NCBI GenBank assembly: GCA_963555815.3 | Contig: CAUVWX020000001.1 | Location: 988,633-1,052,632 of the forward strand | Direction: 5' to 3' | Source of the DNA: a bacterium | Lineage (GTDB): Bacteria > UBA8248 > JACPRG01 > G963555815 | DNA: 64,000 bases | Shown here: one piece after another, positions 1-64,000 of the stretch | Layout: every line of letters starts with the position of its first letter | Position numbering within the stretch: position 1 is the first letter of the stretch | Notes under the pieces: generated by a model | Database searches by the model: none | Told to the model about the DNA's origin: nothing | The model's input: the letters and a program-made list of their open reading frames with translations, nothing else | Made by a program: the position numbers and the translations under genes

Positions 1-1767
1 CGTTCGGAGGTCGTGGGACAGATCGCCGTGGAGAGGGGACGCCCCCACCTCATCCCCCTGGATAAGCGCGTGGGTCCGGCCATTGGGATTGTGAAAGGGG
101 GGGAGGGAGGCGCAAGAAACGGTGAGATGGCCGTCTTGCACATTACCCATTACCCCAAGGACCGAATCCCCGCCCGGGGCAAGATTGTCCGCGTCATCGG
201 CCCCCCAGATAGCCTCGAGGCCGAGGTCGATATGGTGGCGACTCAATTCGACCTCGCCCAAGAATTTCCAAAGAAGGTTTTTAACGAGGTGTCCCGCTTA
301 GCGGCTCCGGGACCGTCCGAGATTCGATCGCGAGAGGATCTGCGGGGTCTCCTCATGGTGACCATCGACGGGGAGACCGCTTGGGATTTTGACGACGCCG
401 TCTCTCTCGAAAGAATCCCAAAACCTCTGCAGGGGTTTCGGCTTGGGGTCCACATCGCCGACGTCTCTCACTACGTTCAAAAGGGGGGTGCCTTGGACCT
501 CGAGGCGAGGGGTCGGGGGACGAGCGTCTATTTCCCCGGACAAGCCCTCCCCATGCTTCCTCCGCGTCTCAGCGCGGACCTCGCCAGCCTCCTTCCGGAA
601 AAAAACCGCCTCGCCCTGTCGGTCTTCATCGATTATTCCCCCGAAGGAGAGCGCCTGGGGTACCGGTTTTCAGAAAGTGTCGTCCGGGTCCGCCACCGTC
701 TTACCTACGAGGGGGTAGCCCGGTTCCTCGCCGGGAGGCCCCCCAGCGACTTCCCCCGCGACAAAGCCCTCGGCGGTGTCCTGAGGGACATGGCAGACCT
801 GGCGGCTCGCCTCAGGGAGCGACGCATCGCTCAGGGCAGTCTGGATTTTGAGATCCCCCAGGCAGAGGTCCTTGTGGATGAAAAGGGTCGAGTGCAGGGC
901 GTTCGGCGCGCCCCGAGGACTGAGGCCGGGAACATCATCGAGGATTTCATGCTGGCGGCGAACCAGACCGCAGCGGAACACCTGGAGGGATTGAAGATTC
1001 CGGCTTTATACCGAGTCCACGAGCCCCCCGGCCCCAAGGACCTGGAAGAGGCGGAACTCTTCCTCCACAACCTCCGCTATCGCATCCCGGGGCTCAAGTC
1101 GAAACCGTCTGAGGCCATTCGAACCGCCCTTGAGATTGCGAGAGGAAAGCCTGAGGAGCCCCTCGTCCATATGGCCCTCCTCCGGGCGATGAAGCTCGCC
1201 CGCTACGCCGATGAAAATCTTGGCCACTTCGGCCTTCACTTCTCCCACTACACCCACTTCACCTCCCCTATCCGCCGCTATCCGGACCTCGTGGTTCACC
1301 GCCTCCTGCGGCTCTCGGGCCTTGGACAAGGACGAAAAAGCCCTCGACGCCCGCTGGACACCCTTGCCGGAGAAATGGCGATCATCGCCCTGGAGAGTTC
1401 CAAGAGGGAGAGAAACGCCGAAGCGGCCTCGAGGGCCATGGTGGATTATAAACGGGCAAGGTTCATGGAGAAGAAGGTGGGGGAGGTTTTTAAGGGGGCG
1501 GTGAGCGGCGTGGTCTCCTCAGGCTTCTTTGTCTCCCTGGATGACCCCTTTGTGGAGGGTTTTATCCGGGTTCGAAATCTTGAGGATGACCATTATGTCT
1601 TTGACGCGGGGACACAATCTCTCACAGGGCGGCGGGGACAAAAGACCTTTCGGCTGGGAGACCGGGTGACAGTCCGAGTGGCCCGGGTAGACGCCCTGAG
1701 GCGTGAGATCGACTTTGAGCTTTTGAAGAGCCCTGCTGCGTCAGGCGCTCGCCGGAAAGGGGAATAA
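1..1767 (+). CDS. rnr: Ribonuclease R (RNB exoribonuclease with C-terminal S1 domain), 5' end cut by window edge
   Basis: Frame is open from base 1. The track ORF 13-1767 shows RNB-domain motifs (TIDGETAWDFDDAVS, HFGL..YTHFTSPIRRYPDLVVHR) and an S1-like C-terminus (GAVSGVVSSGFFVSL). Confidence 0.9.
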   Translation, partial: RSEVVGQIAVERGRPHLIPLDKRVGPAIGIVKGGEGGARNGEMAVLHITHYPKDRIPARGKIVRVIGPPDSLEAEVDMVATQFDLAQEFPKKVFNEVSRLAAPGPSEIRSREDLRGLLMVTIDGETAWDFDDAVSLERIPKPLQGFRLGVHIADVSHYVQKGGALDLEARGRGTSVYFPGQALPMLPPRLSADLASLLPEKNRLALSVFIDYSPEGERLGYRFSESVVRVRHRLTYEGVARFLAGRPPSDFPRDKALGGVLRDMADLAARLRERRIAQGSLDFEIPQAEVLVDEKGRVQGVRRAPRTEAGNIIEDFMLAANQTAAEHLEGLKIPALYRVHEPPGPKDLEEAELFLHNLRYRIPGLKSKPSEAIRTALEIARGKPEEPLVHMALLRAMKLARYADENLGHFGLHFSHYTHFTSPIRRYPDLVVHRLLRLSGLGQGRKSPRRPLDTLAGEMAIIALESSKRERNAEAASRAMVDYKRARFMEKKVGEVFKGAVSGVVSSGFFVSLDDPFVEGFIRVRNLEDDHYVFDAGTQSLTGRRGQKTFRLGDRVTVRVARVDALRREIDFELLKSPAASGARRKGE

Positions 1768-1974
1768 ATCTCTTCAAGACCCCGTCGGGGAAAACGCGGA
1801 CGGAAGGGGACTTTTCATCCATCTCGCCGGAAAAAGCGCCCCACCTTTCGACGCCCTTCGGGCACGAGGGGGAGATAAAGAGTGGGGCTCACGGCGGGAG
1901 CGTCAATCTCAGATGAGACTCTCCATTGAAAAACCCTCCGGATATCCCTATGTTTTCTAAGGGTGGTGAATGAA

Positions 1975-2439
1975 ATGGCACGAGGACAGAAGTTTATCTG
2001 TATGAATAAGAAGGCCCTCCACGATTACCACGTGGAGGAGTCCATCGAGGCGGGAATCGCCCTGCGGGGGACGGAGGTCAAATCCCTCCGCGCAGGGCGG
2101 GCCCACCTCAAGCACAGCTACGCCGAGCCTGTGGGGGATGAGATCTTCCTCGTCGGCGTCCACATCGCCCCCTATGAAGGGGGAAGCTATAATAACCATG
2201 ATCCGGAGCGCCGGCGAAAGCTTCTCCTCCACCGACACCAGATCAGGCGTCTTGCCGGGAGGGTGACGGAGAAGGGTTTCACCCTCGTTCCATTGAAGAT
2301 GTATTTCAGTCGTGGGCGTGCCAAGGTAGAGATAGCCATCGCCAAGGGGAAGCACACCTACGACAAGCGGGAAACCTTGAAGCGAAAGGAGGCCGAGAGG
2401 GAAGTGGAACGGGCCTTCAAGGAGAGTAGGAGACGCTAG
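1975..2439 (+). CDS. smpB: SsrA-binding protein SmpB
   Basis: Track ORF 1963-2439. The ATG at 1975 gives MARGQKFI.NKKALHDY..IEAGIALRGTEVKSLR, a typical SmpB N-terminus. The gene lies directly upstream of the tmRNA gene. Confidence 0.92.
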   Translation: MARGQKFICMNKKALHDYHVEESIEAGIALRGTEVKSLRAGRAHLKHSYAEPVGDEIFLVGVHIAPYEGGSYNNHDPERRRKLLLHRHQIRRLAGRVTEKGFTLVPLKMYFSRGRAKVEIAIAKGKHTYDKRETLKRKEAEREVERAFKESRRR

Positions 2440-2462
2440 AGCTCTCTTCCTCGGAGATTCAA

Positions 2463-2821
2463 GGGGGCGACCTGGTTTCGACGGGGGTACTGGAAGTCCG
2501 GGCTGCATGCCGAGGTGCCGTTGGCTCGTAAAACAAACGGCAAACTAATAACTGCCGACGCAGAGTTGGCTCTCGCCGCTTAATAAGTGGTGGGCGCCCT
2601 GCTGGTCCGAGCCCGTAGGGCTGGATTAGGGTGTCATAAAATCGGGATAGCCCAAGGGGCTGGGCCTCGGGGCCCTTCGGGTGAAACTAAACCGCAGGAT
2701 AGCCTCTCTCCTATCCCCGCCGGGGGAGCTGAGAGGGGCGAAAGAAAAATCCCGGCTAAGCGTGTAGATGCCCGAGACTGAAGACCTTCGGACGGGGGTT
2801 CGATTCCCCCCGCCTCCACCA
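2463..2821 (+). ncRNA. ssrA: tmRNA (transfer-messenger RNA)
   Basis: 5' GGGGGCGACCTGGTTTCGACGGGGG pairs with 3' ...GGACGGGGGTTCGATTCCCCCCGCCTCCACCA, forming a tRNA-Ala-like acceptor stem with G3:U70 and a T-arm. The internal tag reading frame ends ...GCC GAC GCA GAG TTG GCT CTC GCC GCT TAA TAA (..ADAELALAA). Confidence 0.93.
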
Positions 2822-2829
2822 TTTCTTGA

Positions 2830-2874
2830 CCCCCCCTGGCCCCTCGCTTGAAGTGGGCCACGGGGGGGTTTTTT
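2830..2874 (+). terminator. Rho-independent terminator after ssrA
   Basis: C7 run plus TGGCCC (2830-2842) pairs with GGGCCA-C-G7 (2855-2868) and is followed by T6 (2869-2874). Confidence 0.8.
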
Positions 2875-2957
2875 CAAAAGGTTATTAGTTTTTCGAAAGC
2901 GGGGGAGCCCCCGCTTTCACCTTCCCAAAGGCCTCTGAAACCAACTGCGAAAACGGC

Positions 2958-2986
2958 TTGACAGTGAAAGGATAGGTGCATATACT
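2958..2986 (+). promoter_or_regulatory. Sigma70-like promoter, TTGACA-17 nt-TATACT
   Basis: TTGACA at 2958-2963, an exact 17-nt spacer, and TATACT at 2981-2986. It lies upstream of the DUF3179-like and AhpD-like gene pair. Confidence 0.6.
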
Positions 2987-3257
2987 CTCTTACATGAGGA
3001 GGATCAAAGGATTTAGCAGTAAAGAGGGGCTGAAGAGCCCCGTCCCGACCCACCGGTGACGCATATGGAACGCTTTAAGAAACAAGCTTCTGGACCGGCC
3101 TACGTTGGGTTTGGCCTTCCAAAATGGGCTTGACAGTCGAGGGGCAACAGGATTAACGTTACCGCATACAGTCAACGGTGTCGGGAACGTCTCTGGCAGG
3201 GCTTGGGAACGTGTTTGCCAAGCCGAGATGGGAGAAACTTGTAGAGGAGGGCAACGC

Positions 3258-5129
3258 GTGATTGTCAGACGATACAAGGACGAGGAAGAGAAAAAGAAAA
3301 TCATCGCCAATACGGCCCAGAAGTATAAAAAAGAGTGTGGCTTCTTCGTGACAGACCGCATCCGTACGAATGTTATGTACGGGCTGACCGACGCGAAACG
3401 CGTTTCCGCCAAACAATTCGCCCCCTTGATGAAGGACGACGATCGTGTGGTGGGCATCTCCCATAAAGGGCAATCCGTGGCTTACCCCTACTTCATCACA
3501 GATTACTACCACTATATGAACGATGTGATCGGAGGGGACCCCGTCGTCTTCCAGACCTGAGAGAGGTGCGGGTCTGGCACCTCGTTCAGCGGTCAGCTGA
3601 ACAATAAAAGATTTAATTGGGACCTATCGGGACTTCTCCTGGCCCAGCAGGGAGGGTGGGACTCAGAAACTGAAAGTTCCTGGTGGAGCATTGACGGCCT
3701 TGCCTATGACGGCCCTCTGAAGGGCACGATGCTGGATTACCTCGCCTACGTCCACTGCACTTGGGCGGAGTGGCTGGAGCTCCATCCTGACACCGAGGTC
3801 ATGGACCTTCCCGACGATCCGAAGCATAAAGATCCCCGAGGCGGTCACGCCTCCGAAGAGTACTGGGAGCGGCCGGGGATTGACAAGTTCATGATCGCGG
3901 GACTTGTGTCCGGTGAGTTAGACCGCCAGCTTCCAGAGAACGTCACGTGCATAGGGGTAAACCTCCCTCAGGGTGTCAAGGCATATCCGGTCAGAGACAC
4001 TAAGCTTGAGGGGGGCCTCACCCATGACAAGATAGGCGATGTGCCCCTGCTCATCATCTCTGGGCCTGCGACGGACAGCTACTTTACAGGGGTTTTCGAC
4101 CGAAGGGTCGACGGCAAGGTGCTAGAGTTCAAGCCCCAGAAGGGCACCGGGGTGGTCTGGAACATGGTGGACAATGAGACGGGGACCGTGTGGAACCCCG
4201 AAGGGCTTGCTATTGACGGGAAGCTCAAGGGCAAGCAGCTCACTCCGGTCCACTACGGTTTCTGTCGGTGGCATTCGTGGATCTACACCCACCCCACAAC
4301 CGAGATTTACAGGACCAAGCGGACAGAGGCCCCGGACATCGAAGAGGGCGTCTTCGCGCAGCTCCTGAAAGGGCTTCACGACGCGAAGTACAAGGTGAAG
4401 GTCAAGCGCGAGATCATCAACGACGCGCGTCTCCTTCAGACCGACCGGGGGCTAATCCTGGACATCAACGGCGACCGCTTACTCCTCCACCACTTCACCA
4501 ATGAGACGGCTTGCCGAGACTACTGCGCCCTCACGCCCCATATACTCCGTGCCGGGTGGTACGTCCTCCAATCTGACCCCCCGGATCAGTTCACCGATAT
4601 CGCCACGAATATTACGAGGCTCCCGGCCGAGGAGATCAACTGGTCGAAGCTCCTCGAGGACGAAAAGTTCGTCCAGGCCTTCCAAAGTGCCGCTTCCAAG
4701 GAGACGGGGCCGGACTACCCCGGATTCAGCGATCTCGTCGGGGCTATCAACCAGGGCGGGTACGACTTCTTCCCCGGGGCTCCTGAGCTCCACTTTGAGA
4801 TCCCGTACCTGTTGCCCTGGGGGACCTATATTGGCCTGCGCCCCGGGGAGGAAAATATGTTCTTGGCCACCATTAATGCTTCGGACCACTTTGAAATCCA
4901 CCGGTGGAAGACAGAAGAGGGGGCGGAAGAGTACAAGAACTACGCCAAGCACGCCTTCCGTGTCGGACGCTATGTCTTCCAACACGTCCCCTTGGCCGCC
5001 TACCAAATCCAGATGTTCCGGATGGGGGATAAGCCCGACGACAAGGTGATGTGGTCGGATATTTTGGAGGACGAGGACTTCAAGAACATTGTCCGCTCCG
5101 TCGTCGAGGGTGCACCAGCTAAGGCTTAA
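3258..5129 (+). CDS. Tandem DUF3179-like domain protein with in-frame TGA (3558-3560) in a UxxC motif; candidate selenoprotein
   Basis: Track ORFs 3105-3560 and 3729-5129 share a frame, and 3561-3728 has no stop. The junction reads GGDPVVFQT-TGA-ERCGSGTSFS, matching the DUF3179 core ..VTYCPLCgtg.vF as I recall it. The GTG at 3258 follows GGAGG at 3246-3250; the start is uncertain (3105-3258). Confidence 0.75.
3563..3602 (+). promoter_or_regulatory. Candidate bacterial SECIS (two adjacent hairpins downstream of TGA 3558)
   Basis: Hairpin 3563-3583 is GAGGTGC/GCACCTC with loop GGGTCTG. Hairpin 3584-3602 is GTTCAGC/GCTGAAC with loop GGTCA. Both loops contain GGTC, as in the E. coli fdhF SECIS apical loop. 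Confidence 0.55.
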
Positions 5130-5373
5130 TGACGAGGAGGGTTTCGCGAAGGACGTGATTCGCTCCGTTGTGGAGGAGTGAAAGAAGACGAGATTTCTCT
5201 TCTGAGGGTCTTCGGCCGCAGAGGTTATTTTCGGCGGCTGGAGGCCCTCAAGTGTTTCAGGGGCCGGATGGCCGGGGCCTGTTTAGCCTGCGAGGCAGGG
5301 GACCCCGGCGTCGGCGCGGTCGGCGTGACGGGACAGACGTCAGGATGCGCGGGACCATCTAGGGAGAAAAGAA

Positions 5374-6021
5374 ATGGCCTGGATTAAAACCATTGGGGAG
5401 TCTGAGGCCACTGGCGAGCTCAAGGCGCATTATGACAGGGCGCGCAAGACGCGGGGGTTTGTGCCGAACATTCAGAAGATCAACAGCCTCAAGCCTGAGC
5501 TCTTGAGTCGATACTACCACTTCTCCCGCGCGGTGACCTTCGGAGGCAGCAGCCTGGGGCGAAAGCGGGAGGAGATGATAGCGGTCACCGTCTCAGCGCT
5601 CATCAAATGCAGGTATTGAACGGTCTCTCACGCGGAGGTCCTCCGCAAAGTCATCTGGAACGACGCCAGGCTGGCGGCCAAGGCCAGCGGCGCAAAGGAG
5701 GGAATGAGTCAAAGCGACGCCAATAAGCTGGTCCTGGCGCTCAAGGAGGATTATCGGAATGCGGGCCTGGCCCCTCCGGACGTCGCCATGCTGGAGTACG
5801 CAGAGAAGATCACCTTCCATCCCACCGACATTACAGAAACGGACATAAAAAACCTGCGGACCCACGGATTCAACGATCAGCAGATCCTGGAGATCGCGGC
5901 GGTTGCGTCCCTCTTCAATTATCTGACTCGGATGGCCAACGCCCTGGGGGTGGAGCCGGACAAGGATGATTTCACCGATGACCCGCAGATCCTGGCCAAA
6001 TTGTCTGAGGGGCTGAAATAG
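5374..6021 (+). CDS. AhpD/carboxymuconolactone decarboxylase-family peroxidase-related protein with in-frame TGA (5617-5619) in a CxxU motif; candidate selenoprotein
   Basis: Track ORFs 5374-5619 and 5704-6021 share a frame with no stop in between. The junction SALIKCRY-TGA-TVSHAEV fits the AhpD-like signature CxxCxxxH, with the second Cys replaced. The N-terminus MAWIKTI..EATGELKAHYD resembles the peroxidase-related CMD subfamily. GGGAG lies 8 nt upstream of the ATG. Confidence 0.8.
5632..5646 (+). promoter_or_regulatory. Candidate bacterial SECIS hairpin
   Basis: GCGGAG-GTC-CTCCGC (or a 5-bp stem with loop GGTCC). The stem starts 13 nt after TGA 5617-5619. Confidence 0.55.
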
Positions 6022-6130
6022 TTTTGTGTGGGACAGCGTGTGAGTGCCTGGCGATACGGGAGGGATGAAAATTCCACAAAAACAGCTCTAATGTCTTTCT
6101 AGCTTTCCTGTTTCATAGACGGCACGCCCT

Positions 6131-7924
6131 TTACATCGCGCACTCGCCTTCGCCGCGCTCGAGCTTGTAAGGTTCGTCCTTCCCCCAGTCCTTGTAAAGG
6201 TCCAGGGCGTCCCCTTCCGGGGGCTCCAGCACCTTGGTGATGTCTTTGAGCACTGCTTCGAACCCCTTCGGTCCTACGCGGTCGACAAAATCGTTGAAGG
6301 TCTCGCCCGAATTCCGGTTCTCCTGATAGTAGATGAGTATCTTCCGGAGGGCTTCGGGCGTGCGCTTGGCCGGCACACGAGAGCGAATTCGCTTGCCGAT
6401 CCGCGTGGCTCCATCTGCATAGGAGCCTCCCAGGAAGACCTCGTATGCGGGCACCTGATTACCGTTGCCGGCGCCCTTAACGGCCGCCCCGTGGAAGCCG
6501 ATGTTGGCCAGATGGTGCTGGCCGCAGCTGTTGGGGCATCCGCTCATCTTGACGTGGAGGTCTTGGATGAACGGGTCCTTGATGATCTCGTCCTCTAGGA
6601 GCGATTTTCGCAGCGCATGGGCGAGTCCCATGGAGGAGGTAATCCCCAACTTGCAGCTGTCGGTGCCGGGGCAGGAGGTGACGTCGGTGATGGTATGGAC
6701 CTCGGTCTCCGCCAGGCCGATGTCCTCCAACTCCCTCCAGAGGGGGTAGAGTGTCTCCTCGCGCACCCACCGGAAGATGAGGTTTTGTTGATGGGTGGTG
6801 CGGGCTCGGCCCCCAGCATACTCCCTGGCGATCCGGGCCAGGGAGAAGAACTGTTCCGTCCGAATGTCCCCAAGGGGGACCTTCACGAAGACGGCGTGAT
6901 AGCCCTTCTGCCTTTGGGGTAGGACGTTGGTGTCCCGCCAGTGGTGAAAGGCCCGGTTGTTCCCGTTGGGCTGTTCGATATGGGCGGGGACGCCGGGGGC
7001 GCTGGCGGACTCGTCCTCCAGAAAGAGATAGGGCTCCGGGTCGATGGGCTCCTGGGCCCAGGGTTGCTGCAGTTCCTCGTCTGTCATTTCCCGGAAGGCG
7101 TCGATTCCGATGCGGTCGATGAGGAACTTGATCCGGGCCTTCATCTTGTTCTTTCGGAGCTCGTCCGAGCGGTGGAAGATGCGGATCACCGCCTCGCTGA
7201 CCTTCAGGTAGTCGGAGATCGGCACGAAGTCGTAGAGCGTATAGGCAACCCTCGGGAGGATGGAGAGACCGCCCCCGGTGACGATCCGGAAACCCCTGGA
7301 CTGCTGACCGTTTTCACTTCGAGTCTGCGCCAGAAATCCCAGATCGTGGATCCCGGTGATGGCACAGTCGGTCGGGCAGCCAGAGAAGGCCACCTTGAAC
7401 TTTCTCGGCAGGGTCTGCGTAAAGGGGTGCCGGAGGAAGTAGCGGGCGAAGGCCCCGACGTATGGCGTCACGTCGAAGATCTCGCCTTGGCAGACCCCGG
7501 CCATGGGGCAGCTCGTGACGTTGCGGACAGTGTTCCCGCAGGCCTCCCGGGTGCTGAGCCCCGCCTCCCCGATAACGCGCATGACTTCGGGCGTGTTTTC
7601 AAGCGGGATGAAGTGGAGCTGGATATTCTCCCGGGTAGTGATGTGCCCCTTCCCAAGGGGGACATAGTCCCTGACGACACGTCCCAGGGCCTCCAGCTGC
7701 TCCGCCGTCAAACCCCCAAAGGGGATCTTGATCCGGAACATCTGGGCATCGGCCTGCCTTTGGCCGTAGACCCCTTGGCAGAGTCGAAAGGCGGTGAACT
7801 TCCCCGGGTCCCACTCCCCCTGACGAAAACGCGTGGCCTCGGTCTCGAAGTCGTCGATCTCTTCGGGGAGGACCGGGAGAACGCCTTTCTGCCCCTCGAA
7901 GTTTTTGACGTGCTTGAATTCCAT
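6131..7924 (-). CDS. sir: Assimilatory sulfite reductase (ferredoxin-type, siroheme/4Fe-4S NirA/Sir family)
   Basis: The track ORF 6131-8116 was trimmed to the ATG at 7924 (MEFKHVKNFEG) to avoid overlap with cysH. It shows nitrite/sulfite reductase repeats and Cys-cluster motifs (TSCPGTDSCKLG, SGCPNSCGQHH) and lies immediately downstream of cysH. Confidence 0.88.
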   Translation of the reverse strand: MEFKHVKNFEGQKGVLPVLPEEIDDFETEATRFRQGEWDPGKFTAFRLCQGVYGQRQADAQMFRIKIPFGGLTAEQLEALGRVVRDYVPLGKGHITTRENIQLHFIPLENTPEVMRVIGEAGLSTREACGNTVRNVTSCPMAGVCQGEIFDVTPYVGAFARYFLRHPFTQTLPRKFKVAFSGCPTDCAITGIHDLGFLAQTRSENGQQSRGFRIVTGGGLSILPRVAYTLYDFVPISDYLKVSEAVIRIFHRSDELRKNKMKARIKFLIDRIGIDAFREMTDEELQQPWAQEPIDPEPYLFLEDESASAPGVPAHIEQPNGNNRAFHHWRDTNVLPQRQKGYHAVFVKVPLGDIRTEQFFSLARIAREYAGGRARTTHQQNLIFRWVREETLYPLWRELEDIGLAETEVHTITDVTSCPGTDSCKLGITSSMGLAHALRKSLLEDEIIKDPFIQDLHVKMSGCPNSCGQHHLANIGFHGAAVKGAGNGNQVPAYEVFLGGSYADGATRIGKRIRSRVPAKRTPEALRKILIYYQENRNSGETFNDFVDRVGPKGFEAVLKDITKVLEPPEGDALDLYKDWGKDEPYKLERGEGECAM

Positions 7925-7958
7925 CCTCAAGTCTTCCTTTGGGAAACGGCTATCCAGC

Positions 7959-8663
7959 TCATCTGTGAAGTCCACATTCGGTCTTCGCAAACCCGCGCCA
8001 GCGGCCCGCACGAGCGTCCTCTCCGAGCTTGACAGGCGAGGTGCAGTGGGTGCATCCGATACTGGGATAGTTCTGGTCGTGGAGGGAGTTGTAGGGGACG
8101 TCGTGGGCCTGGACATAGTCCCACACGTCCGCTGAGCTCCATCGGGCCAGCGGGTTCACCTTGACGAGCTCGAACCTTTGGTCCCACTCCACGATCCCGA
8201 TATTGGCCCGACTTGGGGCCTGGTCGCGACGGATCCCGGTAATCCAGGCTTCGAGGCCGGAGAGGGCCTGCCGAAGGGGCAGGACCTTTCTCAAGTGGCA
8301 GCAGCGGTCCGGGTCGTGCCTATAAAGCTCGGGTCCATGTTCGATGGCTTGAGCCTCGGGCGAGAGCGAGGAGCGATAGGTCACTGGCCGGACGCCGTAT
8401 TTCTCCACGATCCGGTCCCGGAGCTCGTAGGTCTCAGGGAACAGAAATTCGGTGTCCAGGTAAAACACCCTGAGGTCAGGCTCGATCTGAACGGCCATAT
8501 CCACTAGAGCCATCCCCTCGGCCCCAAAACCGGTGGCCAGGGCGATCTGGGGGTGAAACTCCCCTAGGGCCCAAGCCAGTACGGCCTGAGGACCCTTTTC
8601 TTCGAACTCACGCCCTAACTCTGCGACCAACTCCGGCGATAGCTTTTTACTGGTGTGATTCAT
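7959..8663 (-). CDS. cysH: APS/PAPS reductase (Fe-S type CysH; CC..CxxC plus C-terminal ECGLH)
   Basis: 234-aa ORF with the PP-loop family fold, DPDRCCHLRKV, SIGCTHCT and a C-terminal KTECGLHR motif. Confidence 0.9.
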   Translation of the reverse strand: MNHTSKKLSPELVAELGREFEEKGPQAVLAWALGEFHPQIALATGFGAEGMALVDMAVQIEPDLRVFYLDTEFLFPETYELRDRIVEKYGVRPVTYRSSLSPEAQAIEHGPELYRHDPDRCCHLRKVLPLRQALSGLEAWITGIRRDQAPSRANIGIVEWDQRFELVKVNPLARWSSADVWDYVQAHDVPYNSLHDQNYPSIGCTHCTSPVKLGEDARAGRWRGFAKTECGLHR

Positions 8664-8790
8664 GGATGGCCTCGCAAAGCTGGGTGATACCGTAAATGGC
8701 GATTGAGTTTTGAAGGTCTCGTCTCATCCGGATTTTTCAAACACTCCGCGAAAGACTCCCCCCGCACATAAAGATGCGGGGAGAAGTATG

Positions 8791-8901
8791 TTAACTAGTT
8801 GTTTTTAAAGGAAAAAACGAACGGGGTGGTCCTTTTCAGGACCCGCTACAGATATAGCCTAGATGTCCGTGAAGAGAAGAATCGTGGGGGGAGCCCCCGT
8901 A
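8791..8901 (-). promoter_or_regulatory. Conserved 111-nt 5'-leader element, copy A (candidate cis-regulatory RNA upstream of cysH)
   Basis: 100 of 111 nt are identical to 9880-9990 in the same orientation relative to the downstream gene. The RNA sense contains GGACA..GGGUCCUGAAAAGGACC, where two GGAC segments compete for one GUCC, followed by a U6 tract. Confidence 0.5.
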
Positions 8902-8970
8902 ACTGAGAGGCAAATTCTTCGAATATGCTGAGTAGATAACCATCATTCCCTTCCTCAGTCTGAATAACCT

Positions 8971-8999
8971 ACCTTAACTTCGAGGCAGAACCCTGTCAA
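8971..8999 (-). promoter_or_regulatory. Promoter of the cysH-sir leader (TTGACA-17-TAAGGT)
   Basis: On the minus strand, TTGACA is at 8999-8994 and TAAGGT at 8976-8971. The 19-nt block GAACCCTGTCAAGCAAAAA is identical in copy B. Confidence 0.5.
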
Positions 9000-9061
9000 G
9001 CAAAAAAATCAAACAATTCGCCTCAAAAGGGCCGAAAATTCTTTAGGGCATCCCTCGTCAC

Positions 9062-9826
9062 TTAGAGGGCCATTCTTAGGCCTGAGAGCAAGAGGACTCC
9101 AGCCAAGATTGCCCGAAGAGCCCTGATGGGGACCCTTGAAGCCAGGCGAGCGCCCAAAAGGACGCCCGGGATCGATCCCACGAGGATCTGGGCCGCGAGG
9201 GTGACGTCCACGGTCCCCAGGGAGAAATGGCCCATCCCAGCCAGTCCGAGAAGCAGGACCGCGTGGGCGATGTCTGTCCCCACGACCTCCCTGACGGTGA
9301 GCGAGGAGCTGACCAGAAGGAGGGCCACGATGATTGTCCCCGAGCCCACCGAAGTCACTGTGACCAGGAATCCCACGGCAGCGCCCGTCACAATCAAGGC
9401 GCGATTCGAGAGGAGAAGATCCTTCTTGCGCCGGATAAAGTCCGGGGCCTTCCTGCCAAGAAAGATTAAGAAGGCGATCAGGATGAGCGTAAAGCCCAAG
9501 GCGTGGCGGACGATCTCATCCAATCGGGCCCCGTTACTCCCTTTGAGGACGGCGAGAAAGAGGATCCCGACCGCCGCTCCCGGCAGGCTCCCCATCGCCA
9601 GTCGCTTCACCATGTTGAAATTGATGTTCGCCTGGCGATAGTGTTGGAACGCCCCAAAGACCTTCGTTACAAATCCGTACAAGAGGTCTGTCCCCACGGC
9701 CACGACGGGGCGCACGCCCATCAGGATCAAAAGGGGCGTCATCAGGGCGCCGCCCCCCATTCCCGTGAGCCCCACTAATATCCCAACACCGAAGCCCGCG
9801 AGGGCGATATAAAGGTCAAACTCCAT
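9062..9826 (-). CDS. TauE/SafE family sulfite/organosulfonate exporter-like membrane protein
   Basis: The track ORF 9062-9859 was trimmed to the ATG at 9826 (MEFDLYIALAGFGVGILVGLTGMGGGALMTP), which is preceded by GGAG. It is a polytopic membrane protein with the Gly-rich TauE-type motif. Confidence 0.82.
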   Translation of the reverse strand: MEFDLYIALAGFGVGILVGLTGMGGGALMTPLLILMGVRPVVAVGTDLLYGFVTKVFGAFQHYRQANINFNMVKRLAMGSLPGAAVGILFLAVLKGSNGARLDEIVRHALGFTLILIAFLIFLGRKAPDFIRRKKDLLLSNRALIVTGAAVGFLVTVTSVGSGTIIVALLLVSSSLTVREVVGTDIAHAVLLLGLAGMGHFSLGTVDVTLAAQILVGSIPGVLLGARLASRVPIRALRAILAGVLLLSGLRMAL

Positions 9827-9879
9827 CCAAACACTCCACGAAGAATTCTCGCCGCACAAAAAAGTGGCGAAAAATTCAG

Positions 9880-9990
9880 TTAACTACTTGTTTTTAAAGG
9901 AAAAAATGAACGAGGTGGTCCTTTTCAGGACCCGCTACAGATACAGCCCAGGTGTCCGTAAAGGGAGGAATCGTGGGGAGAACCCCCGTA
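9880..9990 (-). promoter_or_regulatory. Conserved 111-nt 5'-leader element, copy B (upstream of the TauE-like gene)
   Basis: Paralogous to 8791-8901 at 90% identity. The flanking leader sequence is only about 40% identical but has the same length. Confidence 0.5.
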
Positions 9991-10059
9991 GGTAAGCGGT
10001 AAATCTATTTTGTATCTCAAATCATTAGTCATAGTTCGTTCCCTTTTAGATTTCTATAC

Positions 10060-10088
10060 AGGGTAGGCGCCAAGGCGAACCCTGTCAA
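10060..10088 (-). promoter_or_regulatory. Promoter of the TauE-like gene leader (TTGACA-17-TACCCT)
   Basis: On the minus strand, TTGACA is at 10088-10083 and TACCCT at 10065-10060. It sits at a position homologous to the copy A promoter. Confidence 0.45.
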
Positions 10089-10146
10089 GCAAAAACCCAA
10101 AGGCTTTCCTGGGAGATGAGGATCCCTCGGCGATACCGCGGGAGGG

Positions 10147-11130
10147 CTAAGGCGAAGACATGCGCCAGAGGTGGACCGTGCCGTTCTCTGAGGCTGAGGC
10201 GATGAAGTGGCCATCAGGCGAAAAGGCAATCGAGTGGACCCAGCCCCCATGCCCCTCAAAGAGCTTCACTTCCAGCCCGGTGGACCTATCCCAAACGCGG
10301 ACCGTCTCGTCCACTGACCCAGAGGCCAGTCGTTTGCCATCGGGTGAGAAGGCCACGGAGGAGATAAGATTTTCATGCCCGTGAAAGATTCCCGCATCCT
10401 TCGTAAGGAGTCCCACTTCCTCTGTGTTGATCATGTGTATAACGGTGACCTGATCGGACGAAGAGGCCAGGAGTTTGCCGTCGGACGAAAACGAGACGGA
10501 AAAGATTCGCCATCCATGGTTCGTCATTTTCATCATTTGCAGCTTTGATGAGACGTCCCAGATGCGGACGCTGTTGTCAAATGACCCAGAGGCCAGGAGT
10601 TTGCCATCGGGTGAAAAGACAACAGAACGGACCTGGCGAGTATGTCCCTCGAGACGTGCTATTTCCTTCCCTGTGGACACATCCCAGAGGCGGATAGTGT
10701 TGTCAGCTGACCCAGAGGCCAGAAGACGGCCATCAGGTGAGAAAGCGACGGAGTTGACCGACTTTCCGTGCCCCAGCAGTCTCTTTATTTCTTGCCCTGA
10801 GGACACATCCCAGAGGCGGATAGTGTTGTCCCATGACCCTGTGGCCAGGACGCGGCCGTCGGGCGAGAAGGAGACGGCACCGACCATCATCTGATGGCCA
10901 TCAAGTTCTCTTAGCTCCTTCCCTGAGGAGACCTCCCAGAGGCGAACGGTTGTGTCACTAGACCCTGAGGCGACGAGGCGACTGTCAGGCGAAAAGGTGA
11001 CTGCGTGGACTGAGCCCTCGTGCCCATTGAGGACCTGGGCATCTTCATCTCCAGCGAAGGCGAGAGACGCCGCGAGCAGGACAGGAAAAATGAAAATCAA
11101 GGCCTGAAGGGGCCACCGACGCGTGGGCAT
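10147..11130 (-). CDS. Exported WD40-repeat beta-propeller protein
   Basis: 327 aa with seven units of the type GH...V.SVAFSPDG..LASGS.D.T.RLWD. The N-terminus MPTRRWPLQALIFIFPVLLAASLAFA looks like a signal peptide. GAGGAG lies upstream of the ATG. Confidence 0.88.
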   Translation of the reverse strand: MPTRRWPLQALIFIFPVLLAASLAFAGDEDAQVLNGHEGSVHAVTFSPDSRLVASGSSDTTVRLWEVSSGKELRELDGHQMMVGAVSFSPDGRVLATGSWDNTIRLWDVSSGQEIKRLLGHGKSVNSVAFSPDGRLLASGSADNTIRLWDVSTGKEIARLEGHTRQVRSVVFSPDGKLLASGSFDNSVRIWDVSSKLQMMKMTNHGWRIFSVSFSSDGKLLASSSDQVTVIHMINTEEVGLLTKDAGIFHGHENLISSVAFSPDGKRLASGSVDETVRVWDRSTGLEVKLFEGHGGWVHSIAFSPDGHFIASASENGTVHLWRMSSP

Positions 11131-11273
11131 TTTAGTCTCCTCTAATTTCTATATCAGAAGGCTTCCCGCCTGGATTCCAGCTTCGAGTGAATCACAGTGC
11201 AAATTGTAACCCAAGGTTGACCGTGGGGGCAAACCCGATGGGTTATCTACTGCCTTGGACCATCAGAAGGCCC

Positions 11274-12125
11274 CTACGGGGAAACCGTCCACAGGCGAAT
11301 GGAGCTGTCACCCGTTCCTCTAGCGAAGTGACGGCCATCTGGCGAGGAGGCGGACGAGTCGATCCAATCTACGCCCCCCTCGGGTCTCTCCGCCGGTTCC
11401 CCCGTTGCGACCTCCCAGAGATGGATGATGATGATATGACTCCCCTCCCCCGAGGCGAGGAGACGGCCGTCGGGCGAGAAGGTGACGGCGTTGACCCCGT
11501 GTCTATGCCCCCCCATGCTTCTTAATTCTCTCCCTGTGGACACATCCCAGAGGCGGGCGGTCTTGTCCTCTGACCCAGAGGCCAGGAGACGGCCATCGGG
11601 AGAAAAAGAGACGGAGAAGACGGCCTTCCTGTGCCCGCTCAGAAGTCCAATGTGTCTCCCGGTTGGGACCTCCCAGAGGCGTATCGTCTTGTCCCTTGAC
11701 CCCGAGGCAAGGAGGCGACCGTCAGGAGAGAAGGAGAGGGAGTAGATCCAGTCTCCATGGCCCTCGAGGTTCCCCAACCCTTTCCCTGAGGACACGTCCC
11801 AGAGACGAACGGAGCTGTCCTTTGACCCTGAGGCGAGGAGGCGACCGTTGGGCGAAAACCGAGTGGAGTAAACCCAGTCGCTATGCCCCTCCAGGCTTCT
11901 CAATTCTTTCCCTGAGGACACATCCCAGAGACGAACGGAACCATCCGTTGACCCTGAGGCGAGAAGGCGACCGTCGGGAGAGAAGGAGAGGGAGAGGACC
12001 GGGCCCTCATGCCCTTTCAGGATCCGGACCTCCTCCTCCGACTCCGCGGGAAAGGCAGAGGGTCTCGCCAGAAGGATGAGAACGAGGATAATCAAAATTC
12101 GAAGAGGCCACCGACGTGCGCGCAT
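11274..12125 (-). CDS. Exported WD40-repeat beta-propeller protein (paralog)
   Basis: The track ORF 11274-12179 was trimmed to the ATG at 12125 (MRARRWPLRILIILVLILLARPSAFPA), which is preceded by GGAGGAGGG. The WD40 units resemble those of 10147-11130. Confidence 0.85.
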   Translation of the reverse strand: MRARRWPLRILIILVLILLARPSAFPAESEEEVRILKGHEGPVLSLSFSPDGRLLASGSTDGSVRLWDVSSGKELRSLEGHSDWVYSTRFSPNGRLLASGSKDSSVRLWDVSSGKGLGNLEGHGDWIYSLSFSPDGRLLASGSRDKTIRLWEVPTGRHIGLLSGHRKAVFSVSFSPDGRLLASGSEDKTARLWDVSTGRELRSMGGHRHGVNAVTFSPDGRLLASGEGSHIIIIHLWEVATGEPAERPEGGVDWIDSSASSPDGRHFARGTGDSSIRLWTVSP

Positions 12126-12286
12126 CTCACCCTCCTCCGTTTTCATTAGGCTTGGGGAGTTCCCTCGTGATATGGCCACTGGACAAATCGTAACATAAAT
12201 CGTAGCACATCATGGCGGTCCCGGCGACCCGGCGGGCGTCCACGACTATCTTGAACCAGCGCATCACCCCGAGTATCCTTGATCCC

Positions 12287-13093
12287 ATGCGCCTTGTCTT
12301 TTCCCTTCTATGCTGCTTATTTGCAGGTCCTGCGCTTGCCCAGGACCTCCCCATCTTCGACGCCCACATCCACTACAATCGGTCCGCCTGGGAAAGTTTG
12401 AGCCCTGAGACCGTCCTCTTCATCCTGAACCGGGCAGGTGTCGACCGAGCTCTCGTCTCGAGCACCCCCGACGACGGGACCCTTCTCCTTCACGAAACGG
12501 CCCCCGGACGCATCGTCCCCTTCCTCCGTCCCTACCGCTCCGACGCGGACGTCGCGGCCTGGACGAGAGATCCGTCCGTTCTGGACTACGTGGAAGAAAG
12601 GCTCGAGCGGGGGATCTACCGGGGAATCGGCGAATTCCACCTGGGGCCGGGAGACGCGGCCTCGCCCGTCGTCGTTGGGATCCACCGCATGGCGGCCCGC
12701 CAAGGGCTCTTTCTCCACGCCCACACTGACGACGTGGCCGTTGAGGAACTTCTTTAACTGAAGCCGGAGGTCCCCATCCTCTGGGCCCACGCTGGGATGA
12801 GCGCCTCCGCTGACACGGTTGGACGACTCCTGGAGCGCTACCAAACCCTCTGGGTCGAGCTCTCCCTTCGCTTTGATGTGGCCCCGGGTGGAACCCTCGA
12901 TCCGGCCTGGCGCTCTCTCTTCCTTCGGTTCCCGGACCGCTTCATGGTGGGGACCGACACCTGGGTCAACGCTCAGTGGCAGAGGCTTCCGGGGATCATC
13001 GGTCGTTTCCGGGTTTGGCTTCGCCAGCTTTCCCCTGACGTGGCCAAGCAAATCGCCTCCGAAAACGCCGAACGTCTCTTTGGAGGACAGTGA
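12287..13093 (+). pseudogene. Amidohydrolase-2 (TIM-barrel metal hydrolase) family gene interrupted by in-frame TAA at 12755-12757
   Basis: Track ORFs 12212-12757 and 12797-13093 share a frame. The junction reads HAHTDDVAVEELL-TAA-LKPEVPILWAHAGM. The N-terminal motif is IFDAHIHY, and a signal-like N-terminus MRLVFSLLCCLFAGPALA starts at the ATG at 12287. Confidence 0.7.
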
Positions 13094-13206
13094 GGCGGAT
13101 CTTCAGGGAGTTTGTGTGCGCCGCTTGGATTTCGCGGTCTTGTAACCTGAAGAGAAGTCTGTGAGAATCCAATGTGTGGTTTTCTCTCAAATGAGGAAAA
13201 AGAAAG

Positions 13207-14511
13207 GTGAAAAAAGAGACCTCTCGGGCTAAAGAGGTTCGCCGAAAGGCCCGTGAATACCTCCTGGGGATGATGACGTACTACGAGGAGCCCCTGGTCA
13301 TTGAGCGAGGGCAGGGGGCGACGGTGGTCGATATCGAGGGCCGGGAGTACCTCGACTTCTTCGCCGGGATCGTCACCGTGGGCCTCGGGCACTGTCATCA
13401 GGCCGTGACGGAGCGGACGGCCGAGCAGGCGAGGACCCTTCAGCACGCCTCGACGCTTTATCTGACGGAGCCCCTGGTCGATCTGGGAGAGAGACTGGCC
13501 GAGATCACGCCGGGGCGCCTGAAGAAAAGCTTCTTCACCAGCAGCGGCACCGAGGCCAACGAGACCGCCGTCCTCCTCGCCCGAAACCACACCGGGAGAA
13601 ATGAAATTCTGGCCCTTCGCCAAGGCTACACGGGCCGCTCCTCCCTCGCCATGGGTCTGGCGGGCCAGTCCGACTGGCGCCTTCCGGGGTCGGATGTCGG
13701 GGGGATCGTCCACGCGCCCGGCCCTTACTGCTACCGTTGCCCCTATGAGAAGACCTACCCGAGCTGCGACCTGGTCTGCGCCCGGGACCTCGAGGATGTC
13801 ATCCAGACCTCCACCTCCGGGAAGATCGCGGCCTTCATCGCCGAGCCCATCCAGGGGCTGGGGGGATTCATCACTCCCCCCAAGGAGTATTTCCAGATCG
13901 CCGTCGAGATCGTCCGAAAGTACGGAGGGATTTTTATCTGCGATGAGGTCCAAACAGGCTTTGGACGAACGGGCACCAAGATGTTCGGCATCGAGCACTA
14001 CGGGGTCGAGCCTGAGATTATGACCTTCGCCAAGTCCCTGGCCAACGGGACCCCCATCGGTGCCACCATCGCCGTCCCTGAAGTGGCCGACAGCCTAAAA
14101 GGTTTTACCATCTCCACCTTCGGCGGAAACGCGGTGTCAATGGCGGCGGCCGGGGCCACCCTGGACGTCATCATCGGGGAAAATCTGGTCCAGAACGCCC
14201 AGGAGATTGGGGTTTATTTCAGGGAGCGCCTGGAGGGGCTGAAGGAAAAGCACCCCCTCATCGGGGACGTTCGCGGGATGGGTCTCATCCAGGCCATCGA
14301 GCTCGTCGAGGAGGGAAAGAGGCCGGCCCCGGAGGCGACCCACAGACTTTTTGAGGAGACAAAAAAGAGAGGGCTTCTTATCGGCAGGGGGGGGATCTAC
14401 CGAAACGTCGTCCGCTTCACCCCTCCCCTCAATATCCATAAGGCCGACGTGGACCAGGCGGTCCAAATCCTGGACGCTTCCCTAGACACTGTCCAGACCC
14501 AACAGAAATGA
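13207..14511 (+). CDS. Class-III (omega) pyridoxal-phosphate aminotransferase
   Basis: 434 aa with class-III aminotransferase motifs (FFTSSGTEANE, FIAEPIQGLGG, DEVQTGFGRTG, TFAKSLANG). Confidence 0.88.
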   Translation: MKKETSRAKEVRRKAREYLLGMMTYYEEPLVIERGQGATVVDIEGREYLDFFAGIVTVGLGHCHQAVTERTAEQARTLQHASTLYLTEPLVDLGERLAEITPGRLKKSFFTSSGTEANETAVLLARNHTGRNEILALRQGYTGRSSLAMGLAGQSDWRLPGSDVGGIVHAPGPYCYRCPYEKTYPSCDLVCARDLEDVIQTSTSGKIAAFIAEPIQGLGGFITPPKEYFQIAVEIVRKYGGIFICDEVQTGFGRTGTKMFGIEHYGVEPEIMTFAKSLANGTPIGATIAVPEVADSLKGFTISTFGGNAVSMAAAGATLDVIIGENLVQNAQEIGVYFRERLEGLKEKHPLIGDVRGMGLIQAIELVEEGKRPAPEATHRLFEETKKRGLLIGRGGIYRNVVRFTPPLNIHKADVDQAVQILDASLDTVQTQQK

Positions 14512-14551
14512 CAGGCCTCCCGCCCTTTTCCCCGCGGGCGACCTGGCCGCA

Positions 14552-16520
<1,969 letters not shown>

Positions 16521-16623
16521 ACCGGAGATAAAGATAGCATAAACCCAAAAAAGTGACAAGAGGCGAGGTGTCAAAACAACAAAAGCAAGAGGTTTGCCCC
16601 TTCGATTCGGCGGTGGACACACT

Positions 16624-17421
16624 TCAAAGGCGCTTCGGTGAGGAAGAGGATTTCAGGCCTTCCTGAAGGGTTGCCAGCATGGCCAAGTGGAGTATCCCGT
16701 TGCTGGCCGCTGTCTCCCGTCCGTAGAGAATGTCACCTCCGTCGCGAAAGTCCGTTACCCGGCCCCCTGCCTCCTGCACGATGAGGGCGCCGGCAGCCAC
16801 GTCCCAGGGGGACAGCTTGAGCTCCCAGAAACCGTCGAGCCGTCCGGCCGCTACGTAGGAAAGATCTAAGGCAGCCGCCCCTCCCCGGCGGACACCTTGT
16901 GTCCTTAGCGCAAACCTTGCGAAGTGGTCCAGGTTATTCTCGGCGCTCTCGCGCTTGTCGTAGGGGAATCCCGTGGCGAGTAGGGCCTCGTTAAGGGAGG
17001 GGATCTGGGAAACCCGAATCGGGGAGCCGTTCATCTTCGTCCCCCCACCCCGCTCGGCCGAGAAGAGCTCATCGCGAAGGGGGTCGTAGACGGCCCCCAG
17101 GATTAGTTTCCCTCTATCCGCGAGGGCGATGGAGACGCAAAAGCAGGGATAGCCGTGGGCGTAATTGTTGGTCCCGTCCAAGGGGTCCACCACCCAAAGC
17201 GGTTCTGCGGTCTTCCCTTGCCCTTCCTCCGTGAGGATTCCGTAGTCGGGATAGGAGGCCTGAAGCCGGGCGAGGATGAGGTCTTCAGACTTCAGATCCA
17301 TGGCCGTCACGAGGTGAACGGCCCCCTTGAACTCGATCTCCTGAGGCTCACCGAAGTGGGAGCGGAGGAGATCACCCGCCTCCCTGGCGATGGCCGCCAC
17401 CTCCTGAAGTCTTGGGTCCAC
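16624..17421 (-). CDS. suhB: Inositol monophosphatase family protein (SuhB-like)
   Basis: The track ORF 16624-17484 was trimmed to the GTG at 17421, which is preceded by GGGAGG at a 9-nt spacing. IMPase motifs are present (VVDPLDGTNNYAHG, WDVAAGALIVQEAGG). Confidence 0.85.
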   Translation of the reverse strand: MDPRLQEVAAIAREAGDLLRSHFGEPQEIEFKGAVHLVTAMDLKSEDLILARLQASYPDYGILTEEGQGKTAEPLWVVDPLDGTNNYAHGYPCFCVSIALADRGKLILGAVYDPLRDELFSAERGGGTKMNGSPIRVSQIPSLNEALLATGFPYDKRESAENNLDHFARFALRTQGVRRGGAAALDLSYVAAGRLDGFWELKLSPWDVAAGALIVQEAGGRVTDFRDGGDILYGRETAASNGILHLAMLATLQEGLKSSSSPKRL

Positions 17422-17581
17422 GTGATCTGACCTCCCTGCAATGAAGGTGCGTTCTCGGAAAAAACACCCTACACAAAACGACACATCACACGAACACTTT
17501 TTTTGCCCCTTTCGCCATGCGCTTCCTTTTGATAGCGTGGAGCCCCTTGGCGAATCTTTTCTTTAGAAAGGCAACTCTGAC

Positions 17582-18727
17582 TTGGAAGAGCGCCTGTTCA
17601 CTCGAAATTTCTCCTTCATCACCGCGGCCAACTTCTTTTTCTTCCTGAGCTATTCCAGCTATCAGCTTTTGCCCCTTCACATCCAGTCCCTGGGAGGAGG
17701 AGAGTCGATCATAGGAGCCGTCATGGGGACGGCCTCCATCAGCGCCCTCTTCCTGATGCCCCTGGTGGGCATCTGGATCGACCGCCTGGGTCGAAAACCC
17801 TTTCTCCTCCTCGGCCAGGCCCTCATGGGACTGGGCGCCCTTGGGTTCCTTCTGGCCGGGTCCTCTTTCTGGCTCTTTGCCCTGCTGCGCTTTGTCCAGG
17901 GTGTAGGTTTTGCCTGCTTCTTTCCCGCCTCGGGGGCCCTGGTGGCGGATTCAGCGCCCAAGGGTCAGCTCGCCCGGGCCTTCGGGGTCTACGGCATCTC
18001 GGGGCTGATCACCCAGGCCATCGCACCCGCCACCGGAGAACTGGTGATCGGCCTGGGGGGATTTTCTTCCCTGTTCGTCCTCACGGCGGTCTACGGGTTC
18101 CTCCCCCTCATCTTCTTGGTCCGCATCGAGGAGAAGGCGCGCGGGGAGCAGAAATCCCTTCCCATTTTTCAGATGATTTCCTCACGGAAGCTTCGCCCAG
18201 TCCTTTTGACTACGGTCCTCGTCGGAGCGGCCATCGGCTCGGTCCTCATCTACGTCGCCACCTTTATCCGAAGCCGGGGAGTCGCGTGGATCGGTCTTTT
18301 TTATATTGCCTACACGGTGATGGCCATCTTCGTACGGGTCTTCTTTGGGAGGGTCTCTGACCATTTCGGATACCGGCGAGTCATCCTCCCGGCTTTGGTG
18401 GGGTTAGCAGTGGCATTGGGTCTCCTCAGCGTGTCGGGGAGCCTTCTGGCCTTCGCGTTCGCCGGCCTCCTGAATGGGGCCAGCCACGGCTTTCTCTACC
18501 CAGCCCTGGGGGCCTTCGCCTTTTCCCAGATGGGGGCGGCCCACCGGGGAAAGGTGATGGCCCTTTTTGCCACCTCTTTTAACGTGGGGATGACTGTCGC
18601 TGCCTTCGGAAACGGTTTCGTGGCCGAGGGCTTGGGCTATGGGTCGATGTATCTCCTGACGGGGGGCCTTGTTCTGGTGGGCGCGGCGGTGTTTTTTTGG
18701 AAGGAGAGACCGGGCTTAGCGAGCTAA
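17582..18727 (+). CDS. MFS transporter
   Basis: 381 aa with about 12 predicted hydrophobic helices and the MFS loop motif GIWIDRLGRKP. Confidence 0.8.
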   Translation: MEERLFTRNFSFITAANFFFFLSYSSYQLLPLHIQSLGGGESIIGAVMGTASISALFLMPLVGIWIDRLGRKPFLLLGQALMGLGALGFLLAGSSFWLFALLRFVQGVGFACFFPASGALVADSAPKGQLARAFGVYGISGLITQAIAPATGELVIGLGGFSSLFVLTAVYGFLPLIFLVRIEEKARGEQKSLPIFQMISSRKLRPVLLTTVLVGAAIGSVLIYVATFIRSRGVAWIGLFYIAYTVMAIFVRVFFGRVSDHFGYRRVILPALVGLAVALGLLSVSGSLLAFAFAGLLNGASHGFLYPALGAFAFSQMGAAHRGKVMALFATSFNVGMTVAAFGNGFVAEGLGYGSMYLLTGGLVLVGAAVFFWKERPGLAS

Positions 18728-18758
18728 AGTCTCTTTTGCGCCGCTCTTTTGGCGGGTG

Positions 18759-19310
18759 TCAGGGCGCCTTGAAGATCGAGCAATCCGATCGTCCTTCCCA
18801 GATCAGTATGCTTTTACTCTCTGAGGCAGCTTCCTGTTGGCTGGCTTTTTTAAAGACATCGGAGGCGAGCTCGGCGAGGTCGGAAGGAGGATTCTCGATA
18901 TCCGAGAGCATTCTTGCAGACATGTATTCTCGCGTGGCGCAGAGGTAGTTCGCTAATGCATAATGAACATCCCCCCGTCCAAGATGGGCGTCCGCCAAAC
19001 CCACGTCGATGGTTTTGAGCGAGCCGCTTGCCTCTGCATCCTTTTGTCCAATAAGAAGCTCCCTCGCTTCTTCAAAGGTTTTTATGGTTTCCGTAAACGC
19101 GGATCCTGCGTCCTCAAGACGGTATTGCTTCAGATGCGTCACCCCGGCCTCGAAATGCTCGAAAGCGCGGTCCGTGATTTCATTAAGCTGAGGGCCGCCG
19201 TTACCCGCCAGAATGAACATCCCCGTCGCGAACGTCAGTGACCACAGCCGTCCGGAGCGGGGCCGATGAGCGCGAAACGTCCAGCGACGCAAGTTCAGCT
19301 TAAGCCGCAT
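18759..19310 (-). CDS. Hypothetical exported protein (paralog of 19385-19900; lipobox Cys lost)
   Basis: The track ORF was trimmed to the ATG at 19310 (MRLKLNL..). It aligns with its neighbour over the helical repeat-like region (FE.G..HL.Q.RLE.AG..FT..I.TFEEAR ... AHL.RG). LAGNGG stands in place of LAGCAG. Confidence 0.55.
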   Translation of the reverse strand: MRLKLNLRRWTFRAHRPRSGRLWSLTFATGMFILAGNGGPQLNEITDRAFEHFEAGVTHLKQYRLEDAGSAFTETIKTFEEARELLIGQKDAEASGSLKTIDVGLADAHLGRGDVHYALANYLCATREYMSARMLSDIENPPSDLAELASDVFKKASQQEAASESKSILIWEGRSDCSIFKAP

Positions 19311-19384
19311 CCTTTTGGTCCCCTTTCCCGCCCGCGTCCACTCTTGGACCCGGGGAATCTCCCCTCTAGCGCGCTTTAGGGCGC

Positions 19385-19900
19385 CTAGAAGGACGAGCAA
19401 TCCTTTTGTCCCTCACCGAATATGTTGATCAGGGCCTTTGTATCTATTTTACTATCGCTGGCTTCCTTGAAGACATTAACGACCGTATCGAAGAGCAGGG
19501 AAGACTCAGGGACCCCGATGCTCTCCGCCTGTGTTTTCGCCAACGAGAAGTCGGCATGGGCGCACCTGTAATTGCTCAGCTCAGCGTGGATATATCCGCG
19601 TCTCAGATGGGCTACCGCCAGACTGACGCTGACACTCTCGAGCCAGTCTCCCTTGTCCACGTAGCGAGTTTGTCCATAATAACTTGTCCTCGCCTCTTCA
19701 AAGGTTTCGATGGCTTTCGTGAACTCGGCCCCCGCCTCCTCGAGACGATTCTGCTCCAGATGCGCGTCGCCAGACTGTCCGTGGACCGTGCCGAGGTCCG
19801 AGATTTCGAGAAACTTGGGCCCTGCGCAGCCCGCCAAAACGAAGATCCCGATCGCAAGTGCCGGCGGCCAGCGACGGCCGGAACGAACAGTCCTCGACAT
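19385..19900 (-). CDS. Putative lipoprotein (TPR-like helical protein)
   Basis: The track ORF was trimmed to the ATG at 19900 (MSRTVRSGRRWPPALAIGIFVLAGCAGP), which carries the lipobox LAGC. This start abuts the nifS-like stop at 19902. Confidence 0.6.
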   Translation of the reverse strand: MSRTVRSGRRWPPALAIGIFVLAGCAGPKFLEISDLGTVHGQSGDAHLEQNRLEEAGAEFTKAIETFEEARTSYYGQTRYVDKGDWLESVSVSLAVAHLRRGYIHAELSNYRCAHADFSLAKTQAESIGVPESSLLFDTVVNVFKEASDSKIDTKALINIFGEGQKDCSSF

Positions 19901-19901
19901 T

Positions 19902-21104
19902 TCAGCCGCTCCTTCCACCCGGCTTTGAGGCAGAGAGCTTCTCAGCATCCCAGGTGGCCGAGATGGCCCGAAGGCGCTCCACGATGGGCGGGAGAATCTC
20001 GATCACGCGGTCCACTTCCTCCTCGGTGTTGCTGTGGCCCAGGCTGAAGCGCAGGGAACCCTGGATCATGTCCTCTGGGGTGCCCATGGCGACGAGGACG
20101 TGGGAAGGCTCGGTGTTCCCCGACGCGCAGGCGGCACCTGTGGAGGCGGCCACCCCCTGAAGGTCCAGGTTGATGAGAAGGGGCTCTCCCTCGACTCCCC
20201 TAAAACTCATGTTGAGGGTCCCTGGAAGGCGCTTTTCAGGGTCACCGTTGATCTGGGTCTCCGGGATGTTTTCAAGAAGCCCCTCTTGAAGGCGGTCCCG
20301 AAGCGTGGACGTTCTCTTTCCCTCTTCTTCCATGTCCCCGAGGGCCAGCTCGCAGGCCTTCCCGAGGCCGATGATCCCAGCCACGTTCTCGGTCCCGCAC
20401 CTTCGGTTTCTCTCCTGGTGCCCCCCTGTTATGAGGGCCTCACAGGGGGTTCCCTCCCGGACATAGAGGGCGCCGACCCCCTTGGGGGCGTTGAGCTTAT
20501 GACCCGAGAGGGCCAAGAGGTCTACCTGAAGGTCATCCACCTGGGTGGGGAGCTTCCCCGCCGTCTGGACGGCGTCCGTATGAAAGAGGACTCGCCGCTC
20601 CCCGGCGGTGGCGATCCGGCCGATCTCTGAAATCGGCTGAGCGCAGCCGGTCTCGTTATTTCCGTGCATGACGCTGATGAGGGCGGTATCTTCCCGGACG
20701 GCCTTTGCCACGTCGTCGGGGTCCACGACACCCGAAAGACCCACAGGGACATAGGTGACCTCGACACCCCGGGTCTCCAGATATCGGCAGGTGTCCAGGA
20801 CAGCCGGGTGCTCGATCTGAGAGGTTACGATGTGGCGTTGGCCCCCGTTGGCGGAGAGGACGCCCCGCAGGGCCATGTTGTCGGCTTCCGTCCCGCAGCT
20901 TGTGAAGACGATCTCCCGAGATCTTGCCCCCAGAAGGGCCGCCACTTTCTCCCTGGCCTCCTCGACGGCGACCCGGATCCCCTGGCCGAAGGAGTGGACG
21001 CTCGAAGGGTTCCCGAACTCCTCTCCGTAATAGGGGAGGAGGGCCTCCAGGACCTCGGGCCGGAGGGGGGTCGTCGCGTTATGGTCCATGTAGATCCGCC
21101 GCAT
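19902..21104 (-). CDS. nifS: Cysteine desulfurase (NifS/IscS class-V aminotransferase family)
   Basis: 400 aa with MDHNATTP, SGHKLNAPKGVGALYVR (PLP Lys) and the active-site loop SSGAACASG. Confidence 0.9.
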   Translation of the reverse strand: MRRIYMDHNATTPLRPEVLEALLPYYGEEFGNPSSVHSFGQGIRVAVEEAREKVAALLGARSREIVFTSCGTEADNMALRGVLSANGGQRHIVTSQIEHPAVLDTCRYLETRGVEVTYVPVGLSGVVDPDDVAKAVREDTALISVMHGNNETGCAQPISEIGRIATAGERRVLFHTDAVQTAGKLPTQVDDLQVDLLALSGHKLNAPKGVGALYVREGTPCEALITGGHQERNRRCGTENVAGIIGLGKACELALGDMEEEGKRTSTLRDRLQEGLLENIPETQINGDPEKRLPGTLNMSFRGVEGEPLLINLDLQGVAASTGAACASGNTEPSHVLVAMGTPEDMIQGSLRFSLGHSNTEEEVDRVIEILPPIVERLRAISATWDAEKLSASKPGGRSG

Positions 21105-21146
21105 ATTTAGTTCCTTGGAACGTTTTTCAAGCCGAGCGGGATCTCT

Positions 21147-21563
21147 CTATCTCATGGTTGCGCTGAGGGCTTTGGACGCTCGGCCCACATCCTTCGGCTT
21201 TACCCAGAAGACAGCGCTGTACTGGCCCCACTTCGCCGAAAGGGCGGTCACCGCCGTGATGTTGATCTTGGCCTTGGCGACCTTGTCCAGCATATCCGCC
21301 AGGACGCCGATGCGATCGTATCCCGTGACAAAAAAAGCCTTCTTCTTCTTAAGCTTCAACTTGGCCTTGCGGGCTGCCTTCATGAATGCCGTCCCGTTCT
21401 CGGGCACGATGTCCACTTGCCAGCGCCGGGCCTCTGGAAAGGCGTGAACGGCGAGGAGATTAACGCCCGCGTCCCGAAAGACGGACAGAACCCTGACCCC
21501 TTCACCCGGTTTGTCGGGGGAAGTCAGATAGTAGTAGTCCACAACCTGCACTGTCTCAGCCAT
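21147..21563 (-). CDS. ACT-domain-like small protein (hypothetical)
   Basis: 138 aa made of two repeats of about 65 aa with an ACT-like pattern (GVRVLSVFRDAGVNLLAV; GVLADMLDKVAKAKINITAV). Confidence 0.5.
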   Translation of the reverse strand: MAETVQVVDYYYLTSPDKPGEGVRVLSVFRDAGVNLLAVHAFPEARRWQVDIVPENGTAFMKAARKAKLKLKKKKAFFVTGYDRIGVLADMLDKVAKAKINITAVTALSAKWGQYSAVFWVKPKDVGRASKALSATMR

Positions 21564-21644
21564 GGCTTGTCTCCTTTGCGCCGTATCTCCCTCTTCAGAG
21601 TCCCTCCCAGGGCATACAACTACTATGGAACCATATCACGGTAT

Positions 21645-22715
21645 TTAGCTCTTTTTACACTTTCCTCGGACCCGCTCTACGCCGGCCACCATGTTTCGAA
21701 GCTTCTCGCGCGCCAGCCAGCGGGGGACAAAGCGGAAACCGCAGTCAGGGCTCACCCAGAGGCGGTCCGGGGCAATAAATTCCAGGGCCCGCCGGACCCG
21801 CTCGGCCACGTCTTCGGGCCTCTCCACATAGTAGGATTTGACGTCGATGAGGCCCGCCACAATCTCCTTGTCGGGAGGAAACTCTCTGAGAAGCTCCAGC
21901 TCAGCGAGCTCCCGATTGCCAAATTCGATGGCGAGGGCATCGGCCCGAAGGTCAAAAAGGGCTGGCAAGAGAGGGCGATAGGTCCGCTTGCTGCGGTGTA
22001 GTGAGTAATAGCTCCCGAAACAGAAGTGGACCGTGATGTGGGCCTTCACGCCCTCGATGGCCTCATTGAGGAGGGACACGGCCTGGGCGGGTTCGATCCG
22101 GAGCGAGGGAGAGCTCGGGTATCTGTGGGGCTCTTCTGAGGTGACGCGCGTCAGGGCGGGCTCGTCCACCTGGAGCCACTCCGCCCCGTCCTCGACAAGC
22201 CCTTTGAGCTCGCGGTTGATGACGGCGGCGACTTCTCTCGCAATTTTAATCACTTCCGCCGTGCTCTCTCCCCCCACAGGCGGAAGCCTGGGCAGGAGGG
22301 TAAGGGGTCCCGGACAGCCCACCTTGAGGGGTTTTAAGGCGAGCGGCCTGGCCCGGCGGAACTCTTCTCGGATGCCAAGGCCCTGGGGGGCGTCGATCCG
22401 GCCCTCCAGATAGTAGACGGGCATGGTGTCGTAGCCGGGTGGGCCTGCCTTTCGAAAGGGGGGTTCTTTTCGGATAGCGCCCAGGCGCTCGTAGAAGGAG
22501 AGGGTAAAACCCTCCCGGCGCATCTCGCCATCGGTGATGAGGTCTACCCCGGCCTCTTCCTGGTCCTGGATGGCCATCCGAACGGCGTCGTCGAGGGTTT
22601 CACCGAAATCCCCCGCTCCGAAGGCGCCAGCGCGGACCTGCTCTTTGGCGGCCCAGAGCCAGGGCGGACGCCCATAGCTCCCGATGACGGTGGTGCGAAG
22701 GAGACGATTCATCAA
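21645..22715 (-). CDS. Cobalamin-independent methionine synthase catalytic-domain protein (short MetE-like)
   Basis: 356 aa. TTVIGSYGRP, ITDGEMRR and a C-terminal SPDCGF match the Meth_synt_2 family. Confidence 0.8.
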   Translation of the reverse strand: MMNRLLRTTVIGSYGRPPWLWAAKEQVRAGAFGAGDFGETLDDAVRMAIQDQEEAGVDLITDGEMRREGFTLSFYERLGAIRKEPPFRKAGPPGYDTMPVYYLEGRIDAPQGLGIREEFRRARPLALKPLKVGCPGPLTLLPRLPPVGGESTAEVIKIAREVAAVINRELKGLVEDGAEWLQVDEPALTRVTSEEPHRYPSSPSLRIEPAQAVSLLNEAIEGVKAHITVHFCFGSYYSLHRSKRTYRPLLPALFDLRADALAIEFGNRELAELELLREFPPDKEIVAGLIDVKSYYVERPEDVAERVRRALEFIAPDRLWVSPDCGFRFVPRWLAREKLRNMVAGVERVRGKCKKS

Positions 22716-22830
22716 GGTCTCCGGACTGGAAGATAGATTCGAATCTGCATGATATCATGGCCCCAACCCCTTCTAAGGGTGCAGTTCCCCGTTGACCCGG
22801 CCCAGGGGATGGACTAAATGATTTAGTCAG

Positions 22831-23841
22831 ATGGGCGGCGGAGTGATTTCCCTCTGGCGGGTTGGGAGACCTTTCGCTGGCAAATCCGGTCTTCAGGGAG
22901 GTTTAGGATTGGCCACGACAGCCACTGTTCAAGAGAATTTTAGGGCCTACGTTCGGACCAAGAAGACGGAATCTCCGACTCCCGTCGAGTTCAAGTCGGG
23001 CGAGGTGGTGAATATCCTCGAGGTGTGGGAGGGGGAACTCTGTCTCATCAAGAACAAAGATGGGAAGGCCTTCAATATCCGAAAGGCCCTCCTGAACAAA
23101 GACGCCTTTGAGACCAAAGGCCCCAAGGAGGAGGCGAAGGGGAGAAGAAAGCGTTCGACTGCGATGGCGGAGGTGATGGAGCTTTCAGTCCTTCGACCGG
23201 AGTTGGACAGGGTCCGGGGGATAGATTCTCCCCGTGGAGAAGCGACTCGCCGCTCTCTTGTCCGGACCACCTCGGCCTTCTTCCACAACCCGGTTGGCCT
23301 GGGTCTGACGGCATTTGTTGTCCTTTTGGGGATCTACCTCGGCTGGATCAACCTCGGAAAGATGATGAACGAGACTCCTTCAGCCCGGCTGGCGGCATCT
23401 GTTATCTCTGCGGGGACCCTGTATGAGCCGGGGCACTTCGAGCCTCCCTACTATGCCCTCAAAGTGGCTGTAGACGGCTCAGAGGGCGAGGTCTTCGTCG
23501 AGAATTCTTTCTATAAGAGGATCGTCCTCACCCTGAAGGTGCCGGGTCATCGGGATCAACCCCTCGTCACGGCTCAGGAAGCCCTCTGGGAGAGCAACCG
23601 GTTCCTTTCGAGCCACATCTACAATGAATATGTGGACGTGGGAGCCGACGGGACCGTGGACCAGTTCGTCCAGGTGAAGGAATTCCGGAGCGACACCAAA
23701 AAGCTTGTGGCCGCCTTCCGAAGGGCGTTTCCCATGGGGGCGGTCCAGGCCGAGGGCTATCAAGAGGCGGTCCAACAGGCCCTGAGGGCCCTGGCCGAAG
23801 CTCAGATAGAGCCGGAGGGCGAAGTTCCCCTTGCCCAATAG
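22831..23841 (+). CDS. Hypothetical membrane protein with N-terminal SH3-like segment
   Basis: 336-aa ORF with an SH3-like stretch (EFKSGEVVNILEVWEGELCLIKNKDGKAFNIRKALL) and one TM helix (GLGLTAFVVLLGIYLGWI). No family was recognised and the start is uncertain. Confidence 0.5.
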   Translation: MGGGVISLWRVGRPFAGKSGLQGGLGLATTATVQENFRAYVRTKKTESPTPVEFKSGEVVNILEVWEGELCLIKNKDGKAFNIRKALLNKDAFETKGPKEEAKGRRKRSTAMAEVMELSVLRPELDRVRGIDSPRGEATRRSLVRTTSAFFHNPVGLGLTAFVVLLGIYLGWINLGKMMNETPSARLAASVISAGTLYEPGHFEPPYYALKVAVDGSEGEVFVENSFYKRIVLTLKVPGHRDQPLVTAQEALWESNRFLSSHIYNEYVDVGADGTVDQFVQVKEFRSDTKKLVAAFRRAFPMGAVQAEGYQEAVQQALRALAEAQIEPEGEVPLAQ

Positions 23842-23860
23842 GGTGCGATGTCGACCACAT

Positions 23861-23888
23861 CATCCACCGTCATCCACCGTCATCCACG
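23861..23888. repeat. 10-bp tandem repeat CATCCACCGT x2.8
   Basis: Read directly as catccaccgt catccaccgt catccacg, in the intergenic region before thiI. Confidence 0.9.
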
Positions 23889-23939
23889 TTGATGAGCGGG
23901 ATCAGGGCCTTTGTGAAGGCCCGCTAACATAGTGAATCT

Positions 23940-25160
23940 ATGCGCTGCGCTGTCGTCCACTATCACGAGATCGCCCTCAAGGGGAAAAACCGTCCCTTCT
24001 ATGTAAACACCCTCCTTCAAAACCTCAAAAGAGCGACGGCAGACCTCGGCATCGAGAACCTCCGAAAGGCGATGGGAAGGGCGATTTTGGAGCTTCCGGA
24101 AGGGGTTCCCCTGAAGACGCTGGCTGAGCGGCTTTCGACGACCTTCGGTGTCGCCAACTTTTCTGTCGGTGAGAGCGCCCCCCTCGACCTTGAGGCCATT
24201 AAAGAGCGGGTGGGCCGGGCGGTGGAGGAGTGGCGCGAGGCAGGTCACCTCTTTGAGACCTTCCGCATCTCAACCCGCCGGAGTTTTAAGCAGTTCCCCC
24301 TTCAGTCCCCCCAGATCAACCATGAGGTGGGGGGATACCTCAAGGCGCGGACCGGGGCTGGCGTCAACCTCAAGCATCCCGACCTCACCGTGTATATTGA
24401 GATTGTGCCCAAGGAGGCCTTCTTCTACTTCGACAAGCTTCCTGGCCCGGGGGGCCTTCCGGTCGGGGTGAGCGGGCGGGTAGTCTCGCTCCTCTCTGGC
24501 GGGATTGATTCCCCTGTCGCCTCCTACCGGATGCTCCAGCGGGGGTGCGAGCTTATCTTCGTCCATTTCCACGGCCATCCCTTTGTCTCCAAGGCCTCGG
24601 CTGAGAAGGCGGAAGAGCTGGCTGACACCCTGACGCGCCACCAGTACCACTCCCTCCTCTACCTCATTCCCTTCGGGCCCATCCAGCGCCAGGTGGTCCT
24701 GTCGGTGGAGTCGCGCCTTCGAGTCGTCCTCTATCGGCGTCTGATGGTGCGGATCGCGGAGGCGATGGCCCGCCGCCACGAAGCCGCCGCTCTTGTCACG
24801 GGGGAGAGCCTGGGGCAGGTGGCCTCTCAGAGTCTCCAGAACATCTCCGTCATCCAGGGGGCGGCGCAACTTCCCATCCTTCGGCCCCTCGTCGGGATGG
24901 ACAAGCAGGAGATCTCAGACCAAGCCATGCGGATCGGGACTTATGAGATTTCCATTCAGCCCGACCAGGACTGCTGCCAGCTCTTCATCCCCCCCCACCC
25001 GGCCACCCGAACGACGTTGGAGGAGGTGGAGACGGCGGAGCGGGCCCTGGATCTTCCGGCCCTTGTTCAAGAAGGAGTGGAGGGGGCCGAGCAAAAGACC
25101 TTCGATTTCCCGCCAGGGGTTGTCCCCGCTTATAGATCAAAGCCCCCGCTGTCTTCCTGA
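23940..25160 (+). CDS. thiI: tRNA 4-thiouridine synthase / sulfur carrier ThiI (THUMP + PP-loop)
   Basis: 406 aa with the PP-loop LLSGGIDSPVA and a ThiI-type N-terminal ferredoxin-like/THUMP region (VVHYHEIALKGKNR). Confidence 0.88.
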   Translation: MRCAVVHYHEIALKGKNRPFYVNTLLQNLKRATADLGIENLRKAMGRAILELPEGVPLKTLAERLSTTFGVANFSVGESAPLDLEAIKERVGRAVEEWREAGHLFETFRISTRRSFKQFPLQSPQINHEVGGYLKARTGAGVNLKHPDLTVYIEIVPKEAFFYFDKLPGPGGLPVGVSGRVVSLLSGGIDSPVASYRMLQRGCELIFVHFHGHPFVSKASAEKAEELADTLTRHQYHSLLYLIPFGPIQRQVVLSVESRLRVVLYRRLMVRIAEAMARRHEAAALVTGESLGQVASQSLQNISVIQGAAQLPILRPLVGMDKQEISDQAMRIGTYEISIQPDQDCCQLFIPPHPATRTTLEEVETAERALDLPALVQEGVEGAEQKTFDFPPGVVPAYRSKPPLSS

Positions 25161-25475
25161 AAATCGCGCTGATTCCTGAAGATGTTTATGGGCTTGGGCA
25201 GGAAATGTCAGGGAAGAGGTGTTGCGTCCTTTCGGCCGCAGGTGACCCACCTTAGAGACCACCTCAGTCAATCCACAAATATGAAGGAGACCCTCGGATT
25301 CCGAGGGTCTCCTGTCTCCTCTTATCACGAGAGGTGTTCAGTGGGTGGCTCAACTCCGGCCGCGAAGGAACGCCATAGACTCCCGATTTAGGGCCACGTA
25401 GGAGACCCCGAGAACCCCGCCAAAGACGAGGTGCCAGGTGAGGCTCGGGAGGGTCGCCGAGACGGATGCGGCGCT

Positions 25476-25784
25476 TCACTGAATTCCCATTCCGAGCCCG
25501 AGGGGCATGAGCGTCAGGGGTCCCAGGAACCACCAGACAAACCCGTAAACGAGCCCCAACAGAAGCCCCGTCGTGGTCACACCTGCCCATCGGGAGAAGA
25601 AGAAACCAAAGCTTCCGCCGATGATGGTGCTGTTGACCATGTGCACGAGAAAGCCAACTCCTGCCGAAGAGCTCCCCACCAGCTTTGCAATCGTCGGAAG
25701 GGTCCCCTGCTCGGCCATCCACAGGCCAAAGACGAGACCACCAAAGAGACCGCCGATTGCTCCTTTTATCACCTTATCAATCAT
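25476..25784 (-). CDS. Small multi-pass membrane protein (possibly continues through TGA to 25350)
   Basis: 102 aa with three hydrophobic helices. The stop is TGA at 25476-25478, and the same frame stays open for 41 more codons encoding a fourth helix-like segment (LTWHLVFGGVLGVSYVAL). Confidence 0.6.
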   Translation of the reverse strand: MIDKVIKGAIGGLFGGLVFGLWMAEQGTLPTIAKLVGSSSAGVGFLVHMVNSTIIGGSFGFFFSRWAGVTTTGLLLGLVYGFVWWFLGPLTLMPLGLGMGIQ

Positions 25785-25992
25785 TTCCTTCTTCTCCTCT
25801 CTGAGTGCAGAGCCATTTCTCAGTGCGAGTACCCTTCATCTGATCAGACCGCTCAGAGAGGAAAAAGATTCACAGGAAAAGCTGAATCCTTTTGAACCGG
25901 GCGGGGGTCTAATAAACAGGACAGATAGGGGGTCTTCAGGGAGTATTTTCTCTTCAAATAGGCCAGGCCCCAGGCAGAAGGGAGTGACGGCA

Positions 25993-27511
25993 GTGAAGGC
26001 AACTATCCGGTTGAAAAAGCAGGGCGGGACAGTCCGGGAGTTCCGTGCCGAGAAGGTTGAGATCGGCGCTTCAGAGGACTGCGACGTCCGGTTCGACTCG
26101 GAGATTTATCCCAGCGTCTCTAAACGACACGCCACCCTCGCCTTCGAGTGTGGTCTCTATGTCCTCTACGACAACGAGTCTGCTCGGGGCACCTTCGTCA
26201 ACGGGCGGCGGGTTTCCCTCGCGAGGCTCCGAAATGGGGACGAGATCCAGCTCGGACGGGGCGGTCCGAGCCTTCTCTTTGAGGGAGAGTCCATGGCCGT
26301 CTCCCGGTTGAAATTCGTCACCGGCCAGTGCCGGGTCAACTCGAAGATGCTTCAGGCGATGGTCCAGAACTCGTTGGAGGCGGTGGCGACGGGGAAAGTG
26401 AAGGACCGGAATGAGGTCGCAGGCTTTGTCCAGGAGGTCATGAAGCGGGCGAAGATCCAGCACTCGATCCGTCTCCTCGCAGGAACAGTTTCGGGATTTC
26501 TTCTCCTGGGTCTCTCGGTGGCGGGGGTTTTTCTGTGGGCGGGGGACTCCCTGAGAGACTTGGAGGAGAGGACGACATATCAGGTGGAGGCCACGCGCCA
26601 GCGTGAGGCCGAGTGGGTGGAGGCCTTGGCTGGCCGGGAGAGAGATCTGCGCATCCAGGTCGAGAATCTGACGGCCCAGTTGACCCAAACGAAGGTCGCC
26701 GCCTCGATAGACGCCAGGACAGTGGAAGACACCCTGAGGCATTTCAGAAGGGACCTGACGCAGACCCTCAAAGAAAACCCGCGGGATTTCGTCTCCGTGG
26801 CTGAGCGAAACCAGAGGGCGGTGGTGCTTATCCGCCACGTCTACCGGGTCGTCAACCCGGAGACGGGCTGCCTCGTCCGGTTTGTCGGTCGTCAGCCTGA
26901 CGGAAGCCCCCTCTTCGGCGAGGGCCTGGAGGGTGTCCTCGCAACCCGCGTCGTTCAGGGAACAGGCTTCGTCGTAGACCGCCAGGGGGTAATCCTAACG
27001 AACCGCCATGTGGCAGAACCCTGGGGGAATGATGAGCAACTTTTGAGGCTTGGATGGTCAGGGAGAGAGCCACCATCTGACCGTCACCTTTGCCGACACC
27101 GAGCGGGAACTTCCCGCCCGGCTCCTTCAGGTCTCACAGGAGGAGGACGTTGCGGCCTTGCAGATTCGGCCTTTTGCCGGGATGCCGGTGGTCCAGGGCA
27201 TCGAGTCTGACCCAGAAAAACTCCGCCAGGGACAGCGGATCGCCATCATCGGGTTCCCCGGCGGTGTCGAAACGAATGGGAGGACCATCACCTCCCTTAC
27301 CACGGGTGTTATCAGCAAGGCCAGCTTCAACAAGGAGCTCCAGTTCGACGCGGCCGTGAACCCTGGCAACAGCGGGGGCCCCATCTTCAACGAGCGGGGA
27401 GAGGTGATCGGCCTCGTCTACGGGGTCGGCGTGGACCGCGAGGGCGGCCGCCTCCACGGGGTCTACTATGGCGTCCCCATCCGGTTCACCGCGGGCCTTG
27501 CCGGGGGCTGA
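25993..27511 (+). pseudogene. FHA domain - TM - coiled coil - trypsin-like serine protease protein, paralog 1, frame-disrupted near 27063-27069
   Basis: The GTG at 25993 follows AAGGGAG. It has an FHA motif (YPSVSKRHATLAFE..YVLYDNESARGTFVNG) and a protease C-terminus (DAAVNPGNSGGPIF). Frame 1 (track 25573-27210) changes to frame 2 (track 27050-27511) within GGGAGAGAGCC, as judged against paralog 2. Confidence 0.75.
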
Positions 27512-27845
27512 AAAACTCCCTTCTCAAGGCCCCATTCACAGCGTTTAGGGTTCCTCCCAAAGAGCCGTCTCAAGCACCTGCCATCTACTCAGTATTTGAA
27601 GATCTTCTCTCCTTCCAGACGCTTAATTTTGATCCCCATTTCAATCGTAGGTTAGAACCGTTTTTATTTATAAATCAAATAGATAGTTCGGTGTGTGGAG
27701 ACGGGGTGATCGCTGGCAGGGGGCCTGGAAATTGAATACCCGACTAAATCGGCCTATATTATCTATATAAGACCCATAGAAGGGGGTTTTGCCGATGCCA
27801 CGGAAGTTGCTGAGGCACCCCATGGGGGTTCATGTTGAGAATTGA

Positions 27846-27858
27846 GGGGGGGGGGGGG
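27846..27858. repeat. Homopolymeric G13 tract
   Basis: Read directly as attgaGGGGGGGGGGGGGttc, 53 nt upstream of the paralog 2 ATG at 27911 and at the edge of an AT-rich intergenic island. Confidence 0.95.
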
Positions 27859-27910
27859 TTCAGATCTCGCCCTTTTCATGGCGGGACATCCCCCCGGTCT
27901 GGAGAAGGCG

Positions 27911-29430
27911 ATGAAAGCCGCTATTCGGTTAAAAGAAAAGGGCGGTTCGGTCCGAGAGTTTCGCGCCGGGGAGATTCAGATCGGATCTTCGGAGGGGTGC
28001 GATCTCCGTTTTGACCCGGAGATTTATCCCAGCGTCTCTGAACGACACGCGACCATCGCCTTCGAGTGCAGCCTCTATGTCCTCTACGACAACGATTCTG
28101 CCCGGGGCACCTTCGTCAACGGGCGGCGGACCTCTCTTGTGAGGCTCCAGAATGGAGATGAGATCCAATTTGGACAGGGGGGCCGAAGTGTGTCTTTGAG
28201 GGAGAGTCCCCACTGGCTACCCGGCTGAAATTCGTCACTGGCCGGTGCCGGGTGGATGCGAAGATGCTGCAGGCCCTGGTCCAGAACTCGCTGGATTCGG
28301 TAGCGACAGGGAAAGTGAAAGACCGGGATGAGGTCGCCGGCTTTGTCCAGGAGGTCCTGAAGCGGGCGAAGCTGCAGCACTCGCTTCGCCTTCTTGGGGT
28401 GGCGATTTTGGGATTTTTCTTCCTGGCTCTCTCGGTGGTGGGGATCTTTCTATGGACGGGGAATTCCCTAACGGAGCTGGAGGAGAGGACGGCCCGCCGG
28501 GAGGCGGCAACGCGCCAGCGGGAGGCCGAGTTGGCAAGGGCGGGGGTGATGCGAGAGAGTGAGCTCCGCCTTCAGATTGAAGCGCTCACGACCCAGTTGG
28601 ATCAAACGAGGGCCGCCACCTCGACAGAGGCAAGGGCCTTGACATCTGCTTTGAGGCACCTCAGGGCGGAGTTGGCGCAGGCCCTTGAGGACAGCCAGCA
28701 CAGTTTTATTGCCATCGCCCAGCGAAACCAGGGGGCGGTGGTCCTGCTCCACCACATGTACCAAGCGGTGAGCCAAGAAACGGGCCGCCCTATTCAGATC
28801 ATCGGCGAGAATGCCGACGGAAGCCCAATCTTCGGTGAGGATGGGGAGGGGATCCCTGCGATCCTGACGGCGCAAGGAACAGGCTTCGTCGTTGACCCCC
28901 AGGGGACAATCTTGACGATCCGCCATATCGTCGAGCCGTGGCAGGGGGATGAGCGTTTCCGCCGTCTGGGATTCTCAGGAAAGACTCTCGAGCTGACGGC
29001 CACTTTCGTCGACACAGACCGGGCACTTCCTGTGCGAGTTCTTCAGGTGTCCCAGGACGTGGATGCTGCCTCCCTGCGGGTTGAGCCTTTTCATGGGATG
29101 CGAGTGATCGAGAGCATCGCGCCCGATCTGTCTAAACTCCGCCAGGGACAGCGGATCACCATCATTGGGTTCCCCACCACCACCGAAGACGGGAGGGCCA
29201 TCACCTCCCTCACCACGGGTGTTATCAGCAAGGTGAGCCTCGACAAGGGGATCCAGTTCGACGCGGCCGTGAACCCGGGGAGCAGTGGGGGTCCCATTTT
29301 TAATGAGCAGGGAGAGGTGATCGGCGTTGTCTACGGGATCGGTGTGGGCCACGAAGGCGGCCGCCTCCACGGGGTCTATTACGGTGTCCCCATCCAGTTT
29401 GCCCTGACCCTCGTCGCGGAGGTTAAGTAA
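27911..29430 (+). pseudogene. FHA domain - TM - coiled coil - trypsin-like serine protease protein, paralog 2, frame-disrupted at G6 run 28177-28182
   Basis: The ATG at 27911 follows GGAGAAGG. Frame 2 (track 27842-28228) changes to frame 1 (track 28252-29430). Frame 1 reads GGPKCVFEGESPLATRLKFVTGRCRV, colinear with GGPSLLFEGESMAVSRLKFVTGQCRV of paralog 1. Confidence 0.75.
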
Positions 29431-29476
29431 TCCTCCTCTCCTGCCCAGGGCCCGACCGGGATCTATCGCTGGTATC

Positions 29477-29500
29477 GAGGATGTACAAGAGGATGTACAA
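29477..29500 (+). promoter_or_regulatory. Perfect 12-bp tandem direct repeat GAGGATGTACAA x2 (candidate regulator binding site)
   Basis: Read directly. Each unit contains the palindrome TGTACA. It lies 60 bp upstream of the -35 element at 29560. Confidence 0.35.
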
Positions 29501-29559
29501 ATAGACCTCAAAAGGAGCCCGGGGGTGTCCCATATCTTGTGATGGACCGAGACACGGCC

Positions 29560-29589
29560 TTGACTCAACGTCGGTATGCTTGTTATAAT
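29560..29589 (+). promoter_or_regulatory. Sigma70-like promoter TTGACT-18-TATAAT
   Basis: TTGACT at 29560-29565 and TATAAT at 29584-29589, upstream of the CdnL-like gene. Confidence 0.6.
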
Positions 29590-29746
29590 TCTAATTTAGG
29601 TTTTGGGGAGACAACCCCAACCCATTATCATAGCTTGATATCCATTTGATTTTATTAGTACTTGCTGGGGGCTATTGGCTCCGGGCCGGACTTTTAATTT
29701 TTTTACGCCATTTTGTGGGCACCGGACCTGAGGAGGAAACCTCTTC

Positions 29747-30448
29747 ATGGCAGCAAAAGACGGTAAGGCCACCTTTAGGAAGGGTGAAAAGATCATCTAC
29801 CCCTTTCACGGGAGGGGGAAGATCCTCGGCCTCGTTCGCAGGGATCTGGTCGGTGGTCTGATGAAATTTTATGAGATCCAGCTGGACAATCAGCCGGACG
29901 CTTCCATCTATGTCCCCCTGAGTGTGGCAAAAGGTCTTGGGCTCCGTCGGCCTATGCGGAAAAAAGACGTGGGCAATATTATTGCAACCTTGAAATCCAG
30001 GGAGCCGGAGGAGGACGTAGAGCTCAACTGGAGAACCTGGAAGAAGCGCTACGAGGAGCAGAAAGAGACTCTTCGACAGGGGAGCGCCACTGGCCTCGCC
30101 GCGGTGGTCCGAAACCTCCACGAGTTTTCCAGAGGCCGATCCTTTAGTAGCAAAGAGCTGAGACATCTCTACGAAGATACTCATGAGCAGCTCGTCGAGG
30201 AACTTGCCGAGGCCCTGGGTAGCAAGGAGACGAAGGAGAAGCGGGCGAGACAGATGGTGGAGAGGGCCCTCAAGGGAAACGCGAAAAATTCAGGGGTGCG
30301 CTCAGGAAATTCAAAAGGACACGAAAAGAGTTCAAAAGTGCTGACAAAGAAAGCAAAGGTGCGAACAAAAAGTTCGAAGGTAAAGAGTTCAAAAACGCTG
30401 ACAAAGAAATCAAGGGTGCGAACAAAAAGTTCGAAGGTAAAGAGTTAA
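29747..30448 (+). CDS. cdnL: CarD/CdnL-family RNAP-interacting regulator with Lys-rich C-terminal extension (as read in this frame)
   Basis: It has an N-terminal CarD_CdnL_TRCF-like domain (FRKGEKIIYPFHGRGKILGL..FYEI...ASIYVP) and a CdnL-like helical second domain. The tail KSSKVLTKKAKVRTKSSKVK.. is encoded by 57-bp tandem repeats. GGAGGA lies upstream of the ATG. Confidence 0.8.
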   Translation: MAAKDGKATFRKGEKIIYPFHGRGKILGLVRRDLVGGLMKFYEIQLDNQPDASIYVPLSVAKGLGLRRPMRKKDVGNIIATLKSREPEEDVELNWRTWKKRYEEQKETLRQGSATGLAAVVRNLHEFSRGRSFSSKELRHLYEDTHEQLVEELAEALGSKETKEKRARQMVERALKGNAKNSGVRSGNSKGHEKSSKVLTKKAKVRTKSSKVKSSKTLTKKSRVRTKSSKVKS

Positions 30449-30498
30449 AAAGTGCGCTTAAAGAGTTCCAAGGTGCGGGCGAAGAGTTTGAAGGCGCG
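30328..30498 (+). repeat. 57-bp (19-codon) tandem repeat x3, third unit diverged
   Basis: Units are 30328-30384, 30385-30441 and 30442-30498, with a further degenerate unit upstream from about 30283. Confidence 0.9.
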
Positions 30499-30521
30499 GA
30501 CAAGGAGATCAAAGGCACGCC

Positions 30522-30755
30522 ATGGAAAAAAAGGCAGGTAAACAGGAGACTTGTCAGGTCCTTCAGTGCGAGAATCCGCCTGTGGCGGATGCCTACTGCG
30601 AGGCCCACCTGGAGAGGCTTGAGCGCCTGAGGGAAGCAAACGAAAACCTAAAGCTCTACTACCTGCGGGCGCGCCAGGACGCCACCGCCGCCGAGGGGAC
30701 TATCAAGGAGACTAATCCGGCCTTTGAACAGGTAGAAAAGTTACTCGAGGATTGA
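30522..30755 (+). CDS. Hypothetical 77-aa protein (Cys/His cluster + coiled coil); may be the C-terminus of the CdnL-like gene
   Basis: ORF with CQVLQCENPPVADAYCEAH followed by LERLERLREANENLKLYY. It starts inside an A7 run and sits one frame below the repeat-region frame. Confidence 0.45.
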   Translation: MEKKAGKQETCQVLQCENPPVADAYCEAHLERLERLREANENLKLYYLRARQDATAAEGTIKETNPAFEQVEKLLED

Positions 30756-30836
30756 TCACTCGCTGACTCTCTCACCGACTGGCCGCCGATGGGCTCTCGG
30801 ACTATAGAGCAGAGGCCCTGGCCCCGCAAAAAAAGA

Positions 30837-30864
30837 TTGACAAGCGGCAGCGGTGAGGCACAAT
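30837..30864 (+). promoter_or_regulatory. Promoter TTGACA-16-CACAAT upstream of the Moco riboswitch
   Basis: TTGACA at 30837-30842 and CACAAT at 30859-30864. Confidence 0.45.
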
Positions 30865-30870
30865 AGTTTC

Positions 30871-30976
30871 TCGAATATGCGTTCTCCGAAGCCACTGAGA
30901 GTCTGGATTGACCAGCTCCCTTGGCCGATAGGGTTAGGCGGGTGACTGTCTGGCCTCCCGTGTTTGGAAAGGAGAG
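30871..30976 (+). promoter_or_regulatory. Molybdenum cofactor (Moco) riboswitch
   Basis: The 3' part GGCCUCCCGUGUUUGGAAAGGAGAGC closely matches the E. coli moaA leader CGCCUCCCGUAUCUGGAAAGGUGUAC as I recall it. The 5' UUCUCCGAAGCC can pair (CUCC/GGAG) with the SD-containing 3' end. It lies directly upstream of moaA. Confidence 0.75.
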
Positions 30977-30983
30977 CGTTGAC

Positions 30984-32123
30984 TTGGAATACGTGGGTCA
31001 GCGTTCAGTTTTTTCTAAGCGCTGGCCCTTTTATTTTGGAGTGAGGAGTGAAGAGATGCCGCGTGACTTAGTAGATGAGCGAATGAACGCCAGCCTGGCC
31101 GAGTTGCCCGTGCTGCCAGCCATAGCGGAGAAGGGCCGGATGTCGGACGGGTTCGGACGGCATATCACCTACATCCGGGTGTCCGTCACGGACCGTTGCA
31201 ACATCCGGTGTGTCTACTGTATGCCCGAGGAGGGGATGCCGTGGATCCCCAAGGAAAATTTCCTCACCTTCGAGGAATTGGCCACCATCCTCGGGGTGAT
31301 GGGGGAAATGGGGCTGGAGAAGGTCCGCGTCACCGGAGGCGAGCCTTTATTGCGAAGGGGCCTTCCCGAATTTATCAAGATGGTCCGCAACGTCCCCTCC
31401 GTGAAGCAGATTGCCCTCTCGACGAATGCCATCCTTTTTGAGGAACAAGGTCCTGCCCTCGTGGAGGCTGGCCTGAACCAGATCAACATTAGTCTCGACA
31501 CCTTCCAAGAGGAGAAATTCGTTCGGATCTCGCGAAGGGACTATCACAACAAGGTGATGCGAGGGATCGCTAAGGCCGAGGAGCTCGGGATCAATCCCCT
31601 GAAGATCAACTGCACCGTGCTCAAGGGGTACAACGACGACGAGATCCTCGACTTCGCCCACGTCACCCGCGAGCGCCCCTGGCATGTCCGGTTCATCGAG
31701 TTCATGCCCTTGGAGGGGAGCAGGGACCTGCAAAAGGACACCTATATATCCAACCAGGACATCCTCGACCGCCTCATGGAGGATGGAGAGCTCCAGCCGG
31801 TCGACCCGTTCGACAACGGGGGCCCGGCGGTCTATTACCAGTACCCGGGGGCGCCGGGGACCGTTGGCTTCATCGACCCCCTCAGCCACAATTTCTGCGC
31901 CCGGTGCAATCGGATGCGTCTGACAGCTCAGGGGGACCTTCGCCCCTGCCTTTTCTCGGACATTGAAGTCCCCTTGGGAGAGGTGCTGAGAGAGGGTGCC
32001 TCGCAGCAAGAGCTGAAGGACCTCATCCATCAGGCCCTTGGGGTGAAGCCCGAGAGACACTATCTTGTTGAAAAAGGGGCTGATGCGAGTCAGCTGATCG
32101 CCCTCTCCCAGGTGGGTGGCTGA
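30984..32123 (+). CDS. moaA: GTP 3',8-cyclase MoaA (radical SAM)
   Basis: It carries the radical-SAM motif VTDRCNIRCVYCMPEEG and C-terminal MoaA Cys motifs (CARCNRMRLT). The TTG at 30984 is 9 nt after AAGGAG. The alternative ATG at 31140 (MSDGFGRHITYIRVS) would give the usual length of about 327 aa. Confidence 0.88.
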   Translation: MEYVGQRSVFSKRWPFYFGVRSEEMPRDLVDERMNASLAELPVLPAIAEKGRMSDGFGRHITYIRVSVTDRCNIRCVYCMPEEGMPWIPKENFLTFEELATILGVMGEMGLEKVRVTGGEPLLRRGLPEFIKMVRNVPSVKQIALSTNAILFEEQGPALVEAGLNQINISLDTFQEEKFVRISRRDYHNKVMRGIAKAEELGINPLKINCTVLKGYNDDEILDFAHVTRERPWHVRFIEFMPLEGSRDLQKDTYISNQDILDRLMEDGELQPVDPFDNGGPAVYYQYPGAPGTVGFIDPLSHNFCARCNRMRLTAQGDLRPCLFSDIEVPLGEVLREGASQQELKDLIHQALGVKPERHYLVEKGADASQLIALSQVGG

Positions 32124-32163
32124 GAGCCCGCCGACTAGAGGAATCCTGTTGAATCTTTTGGCC

Positions 32164-32192
32164 TTGACAGAGAAGGGAACGAGATGCATATT
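32164..32192 (+). promoter_or_regulatory. isc operon promoter TTGACA-17-CATATT
   Basis: TTGACA at 32164-32169 and CATATT at 32187-32192. Confidence 0.45.
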
Positions 32193-32217
32193 ATAAGCGA
32201 CTCTTTTTATCGGAGAT
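32193..32217 (+). promoter_or_regulatory. Candidate IscR (type-1-like) operator
   Basis: ATAAGCGACTCTTTTTATCGGAGAT resembles the E. coli iscR type-1 site ATAGTTGACCAATTTACTCGGGAAT as recalled. It sits just downstream of the -10 element. Confidence 0.4.
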
Positions 32218-32248
32218 TAATCCGGTCGGGATTCGGGATTATTGAGAG

Positions 32249-32677
32249 ATGCTAGGTTTTACGAAGCGGACAGATTACGCCTTGATTGCGCTCTGTTGTC
32301 TAGCTGCCCAGGAAGAGGGTCAGCTGGTGACGAGCAGGGAGATTGCAGACGAGTATGAAGTGCCCCCCGAGATCCTGGCCAAGGTGCTTCAGAGGCTGGG
32401 TCGAGAGGGGATCGTGAATTCTTACCCTGGGCCTTCGGGCGGCTACGCTTTAGGGCGGGACCCTGACTTTATCAGTGTGGCGGAAGTGATGATGGCCATA
32501 GAGGGTCCCCTGAAGGTGGCGAGTTGCCTGAGGGAACGGGAAGGGATGAATCCATGTGCGGTGCTGGAGAGATGCATTGTCAAGAATCCCATTCTGGGTA
32601 TCCAGGGGAGGATCTTTGACCTTCTCGATAGCGTCACTCTAGCGGAAATTGCTCAACCCACGGGAGTTAGCTTATGA
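32249..32677 (+). CDS. iscR: Rrf2-family Fe-S cluster regulator IscR
   Basis: 142 aa with an Rrf2 wHTH domain ([11 protein letters not shown]...[22 protein letters not shown]) and Cys residues for cluster ligation. It is the first gene of the isc operon and overlaps iscS by ATGA. Confidence 0.88.
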
Positions 32678-33888
32678 AGCTGCCCATCTATATGGATAAC
32701 CACGCAACGACTCCTGTAGACCCTCGCGTGATGGAGGTGATGCTGCCTTACTTCCAGGGCGTGTTCGGGAACGCAGCGAGTCGAAATCACTCCTTTGGCT
32801 GGCGCGCTGAGGAGGCGGTGGATCGGGCTCGGGAACAGGTGGCCCAGCTGATCCACGCCGACGCCAAAGAGATTGTATTCACCAGCGGCGCCACGGAGTC
32901 GGACAACCTGGCCCTGAAGGGCGTCGCGGAGATGTACCGCGACAAGGGCAACCACATCATCACCTGTAACATTGAGCACAAAGCGATTCTGGACAGCGCC
33001 AAGCGCCTGGAACGCCAAGGATTTGAGGTAACCTATGTCCAGGTGGGCAGTGACGGCATTGTCTACCCGGAGATGATCGAAGAGGCCATCACAGACAAGA
33101 CCATCCTCATCTCCATCATGCTTGCCAACAACGAGCTCGGCACCATCAACCCCATCGCCAAGATCGGTCAGCTCGCCAAGTCCCGGGGGATCCTCTTCCA
33201 CACCGACGCCGTCCAGGGTGTCGGGAAGATCCCCGTCGATGTCAATGAGATGGGCATTGACCTCCTTTCCCTATCGGGCCATAAGATCTACGGGCCAAAG
33301 GGGATCGGGGCCCTCTATGTCCGGCGAAAGAAGCCTAGAGTGCGGCTTTCGCCCCTCATCGACGGTGGCGGACATGAACGCGGCATGCGTTCGGGGACCC
33401 TGAATGTGACGGGCATTATCGGCCTTGGAAAGGCCTGCGAGATCTGTCAGACGGAAATGGAAGAGGAAGCCAAACGTCTCACCGCCCTCCGCGAGAAGCT
33501 CCACCAAGGGATCACAAGCCAATTGGACGAGTGCTACGTGAACGGGCACCCCAGCCAACGCCTTCCCCACAGCCTCAATCTCAGCTTCTCCTATGTGGAG
33601 GGGGAGTCGATGTTGATGGGCCTAAACGACATCGCTCTTTCCTCGGGTTCGGCCTGCACCTCGGCGACACTGGAGCCCTCTTACGTCCTGAAGGCTATCG
33701 GACGGGGGGATGAGCTCGCTCACTCCTCCCTTCGGTTTGGTCTTGGCAGGTTCACCACGGAAGACGAAGTGGAATACGTCGTCGAGCGGGTCGTGGATGT
33801 TGTTAATCGGCTCCGAGAGATGTCGCCCCTCTATGAGATGGCCCAGGAGGGGATCGACATCACCAAAATTGAATGGGGAGAGCGTTGA
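32674..33888 (+). CDS. iscS: Cysteine desulfurase IscS
   Basis: 404 aa with [37 protein letters not shown] and SSGSACTSA. Confidence 0.95.
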
Positions 33889-33928
33889 ACCGAGACGCTC
33901 GATCCGTTCAACCCAAAGGAGGCAGCAA

Positions 33929-34348
33929 ATGGCTTATAGCGACAAGGTAATTGATCACTTCAACAACCCCAGGAACCTAGGGAGCCTGGAAAAGACCGAC
34001 CCCCGCGTGGGGACGGGGCTCGCCGGCGCACCCGAGTGCGGCGACGTGATGAAGCTCCAGGTCAAGGTCAACGACGAAGGGGTCATCGAAGAGGCCAAGT
34101 TCAAGACTTTTGGCTGCGGGAGCGCCATCGCCAGCTCCAGCCTGGCCACCGAGTGGATGAAGGGGAAGACTCCGGACGAGGCGCTGACCATCAAGAACAC
34201 AGACATCGTCAATGAGCTGAGCCTCCCGCCGGTGAAGATCCACTGTTCGGTTTTGGCCGAAGACGCCATCCGGTCCGCCATCCATGACTTCCAGGAGAAG
34301 CAGGGACAGGCGAAGGCCCAGGAGGTGAGTCCCACGGCCGGGAGCTGA
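33929..34348 (+). CDS. iscU: Fe-S cluster scaffold IscU
   Basis: The ATG at 33929 follows AAAGGAGG. Motifs include MAYSDKVIDHFNNPRN, GAPECGDVM, FKTFGCGSAIASSS and LPPVKIHCS. Confidence 0.95.
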   Translation: MAYSDKVIDHFNNPRNLGSLEKTDPRVGTGLAGAPECGDVMKLQVKVNDEGVIEEAKFKTFGCGSAIASSSLATEWMKGKTPDEALTIKNTDIVNELSLPPVKIHCSVLAEDAIRSAIHDFQEKQGQAKAQEVSPTAGS

Positions 34349-34381
34349 GAAGGACCTAGACTACATAATCAGGAGGAATCC

Positions 34382-34726
34382 ATGACCACGGGGACAGAGA
34401 GTGCCATTTCGGTGAGTGAGACCGCCGTCACGGAGATTAAGCGGATCCTGGAGACCCAAAACCTCATGGATTACGCCCTGAGGCTTGGGGTCAAAGGGGG
34501 CGGGTGTTCAGGCCTTTCCTATACCCTGGGTTTTGATAACGAGGTCCGCCCCCAGGACAAGGTCATTGAGACCGATGGCGTCAAGGTCGTCGTCGATATG
34601 AAGAGCCTTCTCTACCTGAAGGGGACCACGCTGGACTTCTCCCAGGACATGATGGGCGGGGGCTTCAGGTTCGTGAACCCCAATGCTCAACGGAGCTGCG
34701 GCTGCGGAAGCTCCTTCTCCGCCTAA
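34382..34726 (+). CDS. iscA: Fe-S cluster insertion protein IscA/HesB family
   Basis: 114 aa with GGGCSGLSY and a C-terminal CGCGSSF. Confidence 0.92.
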   Translation: MTTGTESAISVSETAVTEIKRILETQNLMDYALRLGVKGGGCSGLSYTLGFDNEVRPQDKVIETDGVKVVVDMKSLLYLKGTTLDFSQDMMGGGFRFVNPNAQRSCGCGSSFSA

Positions 34727-34910
34727 ACCGCTTCGCAGAGGGAGGCGGGAATGTGGGCCCTCCTTCTTGAAGAGTCCGGAAGTGGTGGCTCGTGCCTTCA
34801 GTTCCTGACAGGAGGTGAGGCGGCGGGATATCCCGGGTTGGCTTTCCAAGGGGCTTTTTCAGGATGCGGTCGGAGGCCGTCGTCCGGAAGGGCCCTTTTT
34901 TTTGAGAGGA

Positions 34911-35618
34911 ATGAATCTGACTGTGTTGGAAATGGGAGACAAGAAAAAGACTCTTGGAGTTCACCTCTGCTGGAACTGCCAGCAGGAGACCGGCCCCTCT
35001 CCCTTTTGTGACCGTTGTCTCAAGATCCAGCCTCCAGGGCCGGAGATGGACTATTTCACTTTCATGGGCCTTTCCCTGGTTCCCAAGATCGACCTCAAGG
35101 CTTTGGAGGAGATCTTTCACAACCTCAGCCGCAAGCTGCACCCCGACTTCTATCAGGACAAAAGCGAGCGGGAAAAAGCCCTGAGCCTCGAAAACTCGGC
35201 TGTCCTCAACAGGGCCTACCGGACCCTTCGCGACCCGGTTCGGCGGGCCGAATACCTTGTCCAATTGGAGGAAGGGCCGGACGCCATATCCGGTAACCAC
35301 CCCCCGCAAGAGCTGCTCGAGGAGATCCTGGAGTATCACGAAAGACTTGAAGAACTTCGGGGGCTCTCTCCCAAGGATGAGGGACGGCGGGAGGAGATGG
35401 CCCAGGGCCTGGAACAGGTCAAGGCCCAGTTTCAGCGGAAGGAGGCGGACCTCTTTCAAGGTCTGGAGGATCTCTTCGAACGCTGGGACCAGAAGGAGCA
35501 GGAGGCCCGAAGGGCCCTCCTCGAGGAGACGAAGCGCCTCCTCTCCAAGCGCAATTACATCCGAAACGTGATCCGGGATATCGAGGACGCACTGACGCCC
35601 GAGGAGGCGTCCGCATGA
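34911..35618 (+). CDS. hscB: Co-chaperone HscB (J-domain) with N-terminal CxxC..CxxC finger
   Basis: It has a J-domain (DYFTFMGL...KLHPDFY) and the finger CWNCQQ..FCDRC. The start is uncertain (ATG at 34911 or 34932). It overlaps hscA by ATGA. Confidence 0.82.
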   Translation: MNLTVLEMGDKKKTLGVHLCWNCQQETGPSPFCDRCLKIQPPGPEMDYFTFMGLSLVPKIDLKALEEIFHNLSRKLHPDFYQDKSEREKALSLENSAVLNRAYRTLRDPVRRAEYLVQLEEGPDAISGNHPPQELLEEILEYHERLEELRGLSPKDEGRREEMAQGLEQVKAQFQRKEADLFQGLEDLFERWDQKEQEARRALLEETKRLLSKRNYIRNVIRDIEDALTPEEASA

Positions 35619-37447
35619 GTGTGATTATCGGAATCGACCTGGGGACCACGAAAAGTGTCGTGGCCTACATGGAGGGGGGCAAACCCCGCGTCATCCCCGA
35701 TGCAAAGGGGAACCCCATCCTCCCGTCGGCCGTCGCCTTCACCGGGGAGGGGATCCTGGTCGGGGAACCGGCCAAGCGCCGGGCCCTCGCGCGACCCCAG
35801 GAGACCGTCTATTCCGTGAAGCGGTTCATGGGAAAGGGCCTGGAAGATGTGAAGAGTGATCTCGTCTTCCTTCCCTTCCACCTTTTCCCGGAGCATCTCG
35901 ATGTGGTCCGCTTTGAGGTGGGAGAGCGCCAGTATACGCCCCCCGAGGTCTCGGCGTTTATCCTGAAGGAGCTGAAGCAGCGGGCCGAGGCCCACCTGGG
36001 GACCGAAATTAAAAAGGCCGTCATCACGGTCCCGGCCTACTTCAACGACAGCCAGCGCCAGGCCACCAAGGACGCAGGACGGATCTCGGGCCTGGAGGTC
36101 CTTCGCATCGTCAATGAGCCGACGGCCGCGGCCCTGGCCTACGGCCTGAACCTGCGAAAGCAGGGGACCATCGCCGTCTATGACCTGGGAGGCGGGACCT
36201 TCGACATCTCGCTTCTGAAGATCAAGGATGGGATCTTTGAGGTCCTGGCCACCGGTGGGGACACCCATCTCGGGGGAGATGACATCGACAATCGGCTTAT
36301 CGACTTCCTGCGGGAAGACCTGGAGCGGGAGGGCAAACTTTCTCTTCGCACTTCCGAGGTGACTCTCCAGGCCCTCAAGGAGGCGGTCGAGACGGCCAAG
36401 TGCCAGCTCTCTGAGGCCGAGAGGGCGGAGATCGCGGTTCCCCTTCCGGGAGGGGCCGGAGAATTCCGCCGCGCCCTCGATCGGTCCACCTTCGAGAGTC
36501 TGGCCTCTCCCGTCGTGGAGCGGACGGTCCCGCCCTGTCGCCAAGCCCTCAAAGACGCCGGGCTGAGACCTGAGGACATCGATGAGGTGATCTTGGTGGG
36601 GGGCTCGACCCTGATCCCCATTGTTCGGAAGACCGTTGAAAAAGTCTTCGGCAAAGTCCCTCACAGCGAGCTAAACCCTCGGGAGGTCGTCGCCCTTGGG
36701 GCGGCGATCCAGGCGGGGATTCTGGCGGGGGGGATCCGGGACATGCTCCTCTTGGACGTCACCCCCTTGTCCCTCGGCATTGAGGTGATGGGCGGTGTCA
36801 TTGGGGTTCTCATTCCCCGGAACAGCACGATCCCCACCCACGCCCAAGAGGTGTTTACCACCTATGTGGATGGGCAGGTCTCGGTGGACATTCACGTCCT
36901 CCAGGGGGAGCGGGAGCTGGTCAAGGACAACCGAAGCCTGGCCCGCTTCCAGTTGAAGGGGGTTGCCCCCATGGCGGCCGGGCTCCCCCGGATCGCCGTC
37001 AACTTCCTCCTCGACGCTAACGGCATTCTGAACGTGACGGCAAAGGACCAGCGGAGCGACAAAGAGCAGTCCATCGAAGTGAAACCCTCCTACGGCCTCA
37101 CGGACGAAGAGGTGGACCGCATGATCCAAGAGTCCTTCGAACACGCCGAGGAGGACATGGGCGCCCGCCTCCTGATCGATGCCAAAACAGAGGCCCAGAC
37201 CGTCCTTCAAGCTGCGAAGAAGGCCCTCAAGGAGGGCACTCATCTCGTCTTGGAAGCAGAGGAAAAAAACATTCAAGAGGCCATCTGTGGACTTGAGGAA
37301 GCCCTGGAGGGCGAAGACCGACACGCCGTTCGGGACCGGCTCGACCGGCTGAATAACGTCACCCTCCATCTGGCCGAGGTCCTCATGGACGAGGGCCTCA
37401 GCCGGTCCGTCAAAGACCGGCGGGCGGAGGAGATTTTAGAACGTTGA
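35615..37447 (+). CDS. hscA: Fe-S cluster chaperone HscA (Hsp70 family)
   Basis: 610 aa with IGIDLGTT, DLGGGTFD and Hsp70 architecture, in isc operon context. Confidence 0.93.
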   Translation: MSVIIGIDLGTTKSVVAYMEGGKPRVIPDAKGNPILPSAVAFTGEGILVGEPAKRRALARPQETVYSVKRFMGKGLEDVKSDLVFLPFHLFPEHLDVVRFEVGERQYTPPEVSAFILKELKQRAEAHLGTEIKKAVITVPAYFNDSQRQATKDAGRISGLEVLRIVNEPTAAALAYGLNLRKQGTIAVYDLGGGTFDISLLKIKDGIFEVLATGGDTHLGGDDIDNRLIDFLREDLEREGKLSLRTSEVTLQALKEAVETAKCQLSEAERAEIAVPLPGGAGEFRRALDRSTFESLASPVVERTVPPCRQALKDAGLRPEDIDEVILVGGSTLIPIVRKTVEKVFGKVPHSELNPREVVALGAAIQAGILAGGIRDMLLLDVTPLSLGIEVMGGVIGVLIPRNSTIPTHAQEVFTTYVDGQVSVDIHVLQGERELVKDNRSLARFQLKGVAPMAAGLPRIAVNFLLDANGILNVTAKDQRSDKEQSIEVKPSYGLTDEEVDRMIQESFEHAEEDMGARLLIDAKTEAQTVLQAAKKALKEGTHLVLEAEEKNIQEAICGLEEALEGEDRHAVRDRLDRLNNVTLHLAEVLMDEGLSRSVKDRRAEEILER

Positions 37448-37493
37448 AGTCAGGGATGGCCGGATGGGGCCACCCTCAGGAGAGACGACACTG

Positions 37494-37823
37494 ATGCCTA
37501 AAGTCACTTTTCTTCCGAAGAACATCACGGTTGAGGCGAAGGAGGGGGAGTCCATCCTGAACATCGCCTTGGAGAACGACATCTACCTTGAGCACAACTG
37601 CGGCGGGTTCTGTGCCTGCAGCACCTGCCACGTTATCGTCCACAAGGGCATGGAACACCTTCCTGAGGCCACCGAGGATGAGGAAGACGAATTGGACGAG
37701 GCCGAGGGGTTGACGGTGAACTCCCGATTGGGCTGCCAGTGTCTGGTGGAAGGGGACGTGGTGGTTGAGATCCCGGCACACACCCGAAACGCCCCGGGGA
37801 ATATCGGAGGACACGACCACTGA
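37494..37823 (+). CDS. fdx: ISC-type [2Fe-2S] ferredoxin
   Basis: The ATG at 37494 follows AGGAGAG. The Cys pattern is CGGFCACSTCHV ... CQC. Confidence 0.9.
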   Translation: MPKVTFLPKNITVEAKEGESILNIALENDIYLEHNCGGFCACSTCHVIVHKGMEHLPEATEDEEDELDEAEGLTVNSRLGCQCLVEGDVVVEIPAHTRNAPGNIGGHDH

Positions 37824-38035
37824 TGAGTGTAGAGTGGAATGATTCCTACGAGATCGGCTATCAACTCTTCGAAAAGTTTCCGGACGTGGATCCCCTGACC
37901 GTCCGTTTCACGGACCTGCACCAGTGGGTCACGGAACTGGCCGAGTTTGAGGATGACCCGAAGGCCTCAAACGAGAAGCTTCTTGAGGCCATCCAGATGG
38001 CGTGGCTTGAAGAGTACCAGGACGCCAAGGAGTAG
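37823..38035 (+). CDS. iscX: IscX (YfhJ) Fe-S assembly accessory protein
   Basis: 70-aa acidic protein (W.DSYEIGYQL.EKFPDVDPL.VRFTDLH.WV). It overlaps the fdx stop (TGATG). Confidence 0.85.
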   Translation: MSVEWNDSYEIGYQLFEKFPDVDPLTVRFTDLHQWVTELAEFEDDPKASNEKLLEAIQMAWLEEYQDAKE

Positions 38036-38086
38036 GTCCCTTGCTTTCCGGCATTCTCCGAAAAGTTCCATAGGTCCTAAGGTCCT

Positions 38087-39190
38087 ATGTTTCTCGTCCT
38101 CACCACTCTCATTCTCGCCCTGAATCTCTTTGCCCAGCCCATTGCGGCCCAGGAGACTGAGCGCCCCTTTGAGGTGGTCGCTGAGCTGCCTGAAGGCCCC
38201 GGAAATATCGCGGTCACGCCCCAGGGCAGAATCATCATCAGCATGCACCAGTTCTTCAGTCCCGAGCACCGAGTCATGGAGGTGCTGCCCAGTGGGGAGC
38301 TCCGGCCGTTCCCAAACGAAGAATGGAGCAGTGCCCCCGACAAGAGGGGCGTCGGTTTCAACGCCGTGCTCGGCATTCGGAGCGACGCCCGCGGGGTTGT
38401 TTGGATGCTCGACAATGGAACCGCTGGCGGCGCCACCCCAAAGATCGTCGGGTGGGACACGGTGCGGAACGCGCTCAAGACCGTGATTCACCTCCCCCAT
38501 CCGGTGACGCGCGCCGGCTCTTTCCACAACGACCTGGTGGTCGATCTTCTTCACGAGGCTGTCTACATTTCGGATCTGGGCGGGGAGGGAGGTCCTGCAA
38601 TTGTTGTGGTCGACCTCAAGACGGGTTTTTCGCGGCGCGTTCTTGCCGGTCATCAGAGCGTGGTCGCCGAGGACGTGCCGATGGTGGTCGAGGACAGATT
38701 GGTGACCATTCTCGAAGGTGGTGGAGAATCCTCGGAGGCTCGGATAGGGATCAACCCCATCACCATTGACCCCGCAAACAAATGGGTCTACTACGGCGCA
38801 ATGCATGGGACGAGCGTCTACCGCGTCCGAACCACCGACCTCTTGAACACGGAGCTCGACGATGACCAGCTCGGAGAGCGGGTGGAGCGTTATGGCACAA
38901 AGCCTGTCAGCGACGGGATCAGCGTGGATTCCACCGGGAACGTTTACATCACAGACGTCACGGGCAACGCCATCGGGGTCACTTCCTCCGACGGCCAATA
39001 CCGACGGCTCATTAGCGATGGTCTCATCCTGTGGCCAGATGGAATGAGCTACGGCCCCGACGGATATTTCTATGTCACGGTCAACCAACTGCACCGTTCG
39101 GCCATTCTCAACGAAGGACAAGACATCACGATGCCCCCCTTTCTCATCATTCGTTTCAAGCCCCTCACGCCGAGCGCGATCGGCCGATAG
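38087..39190 (+). CDS. Secreted major royal jelly/yellow-family beta-propeller protein
   Basis: 367 aa with signal peptide MFLVLTTLILALNLFAQPIAAQE. The MRJP-like motifs (SFHNDLVVD...AVYISD, IVVVDLKTG.SRRVL) are recalled from the family. Confidence 0.7.
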   Translation: MFLVLTTLILALNLFAQPIAAQETERPFEVVAELPEGPGNIAVTPQGRIIISMHQFFSPEHRVMEVLPSGELRPFPNEEWSSAPDKRGVGFNAVLGIRSDARGVVWMLDNGTAGGATPKIVGWDTVRNALKTVIHLPHPVTRAGSFHNDLVVDLLHEAVYISDLGGEGGPAIVVVDLKTGFSRRVLAGHQSVVAEDVPMVVEDRLVTILEGGGESSEARIGINPITIDPANKWVYYGAMHGTSVYRVRTTDLLNTELDDDQLGERVERYGTKPVSDGISVDSTGNVYITDVTGNAIGVTSSDGQYRRLISDGLILWPDGMSYGPDGYFYVTVNQLHRSAILNEGQDITMPPFLIIRFKPLTPSAIGR

Positions 39191-39284
39191 GTGCTTACCC
39201 CGCTTAAAGGAAGGTCCGGCGCAGGGGGAAATCAAAAATTTCGCTACAGGTGGGTTGTTCTGAAAAGTCCTGGGGCTCCCCGGC

Positions 39285-39596
39285 CTATGCAGCGCTCGGT
39301 TTTCCAAAACGCCCTAAAAGGCGTCTTAGCCGGGAAAAAATCACTTCGGAGGCCACTGCGCGGCCAAGATCCACTGAGCGGACACCGCCCCCTTTATGGC
39401 GGACTGTCGCCTGCTCCGTCTCAAGGTCCACCTCGGCCTCTTCTACCCCCGGGAGCCCCTCCAGGGCTCGCTTGACTCGAAGGGCTCAGAGGTTGCAGAC
39501 CATCCCCCGGACGCGAAAGGATAACTCGCCCGAGGGCCCCTCCACGGGGGCGTCCGCCGAAGGGTTGACAAGGAAGTTTCGAAATTTCAAAGGCAT
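39285..39596 (-). CDS. Heavy-metal-associated (HMA/CopZ/MerP-like) domain protein with in-frame TGA (39488-39486) in GMxCxxU; candidate selenoprotein, not in the ORF track
   Basis: Manual minus-strand translation gives MPLKFRNFLVNPSADAPVEGPSGELSFRVRGMVCNL-TGA-ALRVKRALEGLPGVEEAEVDLETEQATVRH...; 103 codons, TAG at 39287-39285. This fits the HMA consensus f.V.GM.C..C...v..aL..l.GV....V.l....a.V. Confidence 0.72.
39453..39469 (-). promoter_or_regulatory. Candidate bacterial SECIS hairpin
   Basis: In RNA sense it reads GAGCCC-UGGAG-GGGCUC. The stem starts 16 nt after the UGA and the loop contains GG. Confidence 0.5.
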
Positions 39597-39635
39597 GGCA
39601 ATCTATCGTCGATAAGCGTTGATAAACGGGGAGAT

Positions 39636-40043
39636 TTAGATCTTCTTTCGGATGGTCCGGTCTATCGAGAGCCTTCCGCTTCCCAGGAGGAGGAGCGCCA
39701 ACGCCCCCCCCAAGAGGAGAATCTCCCGATCGGCACTTCCGCCAATCAGCCCTCCCGGCAGCTTGACCAGCCAGATAGCCATGATCAGGATGATCACCTG
39801 AAGGAGGCTTATCCATCGGGTCCACAGGCCCAGGACGACCAGAATTCCCCCGAAGAATTCAATGACCCCGACGAGGACAGCTGTGACAGTGGGAAGCGGA
39901 ATTCCGAGGCTCCCGAAGGATTGTCCCACGATCTCAACGTCGAGAAAAAGTTGATAGAAGCCTGTCCAGATGAAGACAGCCCCCACGGCGAGCCGAAGGG
40001 GAAGTGGGGCCAGGAGATGGGCATCCTTGAAAGGAGAAGGCAT
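39636..40043 (-). CDS. DoxX family membrane protein
   Basis: 135 aa with four TM helices and a DoxX-like sequence (LRLAVGAVFIWTGFYQLF..., VIEFFGGILVVLGLWTRW). GGGAGG lies upstream of the ATG. Confidence 0.82.
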   Translation of the reverse strand: MPSPFKDAHLLAPLPLRLAVGAVFIWTGFYQLFLDVEIVGQSFGSLGIPLPTVTAVLVGVIEFFGGILVVLGLWTRWISLLQVIILIMAIWLVKLPGGLIGGSADREILLLGGALALLLLGSGRLSIDRTIRKKI

Positions 40044-40334
40044 TTTTGACCTCCCAGTGGTCAGCTATCTTCATATTTAGTGCTGTGCGACTAAAAATAC
40101 CATCGAAATCTCTGAACTCTTTTCTGGATTCTGGCCCTTTCGTTTCCCGTAGAGGCAAGGTACTGTCTCGTTTCAGGGGCATTATGATAATATGGATTTA
40201 GGGGCTAGACCTGGATAATACGTGTCGCCCTGAGTGAGGGAAACTTTTCAGCAGCCCCTCAAGAGCAATTTGTCTTTCCCTGGCGCCTTTCTGAGTCTAG
40301 TTCAGAAGGCAGGCGAGGCGGAGCCAATGAGAGG

Positions 40335-40649
40335 ATGGTTTTACCCATGAAGATTCGAGAAGAAGGGGGCCAGCTCGCCATCAGGTGCAATCTGGATGAG
40401 GTGAAAGAGCTCTACCGGGCGCTCTTTCATGCCCTGCGCTCCCACGGTCCTGAGGAGTTTGACGACCAGGATATCCTCCTCACCCTTCAGCTCTTCCTTC
40501 AACGGAAGGCTGGGGAGCAGGGAGTTGACGTCTCCATCCACCAGGACTGGGAGCGATTCCTCGGCTACAAGCATGTCGAGGCTTGTGAGGATCGCTACAC
40601 CCGGTATCTCCCCGAACGGGGCGACGGAGATATAGAGAAAAAAGGTTAG
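40335..40649 (+). CDS. Hypothetical protein
   Basis: 104-aa ORF with no recognisable motif. The start may instead be the ATG at 40347. Confidence 0.4.
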   Translation: MVLPMKIREEGGQLAIRCNLDEVKELYRALFHALRSHGPEEFDDQDILLTLQLFLQRKAGEQGVDVSIHQDWERFLGYKHVEACEDRYTRYLPERGDGDIEKKG

Positions 40650-41185
40650 GGTGTCAGGGTGGCCCTGTCTCCAGGGGCTTCTTGCCGAAGGGAAGGAAGG
40701 CGCTGGCGGAAGACCACCTTGTCGTAGAGGACAAAGTCGAAGATCGTGGCGACGGCAACTCCGATGACGAAGTTTAGGTCATCCTGAAGATTGAAAACCT
40801 GCCCGATGGGAAAGAGGATGAGGCGGGCGATGACGCCCACCCCGACGGCCCCGTGAAAAGTGAGGCACTTGAAGAAGAGGGCCCGCCCCCGCAGGCGCGA
40901 CGAGTCCTTCCAAGTCCACAGGTACTGAAAGATGAAATTGTAAAGGATACTAATCTCGATGCTAAGGATCAGAGCCAGGTTGACGAGGAAGGGGGTGGAA
41001 AGCCCCACCACCCGGAAGAGCTTAAAGAGGCCCCAGTTGATAATGAAGGCACTTCCCCCAACCACTAAGAAGGGAAAAATGCGGTGGCGGCTGGCGACAA
41101 TATAGCTTACCGCGCCCTGGACCCACGAAATAGACAATCTCGCCCTCCCTTTGCTTGTGCCAGAGTCAATCAGATCAGAGATCAA
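40646..41185 (-). CDS. GtrA-family membrane protein
   Basis: GtrA-like helices (FLVVGGSAFIINWGLF..., NFIFQYLWTWKD). The N-terminus is probably shorter than the 179-aa track ORF. Confidence 0.7.
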   Translation of the reverse strand: MISDLIDSGTSKGRARLSISWVQGAVSYIVASRHRIFPFLVVGGSAFIINWGLFKLFRVVGLSTPFLVNLALILSIEISILYNFIFQYLWTWKDSSRLRGRALFFKCLTFHGAVGVGVIARLILFPIGQVFNLQDDLNFVIGVAVATIFDFVLYDKVVFRQRLPSLRQEAPGDRATLTP

Positions 41186-41358
41186 TGGCGGACCGAGATC
41201 CTATCTGAAAGGGGTTCTTGGGGCAAGTTTCGGGGGAGGGAATAGACCCCCGGCCCTGCCTTTTATTCTGAGAAAAAGTTGAATGTTTGACCGGCAATTC
41301 AAGGGAGATGACAGTTCCAGGCCCTTTTTGCCCTGCCGTCCGGGAGACCTGGGATTCC

Positions 41359-41387
41359 TTGACAACCCTTTGGTTGCGGGCTATCTT
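41359..41387 (+). promoter_or_regulatory. Promoter of the tRNA cluster, TTGACA-17-TATCTT
   Basis: TTGACA at 41359-41364 and TATCTT at 41382-41387, 57 nt upstream of the first tRNA. Confidence 0.55.
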
Positions 41388-41443
41388 GAGTTTTCTGAAA
41401 CCGCTCGGAGGTCTTTTTCGAGGGGTGGAAGGGTGGTTACAAC

Positions 41444-41520
<77 letters not shown>

Positions 41521-41535
41521 ATTGATGGATATTGT

Positions 41536-41613
41536 GGTGGGCGTAGCTCAGCAGGTGAGAGCACTGGGCTGTGGACCCAGGGGTCGAGGGTTCGAATCCC
41601 TTCGCTCACCCCA
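41536..41613 (+). tRNA. tRNA-His (anticodon GTG)
   Basis: Extra G-1 before acceptor GTGGGCG/CGCTCAC, anticodon loop CTGTGGA and an encoded CCA. Confidence 0.9.
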
Positions 41614-41631
41614 AGTTGGTCTTTGTTTCGC

Positions 41632-41709
41632 GCGCCTGTAGCTCAGCCTGGAAAGAGCGTCGGACTTCGAATCCGCAGGTCGTAGGTTCGAATCCTACCG
41701 GGCGTGCCA
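41632..41709 (+). tRNA. tRNA-Arg (anticodon TCG)
   Basis: Acceptor GCGCCTG/CGGGCGT, anticodon loop CTTCGAA, T-loop TTCGAAT and an encoded CCA. Confidence 0.88.
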
Positions 41710-41722
41710 GAAACGGGTGGGT

Positions 41723-41798
41723 GGGCCGCTAGCTCAACTGGTAGAGCAACGGACTCTTAATCCGTGGGTTGAAGGTTCGAGTCCTTCGCGGCTCACCA
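41723..41798 (+). tRNA. tRNA-Lys (anticodon CTT)
   Basis: Acceptor GGGCCGC/GCGGCTC, anticodon loop CTCTTAA, T-loop TTCGAGT and an encoded CCA. Confidence 0.9.
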
Positions 41799-41842
41799 TT
41801 TTCTGGGCTTCACCGAGGCTCCTCAAAGGGCCCGGACAGAAT

Positions 41843-41926
41843 GCGAGGGTGGCGGAATGGCAGACGCGCTAGATTTAGGATCTAGTGCCTTCGGGCGTGG
41901 GGGTTCGAATCCCCCCTCTCGCACCA
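41843..41926 (+). tRNA. tRNA-Leu (anticodon TAG), long variable arm
   Basis: Acceptor GCGAGGG/CTCTCGC, anticodon stem-loop CTAGA-TTTAGGA-TCTAG, variable arm GTGCCTTCGGGCG and an encoded CCA. Confidence 0.88.
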
Positions 41927-42013
41927 GGGATATCCCGGCTCCGCGGGACCCATGTTTGGCAGGCCTCCATCTTTTGGGAACCAGTCGGTCTGACTCCTCC
42001 AGCCGGTGCTCCT

Positions 42014-43333
42014 ATGCGGATTGATGTTCAAGAAGTAGACCCCTGCACGAAGCGCCTTGCCATCGAGGTTCCCCCCGAGGCGGTGCGCCTCGCCCTCGAT
42101 CGGGCGTATGAGCGTCTCCAGCAAAGGGTATGCCTGGATGGCTTTCGAAAGGGAAAGGTGCCCCGGAAGATCTTGGAGCGCTATTACCGGGAGACGATCG
42201 AAGAGGATATTAAGAGGAAACTCATCCGCGACTCTTGTCGGGCAGCCTTTCAGGAGAGGGCCATCCAGCCGCTGGGAGAGCCCCACTACGAACAGGTGGA
42301 GATGAAGGAGGCGCAGCCCTTTAAATTCACCGCCACGGTGGAGGTGGTCCCCCCCTTTGAAATGCCTCCCTATGCGGGAAAGGAGTTTTCAAAGCCCCTC
42401 ACCGCTGTGTCTGAGGAGGAGGTGGGACAGGCCCTTGAGCATCTGAGGAAGCACCACGCTCAATACGAGACGGCCCATGACCGGGGTGCTAAAGAGGATG
42501 ACTATGTCCTCCTCGACATGTTGGGTTTCCTGGAGGGGGTCCAGGAGGATGACCTCAGCCGACAGAATCAGGCCGTGCTCCTTGGCCAGGGTGGGCTTCC
42601 GCCTGAGCTGGAGGAGGCCCTTCTTGGGATGTCCAGGGAGGAGACGAAACGAGTTGAGACGGCCTTTCCGTCCGACCACCAGAACCCCCGCCTCGCGGGA
42701 AAAAAAGCCCGCTTCGTCCTCACGGTCAAGGAGATCAAGGCACCGAGACTCCCCGAGCTGGATGATGAGTTCGCCCGTGCTCTCGGACCCTATGCTTCCC
42801 TGGAGGCCCTTCGGGCCAAAGTCCGGGGGGAACTCGAGGCTCAGGCCGAGCATCGAGCAACAAGGTCACTTCAGCGGGCCATCCTGGACCATATTCTCCA
42901 GGAGGCGGAGTTCCCCGTTCCCCGCAGGCTTGTGGAAACCGAGCTCCTGGGATTCATCCGTGAGGCTAAGCGGGGGTTCCCCCCCGAGGAGCGAGATCGG
43001 CTGGACGAGGGGAAGCTCCGGGCCGATCTAGAGGGGGGGGCTCAAAAGAGCGTGCGGGAAAAAATGATACTGGACCGGATCGCCGGTGACGCGGAAATTG
43101 AGGTCTCGCCGGCGGAGGTGGAGGCCGAGGTGGCGCGGCTCGCCCGCGGGGCAGGACGTCCGGTGAGGGAATTTCGCTCCCAGCTGGAGGGTCAGGGGGC
43201 CCTGGGGACCCTTCAAAGGAGCCTGCGGCGTCAAAAGGTTTTGGACTATCTCGTGGGACAAGTGAAAGCGGTCCCAGTTGAAGGAGAGGGCCCTCTCCCT
43301 GAGAGTGGGGGCGGCGAGCCCGAGGAGGAATAG
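42014..43333 (+). CDS. tig: Trigger factor
   Basis: The track ORF 41885-43333 was trimmed to the ATG at 42014 ([20 protein letters not shown]), because the upstream part overlaps tRNA-Leu. It has a trigger factor N-domain (GFRKGKVP) and is followed by clpP-clpX. Confidence 0.9.
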
Positions 43334-43335
43334 CC

Positions 43336-43947
43336 GTGGAAAGCTCATATCTCGTGCCCATGGTGGTGGAACAGACAAACCGGGGGGAGCGGTCCTATGA
43401 CATCTTCTCCCGGCTCCTGAAGGACCGCATCGTCTTTCTTGGCACGCCCATTGACGACACCGTCTCCAACCTGATGATCGCCCAGCTCCTCTTCCTGGAG
43501 GCGGAGGACCCCGATCAGGACGTCTTCCTCTACATCAATTGTCCAGGAGGAACGGTGACGGCCGGGCTCGCCATCTATGACACCATCCAGTATGTCCGCC
43601 CCAACATCTCCACCATTTGCATCGGCCAGGCCACGAGTATGGGAGCCCTCCTTCTCGCGGCCGGGGCCAAAGGAAAGCGCTTTGCCCTGCCCCACGCCCG
43701 CATTATGATCCACCAGCCTCTCGGTGGGGTTCAGGGACAGGCCACCGACATCGACATCCAGGCCCGGGAGATCCTGCGGATGCGGGAGACCCTGGACAAG
43801 CTCCTGTCCCGTCACACCGGGCAGACCCTCGAGCAGGTCCACAGCGACACGGAGAGGGACTTCTTCATGACGGGCCAAGACGCTAAGGATTACGGGCTGA
43901 TCGACGACATCATTATCAAGCGCGACGGCAAGCCGAAGAAACCGTAA
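43336..43947 (+). CDS. clpP: ATP-dependent Clp protease proteolytic subunit
   Basis: 203 aa with [15 protein letters not shown], the GQATSMGA active-site Ser and IMIHQP. Confidence 0.95.
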
Positions 43948-43979
43948 GTCGGGACCCTTGCCTTAAGGAGGTGCCTCTC

Positions 43980-45227
43980 ATGGCGAAGAAGGTTAGCCGC
44001 GACCACACGCTGAGGTGCTCTTTCTGCGGCAAGACCCAGGAGGAAGTCAAGAAGCTCATCGCTGGGCCCACGGTCTACATCTGTGACCAGTGCATCGACC
44101 TCTGCAACGACATCATGGTGGAGGAGTGGACCCAGGAGAAGAGCGAAGAGATGAAACGGCTGCCCAAGCCGAAGGAGATCAAGGCCATCCTGGATGAGTA
44201 TGTGATCGGTCAGGAGATGGCCAAGAAGATCCTCTCCGTCGCGATCCATAACCACTACAAGCGCATCGAGGCCCCTGGTGACCTGCATGGGGTCGAGATC
44301 CAAAAGAGCAACATTCTCCTCGTCGGGCCGACGGGCTCGGGAAAGACCCTCCTCGCCCAGACCATGGCCCGCGTCCTGGATGTCCCCTTCACCCTGGCCG
44401 ATGCCACGACCCTCACCGAGGCCGGCTACGTGGGGGAAGACGTGGAGAACATCATCCTAAAACTCCTTCAGAGTGCCGACTACGACGTCGCCCGGGCCGA
44501 AAGGGGGATCATCTACATCGACGAGATCGACAAGGTCAGCCGAAAGTCCGAGAACCCCTCCATCACGAGGGATGTCTCGGGGGAGGGGGTTCAGCAGGCC
44601 CTTCTGAAGATCATTGAGGGCACTGTCGCCAATGTCCCCCCCCAAGGGGGCCGAAAGCATCCCCACCAGGAGTTCCTTCAGGTGGACACGACGAACATCT
44701 TTTTCATCTGCGCCGGGGCCTTCATCGGCCTGGAAGAGATCATCGAACGTCGCATCGGGCGGAAGGTCATGGGCTTTGGGGCGGAGATCCAGGGTGTCGA
44801 GGAGCGCCGGAGGGATGGAGTCGTCCTGGCCGCAGTCCAGCCAGAGGACCTCTTGAAGTATGGCCTCATCCCAGAATTCATCGGGCGCCTTCCGGTGATC
44901 GGCGTCCTGGAGGACCTCGACGAGGACTCCCTGGTGCGGATCCTCACGGAGCCCAAAAACGCCCTCGTCAAGCAATACAATAAACTATTTGAATTTGAAG
45001 GAGTTACGCTTCGATTCACGGATGATTCCCTGACGGCGGTCGCTAAGGAAGCCCTGAAGAGAAAGACAGGGGCCAGGGGGCTTCGCTCCATCCTGGAGGA
45101 TGTGATGCTGGAAACCATGTATGAACTCCCCTCCCAGACTGACATCAAGGAGTGTGTCATCACTGAGGGGGTCATCCTCAGCCGGGAGCGCCCCATCTTG
45201 GTCTATGAGAAGCAGGCCGTCAGCTAG
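43980..45227 (+). CDS. clpX: ATP-dependent Clp protease ATP-binding subunit ClpX
   Basis: The ATG at 43980 is 8 nt after AAGGAGG. It has the zinc finger CSFCGK..CDQC and Walker A GPTGSGKT. Confidence 0.95.
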
Positions 45228-45377
45228 GGCCCGTGTTCTCCCTAAGCCCCATTTTTTCAAGGACTGTCGCTGTTTTCGCTCGCCCCGGGGCCCGATGTGT
45301 TCACGAAAGTCAACGGAAATGTTTTCCCCTTGACAATATCCCCTTTGGGCTTGAAAATTCAAAGCAATCGAAGGTGG

Positions 45378-45449
45378 AGGCACGTAGCTCAGGGGCAGAG
45401 CGCTTGCCTGACGCGCAAGAGGTCGGCGGTTCGAAACCGCCCGTGCCTA
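45378..45449 (+). tRNA. tRNA-Val (anticodon GAC), CCA not encoded
   Basis: Acceptor AGGCACG/CGTGCCT, D-arm GCTC-AGGGGCA-GAGC, anticodon stem-loop CTTGC-CTGACGC-GCAAG and T-arm GGCGG-TTCGAAA-CCGCC. Confidence 0.8.
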
Positions 45450-45541
45450 CCCTCTATCTTTCTGGGTGGAACTGCTGACCGAGGATGGATGTCGAAGGAA
45501 ATTTTTGTGTCATCCCATCGGGCTGACGTCCACAATCTGAG

Positions 45542-45580
45542 GGCATCGCGGGGTTTCATCCTCCCGAGATGCCTTTTGTT
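45542..45580 (+). terminator. Hairpin plus U-tract between tRNA-Val and thrS (terminator or thrS attenuator)
   Basis: GGCATCGCGGGG...CCTCCCGAGATGCC forms an imperfect stem and is followed by TTTTGTTATT. Confidence 0.4.
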
Positions 45581-45594
45581 ATTGGTGTCTTTTA

Positions 45595-47478
45595 ATGATC
45601 TGGCGGGGTCCCGTGGCTGAAATCCTGCTTCCCGAAGGGGCCGTGGCCTGGAAGGTAGACGACAGGGTCGTAGACTTGAGCGCAGAAGTGGACCGGGCGT
45701 CTGCCGTTCCCGTCACCTTTGAAGACGACGAGGGTCGGGAGGTCTATCGCCACAGCACCTCCCACGTTATGGCCCAGGCGGTCCAGGCCCTCTTTCCCGA
45801 GGCCAAGGTTACCATCGGCCCCCCGATTAAGAACGGGTTCTACTACGACTTCGATTACTCGCGGCCTTTCACCCCGGAGGACCTTGTGCGGATCGAAGCC
45901 AAGATGAAGGAGATCATCGAGGCCGATGATCCCTTCGTGCGTGAGGAGATTTCCAAGCAGGCGGCCCTAAAACTCTTTAAAGAGCGGGGGGAGCCCTACA
46001 AGCTGGAGATCCTTCAGGAGATTCCAGAGGACACAGTCTCCCTCTATCACAATGGGGACTGGGTAGACCTATGTCGGGGGCCCCATGTCCCCTCGACCGG
46101 GCACATCCGGGCCATCAAGCTCCTCTCCATCGCCGGGGCCTACTGGCGGGGGGATGAGCGAAATCAGATGCTTCAGCGCATCTACGGGACCTCCTTCCCC
46201 ACCGAGGAAGCCCTTGAGGCTCACCTTCAGATGTTAGAGGAGGCCAAGCGGCGGGACCATCGGGTCCTTGGCAGGGAGCTCGGACTCTTCCACATCGACG
46301 AGGCGGCAGGAGGAGGGCTTGTCTATTGGCTCCCCAAGGGGGCCACCCTGCGAAAAATTATCGAACGGTTCTGGGAAGATGAGCACGTCCGGCGAGGATA
46401 TCAGCTCATTGTCACCCCTCACCTGGTCCGGGGCCAGCTTTTTCGCACCTCTGGCCACTATGAGTTCTACCGCGAGCACATGTACACCTTCCTTGTAGAT
46501 GAGGAGGAGTACGTTCTAAAACCCATGAACTGCCCGGGGCACATCCTCGTCTACCAGCAGGAGAGGCGAAGCTACCGCGAGCTTCCGGTGCGTTTTGCGG
46601 AGTTGGGGACCGTTTACCGTTATGAGCGCTCGGGCGTCCTTCACGGGATGCTGAGGGTGCGGGGCTTCACCCAGGACGACGCCCATATCTTCTGCACGCC
46701 AGATCAGCTTGGGGGCGAGATCCGGGGTGTTCTCGATCTCGTCCTCTTCATGCTGAAGACCTTCGGCTACGAGGATTTTCAGGTGGACTTGAGCGTTCGT
46801 GACCCGGGGCAGCCCGAGAAGTATGCGGGGGAGGACGCCGAGTGGGAGTTGGCGGAGGCCTCCCTTCGAGAAGCCCTGGAGGCGCGGGGGTTCTCTTATA
46901 CCCGCATGGAGGGGGAGGCCGTCTTCTACGGTCCCAAGATCGACGTCAAGCTCCTGGACGCCTTAGGGCGGTCATGGCAGTTCAGCACCGTCCAGTTTGA
47001 CTTTAATCTCCCTCGGCGTTTCGGGTTGAAGTATATTGGTTCCGACGGCGAGGCCCACGTCCCTTACATGATCCACCGGGCCCTTCTGGGGTCCATAGAG
47101 CGATTCACCGCCGGCCTTATCGAGCACTATGGGGGGGCCTTTCCCCTTTGGCTTGCTCCCGTTCAGGCCAAGATCCTCCCCATCACCAACCGCCAGCACG
47201 CCTACGCGAAGCAGGTGGCCTGGCGGTTGCAGGGCGAAGGACTTCGAGTGGAAACGGACACGCGAAACGAGAAGCTGGGCTATAAGATCCGTGAGGGAAG
47301 GCTCAAGCGGATCCCCTATCTCCTCATTGTGGGGGAGAAGGAGGAGGGCGCAGATCAGGTCGCGGTTCGGGAGCGCTCGGCAGGAGACTTCGGGGCCATG
47401 AGCCTGGAGGATTTCCTGGGGCGTATTCGGGCGGAGCTTTCCTCCTCCGCCCCTCAAGAAGAGGAGGCTACACTATAG
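45595..47478 (+). CDS. thrS: Threonyl-tRNA synthetase
   Basis: 627 aa with an editing/SAD domain (HSTSHVMAQAV), class II core motifs and an anticodon-binding C-terminus. The start is uncertain (GTG at 45613 is possible), and the N-terminal TGS region looks short. Confidence 0.92.
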   Translation: MIWRGPVAEILLPEGAVAWKVDDRVVDLSAEVDRASAVPVTFEDDEGREVYRHSTSHVMAQAVQALFPEAKVTIGPPIKNGFYYDFDYSRPFTPEDLVRIEAKMKEIIEADDPFVREEISKQAALKLFKERGEPYKLEILQEIPEDTVSLYHNGDWVDLCRGPHVPSTGHIRAIKLLSIAGAYWRGDERNQMLQRIYGTSFPTEEALEAHLQMLEEAKRRDHRVLGRELGLFHIDEAAGGGLVYWLPKGATLRKIIERFWEDEHVRRGYQLIVTPHLVRGQLFRTSGHYEFYREHMYTFLVDEEEYVLKPMNCPGHILVYQQERRSYRELPVRFAELGTVYRYERSGVLHGMLRVRGFTQDDAHIFCTPDQLGGEIRGVLDLVLFMLKTFGYEDFQVDLSVRDPGQPEKYAGEDAEWELAEASLREALEARGFSYTRMEGEAVFYGPKIDVKLLDALGRSWQFSTVQFDFNLPRRFGLKYIGSDGEAHVPYMIHRALLGSIERFTAGLIEHYGGAFPLWLAPVQAKILPITNRQHAYAKQVAWRLQGEGLRVETDTRNEKLGYKIREGRLKRIPYLLIVGEKEEGADQVAVRERSAGDFGAMSLEDFLGRIRAELSSSAPQEEEATL

Positions 47479-47510
47479 TCCGAAGACCCCCGATAATTAC
47501 TCCCCCCAAA

Positions 47511-48017
47511 GTGAAGCAACGGATCAATGAACAGATTCGGGTCCGTGAGGTTCGGCTCATTGACGAAGATGGGGGTCAGCTCGGCGTTCTCCCCATCGAC
47601 GAGGCCATCGCCGTTGCCGAGGACAGGGGTCTGGATCTGGTTGAGGTATCGCCTAATGTAGATCCCCCCGTATGCCGGGTCATGGACTATGGGAAGCACA
47701 AGTATCGGGAGAGCAAGCGGAGCCACGAGGCCAAGAAGCGGCAGAAGACGGTTCATGTGAAAGAGGTGAAGATGCGGCCCAAGACGGAAGAGCACGACTT
47801 TTTATTCAAGGGCCGCAACGTTCGCCGCTTCCTCTCTGAGGGCAATAAGGCCAAGGTGACCGTCATGTTCCGCGGGCGCGAGATCGTCCACCCTCACCTG
47901 GGCCGTCGTCTCCTGGATCGTCTTGCCAAGGAGATGGCCGATGTGGGGGATGTGGAGCAGTTGCCAAAGCAGGAGGGGCGATATATGACCATGATCCTCT
48001 CCCCAAAACACCGTTGA
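47511..48017 (+). CDS. infC: Translation initiation factor IF-3
   Basis: 168 aa with RINEQIRVREVRLIDEDG. The track start is GTG 47511. An in-frame ATT at 47496 could be the typical non-canonical infC start, but this is unproven. Confidence 0.92.
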   Translation: MKQRINEQIRVREVRLIDEDGGQLGVLPIDEAIAVAEDRGLDLVEVSPNVDPPVCRVMDYGKHKYRESKRSHEAKKRQKTVHVKEVKMRPKTEEHDFLFKGRNVRRFLSEGNKAKVTVMFRGREIVHPHLGRRLLDRLAKEMADVGDVEQLPKQEGRYMTMILSPKHR

Positions 48018-48030
48018 AAGGAGCAGGTCA

Positions 48031-48228
48031 GTGCCTAAGTTGAAGACTAGGCGCGGCGCGGCGAAGCGTTTTCGCCTCACAGGCCGGGGCAAGGTACGAA
48101 GGCAGAAGATGGGCAAGAGCCATATATTGACCAAGAAGACCAGAAAGCGGAAGCGGAGGCTCAGGAAATCAGCCCTGGGGTCTCCTGCCGACGTTCGGAA
48201 TATCAAGAGAATGATCAAGGGTCGATAG
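48031..48228 (+). CDS. rpmI: 50S ribosomal protein L35
   Basis: 65 aa with MPKLKTRRGAAKRF. Confidence 0.95.
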   Translation: MPKLKTRRGAAKRFRLTGRGKVRRQKMGKSHILTKKTRKRKRRLRKSALGSPADVRNIKRMIKGR

Positions 48229-48239
48229 GGAGGACTTCC

Positions 48240-48593
48240 ATGCCGCGCGCTACCTCCAGTCCCGCCCGCAGACGGCGGCATAACAGGCTCCTCAAAGAGG
48301 TCAAGGGTTACTGGGGGGCTCGGGGCCGACTCTACAAGAGGGGCCGTGAGACCTTGGAGAGGGCCCTTGTCTTCGCCTATCGAGACAGGCGTGTGAGAAA
48401 GAGGGACTTCCGCCGGCTGTGGATCGTCAGGATCAACGCGGCCGCCAGGATCCACTCCCTCTCCTACAGTCAGCTTATGCGGGGCCTCAAGTCCGCCAGG
48501 GTGGACCTCAACCGAAAGATCCTCGCCGATCTGGCGGTCCAAGACTCCGCTGCTTTCGCCCGCCTGGTTACCCTCGCTAAAGAGCACCTCTGA
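48240..48593 (+). CDS. rplT: 50S ribosomal protein L20
   Basis: 117 aa with MPRA.S...RRRH...LK..KGY.G. Confidence 0.95.
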   Translation: MPRATSSPARRRRHNRLLKEVKGYWGARGRLYKRGRETLERALVFAYRDRRVRKRDFRRLWIVRINAAARIHSLSYSQLMRGLKSARVDLNRKILADLAVQDSAAFARLVTLAKEHL

Positions 48594-48673
48594 GGCGTGG
48601 CCTCCTCGGCCGAAACCCTCCTGACCGCCCCCCCCCGATCGACATCGGGAAAAGGGGAAACCCGGGACTCTTC

Positions 48674-49690
48674 ATGATCGATGACCTAAAAGCCCTCTCC
48701 CAGGAGGCGGCGGACGCCATCGATCGGGCCGAGTCCGAATCAGACCTTCAGGTCCTCAAGGCAAAATACCTGGGCCGCCGGGGGGCCGTGACAGCCCATC
48801 TCCGCCAACTTGCCCAACTTCCCCCAGAAGACCGCCCGGCCTTCGGCCAGGCAGTGAACACAGTGAAGGAGGAGCTGGAGGCACTCGTCGCCCAGCGCCG
48901 GTCCCTCCTCAACCAGAGGGCCTTTCAGGCGGCCGAGGCCGAGAGTCCCCTGGACGTCACCCTGCCGGGAAGGGCGAAACCCCGGGGCCGGTTTCATCCC
49001 ATCACCCAGGTGATGGAAGAGATCCTGGAGATTTTTATTCGGCTGGGTTTCTCCATCGCCGAGGGGCCAGAGGCCGAGCTGGACTACTACAACTTCGAGG
49101 CCCTGAATATCCCCCGCGACCACCCGGCCCGGGACATGCACGACACCTTTTATCTGACCGACGACGTCATTCTTCGGACTCACACCTCGCCCGTCCAGAT
49201 CCGGGTCATGGAGACCCAAGGCCCCCCCGTCCAGATCGTGGCCCCCGGCAAGGTCTACCGCTGCGACGCGGACGTCTCCCACTCCCCTATGTTCCACCAG
49301 GTCGAGGGTCTCTGGGTGGACGAGGGGGTGACCTTCGCAGACCTTCGGGGGACGCTGGAAACCTTCGGCCACCAGATGTTTGGGCCGAAGGTGGCCATTC
49401 GCTTTCGGCCGAGTTTTTTCCCCTTCACTGAGCCCAGCGCCGAGGTGGACATCGGCTGCGTGATATGTGGGGGAGGGGGTTGCCGTGTATGCGCCGGGTC
49501 GGGGTGGCTGGAAATCCTGGGGGCCGGGATGGTACATCCAGCCGTCTACGGCTTTGTCAATTATGACCCGGAGCGGGTGACGGGCTTCGCCTTCGGTTTG
49601 GGGGTGGAGCGGATCGCCATGCTGAAATACGGCATCGACGACATTCGCCTCTTCTTTGAAAACGATCTCCGCTTTCTGAGCCAGTTCTAG
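48674..49690 (+). CDS. pheS: Phenylalanyl-tRNA synthetase alpha subunit
   Basis: 338 aa with class II motifs (HPARDMHDTFY, FRPSFFPFTEPS, GFAFGLGVERIAM). Confidence 0.95.
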   Translation: MIDDLKALSQEAADAIDRAESESDLQVLKAKYLGRRGAVTAHLRQLAQLPPEDRPAFGQAVNTVKEELEALVAQRRSLLNQRAFQAAEAESPLDVTLPGRAKPRGRFHPITQVMEEILEIFIRLGFSIAEGPEAELDYYNFEALNIPRDHPARDMHDTFYLTDDVILRTHTSPVQIRVMETQGPPVQIVAPGKVYRCDADVSHSPMFHQVEGLWVDEGVTFADLRGTLETFGHQMFGPKVAIRFRPSFFPFTEPSAEVDIGCVICGGGGCRVCAGSGWLEILGAGMVHPAVYGFVNYDPERVTGFAFGLGVERIAMLKYGIDDIRLFFENDLRFLSQF

Positions 49691-49707
49691 ACAGGAAGGA
49701 AGGGCTC

Positions 49708-52113
49708 TTGCAGATCAGCCTCAAATGGCTTCAGGAGTTCATCCAGGTGAACCGCCCTCCGGCGGAGCTGGCTCAGGCTCTCACCATGGGGGGGATAGAG
49801 GCGACCGGACTTCGGGAGGTGGGTGGCGAATTCGACGCCGTCCGGGTGGGAGAGATTCAAGAGATCCACCACCACCCCCAGGCGCAAAAGCTTTCTCTTT
49901 GTCGCGTGAATCTGGGGAACCGGGAGATCTCTGTTGTCTGCGGCGCACCGAATGTTGCCACGGGCCAAAAGGTGGCCGTGATCCTGCCTGGAGGCCGGTT
50001 GCCCGACGGGCGCCTCATCGAGGCCGCCAAGATTCGCGGCGAAGTCTCCGAGGGGATGATCTGTTCGGGGGCAGAACTGGGCCTGAACGAGGACTCAGAA
50101 GGGATCCTCATCCTGCCTTCAGAGATGTCCCTTGGGAGCCCCCTCGCTCAAGCCCTGGGCCTGAGCGACCATCTCCTGGAGGTAGAGGTGACGCCCAACC
50201 GAGGAGACTGCTTGAGCGTCCTCGGGATTGCCCGGGAGGTCTCTGCCCTCACCGGACGTCCCCTTACAGACGCCTCCCCCTCGGTCCTCGAAGAAGGCCC
50301 CCCGGCGGAGGAGATGGCGGGGGTCAGTGTGGAATGCCCCCTTCATTGCCCTCGCTATGCCGCCCGGATCGTCGAGGGAGTCAGCATCGGTCCCTCACCC
50401 CCTTGGCTTCAGTGGCGCCTCAAGACGGCCGGGATGCGCCCTATCAACAATGTGGTGGACGTGACCAACCTCGTTATGTTGGAGCGAGGCCAGCCCCTTC
50501 ACGCTTTTGACTACGAGCGTCTGCGGGAGAGGCGCATTGTGGTCCGCACCTCGCGGTCTGAAGACGGCCCCTTTAAGACTCTAGACGGCCTGGAACGAAC
50601 TCTCGACTCTTCGGCCTGCATGATCTGCGACGGGGTGGGGCCCATCGCCATTGGGGGAGTCATGGGGGGGGCAGAGACCGAGGTGTCCGCCTCCACCCGC
50701 ACCCTCCTCCTGGAAGGTGCCCATTTCTCGGCCGCCTCCATCCGGAAGACAGCGAGATCCCTTGGGCTCACGACGGAAGCATCCTATCGTTTTGAGCGGG
50801 GGGTTGACCCCTCGGGCGTGCCAGTCGCCCTCGACCGGGCGGCCGACCTCATCCGGGAGCTCGCGAGGGGCCAGGTGGCGCGAGGCCGAATCGACATCTA
50901 TCCCTCTCCCATTCAGCCCGCTTCCATCCAGCTCCGGACTTCACAGGTCAAGCGGGTCCTCGGAATCTCCTTACCCGCTAAGACCCTGGGGCGCTATCTT
51001 GGGCACCTGGGGATGGAGGTCTCGACGAAGGGGAAAGGAATCCTTGTGGCCCGGGTTCCCACCCACCGGCCGGACCTCACTCAAGAAGTTGACCTCATGG
51101 AAGAGGTGGCGCGCCTTCACGGCTATGACCGCTTTCCCAAGACCCTCCCCTCGCGACACGAAGCCCCCGTGTCCCGCGGTAGCCAGCGCGACTTTCTGAT
51201 GCGGGTTCGTGAAATCCTCGCCGGGGCCGGCCTTCAGGAGGTCATCAATCCGAGCTTTGTGTCCGAGCGGGAGCTGGAAATCCTGGGTCTCCCCAAGGGG
51301 CATGTGGACCTGGGGGCCCTTCGCCTTCGGAACCCATTGAGCCAGGATGGGGCCCTTCTGAGGACGAGTCTTATCTCGGGGCTCCTTCGCGACGCTGCCC
51401 TGAACTTCAGCCGGGGCATTATGGACCTCAGGATCTTTGAGGTGGGGACGGTCTTCCATCCAGGTGAGGAGGGGGCACTTCCTCGGGAGGAGGCCAGGGT
51501 AGGGGGGCTCTTGAGTGGGCGGGCGGGCCCTGCCCTGTGGTCCGAGGAGAAGCGCGAGCTGGACTTCTTCGATCTCAAGGGGACCCTAGAAAACCTCACC
51601 CGAAGCCTGAGGCTCCCCCCTCTTCGATACCGCTCTCCGGGAGCCCCCTATCTGGATCCCCGCCGTTCAGCGACGCTGGATTGGGAAGGAAAGGTGGTGG
51701 GGGTGGCCGGGGAGATCCACCCAGCCCTTCGCCAAAGGCTCGACCTTCCCCAATCGGTCCTCCTCTTTGAACTCTCGGCCGACCTTCAGGGCATCGGACT
51801 TCCAATTCCATCCTTCAAGCCCCTGCCACGCCATCCCGCTACCACCCGGGACCTGTCGATCCTGGTGGAGGAGGGGATGGCGGCCGAGGAAATCATGGTG
51901 GCCATCCGCGAGGTGGGGGGCGAATGGCTCCGTGAGGTGACCCTTTTCGACCTGCATTTGGGCGCCCCCATACCCTCCGGCCAAAAGAGTCTCGCTTTCG
52001 CCCTGACCTACAGGGCTGAGGACCGAACCCTCTCGGGAGAAGAGGTCAACGCCCGCCAGGAGGCCATCATCGCCCACCTGTCCAAGACATTTGGCGCGCG
52101 CCTGCGCTCGTAA
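49708..52113 (+). CDS. pheT: Phenylalanyl-tRNA synthetase beta subunit
   Basis: 801 aa with MQISLKWLQEFI, tRNA-binding, B3/4 and B5 domains and a C-terminal FDX-ACB-like domain. Confidence 0.95.
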   Translation: MQISLKWLQEFIQVNRPPAELAQALTMGGIEATGLREVGGEFDAVRVGEIQEIHHHPQAQKLSLCRVNLGNREISVVCGAPNVATGQKVAVILPGGRLPDGRLIEAAKIRGEVSEGMICSGAELGLNEDSEGILILPSEMSLGSPLAQALGLSDHLLEVEVTPNRGDCLSVLGIAREVSALTGRPLTDASPSVLEEGPPAEEMAGVSVECPLHCPRYAARIVEGVSIGPSPPWLQWRLKTAGMRPINNVVDVTNLVMLERGQPLHAFDYERLRERRIVVRTSRSEDGPFKTLDGLERTLDSSACMICDGVGPIAIGGVMGGAETEVSASTRTLLLEGAHFSAASIRKTARSLGLTTEASYRFERGVDPSGVPVALDRAADLIRELARGQVARGRIDIYPSPIQPASIQLRTSQVKRVLGISLPAKTLGRYLGHLGMEVSTKGKGILVARVPTHRPDLTQEVDLMEEVARLHGYDRFPKTLPSRHEAPVSRGSQRDFLMRVREILAGAGLQEVINPSFVSERELEILGLPKGHVDLGALRLRNPLSQDGALLRTSLISGLLRDAALNFSRGIMDLRIFEVGTVFHPGEEGALPREEARVGGLLSGRAGPALWSEEKRELDFFDLKGTLENLTRSLRLPPLRYRSPGAPYLDPRRSATLDWEGKVVGVAGEIHPALRQRLDLPQSVLLFELSADLQGIGLPIPSFKPLPRHPATTRDLSILVEEGMAAEEIMVAIREVGGEWLREVTLFDLHLGAPIPSGQKSLAFALTYRAEDRTLSGEEVNARQEAIIAHLSKTFGARLRS

Positions 52114-52260
52114 TCCGATAAAAACTTGAGGGAATTTAAAGGGCTGGAAAAATCCTGTCAGAATTTGGGGCAGATGTGTTCAAATTAGCCCGCTGTCAGG
52201 CCATTTTGGGAGGTGAAAATTGGAGATTCTTTTATTTCCTATAGGGCGCTGAATAGGCCT

Positions 52261-53412
52261 TCAAAACCCGGCCCTGGCCATCAGGGCATCTATCAGGCGG
52301 TAGAACTTCCACCCCTCTTGAAGTCGTCCGATGAGGCCGGGCTGCCCATCGGATTGCCCCTCCCGTGGGTCCACGTGCTGAAAAGTCCGAAGGAGCGTCA
52401 GGCTCACATTGGGCCTTCCGCTAAGTGCGTCAAGGAGCCTCAAACTCTCCGTATGGGGGATGATGGGGTCTGGAATGCTATGGGCCAGAAAGATGTCGGC
52501 GTGGACCTCCTCTAGGGGTTTTGCCAGTGAGAGGTCCTCCACAAGATTTTTGACCCTGGGGGAGATTTCGGAATAGAGGGCCTGAAACCGCTCGGGCTCC
52601 TGATTGGCCAGGACAGCGTAGAGGGCCTGAGCAGGAGGGCTCAAGGTGTTTAGTTCAGCCTCCACCCGGCTCTCCTCGTCCCTTATCTTGCGCTGCATGA
52701 TCTCCTTGAAGCGGGGCCGCTCCAGGGGATCCTCCAGAAAGTCGAGGTTGTGCAACATGAGGAACCATTTGGCCCAGGGCGCGGGGTTTCCGTAACCCTC
52801 CTCTTCCCCATAGCCGTACCACCGCGTTGTGTAGTAGCGGATCACGTTGGCGAGGTCGAAGTAACCGCCGAAGGAGACCACATAGTCCACTTCTTCGCGG
52901 GCCTCCTCCTCGGCCGCGGCCACGAGGGCGACCCCCCCTCCAAAGCTGATGCCCAACACCCCCAGGTCTCTTCCCCTGGCCTCTGGGACCTCTTGGGCCA
53001 GATAGCGGATGGCGGCGACGGCGGCTCGGACCGAATCCCTTCGAACGCGAGACTCCTTGAGGCCGGGGAAATCCGGGACGAGGGTTGCGAAGCCCGCCTG
53101 TCCAAGAGTGAAGGCGAACTTGACGAGCCTCGGGTCATCCTTTCCCGCCTCGGCGAGGCCGTGGATGATGAGGAGCCCGGGCCGCGGGCCCTCCCCCGGA
53201 CGAATGTAGAGATCCGCCTGAAGGGATTTCTGTCCATCGGAGAAGACGACGGCCTTTCGGTCGGCCTGTGGGTAAACCCGGCTGAGGTAGAGGGCTCCTC
53301 CCTCTCCTGTTAGGATGTCTAGGGCGGTTAGAAAGCTGATGAAGGGCCGATTGGAGCAACCCGTGATGAGAAGGAGGAAGATGAACCAGAGGAGCCGGCC
53401 TGGGCGTACCAT
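52261..53412 (-). CDS. Alpha/beta hydrolase-fold lipoprotein (dienelactone hydrolase-like)
   Basis: 383 aa with lipobox LLITGCS and the nucleophile elbow GISFGGG. Confidence 0.7.
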   Translation of the reverse strand: MVRPGRLLWFIFLLLITGCSNRPFISFLTALDILTGEGGALYLSRVYPQADRKAVVFSDGQKSLQADLYIRPGEGPRPGLLIIHGLAEAGKDDPRLVKFAFTLGQAGFATLVPDFPGLKESRVRRDSVRAAVAAIRYLAQEVPEARGRDLGVLGISFGGGVALVAAAEEEAREEVDYVVSFGGYFDLANVIRYYTTRWYGYGEEEGYGNPAPWAKWFLMLHNLDFLEDPLERPRFKEIMQRKIRDEESRVEAELNTLSPPAQALYAVLANQEPERFQALYSEISPRVKNLVEDLSLAKPLEEVHADIFLAHSIPDPIIPHTESLRLLDALSGRPNVSLTLLRTFQHVDPREGQSDGQPGLIGRLQEGWKFYRLIDALMARAGF

Positions 53413-53418
53413 CGAAGG

Positions 53419-56301
53419 TCATCCCGCTCGCGGGACAGGGGATTTCAGCTTTGGCTGAGGGGTCTGAGCCAGATAAGCCTGCAAGTAGTGCCCCGTGTAG
53501 GAACCGGCATGGGCGGCGATCTTCTCAGGAGGGCCCTCGGCCACAATGGTCCCGCCGAGGTCTCCTCCCTCAGGGCCGAGGTCGACCACGTGGTCGGCCG
53601 TGCGAATGACGTCGAGGTTGTGCTCGATGACGACGACGGTGTTCCCGAGATCCACCAAACGATGCAGGACGTGAAGGAGTTTTTCCACGTCGTAGAAGTG
53701 GAGACCCGTGGTGGGCTCATCCAGGAGATAGAGAATGTCCCGGGGCTCCCGCTTGGCGAGTTCTGTGGCGATCTTCAGGCGCTGGGCCTCCCCGCCCGAG
53801 AGAGTCGTGGCAGGCTGGCCCAGGCGCAGATAGCCGAGACCCACGTCGGCCAGCACCTTGAGCTTGGCCACGACTGGCCCTTGGTCTTCGAAGACGCGGA
53901 GGGCCTCATCCACCGTCAGGCAGAGAACGTCGTGGATGGACTTCCCACGGAACTTGACCTCCAGCGTTTTTGAACGAAAGCGGGTCCCCTCGCATTCAGG
54001 ACAGCGGATGTAGACGTCCGCCATGAAGTGCATCTCAATCTTCTCGTGGCCTTCCCCCTTGCAGCGATCGCACCGGCCCCCAGGGACGTTGAAGGAGAAG
54101 TAGCCCGGTCCGTAGCCTTGCAGCTTTGCCATGGACGTTGCGGCGAAACGTTGGCGGATGGCGTCGTAGGCCTTGATGTACGTCACGGGGTTCGAGCGAG
54201 GTGTTCGGCCAATGGGGTTCTGGTCCAGAAGGACCACATCCCGGAGTCGCTCAAAGCCTTGGATCTCCTTGAAGACGCCGATTTGTCCGGAGCCGCCATG
54301 AAAGATCCGATTGAGGGCGTTATACAAGGTGTCGTGGATGAGGGTGCTCTTTCCGGATCCGGAAACCCCTGTAATGCAGGTGAAGCCCCCGAGGGGGATG
54401 TGGAGGTCGATGCCCTTGAGATTGTTCTCTCTAGCCCCAAAGAGAGAGAGGATTTTTTCGTCGGACCTGCGCTGGGGGGCTTTCGCCCGGGCCCCCTTGG
54501 AGTGGCTCACCTTCTTTCGACGTCTCGCTCCGTCAGTGGGCAGGACCCTTCGCCGAATATGGGGTGCGATGACCCGATCCCCGCGTAGGTAGGCGGCGGT
54601 CAGGGAGTCTTTACAGTCTTTGATTCCCTTGGCAGGGCCGGCGTAGACCACATGGCCTCCCTGCTCCCCCGCCCCTGGGCCCAGATCCACAAGGCAGTCC
54701 GCGTGGGTGATCACGTCTCGATCGTGCTCGACGACGAGGAGGGTGTTTCCCGCCTGCGTCAGGCTCTTCAGGATCTCCAGGAGCTTGGCGTTGTCGCGGG
54801 GGTGGAGTCCAACCGTAGGTTCGTCCAGGATGTAGAGGGTGCCCGTGAGCTGTGCCCCCAGCTGGTTGGCGAGATTGATGCGCTGCGCCTCTCCCCCGGA
54901 GAGGGTTCGGGTGAGACGGTCGAGCGTGAGGTAGTCCACCCCGACATGGGTCAAGAAGCTGAGCCGGGAGGCGATCTGTTTCAGGATGTCCCGGGCAATC
55001 TCCTTCTCGCCGACGGTGAGGGAGAGGGAGGAGAAGAAATCCTGGACCTCCTGGACGGATTTTTGGCAGAGGTCGGTGATGTGGAGGCCTCCCACGCGAA
55101 CATGGAGGGCTTCCTTCCGAAGTCGGCTCCCGCCGCAGCGCTGACACGTCACGGCGCTCATGTAGTGGCGGAGGAAGACCCGAACCCAGAGCTTGTACTT
55201 CTTTCGGGTGAGACGCTCGAAGAAGGGCAAGACCCCTCGGAAATCCTTCGTCCCCTCCAGGACGAGTCGCTGGTGGCGCTTGGAGAGTTTCCCAAAGGGG
55301 GCGAAGAGGTCGACCCCCTCCTTGCGGGCGAGCTTCCTCAGTTGAGCCGTAAAGTAGTGTCGGTAGCGGGACCTCGTCCAGGGCTCGATGGCGCCTTCGG
55401 CGAGGCTTTTGGCCCGGTCGGGAATAATGAGGTCCACGTCGAAGTCAAGCTTGTTGCCGAATCCGCCGCAGTTCTGGCAGGCGCCCCGGGGATTGTTGAA
55501 GGAAAAGAAGAGGGGGGTTGGCTCCTCAAACTCCCGGTCGCAGCGGGGGCAGATAAAGCACCGGGAGAAGGGCAGGGTGGGGCCATCCACAAATCGGACC
55601 CAGGCCTTTCCTCCCCCCTCCGAAAAGGCGACCTCCAGGGAGTCGGCCAGGCGGCTTTTGACCTCCTCGTCAAGCTGGAGGCGGTCCACCACGACGAAGA
55701 TTTTCGACTCCTGCGTGGTCTCGGGGATCTGTCCATTGCTTAAGGTGAGAAGATCTTCCCCCAGCCATACTCGCAAGAAACCCTGGGCCAAGAGGTTGCG
55801 GAGTGTTTGCCCCACCTGCTCCGGCTTCTCCACCGGGAGGGAGAAGAGGATGAAGCAGCGGTCCCCAGAAAAATCACAGATGAGGCGGTCCACCACCTGC
55901 TGGACCGTATCGGGCGTCACCGCCTCCCCGCAGTCGGGGCAGAAGGTCGTCCCAACCTTGGCGTAGAGGAGGCGAAGATAGTCGTAGATCTCCGTTGCGG
56001 TCCCGACGGTGGAGCGGGCGTGCTTGACTGGGTTTCGTTGCTCGATGGCGATGGCAGGGGAAATCCCCTCGATCAAATCCACGTCGGGCTTATCCACCCG
56101 CTCTAGAAACTGGCGGGCATATGTGGAGAGAGACTCCACATAGCGCCGGTGCCCCTCGGCGTAGACAGTGTCGAAGGCGAGAGAGGACTTTCCCGAACCG
56201 CTCAGGCCCGTCAGGACGATGAAATGCCCTCGGGGAAGATCCAGGTCGATCCCCTTCAGGTTGTGCTCCCGGGCGCCTCGGATGATGATGGCATCGCCCA
56301 C
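53419..56301 (-). CDS. uvrA: Excinuclease ABC subunit A
   Basis: 960 aa with two ABC modules (GLSGSGKSSL, GVSGSGKSTL), zinc-finger Cys pairs and LSGGEAQR x2. Confidence 0.95.
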   Translation of the reverse strand: MGDAIIIRGAREHNLKGIDLDLPRGHFIVLTGLSGSGKSSLAFDTVYAEGHRRYVESLSTYARQFLERVDKPDVDLIEGISPAIAIEQRNPVKHARSTVGTATEIYDYLRLLYAKVGTTFCPDCGEAVTPDTVQQVVDRLICDFSGDRCFILFSLPVEKPEQVGQTLRNLLAQGFLRVWLGEDLLTLSNGQIPETTQESKIFVVVDRLQLDEEVKSRLADSLEVAFSEGGGKAWVRFVDGPTLPFSRCFICPRCDREFEEPTPLFFSFNNPRGACQNCGGFGNKLDFDVDLIIPDRAKSLAEGAIEPWTRSRYRHYFTAQLRKLARKEGVDLFAPFGKLSKRHQRLVLEGTKDFRGVLPFFERLTRKKYKLWVRVFLRHYMSAVTCQRCGGSRLRKEALHVRVGGLHITDLCQKSVQEVQDFFSSLSLTVGEKEIARDILKQIASRLSFLTHVGVDYLTLDRLTRTLSGGEAQRINLANQLGAQLTGTLYILDEPTVGLHPRDNAKLLEILKSLTQAGNTLLVVEHDRDVITHADCLVDLGPGAGEQGGHVVYAGPAKGIKDCKDSLTAAYLRGDRVIAPHIRRRVLPTDGARRRKKVSHSKGARAKAPQRRSDEKILSLFGARENNLKGIDLHIPLGGFTCITGVSGSGKSTLIHDTLYNALNRIFHGGSGQIGVFKEIQGFERLRDVVLLDQNPIGRTPRSNPVTYIKAYDAIRQRFAATSMAKLQGYGPGYFSFNVPGGRCDRCKGEGHEKIEMHFMADVYIRCPECEGTRFRSKTLEVKFRGKSIHDVLCLTVDEALRVFEDQGPVVAKLKVLADVGLGYLRLGQPATTLSGGEAQRLKIATELAKREPRDILYLLDEPTTGLHFYDVEKLLHVLHRLVDLGNTVVVIEHNLDVIRTADHVVDLGPEGGDLGGTIVAEGPPEKIAAHAGSYTGHYLQAYLAQTPQPKLKSPVPRAG

Positions 56302-56427
56302 GCCGAAATACCCCCTACTAAAGACTAGGGATTTGCCTTAGAGAAAATCCCCTTTTGGAAATTGGCTCACAAAGACCCAATTTTCATCTTCGTCCCCACA
56401 CGCTTTCGTGTCAACGCCCAAATCAAA

Positions 56428-56475
56428 GGTGCGGAGCGCACTTCAGGTGCGGAGCGCACTCCAGTTTTAAACTGG
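56428..56475. repeat. Tandem 18-bp repeat (each unit with palindrome GTGCG-GAG-CGCAC) plus adjacent 7-1-7 palindrome CCAGTTTTAAACTGG
   Basis: Units are 56428-45 and 56446-63, and the palindrome is 56461-75. The element lies between the arginase stop (56525) and the uvrA start (56301). Confidence 0.85.
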
Positions 56476-56524
56476 TTCGCCTCTGAAGGGAGGGGGATTT
56501 GGGAGAAGGGGTTTTGGAGAAGGA

Positions 56525-57439
56525 CTACAGGATCCGCTTCCCGAAGAAGGAGAGAGCGAGAGAGACGGCCAGGATGCCTGTCCGATTGGTGCTGTCCAGG
56601 ATGGGATTCACCTCGACCAGGTCCAGGGAGACCATGGCGCTGGCCTCCGCCATCACCTCGGCCGCAAGGTGCGCCTCCCGGTAGGTGAGGCCCCCCCGCA
56701 CAGGGGTGCCAACGCCGGGGGCCTCATCGGGGTCGCAGACATCCAGATCGAAGCTCACGTGAAAGCCCGAAGTCCCGACGCCCGTCACCTGGATGGCCTG
56801 CTCCATAACCCGCTGCATTCCCAGCTGGTCCACCTCCTTCATGGTGAAGATGGTCATCTGGGAGGATCGAAGCCGCTTGGCCTCGCCGGGGTCGAGGTTT
56901 CGGACTCCGATGAGCACGGTCCGTTCTGGGCGGACCTTGGGCGAAAAGCCCCGGCAGCGGACAAGCCCCTCTGGCCCTAGGCCCTGGGAGATGGCGAGCG
57001 GCATCCCGTGGATATTCCCCGAGGGCGAGGTCTCGGGGATGTTGTAGTCTGCGTGGGCGTCGAACCACAGAAGCCCAAGGGACTTTTTTGCGGCCGCAAC
57101 CCCGGCGAGACTCCCAATGGCAAGACTGTGGTCCCCCCCGAGCACGAGAGGAGTCTTTCCCGCCTTCAGGGTCGCCTCCACCTCAGCCCCCAGGGCCTCG
57201 CTCACCTCAAGGATCTCATCCTGGTATTTGAGGTCGCCCGCCTTGGCAGGAGCACGTCCTGCGGGCCGGCTCTCTGGCACGGGGACCTGGATGTTCCCCG
57301 CGTCTTCGACCTCAAGGCCCAGGGCCTCCAGGCGCCCCTTGAGGCCTGCGGCGCGAATGGCGCTCGGCCCCATGTCGACCCCACGCCGGTCGGCCCCGAG
57401 GTCAATCGGGACACCAATGATCTGGACCCGACGGGCCAT
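56525..57439 (-). CDS. rocF: Arginase (ureohydrolase family)
   Basis: 304 aa with Mn-binding motifs (GGDHSLAIGS, FDAHADYN, SFDLDVCDP). Confidence 0.88.
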   Translation of the reverse strand: MARRVQIIGVPIDLGADRRGVDMGPSAIRAAGLKGRLEALGLEVEDAGNIQVPVPESRPAGRAPAKAGDLKYQDEILEVSEALGAEVEATLKAGKTPLVLGGDHSLAIGSLAGVAAAKKSLGLLWFDAHADYNIPETSPSGNIHGMPLAISQGLGPEGLVRCRGFSPKVRPERTVLIGVRNLDPGEAKRLRSSQMTIFTMKEVDQLGMQRVMEQAIQVTGVGTSGFHVSFDLDVCDPDEAPGVGTPVRGGLTYREAHLAAEVMAEASAMVSLDLVEVNPILDSTNRTGILAVSLALSFFGKRIL

Positions 57440-57553
57440 CTAAAAGACCCTCCTTTAGGCCTCGACCACTTTTGAGGGGATACAGGTGGGCTTCAGTACC
57501 GGAACTGCAGCCCTTGATGTGCTTTTGGCGTAGATCGGCTGAAGGTCTCAGTC

Positions 57554-58459
57554 TCAGGGGCCAAGGGGTTTCGAGGTCGCGGTGGGTGCCTCCTCCTCGA
57601 TCCCCGGGAAGGTCCTCATGACCCGCTCCATCCCAAGGCGGCTCAGGGTGTCATTGGATTGCCAGATCCCACCCCCCCGAAAGAACCGTCCGATCTTGAG
57701 GAGATTCTCCGAAAGGGGTTCCTGGGTCTCGTCGAAGGAGACATTCCAGATCACCTTGCCGTCCCGGGCGCTCAGGAGGTAGACATCAAAAGCCACTGAC
57801 GGGGGTGAGTCCGCCGCAATTGGGCTGCCGTCACGATTTTCGTAGCGCGTGATCACTCCGGTCACCACCGCATCGATTCCCCCTTCAGCCTCCCCGGCGG
57901 TCACCTCGGGGAAACGATACTCACCCGCGACCGCCTCCTCCGGCTCGGCCCCGGGGTCTATCTCTGGATGCTCCCCCGGGAACACCAAGTCTCGGGTTGT
58001 GGTGTAGGGCTGGACTTGCTTCAGAAATCTAGACACCGCCCGCTCCAGGACCTCGAGGTTGGACTCCTGGTTCACCGTGTCTGCCCGGCGGCTGGGGTCG
58101 ATCCGGAATTCCAGTTCGACCTCCTCGGACTCCTCGAGACGGACCGGTGGAGTCACATTGTGCCGATTGTGACTGAGCAGCTCGGCATAGAAAAATTGGG
58201 CCAGCTTGTTCCCAGCGTCTGGGGAATCTGTGTTGTTCCGAAAGGGGATAACAGCGATGTTTCGAAGAGGATAACTTCGGATGTCAGGGCTAACCTCGCT
58301 GACGACATTGGTGGGAGGGGTGAAGTCTGTGACGTATTTGGAGGTACAGCCGGCCCCGAGGACGCTCGCACCGAGGAGGATCAAGAACGCCTGAGGGGCC
58401 GGGAGGGAAAAGCTCCTTCTTCGCTGCGCGAGGGACCCTATCGTGGATAATCTTTTCAT
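57554..58459 (-). CDS. Putative lipoprotein, unknown function
   Basis: 301 aa with lipobox LGAGCTS. No confident family assignment. Confidence 0.55.
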   Translation of the reverse strand: MKRLSTIGSLAQRRRSFSLPAPQAFLILLGASVLGAGCTSKYVTDFTPPTNVVSEVSPDIRSYPLRNIAVIPFRNNTDSPDAGNKLAQFFYAELLSHNRHNVTPPVRLEESEEVELEFRIDPSRRADTVNQESNLEVLERAVSRFLKQVQPYTTTRDLVFPGEHPEIDPGAEPEEAVAGEYRFPEVTAGEAEGGIDAVVTGVITRYENRDGSPIAADSPPSVAFDVYLLSARDGKVIWNVSFDETQEPLSENLLKIGRFFRGGGIWQSNDTLSRLGMERVMRTFPGIEEEAPTATSKPLGP

Positions 58460-58756
58460 GGACGCCTCCTCACCTTCACATGGACAATTTACCCCACAGA
58501 GGGCTAGAATTCAATGGACAATTCCGCCATTTCTGCTGGGTCCCTTCCTGTCTCTTAGACCCGTTTCCTGACGAAAGGGTTCAGCTCCCTATGCGTTTTT
58601 CCTTCGCTCGCCCTGGCGGACCAGGGCTTTTATGGACGAGATCGAGATATCGAGAGAAGGCTATCTTTAAGCTGGAATTGCCCGCCTGTATCCATAGAAT
58701 AACAGGAAGGCAGCGGTATAGGACCCATCTATTTTAAAGGGAAAAGGAGGAAAGCA

Positions 58757-58954
58757 ATGAAGGGTCTTATCTGTTTGGGGGTATTGATTGGGGGGATTAG
58801 TGTGCTTCTTGGGGTAATCGGGAAGTTCACCGGAGGTGTCCTCTGGACGGTCACTCCAGCGGCCTACCTCAGTTTTGGGGCGATGGCCTTTCTCGGCGCA
58901 ATCAGCGTGGGCGTTCTTGCCTTCGTGAAAGGGGAATGCAAAAAGGACTCGTAG
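58757..58954 (+). CDS. Small two-helix membrane protein (paralog A)
   Basis: 65 aa with GGAAAAGGAGGAA upstream of the ATG. About 45% identical to paralog B. Confidence 0.6.
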   Translation: MKGLICLGVLIGGISVLLGVIGKFTGGVLWTVTPAAYLSFGAMAFLGAISVGVLAFVKGECKKDS

Positions 58955-59032
58955 CCCGGAGAAGTAGAAGGGGCGGGAGTCTCCTCTGACAGATCCCTTG
59001 TAAGACGGATTTTTACTCCAAGGGAAGACCCT

Positions 59033-59146
59033 GTGGTCGCTCCACGCCTGGAGCGGATGGCGGGGATCCTTGTCCGCTGTTCTGTCGGTATGAAGTGGGG
59101 CGACATCGTGAAGATCCAACGGGGGTGAAGGCCGCTCCCCTCATCC
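59033..59146 (+). pseudogene. Degenerate duplicated 5' fragment of the M29 aminopeptidase gene
   Basis: It reads VVAPRLERMAGILVRCSVGMKWGDIVKIQRG-stop, compared with MADPRLARMAETLVHYSAAVKRGDIVKIQGGVEAAPL at 59501. There is a 1-nt loss in the G-run. Confidence 0.7.
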
Positions 59147-59210
59147 ATAATATAACAGAAGGGCAGTGGGGTCTAGCGCCTCTCTTTTTAACGGGGAAAG
59201 GAGGAACCCT

Positions 59211-59423
59211 ATGAGGGTCCTTTTGGCGTTGGGAGTAGTGGGAATGCTGATTGGGGTATTTAGTATCATCCTTGGGGGAGTCGCGAAGTTCAGCGATGGC
59301 GTCCTTTGGACAAACACCGCGTCGGCCTACCTAAGATTTGGGGAGGCAGCCTTTCTGTGGGCGATCAGCGCGGGCATTTTGGCTCTCTTAAATTCCGTCA
59401 TAAAATCCAAGGGGGGTTTATAG
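59211..59423 (+). CDS. Small two-helix membrane protein (paralog B)
   Basis: The track ORF 59166-59423 was trimmed to the ATG at 59211, which follows GGAAAGGAGGAA. The sequence begins MRVLLALGVVGMLIGVFSIILGGVAKFSDGVLWT. Confidence 0.6.
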   Translation: MRVLLALGVVGMLIGVFSIILGGVAKFSDGVLWTNTASAYLRFGEAAFLWAISAGILALLNSVIKSKGGL

Positions 59424-59500
59424 TCCGAATGGGTAGAAGCGGCGGCAATCGCTTCTGACGAACGTCTTGCAGGAAGAATTTCACTCCAAGGGAAGGCCCT

Positions 59501-60625
59501 ATGGCTGATCCACGACTGGCGCGGATGGCAGAGACCCTTGTCCATTATTCTGCCGCTGTGAAGCGGGGCGACATCGTGAAGATCCAGGGGGGGGTGGAGG
59601 CTGCTCCCCTTATCCGAGAGGTCTACCGGGTGTGCCTGGAGCGCGGAGCCCATCCCTACACTCAGGTGGGGATCCCGGGCCTGGATGAGATCTTTTTCGA
59701 AAAGGCCGGTCGAGCCCAGCTCGGCTTTCTTCAACCGGTCTCCCTCTTTGAGATAAAGAAAGTGGACGTTGTCATCAGCATCCTGGCTGAGGTCAATACG
59801 AAGCGACTGACGGGAGTGGACCCCGCCCGGCAAGCCCTGGCCCAGCGCGCCCGAAAACCAATTATGGATGTCTTCATGCGCCGCTCGGCCGCCCACGCGG
59901 CGAGTAAAAAAGAGGGAGGGCTTCGGTGGACCCTCACCCTTTATCCCACCCAGGCCTATGCCCAGGACGCCGAGATGAGCCTGGAGAGCTACACGAATTT
60001 CGTCTTTGAGGCCTGCTTTATAGAGAAGCGAGACCCCATCGCCGAGTGGAAGAAGCTCTCGGCCTTCCAGCGCCAGTTGGTCCGCTTCCTGAAGGGGAGG
60101 AAGAAGGTCCATCTCATGGCACCCGGGACAGATCTTGAGATTGGCATCTCAGGGCGGCCCTTCATCAATTGCGACGGGAGGCACAACTTTCCCGATGGAG
60201 AGGTCTTTACGGGTCCCGAGGAGACCTCTGTCCGAGGGCACATCACTTTCAGCTACCCCGCCTGCTATGGGGGAAGGGAAGTGGAGGGGGTGCGCCTCAA
60301 GTTTGAGAAGGGTAACGTCGTCCACATGGCCGCCGAGAAAAACGAAGCCTATCTCCGCAAGATGCTGACGATGGACCCAGGGGCAAGGCGCGCCGGAGAG
60401 TTCTCCTTCGCCATGAACGGAGGGATACAGAGGTTCACCAGGAACATCCTCTTTGACGAGAAGATCGGGGGAACTGTCCATCTGGCCCTAGGCAAGGGGT
60501 ATCCTGAGAGTGGGTCTCGAAATGACTCGGCCCTTCACTGGGACATGATCTGCGACCTCCGCCGAGGAGGCGAGGTCTATGTGGACGGGAAGCTGTTCGA
60601 GAAGGACGGTAAGATCCTGCTTTGA
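59501..60625 (+). CDS. M29-family aminopeptidase (AmpS/PepS-like)
   Basis: 374 aa with the family pattern (LA..LV.YS..V..GD.V.I, ..NFPDGEVFT.P, ..GGTVHLALG). Confidence 0.8.
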   Translation: MADPRLARMAETLVHYSAAVKRGDIVKIQGGVEAAPLIREVYRVCLERGAHPYTQVGIPGLDEIFFEKAGRAQLGFLQPVSLFEIKKVDVVISILAEVNTKRLTGVDPARQALAQRARKPIMDVFMRRSAAHAASKKEGGLRWTLTLYPTQAYAQDAEMSLESYTNFVFEACFIEKRDPIAEWKKLSAFQRQLVRFLKGRKKVHLMAPGTDLEIGISGRPFINCDGRHNFPDGEVFTGPEETSVRGHITFSYPACYGGREVEGVRLKFEKGNVVHMAAEKNEAYLRKMLTMDPGARRAGEFSFAMNGGIQRFTRNILFDEKIGGTVHLALGKGYPESGSRNDSALHWDMICDLRRGGEVYVDGKLFEKDGKILL

Positions 60626-60695
60626 GAACTATGTGATGGCACGCCCCACCTTGGGTGCGGTGAAAGGCCGATCTTCATGAGAGGAGGTCGATGAA

Positions 60696-60986
60696 ATGCC
60701 GACGGTGAGTTGGATTATTTTGTGGCTCGTTGCTGTTGGGCTTTTTCTTTGGCAGCTCTTCAGGGTAAAAAGCGTGGGTGCCCATTCTGGGGTCCTCCTG
60801 GATCGAATCTATCGTCAGGGGAGTCAGCTGGACGAACGGCTGATAAAGTTGGAAATGCAGGTGCGGGCTCTTAAGCCGAACCCCCCCCCCTCTTTCCCCC
60901 CGATGGATCCAGGGGCCCAGCCGACTGAAGGGGGCGGTTATATTCCCATCGATGTCGGCGGCGGCCCAGGTCAGATCGGTGGCTGA
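60696..60986 (+). CDS. Hypothetical membrane-anchored protein (TM + coiled coil + Pro/Gly-rich tail)
   Basis: 96-aa ORF that contains a C10 homopolymer (60882-60891) encoding NPPPS. Confidence 0.45.
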   Translation: MPTVSWIILWLVAVGLFLWQLFRVKSVGAHSGVLLDRIYRQGSQLDERLIKLEMQVRALKPNPPPSFPPMDPGAQPTEGGGYIPIDVGGGPGQIGG

Positions 60987-61051
60987 AAAGATTGAGTCGG
61001 TGAGGGAGGAGAAGAATCCTTCTCTCGCCTAAAGTGCATCACTTGCTCCAA

Positions 61052-61084
61052 GGGGTTCTCTTTCGCTTGAGAAAAGAGGACCCC
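61052..61084. terminator. 12-bp hairpin between convergent genes (possible bidirectional terminator)
   Basis: GGGGTTCTCTTT (61052-63) pairs with AAAGAGGACCCC (61073-84) with one G:U pair and a 9-nt loop. It is followed by TCCTTT. Confidence 0.45.
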
Positions 61085-61116
61085 TCCTTTCATGTATCCC
61101 CTTGAGCTTTCCTGCC

Positions 61117-62415
61117 CTAGGCCCGGGGTTCTGGCGTGATCACGAATTTAAGCCGCCGATGAGCCTCGCGAAGGGCCCTTTCGACCCGCTCAGGATTCTC
61201 GTCGCGGGCAAAGAGGAAGCCGAGGTACTTCCCCCCCTCCGGAAGCGGCACCACGTGTTCCCCAGGCCTCAGGCCGATGGTGATCTCCTCGATCCCAGCA
61301 ACACTCTCGGCCTTCCTTAGGTCCCGGACTTCTTTCAGAACCCCAGCGCGGGGGATGGGGATCATCATCACCCCCGCGGCTTGCCCCTCGCGCTCGAGGG
61401 AATCTATCTTCATTCCCATCGCGTGTCGCAGGATCAACTCCTCCAGTGAGAGGCCGGTCCCGAAACGAAGTGTCCGCGAACATAGACCGCCGATAGACCG
61501 TGCCGCGACCTCGATGACCCAGGGCCCCTGTTCGTTCACCCGAAGTTCAGCGTGAACGGGCCCCTCCTGCAGTCCGAGGGCCTTCACCGCCTGGGCCACG
61601 GAGGCCGCAATCTCTTCCTGTAGGGCGTCTGGAAATCGCGACGGTGTGATGTAGAGGGTCTCTTCGAAGAAGGGTCCATCCAGGGGGTCTGGCTTATCGA
61701 AGAGTGCTAGGACTCTGAGATTGCCCTTTGAGAGGAGTCCTTCCAGGGCCACCTCCGCGCCGGGCATGAAAGTCTCAACCAGGATCTGACGCGCTGCGGC
61801 CCCTCCCCGCCTTTCGACTTCCGGCGTGCGAAGTATCTCGGCGATCCGACAAAAAGCCTCAACGAACTGGATGCTGTCGTTGGCCCGGATCACACCGCGG
61901 CTGGCTGCCAGAAAAAGCGGTTTCAGGACACAGGGATAGCCCGTGCGGGGCGTCACATTGTCGGGGGCATCATCGGTAGAGAGGACTTCGAACTGGGGGG
62001 AGGGCAAGCCGGCCTCTGCCAGCGTCTTGCGAAAAAGGTGTTTATTTCGCGCCGTGGCGACCGACTGCACCGAGTTGTGGGGCAGTGAGAGCGCTGCCGA
62101 AGCCATCGCCGCCAGAATGGTGGTGTCGTCGTCGGACGGCACCACGGCACTGATCGGGCGCTCCTTCGCAAATTCGACGATGGTCTGCGTCGACTCCTCA
62201 GAGTTCAGGAAATTCAGGGTGAGTGTTCGACCTGGCGAGAGCTCTGACAGGGCCTGGGGAAGCTCAGATCCCACTACGACTTGCACGTCCAGCCGCCGCG
62301 CTGCCTCCATGAACGCATTTGTGCGGTAGGTCCTGGTGGCCATGAGAAGAAGGAGACATCCCTCCTTCTCCAATCGCGTTTTCTCTGGAGGCATTGAAGG
62401 GGCTGTCTGTCTCAT
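61117..62415 (-). CDS. ATP-grasp domain protein (carboxylate-amine ligase-like)
   Basis: 432 aa with ATP-grasp features (GYPCVLKPL, EGPVHAELRV). The substrate is unknown. Confidence 0.7.
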   Translation of the reverse strand: MRQTAPSMPPEKTRLEKEGCLLLLMATRTYRTNAFMEAARRLDVQVVVGSELPQALSELSPGRTLTLNFLNSEESTQTIVEFAKERPISAVVPSDDDTTILAAMASAALSLPHNSVQSVATARNKHLFRKTLAEAGLPSPQFEVLSTDDAPDNVTPRTGYPCVLKPLFLAASRGVIRANDSIQFVEAFCRIAEILRTPEVERRGGAAARQILVETFMPGAEVALEGLLSKGNLRVLALFDKPDPLDGPFFEETLYITPSRFPDALQEEIAASVAQAVKALGLQEGPVHAELRVNEQGPWVIEVAARSIGGLCSRTLRFGTGLSLEELILRHAMGMKIDSLEREGQAAGVMMIPIPRAGVLKEVRDLRKAESVAGIEEITIGLRPGEHVVPLPEGGKYLGFLFARDENPERVERALREAHRRLKFVITPEPRA

Positions 62416-62668
62416 CGTGGGTAAGATGGTCCCGAAGGAGAGGACTTCCCCTTGTGAGAGGTCAACCAGCTAAGGGATGAGCTCGGGACGGTGGACCCCG
62501 GTCGGGTGACTGATGTCTCTGCCAATGTGCGGAAGGGTCCAGGACAAGGTCCTTGCCATAGGTGGAGGTAGATTCCAGCTAAGCAAGCTCTTCCCGGGAC
62601 AAGGGATCCCCTCTCCGGATAGATCCCAGTGAGGGGGGGGCCTGTATCGTAAGTGGGGGACCAGCCGT

Positions 62669-63232
62669 CTATCCCTTGCCGGGCTGGTAGTAGGGGTTGG
62701 TGCCTCCCCGGTGGTCCGTCACATCGACCAGCTCCTGGAGCTCGGGGGTCACTTCCTTCATTCTCGTCTCGATCCCCTGCCTCAGGGTGACGTCCACCAT
62801 GCCGCATCCCTGGCAGCCGCCGCCGAGTTGCACGTAGGCCACACTGTCCTTGACATCGATGAGTTGCACGTGACCTCCGTGCGCTGCCACGGCGGGATTG
62901 ATCTCCTCCTCCAGCAGTACCTGAAGTTTCGTCGCTATGGACGTGTCTCCGTTCGGGTTACCGGCGGCCACGGCCTTCGACGTGTCTCCGCCCGGGTTAC
63001 CGGCGGCCACGGCCTTCGACGTGTCTCCGCCCGGGTTACTGGCGGCCACAGTCTTCACAGAGCTTATCTCCCGTCCAATTTCCTCAATCCGTTCCTCAGT
63101 CCTTGAGGCCATGCTGGAGAGGCGATTTTCGACGGTGTCGAGAGAACGCTGGACGCGGCGAAGGCGCGAGTTTGACCGATAAAACAGAGCTGCCACGACA
63201 AGAACCGCGACAATCCAGGCGGCGGTCACCAT
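62669..63232 (-). CDS. Membrane-anchored NifU-C/Nfu-like Fe-S carrier with 13-aa tandem repeats
   Basis: It has an N-terminal TM helix, a coiled coil, 3x GNPGGDTSKAVAA, and then an Nfu domain (INPAVAAHGGHVQLIDV..VYVQLGGGCQGCGM). Confidence 0.78.
   Translation of the reverse strand: MVTAAWIVAVLVVAALFYRSNSRLRRVQRSLDTVENRLSSMASRTEERIEEIGREISSVKTVAASNPGGDTSKAVAAGNPGGDTSKAVAAGNPNGDTSIATKLQVLLEEEINPAVAAHGGHVQLIDVKDSVAYVQLGGGCQGCGMVDVTLRQGIETRMKEVTPELQELVDVTDHRGGTNPYYQPGKG
62940..63056. repeat. 39-bp tandem repeat x3 inside the Nfu-like gene
   Basis: Units are 62940-78, 62979-63017 and 63018-56. Units 1 and 2 differ at 2 nt. Confidence 0.95.
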
Positions 63233-63360
63233 GGGTCTTCTCCTCCCTGTTTCAATAAATGCTTCGGGATTATCTTTCCCTTCCTCGAAATGGGCAACCT
63301 GCTCAACAAGACGCGTCCTACTCTCGCATCTGAAAGGCTAATCTCCCAAACCACATCTAA

Positions 63361-63389
63361 ATTATAGCAAGAAAAAAGCGTTATGTAAA
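63361..63389 (-). promoter_or_regulatory. Promoter TTTACA-17-TATAAT for the Nfu-like gene
   Basis: On the minus strand, TTTACA is at 63389-63384 and TATAAT at 63366-63361. Confidence 0.55.
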
Positions 63390-63412
63390 TGGAGCCCGCT
63401 GCGAGACCCCCC

Positions 63413-63739
63413 TCATAGACGGTTCACATGGGTCGAGAGGTTCTCTAGGGCCTCTTCCCGGATGTGAGGGAATTTCGGCATCCCACCGCCCCCGCCCCTG
63501 ACCCGGCCCTCCACCTGCCTTTGGGGTATTCGCCTCCCCGCCAGGCGAGAGCCGAGGGGGCTTCCCTCACCCCTCTCCCCATGGCACTTGGAGCAGGCCT
63601 CGATGAAGATGGTCTGACCATCATTGGAGTGGGGCTGATAGGCATCAATCGGGGTCTGAGGCCCAAAGCGGGTCAAGAGGACGGGGATGGCGACCGCGAC
63701 GACCGCGATAACCAGGACGAAAAGAAGGGACCGCTTCAT
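63413..63739 (-). CDS. Membrane-anchored class-I c-type cytochrome
   Basis: 108 aa with an N-terminal hydrophobic anchor, heme motif CSKCHG and a distal GGGGMPKF (Met ligand). Confidence 0.85.
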   Translation of the reverse strand: MKRSLLFVLVIAVVAVAIPVLLTRFGPQTPIDAYQPHSNDGQTIFIEACSKCHGERGEGSPLGSRLAGRRIPQRQVEGRVRGGGGGMPKFPHIREEALENLSTHVNRL

Positions 63740-63796
63740 GGAGCCATCGTCTCTCCACCATCAAAAAAGACCAGGGTTTCACCGAGGAACCTGCCC

Positions 63797-64000
63797 CTAA
63801 GGAAGGGCGAGACCCAGGAGATAGCAAAGGGCCGTTGTCGCAAAGCCGGCGCTCAAAGTCTCCAGCATCCCAATCGTCTTGCCTTTCCCCGAGACAAGAG
63901 AGCGGAAGAGGCCCACCACCAAGAGGCCGATTCCGCCGAGGAGAAGGGAGAGCTGAAATGACGGAGTAGACGGGGGAAGCCAGAAGGGAAACCCCACCAG
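63797..64000 (-). CDS. C-terminal part of a membrane protein (5' end beyond window)
   Basis: The frame is open to the window edge and the sequence is hydrophobic. TAG at 63797-63799. Confidence 0.4.
   Translation of the reverse strand: MVGFPFWLPPSTPSFQLSLLLGGIGLLVVGLFRSLVSGKGKTIGMLETLSAGFATTALCYLLGLALP

What the first reader, a model, noticed from the sequence alone, without database searches (positions are those of the whole stretch)
3258..5129. Two track ORFs are one gene: a DUF3179-like protein with in-frame UGA in a UxxC motif (candidate new selenoprotein family member)
ORFs 3105-3560 and 3729-5129 are in the same frame, and 3561-3728 contains no stop. The only interruption is TGA 3558-3560. 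Read through, the junction is GGDPVVFQT-[TGA]-ERCGSGTSFSGQL. This aligns with the DUF3179 core as I recall it (..VPVaVTYCPLCgtg.vF.R..) and places the TGA on the first Cys of the CxxC pair. Downstream family landmarks are also present: DSETESSWW, GPLKGT.L and WAEWLELHPDTEV. Two 7-bp hairpins follow immediately. The first is 3563-3583 with loop GGGUCUG, and the second is 3584-3602 with loop GGUCA, 33 nt from the U of UGA. Both loops carry the GGUC of the E. coli fdhF SECIS loop. The protein continues with a second, Cys-less DUF3179-like domain (about 3942-4310) and two copies of an uncharacterised C-terminal repeat of about 70-100 aa. I am not aware of DUF3179 being an established selenoprotein family, but I cannot check that here.
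Basis: partly seen in the sequence, partly recalled or inferred. Interest (0 to 1): 0.85.

Follow-up and report, generated by a model that had tools for sequence, protein, structure and literature searches.

The report
DUF3179 selenoprotein gene split by annotation
Two neighbouring "genes" are really one 623-residue protein whose in-frame UGA is most likely read as selenocysteine, but proteins of this family (DUF3179) are already listed as selenoproteins, so this is a well-supported new member, not a new kind.

Summary
ORFs 3105-3560 and 3729-5129 share a frame and are interrupted only by TGA 3558-3560. The real gene is GTG 3258 to TAA 5129 (623 aa, Sec at residue 101).

- The read-through protein matches Pfam DUF3179 (E 7e-35). 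The TGA aligns with the first, invariant Cys of the family's CxxC motif.
- The TGA is kept in 11 distinct orthologous genes (45-94% identity), with protein conservation on both sides. More distant relatives with the same architecture have Cys there (CERC).
- A hairpin 23 nt downstream (3584-3602, loop GGUCA) meets all published bacterial SECIS criteria. It is present in all 11 orthologs and is conserved at synonymous sites (p about 5e-5). The first hairpin (3563-3583) is specific to this lineage and lies too close to the UGA.
- TGA is otherwise a normal stop in the window.
- A second selenoprotein gene (CMD/AhpD-like, CxxU, TGA 5617) lies 245 bp downstream.
- No Sec machinery gene lies in the 64 kb, so that test remains open.

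DUF3179 (motif UxxC/T) is already listed as a selenoprotein family in the 2022 and 2026 reviews, which cite Zhang & Gladyshev 2007. What may be new is the subfamily: no signal peptide and a rare C-terminal tandem repeat. Its function is unknown. A selenol/thiol redox role is inferred.

The parts
2958..2986 (+). Sigma-70-like promoter candidate (TTGACA-17-TATACT, 11 of 12 matches), about 270 nt upstream of the start codon
   Evidence: This is a consensus match only, and one such site is expected by chance in the region.
3244..3250 (+). Shine-Dalgarno-like GAGGAGG, 7 nt before GTG 3258
   Evidence: Read directly from the sequence.
3258..5129 (+). Complete selenoprotein gene: 623 aa, GTG start, TAA stop, Sec at codon 101
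   Evidence: One frame with a single TGA. Ortholog N-termini (M[KTI][VI].R[YF]..EE.K) align to this start. Public gene callers split it into 100-aa and 466-aa ORFs.
3402..4301 (+). DUF3179 (PF11376) domain, aa 49-348 counted from the GTG start
   Evidence: E 7.1e-35, 121 bits against a cut-off of 27, one stretch covering profile positions 13-292 of 292.
3558..3560 (+). In-frame TGA = Sec101, the first position of U-E-R-C
   Evidence: It aligns with the invariant first Cys of CxxC. The TGA is kept in 11 distinct orthologous genes, and Cys (TGY) occupies the position in L017-L021.
3567..3569 (+). TGC = Cys104, the second residue of the UxxC motif (candidate resolving Cys)
   Evidence: Invariant in alignments A1 and A2. 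The codon is TGC in 11 of 11 orthologs.
3563..3583 (+). Hairpin 1 (7 bp, loop GGGUCUG). It is lineage-specific and probably not the SelB-binding element.
   Evidence: -11.9 kcal/mol. Only 3 bp are conserved across orthologs. Its loop starts 9 nt after the UGA, outside the 16-37 nt range of the bSECIS model.
3584..3602 (+). Hairpin 2 = predicted bacterial SECIS: GUUCAGC-GGUCA-GCUGAAC
   Evidence: The hairpin has 7 bp, a 5-nt loop starting GG, a 30-nt spacing from the UGA and -9.7 kcal/mol, so it meets all four published criteria. It is present in 11 of 11 Sec orthologs with only wobble changes. The F, G and L codons inside it never vary, against 1 of 76 invariant residues elsewhere (p = 5e-5). 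It is absent from the Cys homologs.
4341..4709 (+). C-terminal repeat unit 1 (aa 362-484)
   Evidence: Internal BLASTP match to unit 2, E 3e-9. No Pfam family matches. Only 67 representatives among 1.84 billion proteins match the two-unit C-terminal region.
4710..5126 (+). C-terminal repeat unit 2 (aa 485-623)
5374..6021 (+). Neighbouring second selenoprotein gene: CMD/AhpD-like, C-R-Y-U-x-x-x-H, TGA at 5617-5619, with hairpin GCGGAG-GUC-CUCCGC at 5632-5646
   Evidence: Searches give the frame. Pfam CMD matches at E 3.6e-10 across the TGA. The TGA is kept in L010. The hairpin folds at -8.2 kcal/mol. CMD-like CxxU is a listed selenoprotein family. It shows that this genome recodes UGA at a second site.

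Best explanation
Window 3258-5129 is a single gene for a 623-residue selenoprotein that carries no signal peptide or membrane anchor.

**Recoding (inferred mechanism).** During translation, the UGA at 3558-3560 is recoded to selenocysteine. The hairpin at 3584-3602 lies in the coding sequence 23 nt downstream (7-bp stem, loop GGUCA). It acts as the bacterial SECIS that recruits SelB-GTP-Sec-tRNA(Sec) to the ribosome paused at the UGA.

**What is shown.**
- The reading frame is continuous across the TGA.
- The protein belongs to DUF3179.
- Sec sits at the invariant first Cys of the CxxC motif.
- Sec and Cys alternate at that position among relatives.
- The hairpin is conserved at the RNA level.

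**What is inferred.**
- SelB dependence of the recoding.
- The chemistry of the product. Sec101 replaces the one invariant Cys of the DUF3179 motif H-x3-D-x(10-11)-[C/U]-x-x-[C/T]. It is therefore most likely the attacking nucleophile of a selenol/thiol redox centre that closes a selenenylsulfide with Cys104.

The substrate is unknown. The role of the rare C-terminal tandem repeat is unknown.
For: - **Single frame.** There is one stop, a TGA.
- **Family.** PF11376 matches at E 7e-35 across the TGA.
- **Sec position.** The U column is Cys in 10 of 10 and 29 of 29 Cys homologs. The second position is C in 28 and T in 1, matching the published UxxC/T motif.
- **TGA conservation.** The TGA is retained in 11 distinct orthologous genes at 45-94% aa identity, from MAGs labelled Nitrospinota, Dehalococcoidia and unclassified. 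Invariant residues lie on both sides, and the first downstream start codon falls at different places. It is also present in two more divergent members.
- **Cys forms.** Relatives with the same long architecture have Cys (CERCQSG) in five other phyla.
- **SECIS criteria.** Hairpin 2 meets all four bSECIS criteria and is present in 11 of 11 orthologs.
- **Synonymous constraint.** Of 83 invariant degenerate residues, only 5 use a single codon. Three are inside the hairpin and one is Cys104. The hypergeometric p is 5e-5.
- **No global reassignment.** TGA is an ordinary stop in 14 of 33 genes checked and is absent from 12,986 codons of Pfam-supported genes.
- **Second site.** A Cys-aligned in-frame TGA with its own hairpin lies in the adjacent CMD-like gene.
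Against: - No selA, selB or selD motif and no tRNA-Sec gene is present in the 64-kb window or in any fetched locus. The genome's Sec machinery is therefore unverified.
- No Rfam SECIS family matches, although bacterial SECIS elements are poorly covered there.
- The hairpin stem shows only wobble changes and no compensatory double changes. Structural covariation is therefore absent, and the RNA-level support is invariance.
- The 30-nt spacing is at the long end of the accepted range.
- The redox role is inferred only from the motif. The fold is not thioredoxin-like, and no solved structure resembles it significantly.
Confidence: 0.88

Rival explanations
1. The TGA is a true stop. The locus is a pseudogene, a sequencing error, or two separately translated genes: a 100-aa N-terminal fragment and a 466-aa protein starting at ATG 3729.
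For: Every public gene caller annotates it this way. No Sec machinery was seen in the window.
Against: - The same TGA is present in independent assemblies and in 11 distinct orthologous genes down to 45% identity.
- The 56 codons between the TGA and ATG 3729 are conserved as protein (ERCG.G..FSG.L...W..G..AQ...D..T.S.WW). The first downstream start codon differs between orthologs.
- The Pfam domain runs straight across the stop.
Confidence: 0.03
2. The UGA is read through, but not as selenocysteine. Possible routes are near-cognate Trp or Cys insertion, or another SECIS-independent recoding event.
For: The Sec machinery is unverified. The hairpin could in principle stimulate generic read-through.
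Against: - The position is the invariant catalytic-type Cys of the family, and its relatives alternate Cys and TGA. This is the signature used to define selenoproteins.
- The hairpin satisfies the SelB-type bSECIS model, including GG at the start of the loop.
- The family is already classed as a selenoprotein family.
- A second Cys-aligned TGA lies next door.
Confidence: 0.05
3. This rival concerns function only. Sec101 and Cys104, together with the conserved His85 and Asp89, bind a metal in a Rieske-like beta fold. They do not act as a selenenylsulfide redox pair.
For: - The conserved pattern H-x3-D-x(10-11)-C-x-x-C has a His-to-Cys spacing close to that of the Rieske CxH-x(15-17)-CxxH ligands. 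The Rieske spacing is from my own knowledge.
- The only Foldseek matches with appreciable probability are Rieske domains: 8hn2_A at 0.93, 3gce and 5bok at 0.82, and NirD 4aiv at 0.72.
- An Idiomarina genome study lists a DUF3179 protein among its candidate electron-transfer proteins.
Against: - The Foldseek E-values are 0.2-0.35, which is not significant.
- No Rieske Pfam signal appears in 29 members even at E <= 10.
- The second Cys can be Thr, as in redox CxxT/S motifs. This is harder to reconcile with a fixed metal ligand.
Confidence: 0.25

Closest known systems
DUF3179 domain-containing selenoprotein family (PF11376, motif UxxC/T), listed in Zhang et al. 2022 (PMC9312934) and the 2026 AEM review (PMC13188914), both citing Zhang & Gladyshev 2007 (PMC1976440)
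   Same: Same Pfam domain, same Sec position (the first residue of UxxC), Cys-containing homologs, and a stem-loop downstream of the UGA.
   Different: - This gene belongs to a longer subfamily of about 615-625 aa. It has no signal peptide or membrane anchor and carries a rare C-terminal tandem repeat of about 260 aa that is not in Pfam.
- I could not compare it with the reviews' example accessions. I do not know whether they belong to this subfamily.
Ordinary Cys-type DUF3179 proteins (for example P0011-P0039)
   Same: Same domain and the same conserved residues: H, D, CxxC, G, D, T.S.W and HP.T.
   Different: - They are 350-425 aa long and most have an N-terminal hydrophobic segment.
- They have Cys instead of Sec and lack the C-terminal repeats.
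- One (P0010) is fused to thioredoxin/AhpC-TSA domains.
E. coli fdhF-type bacterial SECIS / bSECISearch consensus model
   Same: A hairpin inside the coding sequence just after the UGA, with a small apical loop starting GG(U) and a spacing and stability within the model's limits. The loop contains GGUC, as in fdhF (fdhF loop from my own knowledge).
   Different: - The stem starts 23 nt after the UGA, against about 11 nt in fdhF (my own knowledge).
- There is no bulged U.
- In this lineage a second hairpin fills the spacer.
Thioredoxin-fold UxxC/CxxU selenoproteins (for example thioredoxin-like or AhpD/CMD-like)
   Same: Sec sits in a two-residue-spaced redox-type motif with a partner Cys. A CMD-like CxxU selenoprotein is the next gene on the same strand.
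   Different: The predicted fold is beta-rich, with two halves that have a similar order of strands and helices. No significant match to any solved structure was found, so a thioredoxin relationship has no support.

Membership tests
Pfam PF11376 (DUF3179) | The whole-protein HMM score exceeds the curated gathering threshold. | tested here: met
   121.3 bits against a cut-off of 27, E 7.1e-35, profile positions 13-292 of 292 in one stretch spanning the TGA.
Pfam PF11376 (DUF3179) | A conserved [C/U]-x-x-[C/T] motif after a beta strand, preceded by a conserved His and Asp. | tested here: met
   H85, D89, U101 and C104 align with H75, D80, C92 and C95 of P0011. The first Cys is present in 29 of 29 sequences.
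Bacterial selenoprotein gene | An in-frame UGA aligned with Cys in homologs (Sec/Cys pair). | tested here: met
   TGA here, against TGY (Cys) in L017-L021 and in all the shorter Cys-type homologs.
Bacterial selenoprotein gene | The UGA is conserved in orthologs, with protein-level conservation on both sides. | tested here: met
   11 distinct genes, with invariant residues from R5 to F608.
Bacterial selenoprotein gene | A bSECIS hairpin with a 3-9 nt loop, a 4-16 bp stem, G in the first two loop positions, 16-37 nt from the UGA, and MFE <= -7.5 kcal/mol (PMC13188914, Fig. 2). | tested here: met
   hairpin 3584-3602 has loop GGUCA (5 nt), 7 bp, a 30-nt spacing and -9.7 kcal/mol. It is conserved in 11 of 11 orthologs and constrained at synonymous sites.
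Bacterial selenoprotein gene | The genome encodes selA, selB, selC (tRNA-Sec) and selD. | not testable with these tools
   None lies in the 64-kb window or the fetched loci. The rest of the roughly 2.1-Mb contig could not be read. Indirect support comes from a second Cys-aligned in-frame TGA gene at 5374-6021.
Bacterial selenoprotein gene | Selenium is demonstrated in the protein. | not testable with these tools
   This needs 75Se labelling or mass spectrometry.
Rfam SECIS families | A covariance-model match. | tested here: not met
   no SECIS family matched, even at E <= 10 over 3400-5800.
Rieske-type iron-sulfur domain | CxH...CxxH ligands and a significant sequence or fold match. | tested here: not met
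   Foldseek local hits have E 0.2-0.35. No Rieske Pfam hit appears in 29 members at E <= 10. The ligand pattern differs (H...CxxC).
Thioredoxin-fold oxidoreductases | A thioredoxin fold with CxxC at the N-terminus of a helix. | tested here: not met
   In the AlphaFold model of P0011 (pLDDT 89), the CxxC sits at the end of a strand in a beta-rich domain. No thioredoxin match was found in the listed Foldseek hits or in the PDB sequence search.

The most novel reading that the evidence does not exclude
The long DUF3179 proteins that lack a signal peptide and carry a C-terminal tandem repeat would form a distinct, undescribed enzyme family. About half of its known lineages appear to have switched the invariant Cys to Sec. 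Its beta-rich halves would be Rieske-like modules in which His85 and Sec101-x-x-Cys104 form a new selenium-containing metal or redox centre.
Probability: 0.12. Interest if true: 0.6.

Novelty: new member of a known kind. Interest (0 to 1): 0.3.

Why it matters
- **Annotation.** In every public copy I found, this gene is split into a 100-aa and a 466-aa hypothetical protein. The neighbouring CMD-like selenoprotein is split in the same way. Lineages related to Nitrospinota, Tectomicrobia and Methylomirabilota therefore carry selenoproteins that standard gene callers miss.
- **Biology.** DUF3179 has no known function. Sec sits exactly at its one invariant Cys, and the partner residue is Cys or Thr. 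This marks that residue as the reactive centre and gives a concrete handle for biochemistry.
- **SECIS example.** The conserved hairpin is a clean bacterial SECIS maintained by synonymous-site selection.
- **Limits.** None of this changes the known picture of selenoprotein families.

Tried and rejected
- **Rfam.** Neither the gathering nor the E-value search gave a SECIS hit.
- **NCBIfam.** No family matches the read-through protein.
- **PDB sequence search.** A DUF3179 profile found nothing.
  - I instead modelled a Cys homolog, which gave a good model (pLDDT 89).
  - I also modelled the window fragment 3561-5126, which gave a poor model (pLDDT 61).
- **Foldseek against PDB.** Neither model gave a significant match. 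The Rieske resemblance is kept only as a lead and has no sequence support.
- **Sec machinery.** Motif scans for SelA, SelB and SelD found nothing. Pfam scans of 30 further window ORFs plus the two neighbouring genes found no selenium-metabolism family. ARAGORN on the window and 21 loci found no tRNA-Sec.
- **Hairpin 1 as SECIS.** Rejected, because it is not conserved and lies too close to the UGA.
- **Global TGA reassignment.** Rejected.
- **Antisense hits.** The 'CxxU' motif hits in L006 and L015 lie antisense to the DUF3179 gene and were dismissed as spurious.
- **Organism.** It could not be named. ClpX is only 73-77% identical to named MAGs of Nitrospinota, Tectomicrobia and Methylomirabilota.
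Full report
**1. The observation**

The sequence and its translation confirm that ORFs 3105-3560 and 3729-5129 lie in the same frame. The 2,028-nt stretch holds one stop, TGA 3558-3560, in the context ...GGDPVVFQT-TGA-ERCGSGTSFSGQL.

Orthologs start with M[KTI][VI].R[YF]..EE.K. This corresponds to GTG 3258, which is preceded by GAGGAGG at 3244-3250.

Both 7-bp hairpins are present and together form the minimum-free-energy fold of 3558-3611. That fold has -24.5 kcal/mol and z = -4.5, and none of 200 shuffles folds as well.

**2. Family and the position of the TGA**

With Cys placed at the TGA, the protein matches Pfam PF11376 (DUF3179). The score is 121 bits against a cut-off of 27 (E 7e-35). 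The match is a single stretch covering profile positions 13-292 of 292 and running across the TGA. NCBIfam has no model for it.

In an alignment with ten Cys-type DUF3179 proteins, the TGA column is the first Cys of CxxC in all ten, and Cys104 is invariant. In a set of 29 Cys homologs, the first Cys is present in 29 of 29. The second position is Cys in 28 and Thr in 1. A His and an Asp upstream are nearly invariant.

An AlphaFold model of the homolog P0011 (pLDDT 89) shows two beta-rich halves with a similar order of strands and helices. The CxxC sits at the end of a strand in the first half.

**3. Is the TGA translated?**

The closest database proteins (P0001-P0009, 44-99% identity) all cover only the part after the TGA. 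Reading the DNA around them and around the hits in GTDB representative genomes gave the following results.

- The same T/G-TGA-GA[RC]-CGN-TGC-GG occurs in 11 distinct orthologous genes.
- They come from a 94%-identical species, a Nitrospinota MAG, a Dehalococcoidia MAG and several unclassified MAGs. Several of these genomes carry tandem or dispersed paralogs.
- Protein conservation is strong on both sides of the TGA, with invariant residues from R5 to F608.
- The first possible downstream start codon lies at different positions in different orthologs. Re-initiation is therefore not a conserved feature.
- Two more divergent members also carry the TGA: T-TGA-DAC in L023 and T-TGA-ERC in L024.
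- Five relatives with the same long architecture, at 30-34% identity, have TGY at this codon (C-E-R-C-Q-S-G). They are MAGs labelled Rubripirellula, Acidobacteriota, Lentisphaerales, Actinomycetota and Phycisphaerales.

This is the Sec/Cys alternation by which selenoproteins are recognised.

TGA is not reassigned globally. It ends 14 of the 33 genes checked, and none of 12,986 codons in Pfam-supported genes is TGA. A scan for in-frame TGAs flanked by long open frames gave only one other credible case, at 5617.

**4. The SECIS element**

The 2026 review gives four criteria for the bacterial SECIS model: a loop of 3-9 nt, a stem of 4-16 bp, G in the first two loop positions, and 16-37 nt between the UGA and the loop, with MFE <= -7.5 kcal/mol.

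| Feature | Hairpin 2 (3584-3602) | Hairpin 1 (3563-3583) |
|---|---|---|
| Sequence | GUUCAGC-GGUCA-GCUGAAC | loop GGGUCUG |
| Stem | 7 bp | 7 bp here, 3 bp in most orthologs |
| Loop | 5 nt, starting GG | 7 nt |
| Distance from UGA to loop | 30 nt | 9 nt |
| Free energy | -9.7 kcal/mol | -11.9 kcal/mol |
| Meets all criteria | yes | no (too close to the UGA) |
| Conserved in orthologs | 11 of 11 | this species and its 94% relative only |

The consensus fold of the 11 orthologs keeps hairpin 2 in every sequence. The only changes are two kinds of wobble change and a terminal A-C mismatch in two sequences. No pair shows a compensatory double change.

The stronger evidence comes from codon usage. 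Across the 11 orthologs, 83 alignment columns have an invariant amino acid with degenerate codons. Only 5 of these use a single codon. Three of the five are the Phe, Gly and Leu codons inside the hairpin, one is Cys104, and only 1 of 76 lies elsewhere. The hypergeometric p is 5e-5. The fifth loop base varies (A, U or G, giving Gln, Leu or Arg) while the stem stays intact.

The Cys-type relatives have no equivalent hairpin. Rfam has no matching family.

**5. Sec machinery**

No tRNA-Sec gene is present. There is no SelA, SelB or SelD motif. None of the window ORFs scanned against Pfam matched a selenium-metabolism family. The window covers about 3% of a roughly 2.1-Mb contig, so this test remains open.

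Indirect support lies 245 bp downstream on the same strand. ORFs 5374-5619 and 5704-6021 share a frame and are separated by TGA 5617, in the context K-C-R-Y-TGA-T-V-S-H. The read-through product matches Pfam CMD across the TGA (E 3.6e-10). CMD-like CxxU proteins are a listed selenoprotein family. This TGA is kept in the 94% relative and is followed after 12 nt by a hairpin, GCGGAG-GUC-CUCCGC, of -8.2 kcal/mol.

ClpX places the organism in an unnamed lineage. Its ClpX is 73-77% identical to those of MAGs named Nitrospinota, Tectomicrobia and Methylomirabilota/Rokubacteria. The 2026 review reports a very large predicted selenoproteome (63 genes) in a Methylomirabilota MAG.

**6. The rest of the protein**

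Residues 362-623 consist of two related units. Their cores (aa 406-477 and 543-614) are 28% identical, E 3e-9. They match no Pfam family.

An exhaustive HMMER search of 1.84 billion cluster representatives found only 67 relatives of this region.

- Those of about 595-650 aa carry C-[ED]-x-C near residue 90-105.
- About 15 of 460-510 aa begin just after the motif, as expected if a gene caller stopped at a TGA.
- Two of these shorter proteins were checked, and both have the TGA.

The repeat is thus essentially confined to this DUF3179 subfamily. Roughly half of its lineages appear to use Sec, but this proportion is an inference from protein lengths.

The protein has a hydrophilic N-terminus with no signal peptide or membrane segment, unlike most shorter DUF3179 proteins. 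The model of residues 102-623 was poor (pLDDT 61).

**7. Mechanism**

Shown:
- One gene.
- DUF3179 membership.
- Sec at the invariant Cys.
- A conserved SECIS-type hairpin under RNA-level constraint.

Inferred:
- SelB-dependent recoding.
- A redox role in which Sec101 attacks a substrate and is resolved by Cys104.

Three observations support the redox inference. Sec occupies the one invariant residue. The partner residue may be Thr, as in redox CxxT/S motifs. One homolog is fused to thioredoxin/AhpC-TSA domains, and a CMD/AhpD-like selenoprotein is the next gene.

A rival functional reading is a metal site in a Rieske-like fold. It rests only on non-significant Foldseek hits (E 0.2-0.35, probability 0.72-0.93) and on the His-to-Cys spacing. 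No sequence signal supports it, and no PDB sequence relative exists. I found no functional literature on DUF3179.

**8. Novelty**

[quoted passage not shown] Both credit Zhang & Gladyshev 2007 (PMC1976440). In that paper it is probably the family called OS_HP1, which is my inference.

The finding is therefore a correct, well-supported new member of a known selenoprotein family, mis-annotated as two ORFs in public data. The long subfamily without a signal peptide, with its C-terminal tandem repeat, may not have been described. That is a modest addition.

Noticed in passing
window 5374-6021 (+), TGA 5617-5619: A second split selenoprotein gene: a CMD/AhpD-like protein with C-R-Y-U-T-V-S-H. Pfam CMD matches across the TGA, and a hairpin GCGGAG-GUC-CUCCGC lies at 5632-5646. 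Public gene callers split it into 81-aa and 105-aa ORFs.
   Followed up: partly
window 5131-5181 (+): Immediately after the stop codon, a different frame encodes DEEGFAKDVIRSVVEE*. This resembles the gene's own C-terminus (EDEDFKNIVRSVVEG...). It may be a relic of a 3'-end duplication or of a lost tandem paralog.
   Followed up: no
L004/L016 (Dehalococcoidia MAG), L011/L014 (Nitrospinota MAG), L015/L022 (OZ245330): Several genomes carry two or three paralogs of the Sec-containing long DUF3179 gene, some in tandem. Each has the same TGA and hairpin.
   Followed up: partly
window 2958-2986 (+) and 2990-3257: A near-consensus sigma-70-like promoter (TTGACA-17-TATACT) lies about 270 nt upstream of the start codon. 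This implies a long leader with no Rfam match. The leader differs by indels between close strains (L001 against L002).
   Followed up: no
window 13-2821 (+): A trans-translation cluster: RNase R (13-1767), SmpB (1963-2439) and tmRNA (2463-2821, tag ADAELALAA), directly upstream of the selenoprotein gene.
   Followed up: no
window 16434-16525 (-) and 30872-30990 (+): A TPP riboswitch lies upstream of thiC (14552-16303, minus strand). A Moco riboswitch overlaps the predicted 5' end of a MoaA-like radical SAM ORF (30921-32123), whose true start is probably further downstream.
   Followed up: no
window 6131-9859 (-): A sulfur-assimilation cluster on the opposite strand: sulfite/nitrite reductase (6131-8116), PAPS reductase (7959-8663, overlapping it) and a TauE/SafE sulfite exporter (9062-9859).
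   Followed up: no
window 10147-12179 (-): Two adjacent bacterial WD40 beta-propeller proteins (326 and 300 aa) with very strong WD40 repeat scores.
   Followed up: no
L008 1885-2388: In one ortholog locus, a DsbA-like thiol-disulfide oxidoreductase gene lies just upstream of the Sec-DUF3179 gene. The neighbours are otherwise not conserved (ABC transporters, nitrile hydratase, luciferase-like).
   Followed up: no

What the first reader, a model, noticed from the sequence alone, without database searches (positions are those of the whole stretch)
5374..6021. AhpD/CMD-family peroxidase-related gene with in-frame UGA in CxxU (Cys-x-x-Sec-x-x-x-His)
ORFs 5374-5619 and 5704-6021 share a frame, and 5620-5703 has no stop. 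The junction SALIKCRY-[TGA]-TVSHAEVL reproduces the AhpD-like catalytic signature C-x-x-C-x-x-x-H with the second Cys replaced by the TGA codon. A 6-bp hairpin GCGGAG-GUC-CUCCGC starts 13 nt after the UGA, so a GGUC-containing loop sits about 20 nt from the U. As I recall, AhpD-like proteins have been reported among bacterial selenoprotein families, so this one is probably a mis-split known type rather than a novelty. It also strengthens the case that the organism decodes UGA as Sec.
Basis: partly seen in the sequence, partly recalled or inferred. Interest (0 to 1): 0.65.

Follow-up and report, generated by a model that had tools for sequence, protein, structure and literature searches.

The report
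Mis-split AhpD-like selenoprotein gene (CxxU)
The two short reading frames at 5374-6021 are one gene for a small antioxidant-type redox enzyme whose internal TGA "stop" is almost certainly read as selenocysteine; this protein family is already a documented bacterial selenoprotein family, so the find is real but ordinary.

Summary
ORFs 5374-5619 and 5704-6021 form one 215-codon frame interrupted only by TGA at 5617-5619. The read-through product passes the curated cutoff of TIGR01926 (peroxidase-related enzyme, AhpD-like; 123.6 vs 81.8 bits). The TGA aligns with the near-invariant second Cys of the active site. The window has Glu67-x11-Cys79-x-Tyr81-[TGA]82-x3-His86, the same spacing as the proton relay of solved AhpD-like proteins. 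Of 19 related genomic loci, 17 carry TGA at exactly this codon and 2 carry TGC; two further relatives also carry TGC. Every TGA form has a hairpin about 12-16 nt downstream (window 5632-5646, GCGGAG-GUC-CUCCGC). This hairpin beats 96-99.9% of synonymous recodings and shows compensatory base-pair changes, and the Cys-codon forms lack a comparably selected structure. A relative with about 94% nucleotide identity keeps the TGA and has no substitutions in the 84 nt after it. TGA also ends 12 of 28 genes in the window, so the genetic code is standard. AhpD-like/TIGR01926 CxxU is listed among known prokaryotic selenoprotein families. The untested point is the Sec machinery: no selA/B/C/D lies in the 64 kb window. 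The adjacent DUF3179 gene also carries a conserved TGA with downstream hairpins.

The parts
5361..5367 (+). Putative ribosome-binding site (AGGGAGA), 6-7 nt before the ATG
   Evidence: Read directly from the sequence; not tested.
5374..6021 (+). Single coding sequence of 215 residues (AhpD-like, TIGR01926), with Sec at residue 82 and a TAG stop at 6019-6021
   Evidence: One frame with a single internal TGA. TIGR01926 123.6 bits vs cutoff 81.8; PF02627 40.1 bits. Full-length homologs align across the TGA.
5572..5574 (+). Glu67 codon (GAG), the proton-relay Glu 12 residues before Cys79
   Evidence: Spacing E-x11-C-x2-U-x3-H is identical to Glu118/Cys130/Cys133/His137 of M. tuberculosis AhpD and Glu36/Cys48/Cys51/His55 of PA0269 (PMC3141380). 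Conserved in all 19 loci.
5608..5610 (+). Cys79 codon (TGC), first residue of the CxxU redox motif (presumed resolving Cys)
   Evidence: invariant TG[CT] in all 18 TGA-form sequences.
5617..5619 (+). In-frame TGA, predicted selenocysteine codon (residue 82)
   Evidence: Aligns with a Cys conserved in at least 90% of homologs. TGA in 17 of 19 related loci and TGC in the rest. Conserved in the ~94%-identical relative L003.
5629..5631 (+). His86 codon (CAC), the His of CxxUxxxH
   Evidence: Invariant CAC in alignment A3; His of the AhpD proton relay.
5632..5646 (+). bSECIS-type hairpin GCGGAG-GUC-CUCCGC: 6-bp stem, 3-nt loop, with G22/U23 counted from the U of UGA
   Evidence: Predicted in the MFE fold. 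More stable than 98.8% of synonymous recodings. An equivalent hairpin is present in all 17 other TGA forms: 90% of cells paired, 2 pairs with compensatory changes, 0/500 shuffles reach the covariation score. No selected hairpin at this position in Cys forms L006, L018 and L001.
5620..5703 (+). Stretch between the TGA and the next ATG; it would be non-coding under a two-gene reading, but here it codes residues 83-110 and contains the SECIS
   Evidence: Zero differences from L003 over 84 nt, against 14/243 and 21/315 differences in the flanking coding parts. It encodes the conserved TVSHAEVLR helix.

Best explanation
5374-6021 is one gene for a 215-residue AhpD-like thiol/selenol oxidoreductase (TIGR01926 'peroxidase-related enzyme', CMD/AhpD superfamily). 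During translation, the UGA at 5617-5619 is decoded as selenocysteine. The hairpin at 5632-5646, 12 nt downstream, acts as a bacterial SECIS that recruits SelB-GTP-Sec-tRNA(Sec) to the ribosome paused at the UGA. Sec82 takes the place of the second Cys of the CxxC active site, within the Glu67/Cys79/Tyr81/Sec82/His86 proton-relay arrangement. The selenolate attacks a peroxide or an oxidised partner such as a peroxiredoxin-, AhpC- or OsmC-type protein. A Cys79-Sec82 selenenylsulfide then forms and is re-reduced by a cellular dithiol donor. What is shown: the gene structure, family membership, the alignment of TGA with Cys, conservation of the TGA across 17 other genomes, and selection on the downstream RNA hairpin. 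What is inferred: actual Sec insertion, SelB binding, the substrate, and the reductant.
For: The single frame and motif are. Family: TIGR01926 123.6 bits (cutoff 81.8) and PF02627 40.1 bits. The closest solved structures, 6k40 (DR1765 AhpD-like), 2oyo, 3c1l, 2pfx and 2prr, align C-x-Y-C-A-V-S-H onto C-R-Y-[TGA]-T-V-S-H. Cys is at least 90% conserved at the TGA column. 17 of 19 genome loci have TGA and 2 have TGC at the codon; L001 and L002 also have TGC. All five TGA relatives tested pass the TIGR01926 cutoff. Hairpin: it is present at the same offset in all 18 TGA forms. The fraction of synonymous recodings that reach the observed stability is 0.001-0.038 in TGA forms and 0.06-0.38 in Cys forms. 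90.3% of cells are paired, with compensatory CG<->GC (8:7) and AU<->GC (8:7) changes, and 0/500 shuffles reach the covariation score. The close relative L003 keeps the TGA and has 0 differences in 5620-5703. The code is standard: 12 of 28 annotated genes in the window end in TGA. A second known-family selenoprotein candidate (DUF3179) lies next door, with a conserved TGA and strong hairpins. Literature: AhpD-like CxxU selenoproteins in PMC1088965 (27 sequences), PMC2398784 (299 'AhpD-like 1' sequences vs 902 Cys homologs) and the PMC13188914 table 'AhpD-like protein / TIGR01926 / CxxU'. The proton-relay residues are described in PMC3141380. The DR1765 knockout is H2O2-sensitive and the CxxC cysteines are needed for full complementation (PMC8945050 citing Zhao et al. 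2020).
Against: No selA, selB, selD or tRNA-Sec is present in the 64 kb window or in the flanks of the related loci (tRNA scan), and the rest of the genome could not be searched. The window's stem is only 6 bp with a 3-nt loop, shorter than many described bSECIS elements. The 64-nt region as a whole is not more stable than dinucleotide shuffles (z = -0.70). No Rfam SECIS model matched. No experimental evidence of selenium incorporation exists for this protein. The substrate and reductant are unknown, and no conserved gene neighbour points to a partner.
Confidence: 0.9

Rival explanations
1. The gene is a pseudogene: an AhpD-like gene inactivated by a Cys (TGC/TGT) to TGA nonsense mutation, yielding only a truncated 81-residue peptide.
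For: A single-base change TGC/TGT->TGA would produce this. Public gene callers treat it as two fragments. No sel genes are seen in the window.
Against: The same TGA at the same codon occurs in 17 other genomes spanning SAR324, Myxococcota, Bradymonadia, 'Rickettsiales', Deltaproteobacteria and unclassified MAGs. Each has intact downstream frames and a co-occurring, covarying hairpin. The downstream part is conserved with L003, including 0 changes in the 84 nt after the TGA.
Confidence: 0.03
2. Two separate small genes: translation terminates at the UGA and re-initiates independently at ATG 5704, which is preceded by an SD-like AAGGAGG.
For: AAGGAGG lies just upstream of ATG 5704. Gene callers-aa and 105-aa ORFs.
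Against: The SD-like motif ends only 2 nt before the ATG, and it encodes K-E-G inside a lineage-specific insertion. Relatives without the insertion have no such ATG, yet they keep the same continuous frame. Neither fragment alone has a Pfam hit on record. The two catalytic helices, including the His of CxxUxxxH, would be cut apart and residues 83-110 would be untranslated, although they are the most conserved stretch.
Confidence: 0.03
3. The UGA is read through as a standard amino acid (Trp, Cys or Gly) through an altered genetic code or near-cognate suppression, not as Sec.
For: Codes 4 and 25 reassign UGA in some bacteria. Sec machinery was not observed directly.
Against: TGA terminates 12 of 28 confidently annotated genes in the window at the expected C-termini. 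The position is a redox-active Cys in homologs, which is the classic Sec/Cys pair. The dedicated downstream hairpin is selected only in TGA forms.
Confidence: 0.03

Closest known systems
AhpD-like selenoprotein family (TIGR01926 / COG2128, CxxU), first described from the Sargasso Sea and GOS metagenomes
   Same: It passes the TIGR01926 cutoff. It has the same CxxU motif with Sec at the second Cys position, a similar length of about 190-215 aa, and a downstream stem-loop. The family is listed as a known prokaryotic selenoprotein family (PMC1088965, PMC2398784, PMC13188914).
   Different: It carries a ~20-residue insertion (about residues 94-113) after the active-site helix, shared only with its close relative L003. 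The host is an unclassified lineage whose ThrS is at most 71% identical to named (Nitrospinota) MAG proteins. It is not recognised as a selenoprotein in the public gene calls.
DR1765, the AhpD-like protein of Deinococcus radiodurans (PDB 6k40), and its structural-genomics relatives 2oyo, 3c1l, 2pfx, 2prr
   Same: These are the best solved-structure matches (87-74 bits). The alignment covers both halves, and the active site C-V/L-Y-C-A-V-S-H falls on C-R-Y-U-T-V-S-H. The DR1765 knockout is H2O2-sensitive and its CxxC cysteines matter for complementation.
   Different: They have Cys, not Sec, at the second position and lack the insertion. Sequence identity is low (local alignments only).
Mycobacterium tuberculosis AhpD (TIGR00777) and P. 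aeruginosa PA0269
   Same: The proton-relay spacing Glu-x11-Cys-x2-Cys-x3-His is the same; PA0269 also has Tyr before the second Cys, as here (PMC3141380). A similar catalytic chemistry is expected.
   Different: The window protein does not belong to the canonical AhpD equivalog (TIGR00777 16.7 bits vs cutoff 191.95). The topology and position of the catalytic helices differ between subfamilies. No ahpC partner gene lies nearby.
NF041238 AhpD_rel_CFYUT, alkylhydroperoxidase-related (seleno)protein
   Same: It is a related AhpD-type domain with Sec in a C-x-Y-U-T context. Several of the relatives found here even carry the literal CFYUT motif.
   Different: The window protein scores 62 bits against a cutoff of 175 and matches only positions 151-339 of a 357-position model. 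The tested relatives also fail this cutoff. It is not a member.
Escherichia coli fdhF SECIS (the archetypal bacterial SECIS)
   Same: A hairpin lies immediately downstream of the UGA inside the coding sequence, with G-U in the apical loop about 22-24 nt from the U of UGA and a GGUC loop context (fdhF details are from my memory of the Bock-laboratory literature, not from a tool).
   Different: The window's stem is much shorter (6 bp; 8-9 bp in most relatives), with a 3-nt loop and no obvious bulged U. SelB binding was not tested. No Rfam SECIS model matches.

Membership tests
TIGR01926 peroxidase-related enzyme (AhpD-like 1 / COG2128) | Whole-protein HMM score above the curated cutoff | tested here: met
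   123.6 bits vs 81.8, in two stretches because of a ~20-aa insertion. Five TGA-bearing relatives score 101-134.5 bits.
TIGR01926 peroxidase-related enzyme (AhpD-like 1 / COG2128) | Active-site signature Glu-x11-Cys-x-x-Cys/Sec-x-x-x-His on the helix-turn-helix catalytic motif | tested here: met
   Glu67, Cys79, Tyr81, [TGA]82 and His86, with spacing identical to that given in PMC3141380.
TIGR01926 peroxidase-related enzyme (AhpD-like 1 / COG2128) | All-helical AhpD/CMD fold | not tested
   Only sequence matches to solved AhpD-like structures were obtained. No structure prediction was run.
TIGR01926 peroxidase-related enzyme (AhpD-like 1 / COG2128) | Peroxidase or disulfide/selenenylsulfide reductase activity | not testable with these tools
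   The only functional data are for Cys homologs: the DR1765 knockout phenotype and weak PA0269 H2O2 reduction.
Bacterial selenoprotein (Sec-decoded UGA) | In-frame UGA aligned with Cys in homologs | tested here: met
   Cys is at least 90% conserved at the column. TGC in L001, L002, L006 and L018; TGA in 17 loci.
Bacterial selenoprotein (Sec-decoded UGA) | SECIS stem-loop immediately downstream of the UGA, conserved as structure | tested here: met
   Hairpin at 5632-5646. All 18 TGA forms have it at the same offset, it beats 96-99.9% of synonymous recodings, and it covaries. No curated Rfam SECIS model matches.
Bacterial selenoprotein (Sec-decoded UGA) | Genome encodes selA, selB, selC (tRNA-Sec) and selD | not testable with these tools
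   None is in the 64 kb window. The source is a 2.15-Mb contig that cannot be scanned here. Indirect support comes from a second TGA-containing gene of a known selenoprotein family next door.
Bacterial selenoprotein (Sec-decoded UGA) | Selenium demonstrated in the protein | not testable with these tools
   Experimental.
NF041238 AhpD_rel_CFYUT (seleno)protein | HMM score above the curated cutoff over the full 357-position model | tested here: not met
   62 bits vs 175, covering only model positions 151-339.
Canonical AhpD (TIGR00777) | HMM score above the curated cutoff | tested here: not met
   16.7 bits vs 191.95.

The most novel reading that the evidence does not exclude
The two adjacent same-strand selenoprotein genes, DUF3179 (T-U-E-R-C, TGA at 3558) and AhpD-like (C-R-Y-U, TGA at 5617), may form a dedicated selenium-dependent redox pair. 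In this scheme one protein re-reduces the other, in a deep-branching Nitrospinota-related lineage. The pair sits beside the divergently oriented assimilatory sulfite reductase/CysH/TauE genes. That would be a previously undescribed selenoprotein module.
Probability: 0.1. Interest if true: 0.4.

Novelty: new member of a known kind. Interest (0 to 1): 0.15.

Why it matters
The main value is for annotation. The public gene calls on the source contig (ENA ERZ28763718 ctg124758) and on several other contigs split this gene into 81-aa and 105-aa fragments with no domain hit on record. The neighbouring DUF3179 gene is split into 100-aa and 466-aa pieces. Merging the fragments restores two redox proteins and marks this poorly classified, Nitrospinota-related organism as a likely selenium user. 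The comparative set assembled here (18 TGA forms and 4 Cys forms) also gives a clean, compact example of a coding-region SECIS hairpin maintained by compensatory changes, including amino-acid changes on both arms. That set could help train SECIS detectors. It does not change what is known about the family.

Tried and rejected
(1) Rfam: the gathering scan of the whole window and a permissive E<=10 scan of 3500-5750 found no SECIS or tRNA-Sec family. This is uninformative rather than negative, because bacterial SECIS elements are poorly covered by curated models.
(2) Whole-region folding against dinucleotide shuffles gave z = -0.70. This is the wrong null for a short hairpin inside GC-rich coding sequence, so I replaced it with the synonymous-recoding test.
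(3) DNA for P0031, a database protein ending in ...RCHY at the Sec position and followed by a second ORF, was unavailable.
(4) A look-up of the NirA-like ORF to find the source contig failed, probably because of a different start codon. ThrS and the 105-aa fragment succeeded.
(5) The tRNA-Sec scan of the 19 related loci found nothing.
(6) A search for a conserved neighbouring gene across 21 loci found only a fumarylacetoacetate-hydrolase-like ORF in 4 loci and no consistent partner.
(7) I considered using the last large protein search to find this organism's SelD or SelB. I rejected it because only the top 120 hits are listed, and a heterologous query would not surface this genome's copy.
(8) Membership in NF041238 (CFYUT) and in canonical AhpD TIGR00777 was tested and rejected.

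Full report
**Observation.**
The window sequence shows ATG at 5374 and an in-frame TGA at 5617-5619. The frame continues without another stop to TAG at 6019-6021. The translation around the stop is ...SALIKCRY-[TGA]-TVSHAEVLRK.... The hairpin GCGGAG-GUC-CUCCGC lies at 5632-5646, and its first base is the 13th nt after the UGA. A TGA flanked by open frame on both sides is common in this 59.6% GC window: about 90 such sites passed a simple filter. The case has to rest on homology and comparative data.

**What the protein is.**
With the stop read as Cys, the 215-residue product hits PF02627 (CMD, 40.1 bits, cutoff 23). It passes the curated cutoff of TIGR01926 'peroxidase-related enzyme' (123.6 vs 81.8 bits). 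It fails NF041238 AhpD_rel_CFYUT (62 vs 175) and canonical AhpD TIGR00777 (16.7 vs 191.95). The closest solved structures are these:
- 6k40, the AhpD-like protein DR1765 of Deinococcus radiodurans
- the structural-genomics 'uncharacterized peroxidase-related proteins' 2oyo, 3c1l, 2pfx and 2prr

Their alignments cover both halves of the window protein and put their C-x-Y-C-A-V-S-H onto C-R-Y-[TGA]-T-V-S-H. The window has Glu67-x11-Cys79-x-Tyr81-[TGA]82-x3-His86. This is the spacing of the proton relay described for M. tuberculosis AhpD (Glu118/Cys130/His132/Cys133/His137) and for PA0269 (Glu36/Cys48/Tyr50/Cys51/His55) in PMC3141380. The window protein has a ~20-residue insertion after the catalytic helix, which is why the HMM matches in two stretches.

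**The TGA sits on a conserved Cys, and many relatives also use TGA.**
Among 20 database homologs, the aligned column is Cys in at least 90%. The closest full-length homolog, P0001 (51% identity), reads K-C-K-Y-C-T-V-A-H with TGC. P0004 reads H-C-D-Y-C-T-V-S-H with TGC. P0031 ends at ...RCHY and is followed by a second ORF, which is the same split.

A scan of one genome per species returned 19 loci. Seventeen have TGA at precisely this codon and two have TGC. The hosts are labelled SAR324, Myxococcota, Bradymonadia, 'Rickettsiales', Deltaproteobacteria and unclassified MAGs. All five TGA relatives I tested pass the TIGR01926 cutoff, and none passes NF041238.

**The downstream RNA.**
All 18 TGA-form sequences, the window included, fold into a hairpin. 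The stem begins 12-16 nt after the UGA and has a 3-nt G/U-rich apical loop. Because the hairpin lies in coding sequence, I compared each sequence with 1000 synonymous recodings of the same peptide:
- In the TGA forms, the observed local stability is reached by only 0.1-3.8% of recodings (window 1.2%).
- In the four Cys-codon forms, it is reached by 6-38% of recodings.

On the ungapped alignment of the 18 sequences, an 8-bp helix is paired in 90.3% of cells. Two pairs alternate by compensatory changes (CG/GC 8:7 and AU/GC 8:7). None of 500 shuffles reaches the observed covariation score, and all slid registers do worse. The window, L003 and L010 use a register shifted by one nucleotide. The whole 64-nt region is not unusually stable against dinucleotide shuffles (z = -0.70), and Rfam has no matching SECIS model. 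Neither result weighs against a short, local, coding-embedded hairpin.

**A close relative.**
L003 (CBDFMI010000004.1, an unclassified MAG) is syntenic with window positions 1-16032 at about 94% nucleotide identity. It keeps the TGA. The 84 nt between the TGA and the next ATG show zero differences, while the coding parts on either side show 14/243 and 21/315 differences. That is the reverse of what a non-coding spacer between two genes would show. It fits a stretch constrained both as protein and as RNA.

**Genetic code and machinery.**
Twelve of 28 confidently annotated genes in the window end in TGA, so UGA is a normal stop here. No tRNA-Sec, selA, selB or selD is in the window or in the related loci (tRNA scan only). 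The source contig was identified as ENA ERZ28763718 ctg124758, 2.15 Mb. The tools cannot scan the rest of it, so this criterion remains untested.

Indirect support comes from the gene immediately upstream (about 3375-5129, + strand). Its points are these:
- It matches DUF3179 (PF11376, 121.6 bits) across its own in-frame TGA at 3558-3560, in a T-[TGA]-E-R-C context.
- That TGA is followed by two strong hairpins with GGUC-containing loops (z = -4.2).
- The TGA and hairpins are conserved in L003.
- DUF3179 (UxxC/T) is also a listed selenoprotein family.

**Mechanism (inferred).**
SelB bound to the 5632-5646 hairpin delivers Sec-tRNA(Sec) to the UGA. Sec82 replaces the second Cys of the CxxC redox centre, whose reactivity in AhpD-type proteins is set by the Glu/His/water relay. 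Sec82 probably cycles between a selenolate and a Cys79-Sec82 selenenylsulfide. In doing so it would reduce a peroxide or an oxidised peroxiredoxin- or OsmC-type partner. In the Cys homolog DR1765, deletion causes H2O2 sensitivity and the CxxC cysteines are needed for full complementation. The substrate and reductant are unknown, and no conserved neighbouring gene was found across 21 loci.

**Comparison with what is known, and novelty.**
AhpD-like proteins with CxxU were reported as selenoproteins from the Sargasso Sea (27 sequences, COG2128; PMC1088965). They were also reported from the GOS data (299 'AhpD-like 1' selenoproteins against 902 Cys homologs; PMC2398784). A 2026 review lists 'AhpD-like protein / TIGR01926 / CxxU' among known families (PMC13188914). 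The window gene meets the tested membership criteria and is therefore a new member of a known kind. Three things are specific to it:
- a lineage-specific insertion after the catalytic helix
- its host, whose ThrS is at most 71% identical to named Nitrospinota MAG proteins
- public gene calls that split it into 81-aa and 105-aa fragments without any recorded domain

**Verdict.**
Confidence that this is a Sec-decoded AhpD-like gene is about 0.9. Interest is low (0.15), because the find is real but already explained by a known family.

Noticed in passing
window 3375-5129 (+), TGA at 3558-3560; hairpins at 3563-3583 and 3584-3602: The adjacent upstream gene is a DUF3179 protein (PF11376, 121.6 bits spanning the stop) with an in-frame TGA in a T-U-E-R-C context. 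The TGA is followed by two strong hairpins with GGUC-containing loops (z = -4.2). TGA and hairpins are conserved in L003. Public gene calls split the gene into 100 and 466 aa. DUF3179 UxxC/T is a listed selenoprotein family (PMC13188914). The true start codon was not settled.
   Followed up: partly
window 5686-5706: An SD-like AAGGAGG ends 2 nt before ATG 5704, inside the reading frame, where it encodes K-E-G of a lineage-specific insertion. It probably explains why gene callers start a second ORF there.
   Followed up: partly
window 5653-5712 (residues ~94-113): A ~20-residue insertion (IWNDARLAAKASGAKEGMSQ...) directly follows the catalytic helix. It is shared only with L003 and is absent from P0001, L004-L011 and the PDB homologs. 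Other relatives (L012-L021) have a different, longer insertion at the same place.
   Followed up: no
whole window; source ENA ERZ28763718 ctg124758 (~714138-778137 of 2,152,400 bp): The organism is unclassified. Its ThrS is 100% identical to a protein on this 2.15-Mb contig. The best named relatives are Nitrospinota MAGs (63-71%), followed by Tectomicrobia, Poribacteria and KSB3 at about 62-63%.
   Followed up: partly
L002 5902-6360: A Cys-codon (TGC) copy of the gene is 5'-truncated and lies beside an IS481-family transposase. It still has a 5-bp hairpin (CUGAG-UUC-CUCAG) at the SECIS position, possibly a relic of a Sec-to-Cys conversion.
   Followed up: partly
window 6131-9859 (-): An assimilatory sulfur cluster is oriented divergently from the selenoprotein pair: a NirA/sulfite-reductase-like hemoprotein, CysH (PAPS/APS reductase) and a TauE/SafE sulfite exporter-family permease. 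The mechanical 661-aa ORF of the reductase overlaps cysH, and public calls use shorter starts of 597 or 626 aa.
   Followed up: no
window 16434-16525 (-) and 30872-30990 (+): A TPP riboswitch lies upstream of thiC (14552-16303, -). A Moco/tungsten-cofactor riboswitch lies upstream of moaA. The mechanical TTG start of the moaA ORF (30921) lies inside the riboswitch and the MoaA HMM match begins at residue 74, so the real start is probably downstream.
   Followed up: no
window 13-2821 (+): RNase R (the ORF begins at base 13; the RNase R model is matched only from position 141, so the N-terminus probably lies beyond the window start) is followed by a tmRNA gene (2463-2821, tag ADAELALAA). The same tmRNA is present in L003.
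   Followed up: no
window 19902-21104 (-), 32249-37447 (+), 62669-63232 (-): There are two cysteine desulfurases: NifS-type, and IscS within an Rrf2/IscR-IscS-...-HscA cluster. There is also a NifU-domain protein. Both desulfurases show sub-threshold similarity to selenocysteine lyase SclA (112 and 133 bits vs cutoff 525). That similarity is generic for the fold and is not evidence of a selenium role.
   Followed up: no
window 10147-12179 (-): Two tandem beta-propeller ORFs show weak hits to delta-60 repeat and TolB-like models, plus a faint hit to hydrazine synthase beta. All hits are far below the cutoffs.
   Followed up: no

What the first reader, a model, noticed from the sequence alone, without database searches (positions are those of the whole stretch)
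8647..10088. Duplicated promoter-plus-leader module upstream of cysH-sir and of the TauE/SafE gene, with a 111-nt block under apparent constraint (candidate unclassified riboswitch or attenuator)
The two leaders are colinear over about 340 nt (8664-8999) and about 260 nt (9827-10088). Conservation is mosaic. A 19-nt block around the -35 element (GAACCCTGTCAAGCAAAAA) is identical. The next 87 nt have identical length but only about 40% identity. Then 111 nt (8791-8901 versus 9880-9990) are 90% identical. Next comes a hairpin whose sequence differs but still pairs (CUCCCCGCA..UGCGGGGGGAG versus UCGCC..GGCGA). Finally there is a conserved GGAGUGUUUG Shine-Dalgarno block. In RNA sense the 111-nt core has two features. 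A helix UACGGGG...CCCCGU (CCUCGU in copy B, which keeps G:U pairing) encloses it. A GUCC segment can pair either with an upstream GGAC or with a downstream GGACC, followed by U6, which resembles a terminator/antiterminator switch. Both downstream operons concern sulfite or sulfate chemistry. I could not match the core to the SAM-I, SAM-II/V, SAM-IV, SAH or T-box consensus from memory.
Basis: partly seen in the sequence, partly recalled or inferred. Interest (0 to 1): 0.7.

Follow-up and report, generated by a model that had tools for sequence, protein, structure and literature searches.

The report
Conserved leader peptide before sulfur genes
The duplicated conserved block is not a riboswitch: it is a 35-36-codon upstream gene (a leader peptide) followed by conserved RNA hairpins in front of the sulfite-reduction genes, and it probably lets translating ribosomes tune those genes to cysteine supply.

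Summary
The interpretation needs changing.

- **The block is coding.** Two thirds of the "111-nt constrained block" is the 3' part of a short ORF: uORF-A at 8836-8946 and uORF-B at 9925-10032.
- **Substitutions are codon-patterned.** Between A and B, 10 of 13 differences fall at third codon positions (pS 0.53, pN 0.05). Across eight leaders from four genomes, variable sites split 3/2/11 by codon position (p=0.004).
- **The duplication is old.** A copies cluster with A copies from other genomes, so recent gene conversion is excluded.
- **Related peptides exist.** Similar uORFs precede TauE-cysH-sir operons in more distant metagenomic relatives (hhalign P=2.8e-6).
- **No known family matches.** Rfam, Pfam, NCBIfam and PDB give nothing.
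- **Some RNA is constrained too.** The stop codon sits in an invariant hairpin, the next 46 nt are non-coding but conserved, and a hairpin with compensatory changes precedes the Shine-Dalgarno.

My best reading is a ribosome-dependent attenuator with an invariant C-terminal Cys codon. The closest precedent is the mycobacterial polycysteine sORF attenuators, but here the peptide itself is conserved. I could not derive the switching mechanism.

The parts
8988..9006 (-). Leader A (cysH): conserved -35 block TTTTTGCTTGACAGGGTTC, with TTGACA at 8994-8999. A -10-like TAAGGT lies 17 nt downstream, at 8971-8976.
   Evidence: None of 18 positions varies among 8 leaders. The homologous L004 promoter scores 11/12 against the sigma-70 consensus.
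8836..8946 (-). uORF-A: MMVIYSAYSKNLPLSYGGSPHDSSLHGHLGYICSGS* (stop UGA at 8836-8838). The conserved C-terminal 25 codons span 8839-8913. The invariant Cys codon UGU is at 8848-8850. The Shine-Dalgarno-like GAGGAAGGGA lies directly upstream.
8828..8843 (-). Hairpin GGUCC-UGAAAA-GGACC, with the uORF-A stop codon in its loop.
   Evidence: Invariant in 8 leaders and retained in L004.
8790..8835 (-). Conserved non-coding block after the stop. It contains CCCCGU (8821-8826), which can pair with ACGGGG (8895-8900) inside the uORF, a U-run (8810-8817), CCUUUAAAAA and UAGUUAAC.
   Evidence: Only 3 of 49 positions differ between A and B, against pS=0.53 in the uORF. The helix is 94% compatible. The function of this block is unexplained.
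8756..8786 (-). Hairpin H3 (CUUCUCCCCGCA...UGCGGGGGGAG), followed by UCUUUCG and then the Shine-Dalgarno.
   Evidence: It folds in all 9 leaders. Three pairs show compensatory changes. Its 3' arm can alternatively pair with CUCCCCCC inside the uORF.
8738..8747 (-). Conserved Shine-Dalgarno block GGAGUGUUUG of leader A. In this copy a 9-nt insertion moves it 16 nt away from the next AUG.
8647..8727 (-). Remnant second uORF (MRRDLQNSIAIYGITQLCEAIHESHQ*) that overlaps the cysH start. Its first codons derive from the TauE start. It is not under coding constraint.
   Evidence: It is frameshifted in L108. In L004 the equivalent ORF carries a second full copy of the peptide motif.
10077..10095 (-). 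Leader B (TauE): the same -35 block (TTGACA at 10083-10088). The -10-like TACCCT is at 10060-10065.
9925..10032 (-). uORF-B: MTNDLRYKIDLPLTYGGSPHDSSLYGHLGCICSGS*. Cys codons UGU are at 9943-9945 and 9937-9939.
9917..9932 (-). Stop-codon hairpin of leader B.
9879..9924 (-). Conserved non-coding block after the stop in leader B. CCUCGU (9910-9915) can pair with ACGGGG (9984-9989).
9846..9874 (-). Hairpin H3 of leader B (UUUUUCGCCAC...GUGCGGCGAGAA), followed by UUCUUCG.
9828..9837 (-). Shine-Dalgarno block GGAGUGUUUG, 7 nt before the TauE AUG (9824-9826).
9062..9826 (-). TauE/SafE-family (TSUP) permease gene, controlled by leader B.
   Evidence: Pfam PF01925, E=1.5e-46.
6131..8663 (-). cysH (7959-8663, PAPS/APS reductase) and sir (6131-7924, sulfite reductase haemoprotein), controlled by leader A.
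   Evidence: Pfam PF01507, PF01077 and PF03460. Gene calls on the source contig.

Best explanation
Each leader is a ribosome-dependent attenuator built around a translated upstream ORF of 35-36 codons.

**Layout.** A sigma-70-type promoter (TTGACA-17-TAnnnT) starts an RNA with a 5' UTR of about 25 nt and a Shine-Dalgarno. The leader peptide follows. Its first roughly 10 residues are free to vary. Its last 22-25 residues are conserved (LPL[ST]YGGSPHDSSL[HY]GHLG[CY]ICSGS) and end with an invariant UGU Cys codon 4 codons before the stop. The stop codon sits in the loop of an invariant hairpin. Then come 46 conserved non-coding nucleotides, a stable hairpin with a U/C-rich tail, and the Shine-Dalgarno of the downstream gene (TauE, or the cysH-sir unit).

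**Proposed working (inferred).** When Cys-tRNA(Cys) is scarce, the ribosome pauses at the C-terminal Cys codon(s), helped by the conserved nascent chain in the exit tunnel. In that position it holds the 5' arm of the stop-codon hairpin and keeps the leader just downstream covered and unfolded. Transcription or translation then proceeds into the sulfite-reduction genes. When cysteine is plentiful, the ribosome terminates and leaves. The stop hairpin, the ACGGGG/CCCCGU helix and hairpin H3 then fold. The naked C-rich, U-rich leader is terminated (by H3 plus its U-rich tail, or by Rho) or is poorly translated.

**What is shown (computationally).**
- The ORF exists, and selection on it is at the protein level.
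- It is always the first ORF upstream of TauE-cysH-sir type operons.
- The hairpins exist and are conserved.
- The duplication is older than the split of four genomes.

**What is inferred.** That the ORF is translated, that it acts in cis, that cysteine is the signal, and the on/off logic.
For: **Coding signature.**
- winA versus winB over the last 25 codons: pS=0.53, pN=0.05, with 10 of 13 differences at third positions.
- Eight leaders from four genomes: variable sites by codon position are 3/2/11, binomial p=0.004. The N-terminal codons vary evenly, 7/7/7.
- The start codon, frame and stop are preserved in all copies. No other frame stays open throughout.

**Age of the duplication.** A copies are 91-98% identical to A copies of other genomes, but only 85-89% identical to the B copy of their own genome. 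The duplication is therefore old and there is no gene conversion.

**Relatives.**
- L004 (CysH 80% identical) has the same promoter and uORF, plus a second tandem uORF copy before cysH.
- L006, L008, L089-91, L095 and P0242 carry a 42-codon uORF upstream of TauE-cysH-sir(-cobA-cysG). Between L006 and L008, pS=0.54 and pN=0.19.
- Profile-profile comparison of the two peptide subfamilies gives probability 88%, P=2.8e-6.

**Cys enrichment.** There are 1-3 Cys in 33-45 residues, against 1.0% Cys in the window's long ORFs. The conserved Cys uses the minor codon UGU.

**RNA architecture.**
- The 3' end of the uORF is base-paired with sequence just after the stop in every lineage.
- The stop hairpin is invariant, and H3 keeps pairing through compensatory changes.
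- A C>G region follows the stop, with C/G up to 4.2.

**No known family.** There is no match in Rfam, in Pfam or NCBIfam, or in PDB. AlphaFold2 gives no confident fold (pLDDT 52).

**Precedent.** Cys-codon sORF attenuators of cysteine genes are known in mycobacteria (10.1101/834739).
Against: - **No switch reproduced.** Equilibrium folding with a ribosome footprint placed at every codon gave no consistent change in H3 formation or Shine-Dalgarno exposure. H3 forms in all states.
- **H3 is a weak terminator.** Its tail has only about 4 U in 7-8 nt in the window copies, and the terminator scan does not flag it.
- **Cys codons are few.** They are never consecutive (C-I-C at most), and the window's A copy has only one.
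- **The peptide is over-conserved for codon sensing.** Conservation over about 22 residues is far more than codon-based attenuation needs. It would fit an arrest peptide or a functional micropeptide equally well.
- **Weak initiation signals in one subfamily.** The L006-type uORFs lack a clear Shine-Dalgarno.
- **Homology is only moderately supported.** A plain HMM search between the two peptide subfamilies is not significant, E=1.6.
- **The sample is small.** About seven independent lineages, all from uncultured metagenomic material, with no expression data.
Confidence: 0.55

Rival explanations
1. The uORF encodes a metabolite-sensing arrest peptide of the TnaC/SpeFL type. The conserved nascent chain and a small sulfur metabolite (cysteine, sulfite or another) together stall the ribosome at or near the stop codon. 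The stalled ribosome blocks Rho loading on the C-rich leader, or remodels it, and so switches the operon. This is a mechanistic variant of the best explanation, not its opposite.
For: - Only the C-terminal 22-25 residues are conserved, about one exit-tunnel length, while the N-terminus varies.
- Within each subfamily, conservation runs up to the stop: CSGS* in the window type and SARMS* in the L006 type.
- The stop codon context UCC-stop-GGAC(C) is shared by both subfamilies.
- A C>G stretch follows the stop directly.
- The spacer to the next gene is long, 98-216 nt.
Against: - The distance from the conserved motif to the stop codon varies between lineages, with 3 to 7 residues after the invariant Cys. 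That is unexpected if the arrest happens at the stop.
- There is no similarity to any known arrest peptide in Pfam, NCBIfam or PDB.
- There is no experimental handle on a ligand.
Confidence: 0.2
2. The small ORF encodes a functional micropeptide that acts in trans, for example a partner of the permease or of sulfite reductase, or a thiol or metal-binding peptide. It is simply the first gene of the operon.
For: - Purifying selection on the amino-acid sequence is strong (pN/pS about 0.1).
- His and Cys residues are clustered in the window type (H-x4-H-x-H-x2-C-x-C).
- One homologue is called as a gene in NCBI assemblies (P0121).
Against: - It is duplicated together with its promoter in front of each of two transcription units, and it is tandem in L004.
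- It is always separated from the next gene by 98-216 nt of conserved, structured, non-coding RNA, rather than being tightly coupled.
- The His residues are not conserved in the L006 type.
- It has no predicted fold and no hydrophobic segment.
Confidence: 0.2
3. One reading: the 111-nt core is a ligand-binding riboswitch aptamer for a sulfur metabolite, with a terminator/antiterminator expression platform.
For: - Helices proposed from the sequence are compatible across nine leaders (89% of cells paired, against 43-56% for slid controls).
- The 46 nt after the stop are constrained at the nucleotide level.
- The genomic context is sulfur assimilation.
Against: - Variation inside the core has three-base periodicity, and an ORF is preserved in all copies.
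- Between subfamilies the amino-acid motif is kept while the nucleotide sequence is not.
- Folding energies are no better than shuffles (z=-1.47 and +0.30).
- Covariation is weak and is mostly GC<->GU.
- There is no Rfam hit, even at E<=10.
Confidence: 0.05
4. The identity of the two cores is a by-product of recent duplication or gene conversion and has no function.
For: The conservation is mosaic, with sharp boundaries.
Against: - Synonymous sites differ at pS=0.53 between A and B.
- A and B each cluster with their orthologues in three other genomes.
- The element is present in relatives with only 63-80% CysH identity.
Confidence: 0.02

Closest known systems
Mycobacterial polycysteine leaderless short ORFs (Ms5788A and the 'Cys ribulon'; Canestrari et al. 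2020, 10.1101/834739)
   Same: Both are short ORFs placed first in transcripts of cysteine/sulfur metabolism operons. Both carry Cys codons near the 3' end. In both, the ORF's 3' part is base-paired with downstream leader RNA. In both, several loci in one genome carry related sORFs. In the mycobacterial case, a ribosome pausing at the Cys codons relieves repression.
   Different: - Here the ORF is Shine-Dalgarno-led, with a 5' UTR of about 25 nt, not leaderless.
- The Cys codons are single or C-x-C, never a consecutive tract.
- A peptide of about 22 residues is conserved well beyond the Cys codons.
- A Cys-tract:SD duplex is not evident.
- The host lineage is unrelated (uncultured; the nearest labelled relative is a Nitrospinota MAG).
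Classical ribosome-mediated transcription attenuators of amino-acid operons (trpL, hisL, pheL, leuL; established knowledge)
   Same: Both have the order promoter, short leader ORF, hairpins, then the first structural gene. In both, the end of the leader ORF overlaps RNA helices. Both are expected to respond to charged-tRNA supply.
   Different: - There is no run of regulatory codons.
- The leader peptide sequence itself is under purifying selection.
- No clean pair of mutually exclusive terminator and antiterminator helices could be derived.
- The candidate terminator (H3) has a weak U-tail.
Metabolite-sensing arrest peptides TnaC (PMC8429421) and SpeFL (own knowledge)
   Same: All are 24-36-residue leader peptides whose conserved residues lie in the C-terminal, tunnel-resident part. 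All have a conserved stop-codon context. All have a long spacer to the regulated gene, with C-rich RNA next to the stop.
   Different: - There is no sequence similarity.
- This element regulates a biosynthetic (assimilatory) unit rather than a catabolic one.
- The spacing from the motif to the stop is not fixed.
- Arrest has not been tested.
Sulfur-related riboswitches (SAM-I/II/III/IV/V/VI, SAM-SAH, SAH) and T-box leaders in Rfam
   Same: All are cis-regulatory 5' leaders of sulfur metabolism genes.
   Different: There is no covariance-model match at E<=10. Known riboswitches in the same window (TPP, Moco) are detected by the same scan. The core here is protein-coding.

Membership tests
Rfam riboswitch / T-box families (SAM-I..VI, SAH, T-box and all 4227 models) | Match to the family covariance model at or near the gathering score | tested here: not met
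   The best hits in 8000-10800 are chance-level (E 0.39-6.7, far below gathering). Nothing is found in the relatives' leaders. The TPP and Moco riboswitches elsewhere in the window are found.
Riboswitch (generic) | Conservation explained by RNA structure: covarying helices, and no reading-frame periodicity | tested here: not met
   Variable sites by codon position are 3/2/11 (p=0.004). pS is 0.53 against pN 0.05. Folding z-scores are -1.47 and +0.30.
Ribosome-dependent leader-peptide attenuator (trpL/hisL type) | Short ORF with a start codon and ribosome-binding site directly downstream of the promoter and upstream of the regulated genes | tested here: met
   uORF-A (8836-8946) and uORF-B (9925-10032) have GAGGAAGGGA / AAGGGAACGA upstream. 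They lie about 25 nt after the inferred transcription start.
Ribosome-dependent leader-peptide attenuator (trpL/hisL type) | [quoted passage not shown] | tested here: inconclusive
   There are 1-3 Cys per 33-45 codons, against a 1.0% background, and one Cys codon is invariant in all members. The Cys codons are never consecutive.
Ribosome-dependent leader-peptide attenuator (trpL/hisL type) | Mutually exclusive terminator and antiterminator helices, one of them overlapping the leader ORF | tested here: inconclusive
   Helices overlapping the ORF end exist in all lineages. An alternative pairing between the ORF and the H3 3' arm has some covariation. However, footprint-constrained folding shows no switch, and the terminator scan does not flag H3.
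Mycobacterial polycysteine leaderless sORF attenuators | Leaderless mRNA (5' AUG/GUG at the transcription start) | tested here: not met
   The promoter geometry puts the start about 25 nt upstream of the AUG, with a Shine-Dalgarno in between. This is inferred from sequence; no 5' end has been mapped.
Mycobacterial polycysteine leaderless sORF attenuators | At least two consecutive Cys codons | tested here: not met
   The closest spacing is C-I-C. Other members have one Cys, or two Cys separated by 2-8 residues.
Mycobacterial polycysteine leaderless sORF attenuators | Location upstream of cysteine/sulfur metabolism operons | tested here: met
   TauE, cysH, sir (and cobA, cysG) lie downstream in every case.
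Regulatory arrest peptides (TnaC, SpeFL, SecM, RAPP class) | Sequence membership in a described arrest-peptide family | tested here: not met
   There are no Pfam, NCBIfam or PDB matches at E<=10.
Regulatory arrest peptides (TnaC, SpeFL, SecM, RAPP class) | Peptide-sequence-dependent ribosome stalling | not testable with these tools
   This needs toeprinting, Ribo-seq or in vitro translation. Only the conservation pattern (C-terminal 22-25 residues) is suggestive.

The most novel reading that the evidence does not exclude
The conserved 22-residue C-terminal peptide is a new nascent-chain sensor. Inside the ribosomal tunnel it makes translation of the final codons (the Cys codon and/or termination at the hairpin-embedded stop) sensitive to a sulfur metabolite or to Cys-tRNA. 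This would give a previously undescribed arrest-peptide class that controls assimilatory sulfite reduction, and it has been duplicated to control two units independently.
Probability: 0.2. Interest if true: 0.8.

Novelty: new variant of a known kind. Interest (0 to 1): 0.5.

Why it matters
Few amino-acid- or metabolite-responsive leader peptides are known outside the classical enterobacterial operons. For cysteine, the only described case is the mycobacterial polycysteine sORFs. This element would be a second, unrelated solution: a Shine-Dalgarno-led uORF with a conserved peptide, sparse Cys codons and a stop codon held in a hairpin, in an uncultured lineage.

It is also a cautionary example for riboswitch discovery. 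A sharply bounded conserved block in a 5' leader upstream of the "right" genes turned out to be a peptide-coding uORF that gene callers miss. Only 2 relatives exist among 1.84 billion representative proteins.

If the peptide proves to be a true arrest sensor, it would add a sulfur-responsive member to a very small class.

Tried and rejected
- **Rfam.** I ran an E-value scan of the region, a gathering scan of the whole window, and a scan of the relatives' leaders. None matched the leaders.
- **Genome-contig scan.** The scan used a TauE protein alignment and saturated on generic patterns. It returned 80 distant TauE loci (Actinomycetota, Chloroflexota and others). None carries the peptide, so this scan was largely wasted.
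- **Metagenome-contig scan.** I used a back-translated degenerate pattern. It gave 7 hits, of which only one (L095) is real. The others are chance matches in unrelated contexts.
- **Other CysH homologues.** P0014, P0016 and P0008 have other gene orders (sir-cysH, no TauE) and no uORF.
- **Plain HMM search between peptide subfamilies.** It was not significant. Only the profile-profile comparison supports homology.
- **Frame-0 readthrough or selenocysteine.** I considered that the conserved block after the stop might be a readthrough extension. I rejected this because the changes there fall at second codon positions (alignment).
- **Second promoter or palindromic operator in the post-stop block.** Neither is conserved.
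- **Thermodynamic switch modelling.** Ribosome footprints placed at each codon gave no consistent effect on H3 or on Shine-Dalgarno accessibility, in six leaders.
- **The uORF2 in leader A.** As a functional coupling ORF it is rejected, because it is frameshifted in L108.
- **Structure prediction of the peptide.** It was uninformative (pLDDT 52).


Full report
**Observation.** The genes in 6131-9826 lie on the minus strand. They are sir (NIR_SIR domains), cysH (PAPS_reduct, 7959-8663) and a TauE/SafE permease (9062-9826). The two upstream regions align without gaps from a 19-nt block, TTTTTGCTTGACAGGGTTC, to beyond a well-conserved core. That block sits at 8988-9006 and 10077-10095 and occurs only twice in the window, where 0.01 matches are expected by chance. 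The core is also a two-copy repeat.

**What the core is.** No Rfam family matches, even at E<=10. The same library does find a TPP riboswitch, a Moco riboswitch and a tmRNA elsewhere in the window. Neither leader folds better than shuffled sequence (z=-1.47 and +0.30).

Relatives settled the matter. I obtained them through CysH and TauE homologues and their contigs. When I aligned the leaders of more distant relatives (L006, L008), the conserved stretch read as an open reading frame. The same holds in the window:
- uORF-A, 8836-8946: MMVIYSAYSKNLPLSYGGSPHDSSLHGHLGYICSGS*
- uORF-B, 9925-10032: MTNDLRYKIDLPLTYGGSPHDSSLYGHLGCICSGS*

**Evidence that selection acts on the peptide.**
- Over the last 25 codons, A and B differ at 13 positions, 10 of them at third codon positions. 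This gives pS=0.53 and pN=0.05.
- Four genomes carry both leaders: the window, L005, L104 and L108, with TauE 89-100% identical. Across these eight leaders, variable sites in the conserved codons fall 3/2/11 by codon position (binomial p=0.004). The ten N-terminal codons vary 7/7/7.
- L006 and L008 give pS=0.54 and pN=0.19 over their 42-codon uORF.
- No other frame on either strand stays open in all members.

**Not gene conversion.**
- Synonymous divergence between A and B is substantial.
- Within the conserved block, each A copy is 91-98% identical to A copies of other genomes, but only 85-89% identical to the B copy of its own genome.

In the more distant relatives L006, L007, L008 and L089, TauE-cysH-sir is a single operon with one leader upstream of TauE. 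In the window lineage, and in L004, the promoter-leader module was copied in front of cysH. The copy included the first codons of TauE (ATGGAGTTTGACCTT versus ATGAGACGAGACCTT). In L004 the ORF that starts there carries a second full copy of the peptide motif. In the window it is a decayed 26-codon remnant, frameshifted in L108.

**How wide the family is.** It is rare, or rarely annotated.
- A word-indexed search of 5.8 billion proteins found one member, P0121.
- An exhaustive HMM search of 1.84 billion representatives found one more, P0242.
- A back-translated pattern scan of JGI metagenomes found one real locus.
- Eighty distant TauE loci from GTDB genomes lack it.
- CysH homologues in other gene orders lack it.

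The window-type and L006-type peptides share this motif: [FY]-[GA]-[GA]-x-P-[HYF]-x-S-[SC]-[LV]-x3-[LF]-G-x2-C. Profile-profile comparison gives 88% probability and P=2.8e-6. A plain HMM search is not significant, so I treat their homology as probable, not proven. It is supported by identical position and by a shared terminal UCC-stop-GGAC(C) context. No member matches Pfam, NCBIfam or PDB. AlphaFold2 gives no confident fold.

**RNA features that remain real.**
1. The stop codon lies in the loop of GGUCC-UGAAAA-GGACC. This hairpin is invariant in eight leaders and is kept in L004. In every lineage the last codons of the uORF pair with sequence just after the stop.
2. The 46 nt after the stop are non-coding, because in-frame changes there hit second positions. 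Yet only 3 of 49 positions differ between A and B, which is far below the synonymous rate. Within this stretch, CCCCGU varies only C<->U and can pair with ACGGGG in the uORF (94% of cells paired).
3. Hairpin H3 precedes a U/C-rich tail and the Shine-Dalgarno. It folds in all nine leaders and shows three compensatory pairs. Its 3' arm can alternatively pair with CUCCCCCC inside the uORF, with some covariation.
4. A C>G stretch follows the stop.
5. The -35 block is invariant over 18 nt. That is more than a hexamer needs and hints at an additional DNA-level regulator.

**Mechanism.** My best-supported reading is a ribosome-dependent attenuator in which translation of the leader peptide sets expression of the sulfite-reduction genes. 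Four features point to pausing at the Cys codon(s), assisted by the nascent chain, as the sensing step:
- The invariant Cys codon marks the C-terminal edge of the conserved motif.
- It uses the minor codon UGU.
- Cys is enriched about 6-8-fold over background.
- The element sits in front of cysteine-pathway genes.

A ribosome paused there would occupy the 5' arm of the stop-codon hairpin.

I could not derive the output step. Footprint-constrained equilibrium folding shows no consistent switch. H3 has only a weak U-tail, and the terminator scan does not flag it. Rho-dependent control, intrinsic termination at H3, and translational occlusion all remain open. A ligand-sensing arrest peptide is a live variant. 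A trans-acting micropeptide is the main true rival.

**Comparison with known systems.** The closest precedent is the mycobacterial polycysteine leaderless sORFs that attenuate cysteine operons (10.1101/834739). The present element fails two of that class's defining features: it is not leaderless, and its Cys codons are not consecutive. It also adds a conserved peptide. Literature searches found nothing on a leader peptide for cysH, sir or TauE.

**Verdict.** The riboswitch reading is not supported. The attenuator reading is supported, in a different form. This is a new variant of a known kind, of moderate interest. Interest would be high if the peptide proves to be a sulfur-responsive arrest sensor.

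Noticed in passing
window 16434-16525 (-): A TPP riboswitch (Rfam RF00059, 56 bits) lies directly upstream of the thiC ORF at 14552-16303 (-).
   Followed up: no
window 30872-30990 (+): A molybdenum/tungsten cofactor riboswitch (RF01055, 40.4 bits, just above the gathering score).
   Followed up: no
window 2463-2821 (+): A tmRNA gene (RF00023, 212 bits). An SmpB gene is called nearby on the source contig.
   Followed up: no
window 41444-41923 (+) and 45378-45449 (+): A cluster of six tRNA genes, plus one further tRNA.
   Followed up: no
window 10147-11130 (-) and 11274-12179 (-): Two adjacent WD40 beta-propeller genes whose 126-nt blade repeats dominate the repeat scan. This is unusual content for a bacterial genome neighbourhood.
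   Followed up: partly
window 25986-29419: A tandem duplication of about 1.9 kb: two paralogous units, 74-84% identical, spaced about 1917 nt apart.
   Followed up: no
window 30304-30516 and 62940-63056: A 57-nt tandem repeat array (K/E-rich if translated) and a 39-nt x3 tandem repeat.
   Followed up: no
window 8647-8727 (-): A remnant second uORF (MRRDLQNSIAIYGITQLCEAIHESHQ*) lies between leader A's Shine-Dalgarno and cysH and overlaps the cysH start. It is frameshifted in L108. In L004 (589-726) the equivalent ORF is a second intact copy of the leader peptide, so the cysH leader once had tandem uORFs.
   Followed up: partly
window 8790-8835 (-) and 9879-9924 (-): The non-coding block after the uORF stop (UGAAAAGGACC...CGUUC...CCUUUAAAAA...UAGUUAA) is more conserved than the synonymous sites of the uORF. 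Its role is unexplained; it might be an RNase, Hfq or Rho site, or an alternative pairing partner.
   Followed up: partly
window 8988-9006 (-) and 10077-10095 (-): The -35 region is invariant over 18 nt in eight leaders, well beyond the TTGACA hexamer. This suggests an UP element or a transcription-factor site shared by both promoters. In leader B its T-run doubles as the tail of a terminator-like hairpin (10096-10113) that closes the upstream WD40 gene.
   Followed up: partly
L103 3205-3396; L099 1-8: In other lineages a DUF2292 small protein (63 aa) sits directly upstream of cysH, or is fused to a sulfonate-binding protein. This is another small ORF associated with sulfur assimilation, unrelated to the peptide described here.
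   Followed up: no
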